DNA from: Macrostomum lignano
Lineage: Eukaryota
DNA length: 64,000 bases
Assembly: GCA_002269645.1 (NCBI GenBank)
Contig: NIVC01002288.1
Coordinates: forward strand, 1-64,000
Direction of reading: 5' to 3'
Part shown: positions 1 through 64,000 of the stretch, piece after piece
Layout of the letters: each line of letters begins with the position of its first letter
How positions within the stretch are numbered: position 1 is the stretch's first letter
Program-made: the position numbers and the translations under genes
The notes under the pieces: model-generated
Told to the model about the DNA's origin: nothing
Databases searched by the model: none
What the model saw: the letters and a program-made list of their open reading frames with translations, nothing else

Positions 1-530
1 ATTTGTGGCGCCTCGCAGTCACTGCTCTACTGGGCTCCGAGTCGGTGTGTCAATGCAAGACCACTCCAATCGTTTGTTAGAAGAAATTACCACTGTAGAA
101 CTGTGCAGCAAAATCTGTACCTAAAAAAAAACTCCAGCAACGTCTCTTTAGGTCCCGCACCAGAAATCTGAGTGCGTGTACCAATGTCGCTGCAATGCAG
201 CCGGATTTGTGAGGAGCAACCGAAACTCCAGCTACGAGAGCATCGACCTAATGAGTGAGGGCGATCAAACCTGACTGCTGGACAGTTTAATTGACTCTTG
301 GGCCTCGGTGTTCATTGGCATTTGCAGACTCCTAGGAGCGTCGTTTGCGCATGTTCGCCGCCTCTGCCTTGACGATTTTTTAGCCTACACTGCCTTGTCA
401 GATTGAGCGGCCTGGTGGGTGCATCAAAGCGTGGATCAGCACCCAACAACGCTCAAATCGGGTTAGTTGCACTACCGGCATGGGAGTCCCCGCCTTCCTG
501 CTGTGTCCCTCCCGGGAATGTCTGCAACTA
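1..530 (+). pseudogene. Decayed WSC+PAN paralog (copy 0)
   Basis: 21-75 reads ALLGSESVCQCKTTP, versus ALLVSGSLCQRKATP in the gene at 998. 85-245 aligns to the WSC exon (TVELCSKICT...LGPAPE.SECVYQC...RNSSYE) with a deletion, a stop and frameshifts. GTTCGCCGCCTCTGCC at ~353-368 is identical to exon 2 of the gene at 1538. Confidence 0.7.
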
Positions 531-997
531 AGTCCAGTAATTGTCAAAGTGCAAATTATTCTTATGAATTCATGCAGAGCTTTCGTACCTTGTCTAAGTC
601 GTACGCTCGTAACCAACAAACATCGACGCGTGTTTAAACTGCAATTCACTAGTTTATTACTTTTCAAAGCAAATCTAGTTTTTCACTCTAGCGGCTAACA
701 AAAAACTCAAAAACTTTTTCTTCCCATTTCCATTCAATGAAAAAGTTAAAGTAGAGCTAAAAAATAGGCATTAAAAGCTGTCACGCATCCGTCACGTCAG
801 TAATTTTTTAGCATCACTCATTGAACAAAAAGCTAAATTTTGCGTGTCAAATTTACTGCTTAAATTCTAAATTCTCTGCTCGCCCTGGGACTCCAAAAAA
901 ACTCAATGCCAGTAGAGCTACTATAAAAGTTTGCAAATGAGATCGCTAGCATGTGTGCCAGATACATTTCTTTGTGCGGGATCTCAAAACAGAGGCA

Positions 998-1785
998 ATG
1001 AGTTCGGGACTCAATGCTTTGGTCGCTGTTGCAGTGGCCGCTCTGCTGGTCTCCGGGTCGCTGTGCCAGCGCAAAGCCACTCCGGTCTATGTGGGCTGCT
1101 TCGTTGACCAAGCTGCTCCCAACAGAGACATGCAGGGCCTGTTTGCATCGCCCAGCTTGGACCGTTTAGCGTCACCTATATGGCGCAAGGCTTTTGTGCG
1201 AAGAAGCGACATGACGGTGGATCTGTGCAGAGAGATCTGCACCTACGGCGGCTTTCGATACGCTGCCAGTTCAGGGGCATCAATGACTGCGCCTGCGACT
1301 CCAGCTACGGCTCATTCGGACAAGCGCCTGAAGCTGATTGCGTGTACCAATGCTCCGGAAATGCCGCCCAGATTTGCGGCGGATCGTACCGAAACTCCAT
1401 CTACGAGAATGTGTACTCAACTAGTGAGTCAATTTGCACAGTCGCCTTTTTTTATTGCATAGTCGCGATTGTTTATTCTGCGAGCATATGAATAGGATTT
1501 TTCTAAACTTTGCTGAACCCTTTTCTATTCGCCGAAGCCTCCCAAGGGCGACTCTTCCGCAAGTTCGCCGCCTCTGCCGCCCCTCCGCTGGTCACCACTT
1601 CCGAATTCGCCGGCTCCCTGGGCTGGGACGTCAAGACGCAGAGTCTGATGCAGTGCGCCGCCTCCTGCGCCCGGTCTGCCAGCTGCTCCTCCTATCGCTT
1701 CAACAGCAGCAGCGGCCTCTGCCGCCTCAGCAGCTTCGCCACCGCCTTCGCCAACGAGACTGGCGATGTCTGGATCTCCGCCTAA
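998..1785 (+). pseudogene. Secreted WSC + PAN/Apple-like gene copy 1, frameshifted (pseudogene or assembly indels)
   Basis: ATG at 998 and a signal peptide, then a WSC domain (YVGCFVD...MTVDLCREIC...CACDSSY...CSGNAAQICGG). Exon 1 998-1423 (GTGAGT donor), exon 2 1538-1785 (C-x3-C-x5-C..YRF...C.L). Against the paralog at 14402 there is a -1 near 1146, a +1 near 1189 and a +2 near 1270-1280. Confidence 0.7.
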
Positions 1786-1853
1786 ATAAAGCCTTTAAGC
1801 TGGCTGGCTCACTGACTGCCGCGGTGTTTTTGTGATTCGTTCAATTCACAGTT

Positions 1854-1961
1854 CTCATTTGGAAGGGAATAATTAATTTGAAGCAAAAATATAATGACAC
1901 TTGAAAGCTCATTTGGAAGGGAATAATTAATTTAAAGCAAAAATATAATGAAACTTGAAAG
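1854..1961. repeat. 54-bp direct tandem duplication
   Basis: ctcatttggaagggaataattaattt(g/a)aagcaaaaatataatga... occurs at 1854 and 1908. Confidence 0.9.
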
Positions 1962-2064
1962 AATAATGCAAATTTTGCTGTTTTAGGGTTTCACACCCCA
2001 AAGATTTATTATACCAAGAAGACCGAGTTTATATATTTCATTTCAGCATTCGATTCCGAATAGA

Positions 2065-2372
2065 TAACAATAACAATTTATTGCACCTGCCCCTATGGAC
2101 GGATGTGCAACCGACAGCTCAGCCGCAGCTATTGCGCGGCGCCTCTGAAGGCTGCGTACGGCTGTTCAGTCCAAGGACTGGGGGGTCGCCACACACACCC
2201 TCATTTACCCCAGCTAATGCTGGCACCCATTTTATAGCTGGGTGAACTGAAGCGATGCAGAGTTAAATGTCTTGCTCAAGGAGACAATTTGTTACTGTTG
2301 GATCCGGGAATCGAACCCCCCCCCGACCTTTAAGTCGCGAGTTCGACGCTCTAACCACCAGGCTACAACCCC
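2065..2372 (-). mobile_element. tRNA-derived SINE, copy 1
   Basis: The minus strand starts GGGGTTGTAGCCTGGTGGTTAGAGCG (A box), then GTTCGATTCC (B box), then a ccttgagcaagaca...cacccagct..aaaatgggtgcc core. Homologous to the copies at 13579 and 28482. Confidence 0.8.
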
Positions 2373-3032
2373 AGGAAAAAGGTTCTGGTTGTCCCTAATT
2401 TGAACATAAATGACTGAGTCTAAGACAGCTCCGCGTTTATTTCAACTTATTTTCGTCTCCATAAGCTCAATAGACATATTTTGTGGTAATCAAAATGAGA
2501 TAAAAATGAGTAAAACCTCATAGCTGACAGATAATGCGAGACCAATAGCAACTCAGCTATTCGTCAAAGCATAATTCGATATTTTCGCAGCAGGTAGCTC
2601 GTACTGGAGACTGAGAATGGCAGTTGAGAGTCAAGTTTCATGAACGCATCCATCCTCATCATGGTCCGCTGCAGTTAAAGTACCAGTAAGTTGAGTTCAC
2701 CACACCTCGCCGCCCTGTAATAAAGGTAGCGTTAATCTGTAAAGTGTCAAGTCACAAGTTGCGTTCAACTCTACTATCAAGACCTTGTGGCGGTCACGCC
2801 ACACGCGCGTGCGCGCTCCGGCAGCGACCCCAACCCCGGCCGGGAGGGCCGGCGCTATGTGCACGGTCGCTGTGCGTTGATTGGCACGGTCGCTGTGCGT
2901 TGATTGGCTGCCCAGTGTACACCGCTGGCCTATATAACTTTAGACCTTTGTCTCACGCGCCTCCACCCTGCTACTACCAAATAAACTTTACGTGGCTCAA
3001 CTCGCCACATCCTTGAATATTCCTGACCTGCA

Positions 3033-3220
3033 GTTCCTGGAGAAGCGTTCTGAAAGTGACAAAGTATTGAATTTTCAAAGTAGACTTTAAAACATCTGGT
3101 GAAATACTGGACAAAAGGTGCCCAGGAAGCAACGACTCACTCGAACAGTTTTCTACCTCTGCGCCCGCAGTACCGGGCCAACTTGTAGCGCTCGATGTCG
3201 CTCAGGGAAACTTGAAGATT
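3033..3220 (-). CDS. Probable 3' exons of the LRRC74-like gene (3141-3220 and ~3033-3054); the final exon is uncertain
   Basis: A phase-0 AG acceptor at 3221-3222 continues IAGLQ|NLQVSLSDIERYKLARYCGRRGRKLFE to a GTGAGT donor. The next phase-compatible exon reads TLLQELQ. No homology check was possible. Confidence 0.5.
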
Positions 3221-3659
3221 CTGCATGTTTGAGGCCACAGAAAGCACAGCAAATTCAATATAATAGTAGACAGTTAGTAGAAATAAATATAAAATAAATA
3301 TTTGCTGGAGGGCTGTGACCACCCTGGCGCAACGCCTTCGGCGACATGGTCCCACAACCAGAGCTGAGGCAATTCTACCCGTTCTGCCCGCTGACTCCTG
3401 AGTGCATGCAAGTGCGCCAGTACTTTACACAGGAAACTCATTCACACGCTCACACAAGGTGTACAGCGGACCTGACTTATTCTTGAGTAGAATGCATGAT
3501 AGCCATCTAAGGGCCAACCCGAAGCATTCACTAAATTCTCGTATCACGCCTCATGCAGAAGCAGAAGCTTTGACCATTTAGCTGAGACCCATAATCCAGA
3601 GACCTGTCCACGCTCTATACACACGCGGTGACATGCGTTATTTAAGAAAAATACGATGA

Positions 3660-6600
3660 CACTACTATATGAACCCGTAAGTGTTGATTTTGGAGGTGGG
3701 GTGGGTGTCAACCCTCCTCGCCTCTCATTGGCTGGCGCCCCGATCACTAGGTGATCGATACCCGTATCGATATCGGCGCTCGGCGCGCGCGCGCCGCAGG
3801 CGCGTGGCGCCAAGCGCCGCAGGCGCACCCTCCCGATATTAGATCCCAATAAATCAATCAGATCCCAAATCAATCAGATCCCAAATCAATCAGATCCCAA
3901 GCGCACCCTCCAGAGCAGCAGGCGTCCATGCCGCAGGCGCCCCTCCCCACCGCACGCGCCCTCCCCGACATGTATGCCGCAGGCGCCCTCCCCGCCTCAG
4001 GCGCCCCTCCCGATATGTATGCGCACTCTCCCTATATGTACACCGATATGTATGCAGCAGGCGCCCGAGTGTACACTCTCCGATATGTGTGTACACCGAT
4101 ATGTAGTCATCGATACGGGCCTCTTCCCCTCTCTCACCTACATCTCATCTAGCGAAATCGAACCCAGGTCGCGCCCATACTAGGACACTACACGGTTGTG
4201 GGGTATAGGGAGCGAGAAGTTTCAACCCTAACGCTGACGCAGCCCTGTACAGTGAGAGTGTACGGGCAGAGAGGGGTGGGGCGGACAGAGAACCAGCCAC
4301 TAGGTTGTTATACTGTTGAAGCATAGGGAGCGAGAAGTTTTAACCCCGATGCTGACGCAGCCCTGTACACTGAGCGTGTACGGGCAGAGGGTGGGTGGAA
4401 AGAGATGTGAATAACACAGCCTGCTGCAGGAGCCGGATAGAGAGGCGCATGCTAGGACAGAGAGGTAGTGTGAGTCACACACACCCCACAGAGAAAGCCA
4501 TACAGAGGATAGAGAGCTCCCTCCCCAGTTGCAGGGGACAGAGAGGCAGGCAGGGTATGCAGGGGCATGCGAACCGTCAAGGGGCCACGCGAGGATAGAG
4601 TGGAGGAGCAGAGATGTGTTTGGACAGAGAGCCAGCCACGTGTGAGTAGTGTGAGGGAACAGAAACATATGGAGCAGGAGGGAGATAGGAAGCAAACGCG
4701 CAGGGTAAGGGAGCCACACAGGGCGGTACAGTGAGACACGGGCAGGGGTGGAGCCGTGCGTGGACAGAGCTGAACGGCACGGTCAGCTGCAGGAATAGGA
4801 TGATAGAGAGGCGCGGAGGGGGACAGAGAGCAGTGTGCAGGGGTAGGCAGCCACGCAGGCTGGGGAACAGAGAGGCGCGTGTCAGCCAGTTGCAGCCCGG
4901 GACAGAGAAGTATGAAGGGGGGCCTGGGACAGAGTTCCGAGCAAGGCACAGAGGTAGGGTCCTGTAGCTATGTATAGGCAGGGAGCCACGCGAGGGCAGG
5001 ACAGGGGAGCAGACATGCAAGTTGCATGCAAGGCCAGAGAGGTGTGCGCGGAGGGAGACAGAGAGCAGTGTGTAGGGGTAGGTAACAGCAAACTTTAGTA
5101 GCGGCGCGTGCGGGGACGGAGAAACCAGTCAGAGCATACAGAGACGTTACAGAGAGGTACACAAGCAGAGACCAAAGCGAGCAGAGCACATGTGTAGGGA
5201 CAGAGACGTGAGGGAGAATCGACCAAAACACGCTATGTATTTTCAAAAGTTGGTTTTAGTGCAACATGTTTAATAGTGGGTAGTATAATAGTATGTACAT
5301 AGTAGGTATAATAGTAGTAATAATAGTAAGCATATTAGCCCAAAAGGTAGACTAAAACAGGCTAAACTGTGTGTACGCATCCTCATCACCCCACAAGCCC
5401 CCTCTCCCGCCAGACTCACTCTACCAAACCCTCCTGTATTGCTGCATGAAGGAAAATATAGTGTAAAAATACAGATCTTAACCGTCAGACCGCTGAAATC
5501 AGGGCACACTAGAGGGGGTTTCGGGGTCTGCATGCTCTATGTAAGCTGCTTGAGGAGGTTCCAAGGGCGTTGTGAGGGTTTCCATTATGTTTTGAAAAAA
5601 ACTAGAGGCTTAAATACAACGTTTTATTCAAAAGTAGGTTATTTTAATGAAATAGCTGACACAATCATTGTCGAGAGTAGAAATTTTTATAAGAAACCAG
5701 GCATTTTAGCAAAAATAAACCTTCAAACCACATAAAATTGAATAAAAAGCAGACATTTTCAATTATAAACCGCAAGTATTTTAATAGAAAAGTAAGCAAA
5801 CAAGGCACAAAACCAGCAAATTTTACCTTTTTATTTTAATGTTACTGATAAGGTAGAGAGTAGAAACTTGTGAGCTGTACGAGTTAGAAAGTATTAACCA
5901 TTATGTATCGTATGAATTATTAGTTCAGTACCAGCCATTGGTCAAGCGAGCATTTATGAAGTTATTACGAGTGATGAAGGGATAGAGAGCTATATACAGG
6001 AAGACAGTATCCTTCTAAACCACCACGAACAGATTGCTAATAGAGATAAGCTTTGTCTGTGTGCAGTATGAGTAAGCGAAGGCGGGGCAAATACTTTTCC
6101 ACATGCCGGACAGAATAGTATTGTGCTAGGATTTCTCTCGAAATCGCGGTACGTTACTAGTTTTTATCACACCATCCAGATGCGTCAACTAGTCAGCAGT
6201 AGTCATTTATATGTTATTAGAACTTACAAACCCAGGTCAAGTAAATATTACAAAGAGTATATTACGTACACACGCCAACTCCGAATACCAAGCCATACTA
6301 GTCTACTTGCAGTGCTCCTGGAGGGAAGGGACGGCGGGGTGTACATCCGGCAGGGTGGGCGTCCAGCGAGTGTACATCTGACAGGATGGGTGTTCAGCAA
6401 GTGTACATCTGACAGGGTGGGCGTTCAGCAAGTGTACCTTCAGCGTCGAGTAGGTGTACACCCGTCAGTGGGAACTCAGCCCCTCCCACCAATGTCGTGT
6501 GCATGCGGTTAGTCAGTATAGTGGTGGGGTAGACGGTGCAGGAAGGAAACCCAGATGCTGACGCTGCCCTGTACAGCGAGCAACCAGCCCTCCTGTAGCA

Positions 6601-9600
6601 GGAGGGGGACAGAGAGTGCGTGGAGGCAGTAGGAGATAGAGGACGCTACCCGGCATGTCGCAGCACGCGGCGCGGGACAGAGAGGCAGTGTGTAAGTCAC
6701 CCCCACAGGGAGAGCTGCCCTGGCAGGAGGCGCGGGACAGAGAGGCGGTGAATCACACCCCACGGAGAGAGCCGTACAGCGAGCTTCCCCACCCGAGTCC
6801 GGTAAATATTACAGAGTATTACGTGCACACGCCAGCCCTGAATACCAAGCCATACTAGTCTACCTGCAGTGCTCCCAGAGGGAAGGGATGGTCAGGAGTT
6901 ACACACCAAGAATGCATTCATACAAAGAGTACACAACTCGAGCCCAGACACCAAGTCACAGTCTACTTACAGTAGAGATGGTAGATTAATAGCAAGATTA
7001 TATTACAATTAGACCTCCCTAGCACATGAGGAGTGAAATTCAATAATAATTGAATTCAATAATAATACAACATTTAGACGTAGTAATTTAATTACAAAAT
7101 ACCACTAACACTGAGCCAACGAATTGTAGGTTACAAAGGAGTTGCCACTCATATGGAAAGCCAGTATAATGCAGGTGTATATTATTAAAACATAGACAAA
7201 AACGATGCAGACGTATATACACACTATTGATTTTGTACATGTACATTTCGGCATATTACCACACATCGCAGGCACATATTATATATCGGGGATAGGTTAA
7301 AATACACACATCGTAGATGTAGAAGCAGACACAATGCAGGAAAATTATGATACGAGTGTACATATTAGTGCGTAAAAGTATCATATTATGACACCCTGTA
7401 GCACATATTGACATAATGCAGGGGAAAATATTGACAGAAATAGTACACAATTGTAGAGGTAACAACCCGCCAACTAGTAAGGACATCCAGCACTTGTTCA
7501 GGTTTTTATTATTTCGAGACGAGTGTCATGCCCCCGCAAGAGATCTTATCAGAAATTTGTTGAACTCCACTGCAACTCTCCCAGAGCCTCCAAATGTGAG
7601 TTTTTAACCCAGGGTCGAGTACAAAGGACCCGCCCACTCTTAACCCCAAGGGGTGATCGTAGCGGAGACCAAGTACAGTGCGGACGGAGAGGGGTAACAG
7701 AAAGCGCTGCATCAGACCGTAGGGCTGCATTCCTCCCCGAGGTAGGCGCGTCAGCTCCCACTCCTCATTTAACCATCAAGTAAACTAAAGAAGTCAAGCA
7801 GAAAGCCTTACAATCACCCGCAACCAGCACAAGTAAGAGTACTTTCCACTAGAGAGCCATAGTGCAAGATTCGCGAGCCAAGTTGAAGAAGCACACCAAA
7901 TTACACTAAAGACATATGTATTAAAAAGCATACCGGCACCTCTACAAAAACACAGTATGTACCGATTAAAGTTGCTTTTGGTGCAGTGTATTTAATAAAA
8001 AGCAGGTACCTAACACAAAAGTAGGCATCAATGCAGTGCACGGACTAAACTGTATTTACAAACGCAGGGCAACGAACTACACACAATGTAGCGCATAGAC
8101 ATAATTGTACGCATAAATGTACGCAATTTCCGGTATATAGGACCAAATGTACACAATGTACACAAACACACACACACACACTCAGGCGCATCCTGCAGCG
8201 CATCCTGCAGCACCGATCGCCGCAGGCGATGGCGCCATCGGCAGGAAGCTCTTGCTGTGAATACGCCTGAGTGTGTGTGTGTGTGTTTGTGTACATTGTG
8301 TACATTTGGTCCTATATACCGGAAATTGCGTACATTTATGCGTACAATTATGTCTATGCGCTACATTGTGTGTAGTTCGTTGCCCTGCGTTTGTAAATAC
8401 AGTTTAGTCCGTGCACTGCATTGATGCCTACTTTTGTGTTAGGTACCTGCTTTTTATTAAATACACTGCACCAAAAGCAACTTTAATCGGTACATACTGT
8501 GTTTTTGTAGAGGTGCCGGTATGCTTTTTAATACATATGTCTTTAGTGTAATTTGGTGTGCTTCTTCAACTTGGCTCGCGAATCTTGCACTATGGCTCTC
8601 TAGTGGAAAGTACTCTTACTTGTGCTGGTTGCGGGTGATTGTAAGGCTTTCTGCTTGACTTCTTTAGTTTACTTGATGGTTAAATGAGGAGTGGGAGCTG
8701 ACGCGCCTACCTCGGGGAGGAATGCAGCCCTACGGTCTGATGCAGCGCTTTCTGTTACCCCTCTCCGTCCGCACTGTACTTGGTCTCCGCTACGATCACC
8801 CCTTGGGGTTAAGAGTGGGCGGGTCCTTTGTACTCGACCCTGGGTTAAAAACTCACATTTGGAGGCTCTGGGGAGAGTTGCAGTGGAGTTCAACAAATTT
8901 CTGATAAGATCTCTTGCGGGGGCATGACACTCGTCTCGAAATAATAAAAACCTGAACAAGTGCTGGATGTCCTTACTAGTTGGCGGGTTGTTACCTCTAC
9001 AATTGTGTACTATTTCTGTCAATATTTTCCCCTGCATTATGTCAATATGTGCTACAGGGTGTCATAATATGATACTTTTACGCACTAATATGTACACTCG
9101 TATCATAATTTTCCTGCATTGTGTCTGCTTCTACATCTACGATGTGTGTATTTTAACCTATCCCCGATATATAATATGTGCCTGCGATGTGTGGTAATAT
9201 GCCGAAATGTACATGTACAAAATCAATAGTGTGTATATACGTCTGCATCGTTTTTGTCTATGTTTTAATAATATACACCTGCATTATACTGGCTTTCCAT
9301 ATGAGTGGCAACTCCTTTGTAACCTACAATTCGTTGGCTCAGTGTTAGTGGTATTTTGTAATTAAATTACTACGTCTAAATGTTGTATTATTATTGAATT
9401 CAATTATTATTGAATTTCACTCCTCATGTGCTAGGGAGGTCTAATTGTAATATAATCTTGCTATTAATCTACCATCTCTACTGTAAGTAGACTGTGACTT
9501 GGTGTCTGGGCTCGAGTTGTGTACTCTTTGTATGAATGCATTCTTGGTGTGTAACTCCTGACCATCCCTTCCCTCTGGGAGCACTGCAGGTAGACTAGTA

Positions 9601-12600
9601 TGGCTTGGTATTCAGGGCTGGCGTGTGCACGTAATACTCTGTAATATTTACCGGACTCGGGTGGGGAAGCTCGCTGTACGGCTCTCTCCGTGGGGTGTGA
9701 TTCACCGCCTCTCTGTCCCGCGCCTCCTGCCAGGGCAGCTCTCCCTGTGGGGGTGACTTACACACTGCCTCTCTGTCCCGCGCCGCGTGCTGCGACATGC
9801 CGGGTAGCGTCCTCTATCTCCTACTGCCTCCACGCACTCTCTGTCCCCCTCCTGCTACAGGAGGGCTGGTTGCTCGCTGTACAGGGCAGCGTCAGCATCT
9901 GGGTTTCCTTCCTGCACCGTCTACCCCACCACTATACTGACTAACCGCATGCACACGACATTGGTGGGAGGGGCTGAGTTCCCACTGACGGGTGTACACC
10001 TACTCGACGCTGAAGGTACACTTGCTGAACGCCCACCCTGTCAGATGTACACTTGCTGAACACCCATCCTGTCAGATGTACACTCGCTGGACGCCCACCC
10101 TGCCGGATGTACACCCCGCCGTCCCTTCCCTCCAGGAGCACTGCAAGTAGACTAGTATGGCTTGGTATTCGGAGTTGGCGTGTGTACGTAATATACTCTT
10201 TGTAATATTTACTTGACCTGGGTTTGTAAGTTCTAATAACATATAAATGACTACTGCTGACTAGTTGACGCATCTGGATGGTGTGATAAAAACTAGTAAC
10301 GTACCGCGATTTCGAGAGAAATCCTAGCACAATACTATTCTGTCCGGCATGTGGAAAAGTATTTGCCCCGCCTTCGCTTACTCATACTGCACACAGACAA
10401 AGCTTATCTCTATTAGCAATCTGTTCGTGGTGGTTTAGAAGGATACTGTCTTCCTGTATATAGCTCTCTATCCCTTCATCACTCGTAATAACTTCATAAA
10501 TGCTCGCTTGACCAATGGCTGGTACTGAACTAATAATTCATACGATACATAATGGTTAATACTTTCTAACTCTGTACAGCTCACAAGTTTCTACTCTCTA
10601 CCTTATCAGTAACATTAAAATAAAAAGGTAAAATTTGCTGGTTTTGTGCCTTGTTTGCTTACTTTTCTATTAAAATACTTGCGGTTTATAATTGAAAATG
10701 TCTGCTTTTTATTCAATTTTATGTGGTTTGAAGGTTTATTTTTGCTAAAATGCCTGGTTTCTTATAAAAATTTCTACTCTCGACAATGATTGTGTCAGCT
10801 ATTTCATTAAAATAACCTACTTTTGAATAAAACGTTGTATTTAAGCCTCTAGTTTTTTTCAAAACATAATGGAAACCCTCACAACGCCCTTGGAACCTCC
10901 TCAAGCAGCTTACATAGAGCATGCAGACCCCGAAACCCCTCTAGTGTGCCCTGATTTCAGCGGTCTGACGGTTAAGATCTGTATTTTTACACTATATTTT
11001 CCTTCATGCAGCAATACAGGAGGGTTTGGTAGAGTGAGTCTGGCGGGAGAGGGGGCTTGTGGGGTGATGAGGATGCGTACACACAGTTTAGCCTGTTTTA
11101 GTCTACCTTTTGGGCTAATATGCTTACTATTATTACTACTATTATACCTACTATGTACATACTATTATACTACCCACTATTAAACATGTTGCACTAAAAC
11201 CAACTTTTGAAAATACATAGCGTGTTTTGGTCGATTCTCCCTCACGTCTCTGTCCCTACACATGTGCTCTGCTCGCTTTGGTCTCTGCTTGTGTACCTCT
11301 CTGTAACGTCTCTGTATGCTCTGACTGGTTTCTCCGTCCCCGCACGCGCCGCTACTAAAGTTTGCTGTTACCTACCCCTACACACTGCTCTCTGTCTCCC
11401 TCCGCGCACACCTCTCTGGCCTTGCATGCAACTTGCATGTCTGCTCCCCTGTCCTGCCCTCGCGTGGCTCCCTGCCTATACATAGCTACAGGACCCTACC
11501 TCTGTGCCTTGCTCGGAACTCTGTCCCAGGCCCCCTTCATACTTCTCTGTCCCGGGCTGCAACTGGCTGACACGCGCCTCTCTGTTCCCCAGCCTGCGTG
11601 GCTGCCTACCCTGCACACTGCTCTCTGTCCCCCTCCGCGCCTCTCTATCATCCTATTCCTGCAGCTGACCGTGCCGTTCAGCTCTGTCCACGCACGGCTC
11701 CACCCCTGCCCGTGTCTCACTGTACCGCCCTGTGTGGCTCCCTTACCCTGCGCGTTTGCTTCCTATCTCCCTCCTGCTCCATATGTTTCTGTTCCCTCAC
11801 ACTACTCACACGTGGCTGGCTCTCTGTCCAAACACATCTCTGCTCCTCCACTCTATCCTCGCGTGGCCCCTTGACGGTTCGCATGCCCCTGCATACCCTG
11901 CCTGCCTCTCTGGCCCCTGCAACTGGGGAGGGAGCTCTCTATCCTCTGTATGGCTTTCTCTGTGGGGTGTGTGTGACTCACACTACCTCTCTGTCCTAGC
12001 ATGCGCCTCTCTATCCGGCTCCTGCAGCAGGCTGTGTTATTCACATCTCTTTCCACCCACCCTCTGCCCGTACACGCTCAGTGTACAGGGCTGCGTCAGC
12101 ATCGGGGTTAAAACTTCTCGCTCCCTATGCTTCAACAGTATAACAACCTAGTGGCTGGTTCTCTGTCCGCCCCACCCCTCTCTGCCCGTACACTCTCACT
12201 GTACAGGGCTGCGTCAGCGTTAGGGTTGAAACTTCTCGCTCCCTATACCCCACAACCGTGTAGTGTCCTAGTATGGGCGCGACCTGGGTTCGATTTCGCT
12301 AGATGAGATGTAGGTGAGAGAGGGGAAGAGGCCCGTATCGATGACTACATATCGGTGTACACACATATCGGGAGAGTGTACACTCGGGGCGCCTGCTGCA
12401 TACATATCGGTGTACATATAGGGAGAGTGCGCATACATATCGGGAGGGGCGCCTGAGGCGGGGAGGGCGCCTGCGGCATACATGTCGGGGGAGGGCGCGT
12501 GCGGTGGGGAGGGGCGCCTGCGGCATGGACGCCTGCTGCTCTGGAGGGTGCGCTTGGGATCTGATTGATTTGGGATCTGATTGATTTGGGATCTGATTGA

Positions 12601-12794
12601 TTTATTGGGATCTAATATCGGGAGGGTGCGCCTGCGGCGCTTGGCGCCACGCGCCTGCGGCGCGCGCGCGCCGAGCGCCGATATCGATACGGGTATCGAT
12701 CACCTAGTGATCGGGGCGCCAGCCAATGAGAGGCGAGGAGGGTTGACACCCACCCCACCTCCAAAATCAACACTTACGGGTTCATATAGTAGTG
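3660..12794. mobile_element. 9.1-kb non-autonomous foldback (palindromic) DNA transposon, CMC/Chapaev-like termini
   Basis: 3660-8188 is the reverse complement of 8264-12794 with only a few indels and substitutions. Termini are CACTACTATATG...CATATAGTAGTG, flanked by ATGA at 3656-3659 and 12795-12798. No transposase ORF. Confidence 0.85.
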
Positions 12795-12952
12795 ATGACT
12801 ATTCAGCGTAGTCTTCTAGTGGTCCTTATGGCCATCATGCATTGACTAGCGGCAATTTAAGGCTCATTCGAAGCCGTCATCAAATGATAACAACGGCATA
12901 CGAGCTAACGGGTCTTTTAATCACAAGGTAAGCTCTGACGCACGGTCCCTAC

Positions 12953-15900
12953 CTGCAGTCCTGCGATGAATCCGTTGATTCCCCCGCTTGCTGCCTCGAC
13001 TGTCGAAGTCTCCCCATTGTCGCCCCCGCCGTCGCCGCCTCCTCCGCCAGCAGCGAACAGGCCGCGCAGTTCGTCTAGCCCGATGCGCAATGCCTTGACG
13101 TGCTCGAAGGTCCGTTCAACCAGCTGGTGCCGACGATTGTTGAAGCTGGTCTGGCCCTGCCGCACTCCGTCGGGCGCAGCCACGCAGCCGTAGGTGACGC
13201 GCAGGAGGCGTCCCGTCTGCAGGCGCGCCAGGCTGACCAGGAACTGTGGCGGCACAGCGATGCCGCTCAAGTCGACATCCTTGATGCCGTGACCGGAGGG
13301 AATGGCGTCCTTCAGGAACGGCTCCAACAGGGCGGGGGTGTCCTTCGACTCGATGGGGTTGTAGCCGAGCTAAAGACAAGCCGGTTGCGGTGACAAATTT
13401 ATTTAGAAAAGAATCAAATCCAATGATATAAACGGAGATTTTAGTTGAAAAACAAGGAAAGTTATTTAAGAAATAAGTGACAGGGCGTTAAGAGAGATAA
13501 GTGACAGGGCGTTTCTGAAGTTTAATGTTGGAAATACTGGTGCAGCATCGCTTCTTGTTCTGCCTGTTCTTGTTTGAAGGGGTTGTAGCCTAGTGGTCAG
13601 GGCGTCGGACTCACGACTAAAAGGTCGGGGGTTCGACTCTCGACCCACTCGGAACAAGTTGTGTCCTTGAGCAAGACGGGTATCAGTTTTAAAATGGGTG
13701 CCAGAATTAGCTGGGGTAATTGAGGGTGTGTGTGTGTGTGTGTGTGGCGACCCCCCAGTGCATGGACTGAATAGTCGTACGCAGCCTTCAGATGCGGCTG
13801 AGCTGTCGGTTGCACATCTGTCCATTAGGGCAAGTGTAATCATTTATATTATGTCAATTGATATTTATTCAAGAAGAACTTTGCAAGCCTACAAAACTAA
13901 CCTAACTGCGTTTTGACAATTACAGCTTCAATCACAACCCGAATTTGCTCAAAAATTTTCGAAATGTCAAAATAAGTTTCTGAGTAACTGACTGTCAACG
14001 ATCTTTTACCGGAAATTTTTATGTAAAAAAATCAATTTCAGGTTTTGGCAATCATAGCCAGAAAGCCTCTTAGTCTTTCCGCCATCTACCCACCAAAGCA
14101 GCTTTGTCCCATGCACTGGATCCTCCACTTCCTGCGCCTTTGAACAAAAGGGAAGGACCAAGTTTCTTTTAGCACTTTTGCCAGAAATCGCGCAGTCACC
14201 CCGTCTTCCAGATCAGCTCAGCGCACTGGAAGCAATCGATTGTTTCCATCTATTTTTCTTCCAAAATTTCAGGTTGCTTAAAGCAGGAAATTGGCAGCAG
14301 GATGCTGGCATCCGATCAAAACTCCAACAGGTTAGCAAAGTTTTAAAGCAGCAACAAGTGAGACGCATCTGCGAGACAGGAGTTAGCAAGTTCAGCAAGT
14401 CATGCGTGCCTGTCTCGCTGCATGGGCGGCTGCTGCCCTGGTCTCTCTGCTGGTATCCAAGTCGCTGAGCCAGCACAAAGTTACTCCAGTCTACGTCGGC
14501 TGCTTCAAAGACCAAGCTGCTCCCAACAGAGACATGCAGGGCCTTGTTGGCATCTCTCAGTTGGGACCATTCAGCGTCACCTACATGGCGCAGGCCACTG
14601 TGAGAAGAGACGACATGACGGTGGATCTGTGCAGCGAGATCTGCACCTACGGCGGCTTCCGGTACGCTGGTGTGCAAGCTTACACCGACTGTACATGCGA
14701 CTCCAGTTACGGCTTTTTGGGTCCCGCGCCAGAATCTGATTGCACGTACCCATGCAGAGGGAATGCCAGTCAGATTTGCGGCGGACCTTACCGAAACTCC
14801 ATCTACGAGAATGTGTACTCGTTTGGTAAATATGTCTGCAGTTTTCTTCGTACGTTAATTGTTCTCATATAAGTCGTATATGTGTAGGTCGTATAGTTAT
14901 TATGCAGCCAATTGATTCTTGATCATGTTTGTGCGCTTTGGTTTGCAGGCTCTCAAAAGCTCCGTCGCTTCCGAAAGATTGCTGCATCAGCCGCCCCTTC
15001 GCTGGTCACATCGGGCGGCTCTCAGGGCTGGAGCATCACGACGCGGAGTCTCGTCATGTGCGCCGGCTTCTGCGCTCGGACTGCCAGCTGCGTTGCCTAT
15101 CGCTTCAACGAAAGCAGTGGTCTCTGCCAGCTCAGCAGCTTCGCCGCCCTCTTTATGAACGAAACAGGCGAAGCCTGGATTGCCGTCTGATGCCCTGGAG
15201 TTGGCAGCGGCAGGCTCTGGGGCAGAAATTGCCATCATTCTGAATCATCTGCCTCGATCCATGCTGCTGATGAACACTAAACTTTAACGTTTCCACGAAA
15301 GCCGCCACTGACTTAGCTCTATAATGAATGCTCCCACAATCTGTTTCTAGCAGTAGGAATACAAAGCCATTTTTCGCCCCTTTTTGTATCAACGGGGATT
15401 TATTTGTCCAACTGGCTTTTCACTTTGTGTCGGAACGGAGCAACACGAAATTAAAGAACAAGATAAATAAGGAATTACTGAGCAATGCAAAAATTTTACA
15501 ACTAGGACTCACATCTAGCGTGGTGAGACTGGAGTTCTGCTGCAGAGTCTGCACAATGGCCAGCGCGGACCGGCCGGACATCCGGTTGTGCCTGAGGCGC
15601 AGCTTCTCCAGCACGAAGTTCTTGCGCAGAGCCATCACCAAGCCCTGGCAGGAGCGGTCGCTGAAGCCGTTCCAGGACAGATCGAGGTCCTTCAGCCCGT
15701 TGTTGGCCTGCACGACGAAGCATAACCGCACTTTGTAGAAAACTTTATGAATTATTGAGAGTGAAACGAGTCGGAAAGCACCTGCAGTCTGAGCATGCAA
15801 GGAGGCTGCTGGCAGAGCATAGTCAAAGGGAAATTTATGATTAGTGCGAGGACAGGGTACCTGAGCAGGGAACGCGTCCGACTCTCGCTTGTGCATGAAA

Positions 15901-18900
15901 ATTTACCTGAGGCTTGTCGTGCGATGCATGAGGGGCCAGTCCCCAAGGCACAGAGTGCACGTGCCTGACGATTAGAAAGTCAGGGCCCCTGTACACCCCG
16001 TTGCGTAGTCCCCCGTACTCACCCCAATGTCACGTGACTCTCAGCCAACCAACTATTTATGTCTACATTGAGTAGCCCGATACCCGAACTCACCCCAATG
16101 TCACGTGACTCTCAGCCAACCAACTATTTATGTCTACACTGAGTAGCCCGATCCGGTACTCACCCCAATGTCACGTGACTCTTAGCCAACCAACTATTTA
16201 TGTCTACATTGAGTAGCCCGATACCCGTAATCACCCCAGTGTCACGTGACTCTCAGCTAATCAACTATTTATGTCTACACTGAGTAGCCCGATCCCGTAC
16301 TCACCCCAATGTCACGTGACTCTCAGCCAACCAACTATTTATGTCTACATTGAGTAGCCCGATCCCGTACTCACCCCAATGTCACGTGACTCTCAGCCAA
16401 CCAACTATTTATGTCTCCATTGAGTAGCCCGATCCCGTACTCACCCCAATGTCACGTGACTCTCAGCCAACCAACTATTTATGTCTACATTGAGTAGCCC
16501 GATCCCCGTAATCACCCCAATGTCACGTGACTCTCAGCCAACCAACTATTTATGTCTACATTGAGTAGCCCGATCCCGTACTCACCCCAATGTCACGTGA
16601 CTCTCAGCCAACCAACTATTTATGTCTACATTGAGTAGCCCGATCCCGTACTCACCCCAATGTCACGTGACTCTCAGCCAACCAACTATTTATGTCTCCA
16701 TTGAGTAGCCCGATCCCCGTACTCACCCCAATGTCACGTGACTCTCAGCCAACCAACTATTTATGTCTACATTGAGTAGCCCGATCCCGTACTCACCCCA
16801 ATGTCACGTGACTCTCAGCCAACCAACTATTTATGTCTACATTGAGTAGCCCGATCCCGTACTCACCCCAATGTCACGTGACTCTCAGCCAACCAACTAT
16901 TTATGTCTCCATTGAGTAGCCCGATCCCGTACTTACCCCAATGTCACGTGACTCTCAGCCAACCAACTATTTATGTCTCCATTGAGTAGCCCGATCCCCG
17001 TACTCACCCCAATGTCACGTGACTCTCAGCCAACCAACTATTTATGTCTACATTGAGTAGCCCGATCCCGTACTCACCCCAATGTCACGTAACTCTCAGC
17101 CAACCAACTATTTATGTCTACATTGAGTAGCCCGATCCCGTACTCACCCCAATGTCACGTGACTCTCAGCCAACCAACTATTTATGTCTCCATTGAGTAG
17201 CCCGATCCCCGTACTCACCCCAATGTCACGTGACTCTCAGCCAACCAACTATTTATGTCTACATTGAGTAGCCCGATCCCGTACTCACCCCAATGTCACG
17301 TGACTCTCAGCCAACCAACTATTTATGTCTACATTGAGTAGCCCGATCCCGTACTCACCCCAATGTCACGTGACTCTCAGCCAACCAACTATTTATGTCT
17401 ACACTGAGTAGCCCGATCCCCCGTACTCACGTAGAGTCCTTTCGTCAGGCTGTTGGCTCCCTCTTCTCGGATGCGGTTCCAGCTGAGATCCAGCACTTCC
17501 AGTGTGTCATTGTAGCCTAAAAATTCAATGCATTAAATTTTTTATTCATGTTTTTTCGCTCTCTCAGGTGTAAAAGTGCAAAAAGATTTTAGAGCATTTC
17601 TTACCCAGAGCAGACTCCATGCCGCCATCGTTGCATTCGATAGCATTCTTTGATAGAATTAACTGCTTGAGGTGAATGTTGTTCTGCAATGCAAATCAAC
17701 GGAGACTTCGCAAGTTAAGCTCAAGCTAATCTTAAATTTTTAGAACAACTGAGTTACCTCTAACAGTTTACAGACGAACGCAGCTTCCTTATCAGTGATG
17801 GAGTTGTGAGACAGATCGAGCTTGGCTAGGCTGTTGTTGTTTAGCAGAGCTGAGCACAGACCCGCCAAGCCGCGCTCGCCAAGGCCGTTTGAGGACAAGT
17901 CCTTGGGGGCAGAGAGAATGAAGAGAATCTTTAAAGATTTTTGTCTGCTTTCATGTGTTTTGTAAGGAGCCTGGCATTCGAGCCTTGACAGATACAATGG
18001 TGTCTGGAAAGACAGTAGTGTGTCTTTAGGGGCAGGATAGTGTGTCTGGAGGGGCAGTATAGTGTGTCTTTAGGGGCAGGATAGTGTGTCTGGAGGGGCA
18101 GTATAGTGTGTCTTTAGGGGCAGTAGTGTGTCTGGAGGGGCAGTATAGTGTGTCTGGAGGGGCAGTAGTGTCTCTGGAGGGGCAGTAGTGTCTCTGGAGG
18201 GGCAGTAGTGTCTCTGGAGGGGCAGTAGTTTGTCTGGAGGGGCAGTACTGTGTCTGGAAGGGCAGTACTGTGTCTGGGAGGGCAGTACTGTGTCTGGGAG
18301 GGCAGTACTGTGTCTGGGAGGGCAGTATGTTTCTGGGAGGGCAGTATGTGTCTGGGAGGGCAGTATGTGTCTGGGAGGGCAGTACTGTGTCTGGAGGTGC
18401 AGTACTGTGTCTGGAAGGACAGTACTGTGTCTGGAAGGGCAGTACTGTGTCTGGGAGGGCAGTACTGTGTCTGGGAGGGCAGTACTGTGTCTGGGAGGGC
18501 AGTATGTGTCTGGGAGGACAGTACTGTGTCTGGGAGGGCAGTATGTGTCTGGGAGGGCAGTACTGGGAAGGACAGCACTGTGTCTTGAAAGGCCTTAGAG
18601 GTTTCAAAGAAATGGTGCAGTTTGTGATTTTTGAGAGGTGGTAGCATTTTCCGACGAGGCAATATAGAATCTGTAAACCAATTTTTGCCCTCAATCTGAA
18701 AACAGACATCAAGCCAAACTTTGAGCACTGCTCACTAGCTCGCGCAGCCGCCTAGCTGTGTTGACCATGTCGCACAGGGCAAGCAGACCGTCATCCAGAA
18801 TGTTGTTCTCCGGAATGCTGATGCTGCTGATGCTCTCGCTGTTCTGCAATCGCGCAAGGATGATGTAGCTCTTGTGTTTGTGCCGATCGGTCATAACGAC

Positions 18901-19626
18901 AATGCTTGACTCACCCGCAGGCTCATAGCCACAGCCTTGGTGCCTTTAGGGCCCAGCGGCCGGCCCCGCATGTGCAGCCGGTCGCGGCCGAAGCTCCGCT
19001 TGACAGTGGAGACGGGCACCACGCCGAGCTGGCGGCAGGACGACTCGTAGCGCTGGCGCAACACGTCCTGAGCGTCGCTGGACTCCGGCTCGTGTCCGTC
19101 TGGGTTGGAGGTAATGGGTGAACTGGGCAAACTGCATGGCACTGGGGCTCTTCAAGAGTTTCCTGTGGGTCATGCTACAGTTCTGTGGGTCATGCTACAG
19201 TCTGTGGGTCATGCTACAGTCTGTGGGTCATGCTACAGTTCTGTGGGTCATGCTACAGTTCTGTGGGTCATGCTACAGTTCTGTGGGTCAAGTCCGAGCC
19301 TTTAACTGACTGTGGAGCAGCATTAAACCGCCGCAGCGGCACCCACCGTCCTCCATGATGTTGTAGCCGGTGAAGGTGAACTCCCGCAGCAACATCGATG
19401 GGTCGCGCATCATCGGCGGCAGCCTCGCTGGCGGCTGCTGCCTGCCCAGGTTGGTGCGCTCCTGACTGCGCCGCGGGTGGCTGGTGATCGGCAGGCTGAC
19501 GGGCAGTGCTGGGCCCCGGCTGCCCTGACGTGGGCCGAGGCCGTCGATGCCGCGGTTGCCGGGGCCAACTACGAAGACCCGCTGCTGCTGCTGCTGCTGC
19601 GGTTGCTGACGCCGGCTGGCTGACAT
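12953..19626 (-). CDS. LRRC74: LRRC74-like leucine-rich repeat protein, main exons
   Basis: Phase-consistent exons: 19626-19347, 19099-18915 (YESSCRQLGVVPVS...GPKGTKAVA), 18843-18736, 17901-17758 (DLSSNGLGERG), 17683-17605, 17516-17431 (LDLSWNRIREEG), 15707-15513 (LDLSWNGFSDRS), 13369-12953 (LGYNPIES). RNI-type LRRs, recognised as LRRC74A/B family. Confidence 0.8.
13579..13840 (+). mobile_element. tRNA-derived SINE, copy 2 (internal deletion, GT expansion)
   Basis: GGGGTTGTAGCCTAGTGGTCAGGGCG...GGTTCGACTC...gtgtccttgagcaagac; the 3' part matches copy 1. Confidence 0.8.
14402..15190 (+). CDS. Secreted WSC + PAN/Apple-like protein copy 2, intact, nested antisense in an LRRC74 intron
   Basis: Exon 1 14402-14825 and exon 2 14949-15190 give 666 nt = 221 aa plus stop. 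Signal peptide, WSC cysteine pattern, then a PAN-like C-x3-C-x5-C-xx-Y-x-F motif. Confidence 0.85.
16011..17430. repeat. 59-60-bp minisatellite, ~24 units, LRRC74 intron
   Basis: Unit cccgtactcaccccaatgtcacgtgactctcagccaaccaactatttatgtctacattgagtagcccgat. Confidence 0.97.
18003..18570. repeat. ~20-bp minisatellite, LRRC74 intron
   Basis: Unit tgtctgggagggcagtactg. Confidence 0.95.
19166..19288. repeat. 20-bp minisatellite, LRRC74 intron 1
   Basis: Unit gggtcatgctacagttctgt, ~6 copies. Confidence 0.9.
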
Positions 19627-20675
19627 GTTGAAGCTATTTCCTCGAATCCCAGCAGTTGTGCTCACAGTTAAGGCTGCACTGTGCTCAAACGTTCTGCCTT
19701 GTCTCCGTTAGTCAGAACTCATTGATTCTCTTGCCAATTCAACAGGGGGCATTCCGCGGGGTGGCGGCAGCCAGAGTCTGTAGCGGGGAAGAGGCGCTGC
19801 GGGGGCTACAGGAGGGTACGAGAAGATAAGAGCTCCTTTTTCGCTGCAAGTTTCCTCACTTTCCTGCGCAGTTCTTTAGCGAGTCGGCTCTCTGCCTAGC
19901 AGGCAGTTTTTTCTCCCTCACCCTGGCAACAGATGATGGAGGCTGGCCCCCAGTTCTCTCCCTGCCGCACTCCCAGGGCGGGTGTTTCAGGCGGCGGGCA
20001 AGGCTTCAGAGGAAGGAAGGACTTGCTACCGGGGGGGGGGGGGGGGTTCGGCCGCCCGTTCCGTCCCTCAAAGCTGCATGGGCCTCTCGCTCACGCCTTT
20101 CAATACAGAATTAGCTGGTGAATGTTAGCAGCAGAGAGATATGGGGGGCTTATGGGGTATGAAGGATGGGAAGAGAGGGCGACTGAGCTAGGCTTTTGTT
20201 TTATTTGGGCAAAATTGAAATAAGAGTTTCAGTTTGTTTATGACAGACCAAGATTGAATTAAGTTAATGTAAAAAATCGAGACGAAGTTGTCCTGCTTTC
20301 GACAATGTTTCAGCAACCCGCCTGTCAAATGTCGTTAGTGGGGCCAAATAATTTTAACGCAACACAAAGCAGAGGAGGCGACCCAGAAGCACCGTCAGGT
20401 TCAGCTGCTGAGAATACAATTGATGCATTGTTTCACTTCTTTTAGGCCATTCTTCACCTTCCCTTGAGTCGTGTACACAAACTTTGGAGCAGCTTTTACT
20501 GGTTTGATTAATGCATTTCAGTGCCACGACTTCCTTCTCTGTTCTTTGTCACATACTCGTAAGCAAGATAAAGCATGTCGCAGATAGATAAGCTCTCATA
20601 TTTTACTACTTGTAGTAGCAACCAGGGCGTGCATAGTATATCATTTTAATATTATCAACATTACGCCTGTCTTAG

Positions 20676-21066
<391 letters not shown>

Positions 21067-21599
21067 CCGCAGTTATTTATAGAAACGTGAGAAGACACAG
21101 TTAGTGCAGCACTGCAAGACAGGCCAGGCCCCTTGTCAGCAGCCGTGTTCCTTGGATTGATGGCTTGGTGAAGGGCCAAGGGGGGATTCGGTGCTTTCAC
21201 TGGGAGGAGGGGGAGCGAAAATCAAATAATGAATGAGGGGGTCGAGCAGCAGCGCAGATGTCGCAGAATATTGGATAAGCGCTCCAAGCCAGCAGCTCAG
21301 GATATGGGATTAATTTCCCAGCGCCCCGAACTGTGGCTCCTATTTTCCTTTAAAAGCTCGCTTCAGTTGCGTGGGTGGGAGGCGGGTGGCGTCCGGGCGC
21401 TGGGACTGCCACTCAGTGGGGGCAGGGAGTGCTAACCGCCCCCAAGGCCCGGGCGGAGGAGTGCGCGGAACGCTTTATGCCCGGCGTCTGGGCGGAGGAG
21501 AGCACTGGGGGACCAGTTTGATGGAGGGCAAAGAGAAAATGAGAACAGAACGCCTGGGATGGAGGGGAAGCTGAGAGAGAGAGGAGAGACGAGGTAGCA

Positions 21600-23200
21600 T
21601 TGGAACGAGGGGAGAAGGGAGGGAGAGGTGAGATAACAGAAGAGAATTGGGAGTTGGAGAAGAGAGAGTAGGAGGGACTTGAGGGAGAGAGTAAAAGACT
21701 TGAGGGAGAGAGTAGACGCCTTGAGGGAGAGAGTAGACGCCTTGAGGGAGAGAGTAGACGCCTTGAGGGAGAGAGTAGAGGACTTGAGGGAGAGAGTAGA
21801 GGACTTGAGGGAGAGAGTAGACGCCTTGAGGGAGAGAGTAGACGCCTTGAGGGAGAGAGTAGAGGGACTTGAGGGAGAGAGTAGAGGGATATGAGGGAGA
21901 GAGTAGAGGGACTTGAGAGAGAGAGTAGAGGGACATGAGAGAGGGTAGAGGGACTTGAGGGAGAGAGTAGAGGGATATGAGGGAGAGAGTAGAGGGACTT
22001 GAGGGAGAGAGTAGACGCCTTGAGGGAGAGAGTAGACGAGTTGAGGGAGAGAGTAGACGCCTTGAGGGAGAGAGTAGAGGGATTTGCAAGAGAGAGTAGA
22101 GGGACTTGAGGGAGAGAGTGGAGGGACTTAAGGGAGAGAGTAGAGGGATATGAGGGAGAGAGTAGAAGGACTTGAGAGAGAGAGTAGAGGGACTTGAGGG
22201 AGAGAGTAGACGCCTTGAGGGAGAGAGTAGACGCCTTGAGGGAGAGAGTAGAGGGATTTGCAAGAGAGAGTAGAGGGACTTGAGGGAGAGAGTAGAGGGA
22301 CATGAGAGAGGGTAGAGGGACTTGAGGGAGAGAGTAGAGGGACATGAGAGAGAGAGAGTAGAGGGATATGAGAGAGAGAGTAGAGGGATATGAGGGAGAG
22401 AGTAGAGGGACATAAGAGAGAGAGTAGAGGGACTTGAGTGAGAGAGTAGAGGGACATGAGAGAGGGTAGAGGGACTTGAGGGAGAGAGTAGAGGGACATA
22501 AGAGAGAGAGTAGAGGGACTTGAGTGAGAGAGTAAAGGGACATGAGAGAGGGTAGAGGGACTTGAGGGAGAGAGTAGAGGGACATGAGAGAGAGAGAGTA
22601 GAGGGATATGAGAGAGAGAGTAGAGGGATATGAGGGAGAGAGTAGAGGGACATGAGAGAGAGAGTAGAAGGACATGAGAGAGAGTAGAGGGACATGAGGG
22701 AGAGAGTAGAGGGACATGAGAGAGAGAGAGTAGAGGGATATGAGGGAGAGAGTAGAGGGATATGAGGGAGAGAGTAGAGGGACTTGAGGGAGAGAGTAGA
22801 GGGACTTGAGGGAGAGAGTAGAGGGACTTGCGGGAGAGAGTAGAGGGATATGCGGGAGAGAGTAGAGGGATTTGCGGGAGAGAGTAGAGGGATTTGCGAG
22901 AGAGAGTAGAGGGATTTGCGGGAGAGAGTAGAGGGATTTGCGGGAGAGAGTAGAGGGATTTGCGGGAGAGAGTAGAGGGATTTGCGGGAGAGAGTAGAGG
23001 GATTTGCGGGAGAGAGTAGAGGGATTTGCGGGAGAGAGTAGAGGGATTTGCGGGAGAGAGTAGAGGGATTTGCGGGAGAGAGTAGAGGGATTTGCGGGAG
23101 AGAGTAGAGGGATTTGCGGGAGAGAGTAGAGGGATTTGCGGGAGAGAGTAGAGGGATTTGCGGAAGAGAGTAGAGGGACTTGAAGGAGAGAGTAGGGGAC
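21600..23200. repeat. 21-bp purine-rich minisatellite
   Basis: Unit gagggagagagtagagggact(t) with block-wise variants. Confidence 0.95.
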
Positions 23201-23859
23201 TTAAAAGCAGAGATGAGAGAACTTAAAGGGAACAGAAAACAGGGCGAACTTGAGAAACAGGGCTGAAGAGCAAGGAGAGAAGACACAGGCAAAGACAGAA
23301 CTGCTACTGCAGTAGCGGAAAGTGACGGGACACTTGAAGAAGAAATGGCAAATCAGAAGCCGCTGTCATTGGACAGTGCAGTCTGGCATGAGTGGGGTTG
23401 GACTCTGGCCCTCTGCTGCATGCCCAACTGCAGTTTTTATCTGGCACAGGAGCCGTCTGAGAGCCCGCTAATCTCCGTTGACAGTCCAACAGGAAACAAG
23501 ATTTCTAGAAAAAAGGTAGGCCAAGAGATTAACAGTTAACTCCGGCAGAGGCTACAAATGAAGGTTTAATTGAAATTTCAGACCTCAGCTCCGAGATGGC
23601 GGAATGGCTGCTCTCTCGATCGCCCAGCTGCGAGGATGTCGGCCGGGTCACTGAGCGGTGCGCGGTTTCATTTATTTCTGCCGAATTTCATCTCTGAAAT
23701 TGCTTTTTTATTGCTGGCGTCTGCGGCCGGCTTTTGGGACAGACGACTGGCTTGGATGACTTCCTGCTGAGGAATTGAGGGGCCGGACTGCGCTGCCGCC
23801 ATAGCATTTCTGAATTCAGAACTGGGTCGGTTTCAATGCGAGAGAATCATTGAATGGTG

Positions 23860-24085
23860 ATTCTCACGGAGGGTGAGGGCGATTCTCACGGAGGTGAGGG
23901 TGATTCTCACGGAGGTGAGGGTGATTCTCACGGAGGTGAGGGTGATTCTCACGGAGGTGAGGGTGATTCTCACGGAGGGTGAGGGCGATTCTCACGGAGG
24001 GTGAGGGCGATTCTCACGGAGGGTGAGGGCGATTCTCACGGAGGTGAGGGTGGTTCTCACGGAGTTGAGGGTGATTCTCACGGAG
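23860..24085. repeat. 21-bp minisatellite
   Basis: Unit gattctcacggaggtgagggt. Confidence 0.95.
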
Positions 24086-24093
24086 ATAAGGAT

Positions 24094-24505
24094 TGATCCT
24101 CAAATCCCATGTCCTCAAATCCCATGTCCTCAAATCCCATGTCCTCAAATCCCATGTCCTCAAATCCCATGTCCTCAAATCCCATGTCCTCAAATCCCAT
24201 GTCCTCAAATCCCATGTCCTCAAATCCCATGTCCTCAAATCCCATGTCCTCAAATCCCATGTCCTCAAATCCCATGTCCTCAAATCCCATGTCCTCAAAT
24301 CCAATGTCCTCAAATCCCATGTCCTCAAATCCCATGTCCTCAAATCCCATGTCCTCAAATCCCATGTCCTCAAATCCCATGTCCTCAAATCCCATGTCCT
24401 CAAATCCCATGTCCTCAAATCCCATGTCCTCAAATCCCATGTCCTCAAATCCCATGTCCTCAAATCCCATGTCCTCAAATCCCATGTCCTCAAATCCCAT
24501 GTTTT
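24094..24505. repeat. 15-bp minisatellite
   Basis: Unit cctcaaatcccatgt, highly homogeneous. Confidence 0.97.
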
Positions 24506-49244: not shown

Positions 49245-51205
49245 ACACTGACTACTGACACACTATCGAAAGGTAATTGGCAATAAGCTCTGGACAATAC
49301 TGACACATTATGGACATCTCACTACTGACACATTTTATACATCTCACTACTGACACATTTTATACATGTCACTACTGACACATTTTATACATGTCACTAC
49401 TGACACATTTTATACATCTCACTACTGACACATTTTATACATGTCACTACTGACACATTTTATACATGTCACTACTGACACATTTTATACATGTCACTAC
49501 TGACACATTTTATACATCTCACTACTGACACATTTTATACATGTCACTACTGACACATTTTATACATCTCACTACTGACACATTTTATACATCTCACTAC
49601 TGACACATTTTATACATCTCACTACTGACACATTTTATACATGTCACTACTGACACATTTTATACATGTCACTACTGACACATTTTATACATGTCACTAC
49701 TGACACATTTTATACATCTCACTACTGACACATTTTATACATCTCACTACTGACACATTTTATACATCTCACTACTGACACATTTTATACATCTCACTAC
49801 TGACACATTTTATACATGTCACTACTGACACATTTTATACATCTCACTACTGACACATTTTATACATGTCACTACTGACACATTTTATACATCTCACTAC
49901 TGACACATTTTATACATCTCACTACTGACACATTTTATACATCTCACTACGGACACATTTTATACATCTCACTACTGACACATTTTATACATCTCACTAC
50001 GGACACATTTTATACATCTCACTACTGACACATTTTATACATCTCACTACGGACACATTTTATACATGTCACTACTGACACATTTTACATCTAGCCGCTG
50101 ACCCATTTTAAACATTTAACAACTGACACATTTTACACATCTTACTACTGACACATTTGACACACCCAACTACTGAAGTTGCACTTTTATACATCTGACT
50201 GCTGACAAATTATAAACATCCAAATGCTGACACATTTTAAGCATCCAGCTGCTGACAAATTTTATACATCCAAATGCTGACACATTTTAAGCATCCAGCT
50301 GCTGACACATTTTATACATCCAAATGCTGACACATTTTAAGCATCCAACTGCTGACACATTTTATACATCCAAATGCTGACACATTTTATACATCCAACT
50401 GCTGACACATTTTATACATCCAACTGCTGACACATTTTATACATCCAACTGCTGACACATTTTATACATCCAACTGCTGACACATTTTATACATCCAAAT
50501 GCTGACACATTTGAAGCATCCAACTGCTGACACATTTTATACATCCAACTGCTGACACATTTGAAGCATCCAACTGCTGACACATTTTAAGCATCCAACT
50601 GCTGACACATTTTAAGCATCCAAATGCTGACACATTTGAAGCATCCAACTGCTGACACATTTTATACATCCAAATGCTGACACATTTGAAGCATCCAACT
50701 GCTGACACATTTTATACATCCAAATGCTGACACATTTGAAGCATCCAACTGCTGACACATTTTATACATCCAACTGCTGACACATTTGAAGCATCCAACT
50801 GCTGACACATTTTAAGCATCCAACTGCTGACACATTTTAAGCATCCAACTGCTGACACATTTTAAGCATCCAACTGCTGACACATTTTAAGCATCCAACT
50901 GCTCACACATTTTAAGCATCCAACTGCTGACACATTTTATACATCTCACTACTGACACACTTTAGACATCTCACTACTGACACATTTTAGATATCTCACT
51001 ACTCACTACTGACACACTTTATACATCTCACTACTGACACATTTCAGACATCTCACTACTGACACATTTAACATCTAGCCGCTGACCCATTTTAAACAGT
51101 CAACTACTGCCACATTTTAAACATTTACCAGCTGACACATTTTACACATCTTACTGCTGACACATTTTATGCATCCAACTGCTGACACATTTTATACATC
51201 TTATT
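49245..51205. repeat. 25-bp minisatellite with two unit variants, intergenic
   Basis: Variants actactgacacattttatacat(c/g)tc and ccaactgctgacacatttt(at/aag)cat. Confidence 0.96.
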
Positions 51206-52192
51206 ACTGACATATTGAATAAAATATATCTTGTAAATAAAGGTTTCGGTTGCACTTTAACAAATTTCCGACACACACCAACGCATAATCCTTTTAAGGA
51301 GAATACTGTATAATGAAGTTATACAGATATAACAAACACAGGTTGGAACAGGCCGATCAGAATCAAAGCTGTTCAATTGGCTGTGAGAACTGTGTAATTT
51401 GAAAATTCAAATCTCCAATAAAAATACTCAAAGCAGCTGTCTGCAATTAATTTCACGGAAAAAATGATTTCATTCGAAAACTGACTCGGTTTAAACAAAA
51501 ACAAAACGGCATTAAGAAAACAACAATGATTTGTTTTTCTGCTTGTGTGGAAGCATTTTTGTGAGCTGAAAATAAGAGGCAGTTAAATATAAAAGAACAA
51601 TGACAAACAACCGCATGAGTTCGTATGACAGAGATTTATAAATAATAGGCTGATGGCACCAGGCAGGTATTCTTTCTGACTAGGCACTTCACCAACTTTC
51701 TTTTAAAGAAAATTTACATCGAATTTAAAATTCGATCTTTCCCGTTGCTGCTTATTGATTTTAAAATAAAAATAAAAAGCATGCGCTAAGCTTAATACTT
51801 GCGAGTAGAGCGGTGCGAAAGTCAACAAGCGAACATGACAGCATATCCAGTGATCATAGATCCGAATAGCGGCAAGTTAAAGTAATGGATTAAGCACAGT
51901 TTCATTAAGAATAAACCGAGCACACAGAAAGCGTACACACGAATTGCACCGAGTATTACATAAATAGCTGTTACTGAATACAGTAACCAACATTGATAAA
52001 GAAATTCCCAAAGACCGAGGACAAATTAATAAAAACAATCGTTTTCCAAAAGCGAATTCCGTCTATGCAACGAATGGTTTGCGCTTCGATAGCCCCGCTC
52101 TGCTACTATAGTTAGTAGTAGCTTCTAGTGGGCCTTTATCTGGCAATGCTAGGCTTCCAATCCAAAGGCCTGTCACTGCAGTAGTCCACGGT

Positions 52193-63624
<11,432 letters not shown>

Positions 63625-63647
63625 CTGGAAAAACGGAGCTACCCTTA

Positions 63648-64000
63648 AAACGGCGCCAACCTTAATCATCAAAACTGCGCCATCCTCAATTATCAAAACG
63701 GCGCCACCAACAATCATCGAAACGGCACCACCCTCAATCTTTAAAACGGCACCATTTTTAATCATCAAAACGGCGCTACCCTCAATCATCAAAACGGCGC
63801 CATTCTTAATCATCAAAACGGCGCCTCCCTCAATCATCAAAACGGCGCCACCCTCAATCATCAAAAGGGCGCCACCCTCAATCATCAAAACGGCGCCACC
63901 CTTAATCATCAAAACGGCGCCACCCTCAATCATCAAAACGGCGCCACCCTCAATCATTAAAAGGGCGCCACCCTCAATCATCAAAACGGCGACACCCTTA
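63648..64000. repeat. 24-bp minisatellite, INSR intron, truncated by the window end
   Basis: Unit ctcaatcatcaaaacggcgccacc. Confidence 0.93.

What the first reader, a model, noticed from the sequence alone, without database searches (positions are those of the whole stretch)
3660..12794. 9.1-kb foldback transposon whose whole body is a palindrome, with CACTA ends and a 4-bp TSD
Seen: two ~4.53-kb arms in exact inverted orientation around a 75-bp spacer, termini CACTACTAT.../...ATAGTAGTG, an ATGA duplication on both sides, unrelated flanks and no transposase. Known: CAC/GTG termini with 4-bp TSDs typify Chapaev within the CMC (CACTA-Mirage-Chapaev) superfamily, whose TIRs are normally far shorter than this. 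Inference: a mobile unit whose TIRs have grown to fill the whole element, or an inverted dimer of a 4.5-kb unit moved as one piece by a trans-acting CMC transposase. The TSD, the transposon-type ends and a non-adapter spacer argue against a chimeric-read artefact.
Basis: partly seen in the sequence, partly recalled or inferred. Interest (0 to 1): 0.9.

Follow-up and report, generated by a model that had tools for sequence, protein, structure and literature searches.

The report
Transposon-derived 9.1-kb palindrome in a flatworm
A 9.1-kb non-coding insertion in the flatworm Macrostomum lignano is a near-perfect inverted dimer of one transposon half, with CAC...GTG ends and a 4-bp target duplication; the structure looks real but is a known kind, and neither its family nor its mobility as a unit could be tested here.

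Summary
Arms 3660-8188 and 8264-12794 (4,529 and 4,531 nt) are inverted copies around a 75-nt spacer. The ends read CACTACTATATG.../...CATATAGTAGTG, with a direct ATGA on each side. The arms differ by one substitution and eight 1-nt indels, seven of them in G/C runs. Six-frame Pfam scans find no protein domain. A 9-mer, CCGCAGGCG, occurs four times in each subterminal region and once in the spacer, so the spacer is element sequence, not an adapter.

The window is the first 64 kb of contig NIVC01002288.1 of Macrostomum lignano Mlig_3_7, a PacBio-CLR/Canu assembly. The palindrome lies 3.7 kb from the contig end.

Best reading: a young, non-autonomous, transposon-derived palindrome with the architecture of maize Mu killer and the Ac "killer" insertions. 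One half of a cut-and-paste element was copied back on itself.

The ends and duplication fit CMC/Chapaev (CAC/GTG, 3-4 bp). With one copy and no transposase, that assignment could not be tested. No other copy, empty site or raw read was reachable. Transposition as one piece, formation in place and assembly error all remain open.

Novelty: new member of a known kind. Interest is modest.

The parts
3656..3659 (.). Left copy of the putative target-site duplication, ATGA
   Evidence: Read directly from the sequence. It is identical to 12795-12798 in direct orientation.
3660..8188 (+). Left arm, 4,529 nt. It starts with the terminus 5'-CACTACTATATGAACCCGTAAGTG. It is non-coding and purine-rich on the + strand (57%).
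   Evidence: Searches give the boundaries. Searches show no long ORF and no Pfam domain. One search shows the strand skew.
3660..4130 (+). Subterminal repeat region of the left arm. It holds CCGCAGGCG x4, CCGATATGTA x3, a 16-bp unit AAATCAATCAGATCCC x3.1, 45-bp and 33-bp tandem units, and small palindromes (ATCGATACCCGTATCGAT, CGATATCG). These are candidate transposase-binding sites.
   Evidence: CCGCAGGCG has 10 matches in the window against 0.19 expected by chance; 9 of the 10 lie in the element.
8189..8263 (+). Unique 75-nt spacer, CATCCTGCAGCGCATCCTGCAGCACCGATCGCCGCAGGCGATGGCGCCATCGGCAGGAAGCTCTTGCTGTGAATA. It holds one copy of the subterminal 9-mer CCGCAGGCG (8220), a 12-bp unit x2.2 and a 14-bp perfect palindrome, CGATGGCGCCATCG (8227-8240).
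   Evidence: No similarity to the SMRTbell adapter. The centre folds well as a hairpin.
8264..12794 (-). Right arm, 4,531 nt, the reverse complement of the left arm. It ends ...CATATAGTAGTG.
   Evidence: It differs from the left arm by 9 changes, of which 7 are G/C-run length changes.
12324..12794 (-). Subterminal repeat region of the right arm, the mirror of 3660-4130
12795..12798 (.). Right copy of the putative target-site duplication, ATGA

Best explanation
This is a genuine, young, transposon-derived palindrome in the Macrostomum lignano genome. It has the architecture of maize Mu killer and the Ac 'killer' composite insertions: both ends are the same transposon terminus, and the body is an inverted duplication of one element half.

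The progenitor was probably a large non-autonomous cut-and-paste element with CAC...GTG ends and subterminal repeat arrays. That fits the CMC (CACTA/Mirage/Chapaev) type.

There are two plausible routes to the dimer. In one, a nascent strand snapped back and copied its own half during abortive gap repair. In the other, the same end on two sister chromatids was used in an aberrant transposition and the broken inner ends then fused. In both routes the 75 nt of one-sided element sequence is left as the spacer.

A DDE transposase supplied in trans made the staggered cut that was filled in to give the ATGA duplication. Two identical ends, each with a terminus and binding-site arrays, are all such an enzyme needs, so the unit is in principle still mobilisable.

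Shown here: the structure, the ends, the duplication, the motif arrays, the absence of coding capacity and the very low arm divergence.

Inferred: mobility, the superfamily, the route by which the dimer formed, and whether it formed before or after arriving at this site.
For: - The palindrome ends exactly at CAC/GTG, and a direct 4-nt repeat lies immediately outside.
- The terminal 24-mer is unique to the two ends.
- Dense subterminal short repeats lie in the first ~450 bp. CCGCAGGCG has 10 window hits against 0.19 expected, 9 of them in the element, including one in the spacer. The spacer is therefore element sequence, as expected if one arm simply runs 75 nt further.
- The flanks are not mirror images, and the centre has no adapter similarity.
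- There is no ORF longer than 170 aa and no Pfam domain in six frames.
- The arms differ by 1 substitution and 8 one-base indels, 7 of them in G/C runs. This is typical of residual PacBio-CLR error in sequence that short reads cannot polish (assembly method). Paralogous contigs of the same genome are only 93-97% identical, so the dimer is much younger than the subgenome split.
- There are precedents. In Mu killer both TIRs derive from the same MuDR end, with inverted partial copies. The Ac composite insertions carry 1.8-3.9 kb inverted repeats of the Ac 5' end and perfect target duplications, and were made by sister-chromatid transposition.
- The Chapaev hallmarks are a 3-4 bp duplication and CAC/GTG termini.
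Against: - Only one copy was seen. There is no second copy, no progenitor with a different other half and no transposase in the 64-kb window or in 36 kb of paralogous loci.
- No empty site could be retrieved.
- A 4-nt flank match has a roughly 0.4% chance probability, not zero.
- The element lies 3.66 kb from the start of a contig in an assembly with many documented errors and chimeric scaffolds. No reads could be inspected.
- The arms carry no recognisable transposase fragment. The progenitor must therefore itself have been non-autonomous, so the parallel with Mu killer, which holds part of mudrA, is structural only.
Confidence: 0.45

Rival explanations
1. It is a member of a stable, multi-copy foldback-type family. 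In such a family, kilobase-long TIRs plus a short middle domain are the normal architecture, and the element transposes as a whole.
For: Long arms with a short middle domain, subterminal tandem repeats, no coding capacity and a target duplication are the defining look of foldback elements. That architecture has arisen independently in several superfamilies. The same window holds another long-TIR non-coding element at 38463-40040, so the genome tolerates such structures.
Against: About 4 kb of each arm is complex, non-tandem sequence, unlike the internally repetitive arms of classic foldback elements. The arms are virtually identical, which points to a very recent duplication rather than an inherited architecture. 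Most foldback elements are linked to the Mutator superfamily, and the one measured in the cited paper (Tetris) has 8-10 bp duplications, not 4. No second copy was seen in about 100 kb of M. lignano sequence.
Confidence: 0.2
2. It is an assembly artefact. A palindrome was created or exaggerated by chimeric or mis-corrected PacBio CLR reads near a contig end, for example an ordinary element whose second half was replaced by a fold-back copy during consensus building.
For: The window starts at base 1 of contig NIVC01002288.1, so the palindrome is only 3.66 kb from a contig end, where read support is thinnest. Mlig_3_7 is a Canu 1.4 CLR assembly with 64% error-free bases by REAPR. 36% of its scaffold length was later called chimeric. 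The arm differences look like read error.
Against: A missed-adapter or fold-back read gives mirrored flanks and an adapter or nothing at the centre. Here the flanks differ, the duplication is direct (ATGA on both sides, not ATGA/TCAT), and the centre has 75 nt of element-like sequence with no adapter similarity. An artefact would not be expected to end exactly at a CAC/GTG terminus with a matching 4-nt repeat.
Confidence: 0.12
3. It is an ordinary inverted segmental duplication of non-mobile DNA, made by a replication template switch or fold-back repair. On this reading the CAC ends and the ATGA match are coincidental.
For: Inverted duplications with short spacers arise by fold-back mechanisms without transposons. 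The inner arm boundary sits in a (CA)n tract next to short inverted homology (CTCAGGCG / CGCCTGAG), a plausible switch point. The region lies between tandem paralogous WSC-PAN exons, so it is duplication-prone.
Against: It needs three coincidences at once: outer boundaries at CAC/GTG (CACTA...), a 4-nt direct repeat exactly at those boundaries, and transposon-like subterminal motif arrays just inside them. A simple fold-back would also duplicate the flank in inverted orientation, which is not seen.
Confidence: 0.1

Closest known systems
Mu killer (Muk) of maize, an inverted duplication derivative of MuDR
   Same: Both ends are the same transposon terminus. The body is two partial copies of one element half in inverted orientation that meet at a central junction. 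It has no functional transposase, and it is a single, recently arisen locus (PMC3440606).
   Different: Muk is from the Mutator superfamily and contains about 1.3 kb of the mudrA transposase gene, which is what makes it a silencer. Here the arms are 4.5 kb, have no recognisable coding sequence and have CAC/GTG ends with a 4-bp duplication. No transcript or small-RNA evidence is available.
Ac 'killer' composite insertions (p1-ww-id1 and p1-ww-id4) made by sister-chromatid transposition plus re-replication
   Same: These insertions are bordered by transposon ends and perfect target-site duplications, and they contain kilobase-scale (1.8-3.9 kb) inverted repeats of the element's 5' end. They supply a documented mechanism by which a transposase-made insertion ends up as an inverted repeat of one element half (bioRxiv 10.1101/2020.01.07.897926).
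   Different: They are hAT elements with 8-bp duplications. They are tied to Mb-scale flanking inverted duplications and also contain non-element sequence. Here the unit is a clean dimer with a 75-nt spacer, and no flanking rearrangement is visible in the window.
Foldback-type elements (Drosophila FB, Galileo, Tetris and others)
   Same: They have long TIRs that make up most of the element, a short middle domain, repeats inside the TIRs that may carry extra transposase-binding sites, and usually no coding capacity. The architecture is known to evolve independently in different superfamilies (PMC4079207).
   Different: Classic foldback arms are largely tandem repeats, and the copies form families. 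Reported TIRs reach about 1.2-1.7 kb in Galileo and Tetris, with 7-10 bp duplications. Here the arms are 4.5 kb of mostly complex sequence, virtually identical, with a 4-bp duplication, and only one copy is known.
Chapaev / CMC (CACTA-Mirage-Chapaev) DNA transposons
   Same: They have invariable 5'-CAC...GTG-3' termini and a 3-4 bp target duplication (PMC4079192). The terminus CACTA and the subterminal short-repeat arrays recall CACTA/En-Spm ends (my own knowledge).
   Different: There is no CMC transposase in the element or the window. The TIR length is orders of magnitude above typical CMC TIRs. No autonomous relative with matching ends could be looked for.

Membership tests
CMC superfamily (Chapaev group) | Termini 5'-CAC ... 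GTG-3' | tested here: met
   CACTACTATATG... / ...CATATAGTAGTG at 3660 and 12794. Hallmark as stated in PMC4079192.
CMC superfamily (Chapaev group) | Target-site duplication of 3-4 bp (2 bp Mirage, 3 bp CACTA, 3-4 bp Chapaev) | tested here: inconclusive
   ATGA lies on both sides, which is compatible. From one copy the true length could be 3 nt (plus a chance match, p=0.25), 4 nt, or 5 nt (GATGA, counting the terminal G).
CMC superfamily (Chapaev group) | DDE transposase with CMC signature residues, or, for a non-autonomous element, ends matching those of an autonomous CMC element | not testable with these tools
   The arms have no Pfam domain in six frames, and the window has no transposase ORF. 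No Repbase/Dfam library and no searchable M. lignano genome were available. Only three annotated loci could be fetched.
CMC superfamily (Chapaev group) | Short TIRs (tens of bp) | tested here: not met
   The inverted repeat runs for 4,529 nt. This is a departure in architecture, not in end chemistry.
Foldback-type elements (structural class) | Long TIRs that make up most of the element, around a short middle domain, without coding capacity | tested here: met
   Two 4.5-kb arms, a 75-nt middle, and no ORF or Pfam domain.
Foldback-type elements (structural class) | TIRs built largely of internal tandem repeats | tested here: inconclusive
   Tandem units are confined to about the first 450 bp, plus a few short internal arrays (31-bp x3.2 at 6339-6437; 118-bp spaced repeat at 4205-4398). 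Most of each arm is complex sequence.
Foldback-type elements (structural class) | Multi-copy family with its own target duplications | not testable with these tools
   There is no other copy in the window or in L001/L003. The terminal 22-mer is absent from the metagenome and viral collections, but neither collection holds this genome.
Mu killer / Ac killer type (transposon-derived inverted duplication) | Both ends are the same element terminus, with inverted partial copies meeting at a central junction | tested here: met
   The two ends and arms are reverse complements of each other to within 9 differences. The asymmetric 75-nt centre carries an element motif.
Mu killer / Ac killer type (transposon-derived inverted duplication) | Derivation from a conventional progenitor element that has a different second half | not testable with these tools
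   This needs a genome-wide search for single-arm relatives, and the genome was not searchable here.
Mu killer / Ac killer type (transposon-derived inverted duplication) | Transcribed into hairpin RNA that yields small RNAs and silences the family | not testable with these tools
   No RNA or small-RNA data were available. The only relevant fact is that the left paralogous WSC-PAN copy (950-1783, +) reads towards the palindrome.
Long-read fold-back / missed-adapter chimera (artefact) | Adapter, or nothing, at the centre, and mirrored flanks beyond the arms | tested here: not met
   No SMRTbell similarity at the centre. The spacer carries an element motif. The flanks are different and the 4-nt repeat is direct.
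Long-read fold-back / missed-adapter chimera (artefact) | No spanning reads, or abnormal depth over the arms | not testable with these tools
   The raw reads (SRX1063031) cannot be accessed here.

The most novel reading that the evidence does not exclude
The palindrome is an animal counterpart of maize Mu killer. On this reading it is a spontaneously formed inverted duplication of a DNA-transposon end which, when read through from a neighbouring gene, gives a 4.5-kb hairpin RNA. That RNA would feed the flatworm's small-RNA/piRNA machinery and silence the element's own family. Equally unexcluded is that it is the first described foldback-form family with CMC-type ends that transposes as a 9-kb palindrome.
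Probability: 0.12. Interest if true: 0.6.

Novelty: new member of a known kind. Interest (0 to 1): 0.33.

Why it matters
If confirmed by reads and by an empty site, this would be a clean natural example, in a regenerating flatworm model, of a DNA transposon turned into a near-perfect 9-kb palindrome.

Such structures matter in three ways.
- They are fragile sites that can break chromosomes.
- They record aberrant transposition or repair.
- In maize they are the only known spontaneous triggers of heritable transposon silencing.

M. lignano has an active PIWI/piRNA system, three recently diverged subgenomes that give built-in empty-site controls, and transgenesis, so the silencer idea would be testable. 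As it stands the locus is one more transposon-derived inverted repeat of unproven family. It also warns that this part of Mlig_3_7 needs read-level validation.

Tried and rejected
**Protein content.** Six-frame Pfam scans of one arm plus the spacer gave nothing at E<=1.

**Other copies through the protein database.** A search with concatenated arm ORFs gave no hit. This negative is uninformative. The query's low-complexity words may have filled the candidate list, and the collection evidently holds no ORF-level calls for this species: the window's own kinase exon also had no close hit.

**Exact look-ups of arm ORFs.** The two longest ATG-initiated arm ORFs are not on record.

**Terminal 22-mer.** Absent from JGI metagenome contigs and IMG/VR. 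Neither collection contains this genome.

**Empty site in a paralogous contig.**
- The source was identified through the EIF1AD gene as M. lignano Mlig_3_7.
- The paralogous loci were fetched from NIVC01002859.1 and NIVC01002165.1. The 10-kb flank limit leaves both more than 10 kb short of the palindrome site.
- I reconstructed the spliced WSC-PAN gene next to the palindrome to use as a handle, but the look-up tool refuses spliced products.

**Similar contig coordinates.** I considered whether the near-equal coordinates of EIF1AD on the two contigs imply that both carry the 9-kb insert. I rejected this because the alignment offsets drift by about 1 kb in either direction over 20 kb.

**Rfam.** There are no gathering-level hits. 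A sub-threshold mir-3149 match at the centre (50 bits against a 100-bit cut-off) is only the (CA)n/(TG)n hairpin.

**Related short elements.** A scan for other CAC...GTG inverted pairs with short duplications found only pairs internal to the palindrome and the TA-flanked element at 38465-40038. A second CACTACTAT at 35950 has no partner and is at chance level.

**Other superfamilies considered and rejected.**
- hAT, Mutator and P: the 7-10 bp flanks do not match.
- Tc1/mariner and piggyBac: there is no TA or TTAA.
- Transib: the 5-bp reading would make the TIR imperfect, and the heptamer does not fit.
- LTR element: the ends are not TG...CA and the repeats are inverted, not direct.

Full report
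**1. Is it there?**

Yes. The repeat finder and a global alignment show one inverted repeat spanning 3660-12794. Walking in from both sides gives these boundaries:
- left arm 3660-8188 (4,529 nt)
- spacer 8189-8263 (75 nt)
- right arm 8264-12794 (4,531 nt)

The outer ends read CACTACTATATGAACCCGTAAGTG and its reverse complement. This 24-mer occurs nowhere else in the window, even with 3 mismatches allowed.

ATGA lies immediately outside both ends in direct orientation, at 3656-3659 and 12795-12798. The next bases outward do not continue the palindrome, so the boundaries are sharp.

The arms are not quite exact. They differ by one substitution (4538/11913) and eight single-base indels. Seven of the indels are length changes in runs of two to six G or C.

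**2. Where the window comes from, and why that matters**

An EIF1AD gene at 34.4-35.0 kb matched a protein that the window itself encodes, and a 90%-identical protein named as Macrostomum lignano. Looking up the former returned contig NIVC01002288.1 of assembly GCA_002269645.1 (Mlig_3_7). Its bases 24446-44898 are 100% identical to window 24446-44898. The window is therefore the first 64 kb of that contig, and the palindrome lies only 3.66 kb from a contig end.

Mlig_3_7 was built with Canu 1.4 from PacBio CLR reads and polished with Pilon. By REAPR only 64% of its bases are error-free (PMC5730564). A later study called 36% of scaffold length chimeric between subgenomes (PMC10733133).

Two consequences follow.
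- The G/C-run indels between the arms are what residual CLR error looks like in a duplicated sequence that short reads cannot polish. The true arms may differ by as little as one base in 4.5 kb.
- Read-level validation is needed before much weight is put on the structure.

**3. Against a simple artefact**

A missed-adapter or fold-back read would produce mirrored flanks and an adapter, or nothing, at the centre. Here:
- The flanks are different sequences.
- The 4-nt repeat is direct, ATGA on both sides rather than ATGA/TCAT.
- The centre has no similarity to the SMRTbell adapter.
- The centre carries CCGCAGGCG, a 9-mer that occurs four times in each subterminal region. It has 10 window matches against 0.19 expected by chance, and 9 of the 10 lie in the element.

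The spacer is therefore element sequence. I put an artefact at about 0.12.

**4. What the unit contains**

The first ~450 bp of each arm is a typical transposon subterminal region. It holds CCGCAGGCG x4, CCGATATGTA x3, a 16-bp unit x3.1, 45-bp and 33-bp tandem units, and several small palindromes.

The remaining ~4 kb is complex, purine-skewed, non-coding DNA with a few internal duplications. No ORF exceeds 170 aa. Six-frame translations give no Pfam match at E<=1. There are no tRNAs and no Rfam family hits. A sub-threshold mir-3149 match at the centre is only the (CA)n/(TG)n stem.

**5. Surroundings**

The insertion lies between two direct, 72%-identical paralogous blocks at 1025-1783 and 14429-15188. 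These encode a signal peptide, a WSC domain and a PAN domain. The right copy can be spliced into an intact 221-aa protein, and the left copy is frameshifted.

Diverged inverted copies of a dispersed ~300-bp repeat lie 1.3 kb to the left and 0.8 kb to the right. They sit at unequal distances and a third copy lies at 28.5 kb, so they are independent insertions.

The rest of the window holds LRR exons, EIF1AD, a CCDC186-like gene, a receptor tyrosine kinase and many minisatellites.

**6. What it most likely is**

Three features coincide at the boundaries: a CAC/GTG (CACTA...) terminus, a short direct duplication exactly outside it, and motif arrays just inside it. A non-mobile inverted duplication would need all three by coincidence, and would be expected to mirror the flank as well. 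I therefore take the unit to be transposon-derived.

The arm identity (about 99.8% as assembled, probably higher) contrasts with 93-97% between this contig and its paralogous subgenome contig. The inverted duplication is therefore much younger than the subgenome split, unless gene conversion keeps the arms uniform. That favours a recent duplication event over an inherited long-TIR architecture.

The asymmetric 75-nt centre that carries an element motif is what two routes would leave:
- One copy of the half-element runs 75 nt further than the other before the two are joined.
- A nascent strand snaps back on short inverted homology. The arms end at CTCAGGCG / CGCCTGAG beside a (CA)n tract, and the spacer has a 14-bp perfect palindrome.

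**7. Precedents**

Maize Mu killer is an internally deleted, partly duplicated MuDR. Both of its TIRs come from the same end, and two partial copies meet in an inverted duplication (PMC3440606).

Two Ac-silencing alleles contain composite insertions with 1.8-3.9 kb inverted repeats of the Ac 5' end and perfect 8-bp target duplications. They were produced by sister-chromatid transposition with re-replication and end fusion (bioRxiv 10.1101/2020.01.07.897926).

These show that a transposase-made, duplication-flanked insertion can consist of an inverted repeat of one element half. They also show that such a structure can arise at a site that already has the duplication. The ATGA repeat therefore shows that a transposase acted here. 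It does not show that the 9-kb palindrome travelled as one piece.

**8. Family assignment**

The published Chapaev hallmarks are a 3-4 bp duplication and invariable CAC/GTG termini (PMC4079192), and both are compatible with this element. Three things limit the assignment.
- The duplication length from one copy is uncertain. It could be 3 nt plus a chance match, 4 nt, or 5 nt if the terminal G is counted.
- There is no transposase in the element or the window.
- No repeat library or whole genome was searchable.

CMC is the best guess, not a tested membership.

The foldback label describes the architecture and is met. But foldback structure is known to arise in several superfamilies, and most foldback elements are linked to the Mutator superfamily; the example measured in the cited paper, Tetris, has 8-10 bp duplications (PMC4079207). 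DNA transposons make up 3.05% of this assembly.

**9. What could not be done**

I could not retrieve another copy or an empty site.
- The protein database holds no ORF-level calls for this species.
- Exact look-ups of arm ORFs failed.
- The paralogous loci that could be fetched stop more than 10 kb short of the site.
- The terminal 22-mer is absent from collections that do not contain this genome.

**10. Verdict**

Approximate weights:

| Reading | Weight |
|---|---|
| Young, one-off, transposon-derived inverted dimer of Mu-killer/Ac-killer architecture with CMC-like ends | 0.45 |
| Stable foldback family | 0.20 |
| Assembly artefact | 0.12 |
| Non-mobile inverted duplication | 0.10 |
| Anything else | remainder |

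It is a new member of a known kind and its interest is modest (0.33). The most interesting reading not excluded is a hairpin-RNA silencer of its own family in an animal. The left gene copy does read towards the palindrome, but there is no expression evidence.

Noticed in passing
window 38463-40040: A second non-coding long-inverted-repeat element of about 1.58 kb. Its arms are roughly 480-580 bp (95-99% complementary) around a ~620-bp middle. The ends read CACCATTTTACCC.../...GGGTAAAATGGTG and are flanked by TA on both sides, which is the Tc1/mariner-like signature. The same stretch aligns without a break in the paralogous contig NIVC01002859.1, so it predates the subgenome split.
   Followed up: partly
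window 36534-36658 and 37088-37212: An AT-rich inverted repeat of 125 nt (83% complementary) with a 429-nt spacer. It may be an old MITE-like element. Its ends and any duplication were not analysed.
   Followed up: no
window 2075-2372, 13579-13845 (inverted), 28482-28718: Three copies of a dispersed ~300-bp repeat, 72-88% identical. Translated ORFs in this stretch suggested a tRNA-like B-box segment, which would make it SINE-like, but this was not checked against a tRNA or SINE model. Two copies bracket the palindrome in inverted orientation at unequal distances, so they are not part of it.
   Followed up: partly
window 950-1783 and 14402-15190: Tandem paralogous genes or exon pairs that encode a signal peptide, a WSC domain and a PAN domain. 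The right copy splices (intron 14826-14948) into an intact 221-aa product. The left copy has a frameshift inside the WSC exon, so it is either a pseudogene or carries a CLR indel error. The palindrome lies between the two copies.
   Followed up: partly
window 52196-62000 (- strand): Exons of a receptor tyrosine kinase with fibronectin-III domains. The best database relatives are only 50-57% identical (rotifer, tapeworm, leech), and no identical entry was returned. The gene therefore appears to be unannotated in Mlig_3_7.
   Followed up: partly
window 34446-34898; loci L001, L003: EIF1AD is present on three contigs (NIVC01002288.1, NIVC01002859.1, NIVC01002165.1), presumably the three subgenome copies. 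The annotated products are 5'-partial. One locus does not translate to its assigned product, which suggests transcript-based annotation laid over frameshifted assembly sequence.
   Followed up: partly
window 16012-17430, 21662-23202, 29133-31376, 32802-33903, 41922-43568, 49298-51216, 58670-59735 and others: The density of long minisatellite and microsatellite arrays is very high, with periods from 4 to 70 bp and up to 2.2 kb per array. These arrays create most of the long ORFs in the window. Array lengths differ between the paralogous contigs.
   Followed up: no
window 8156-8296: A sub-threshold Rfam match to mir-3149 on both strands (50 bits against a gathering score of 100) at the palindrome centre. 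It is explained by the (CA)n/(TG)n stem and is not a microRNA call.
   Followed up: yes
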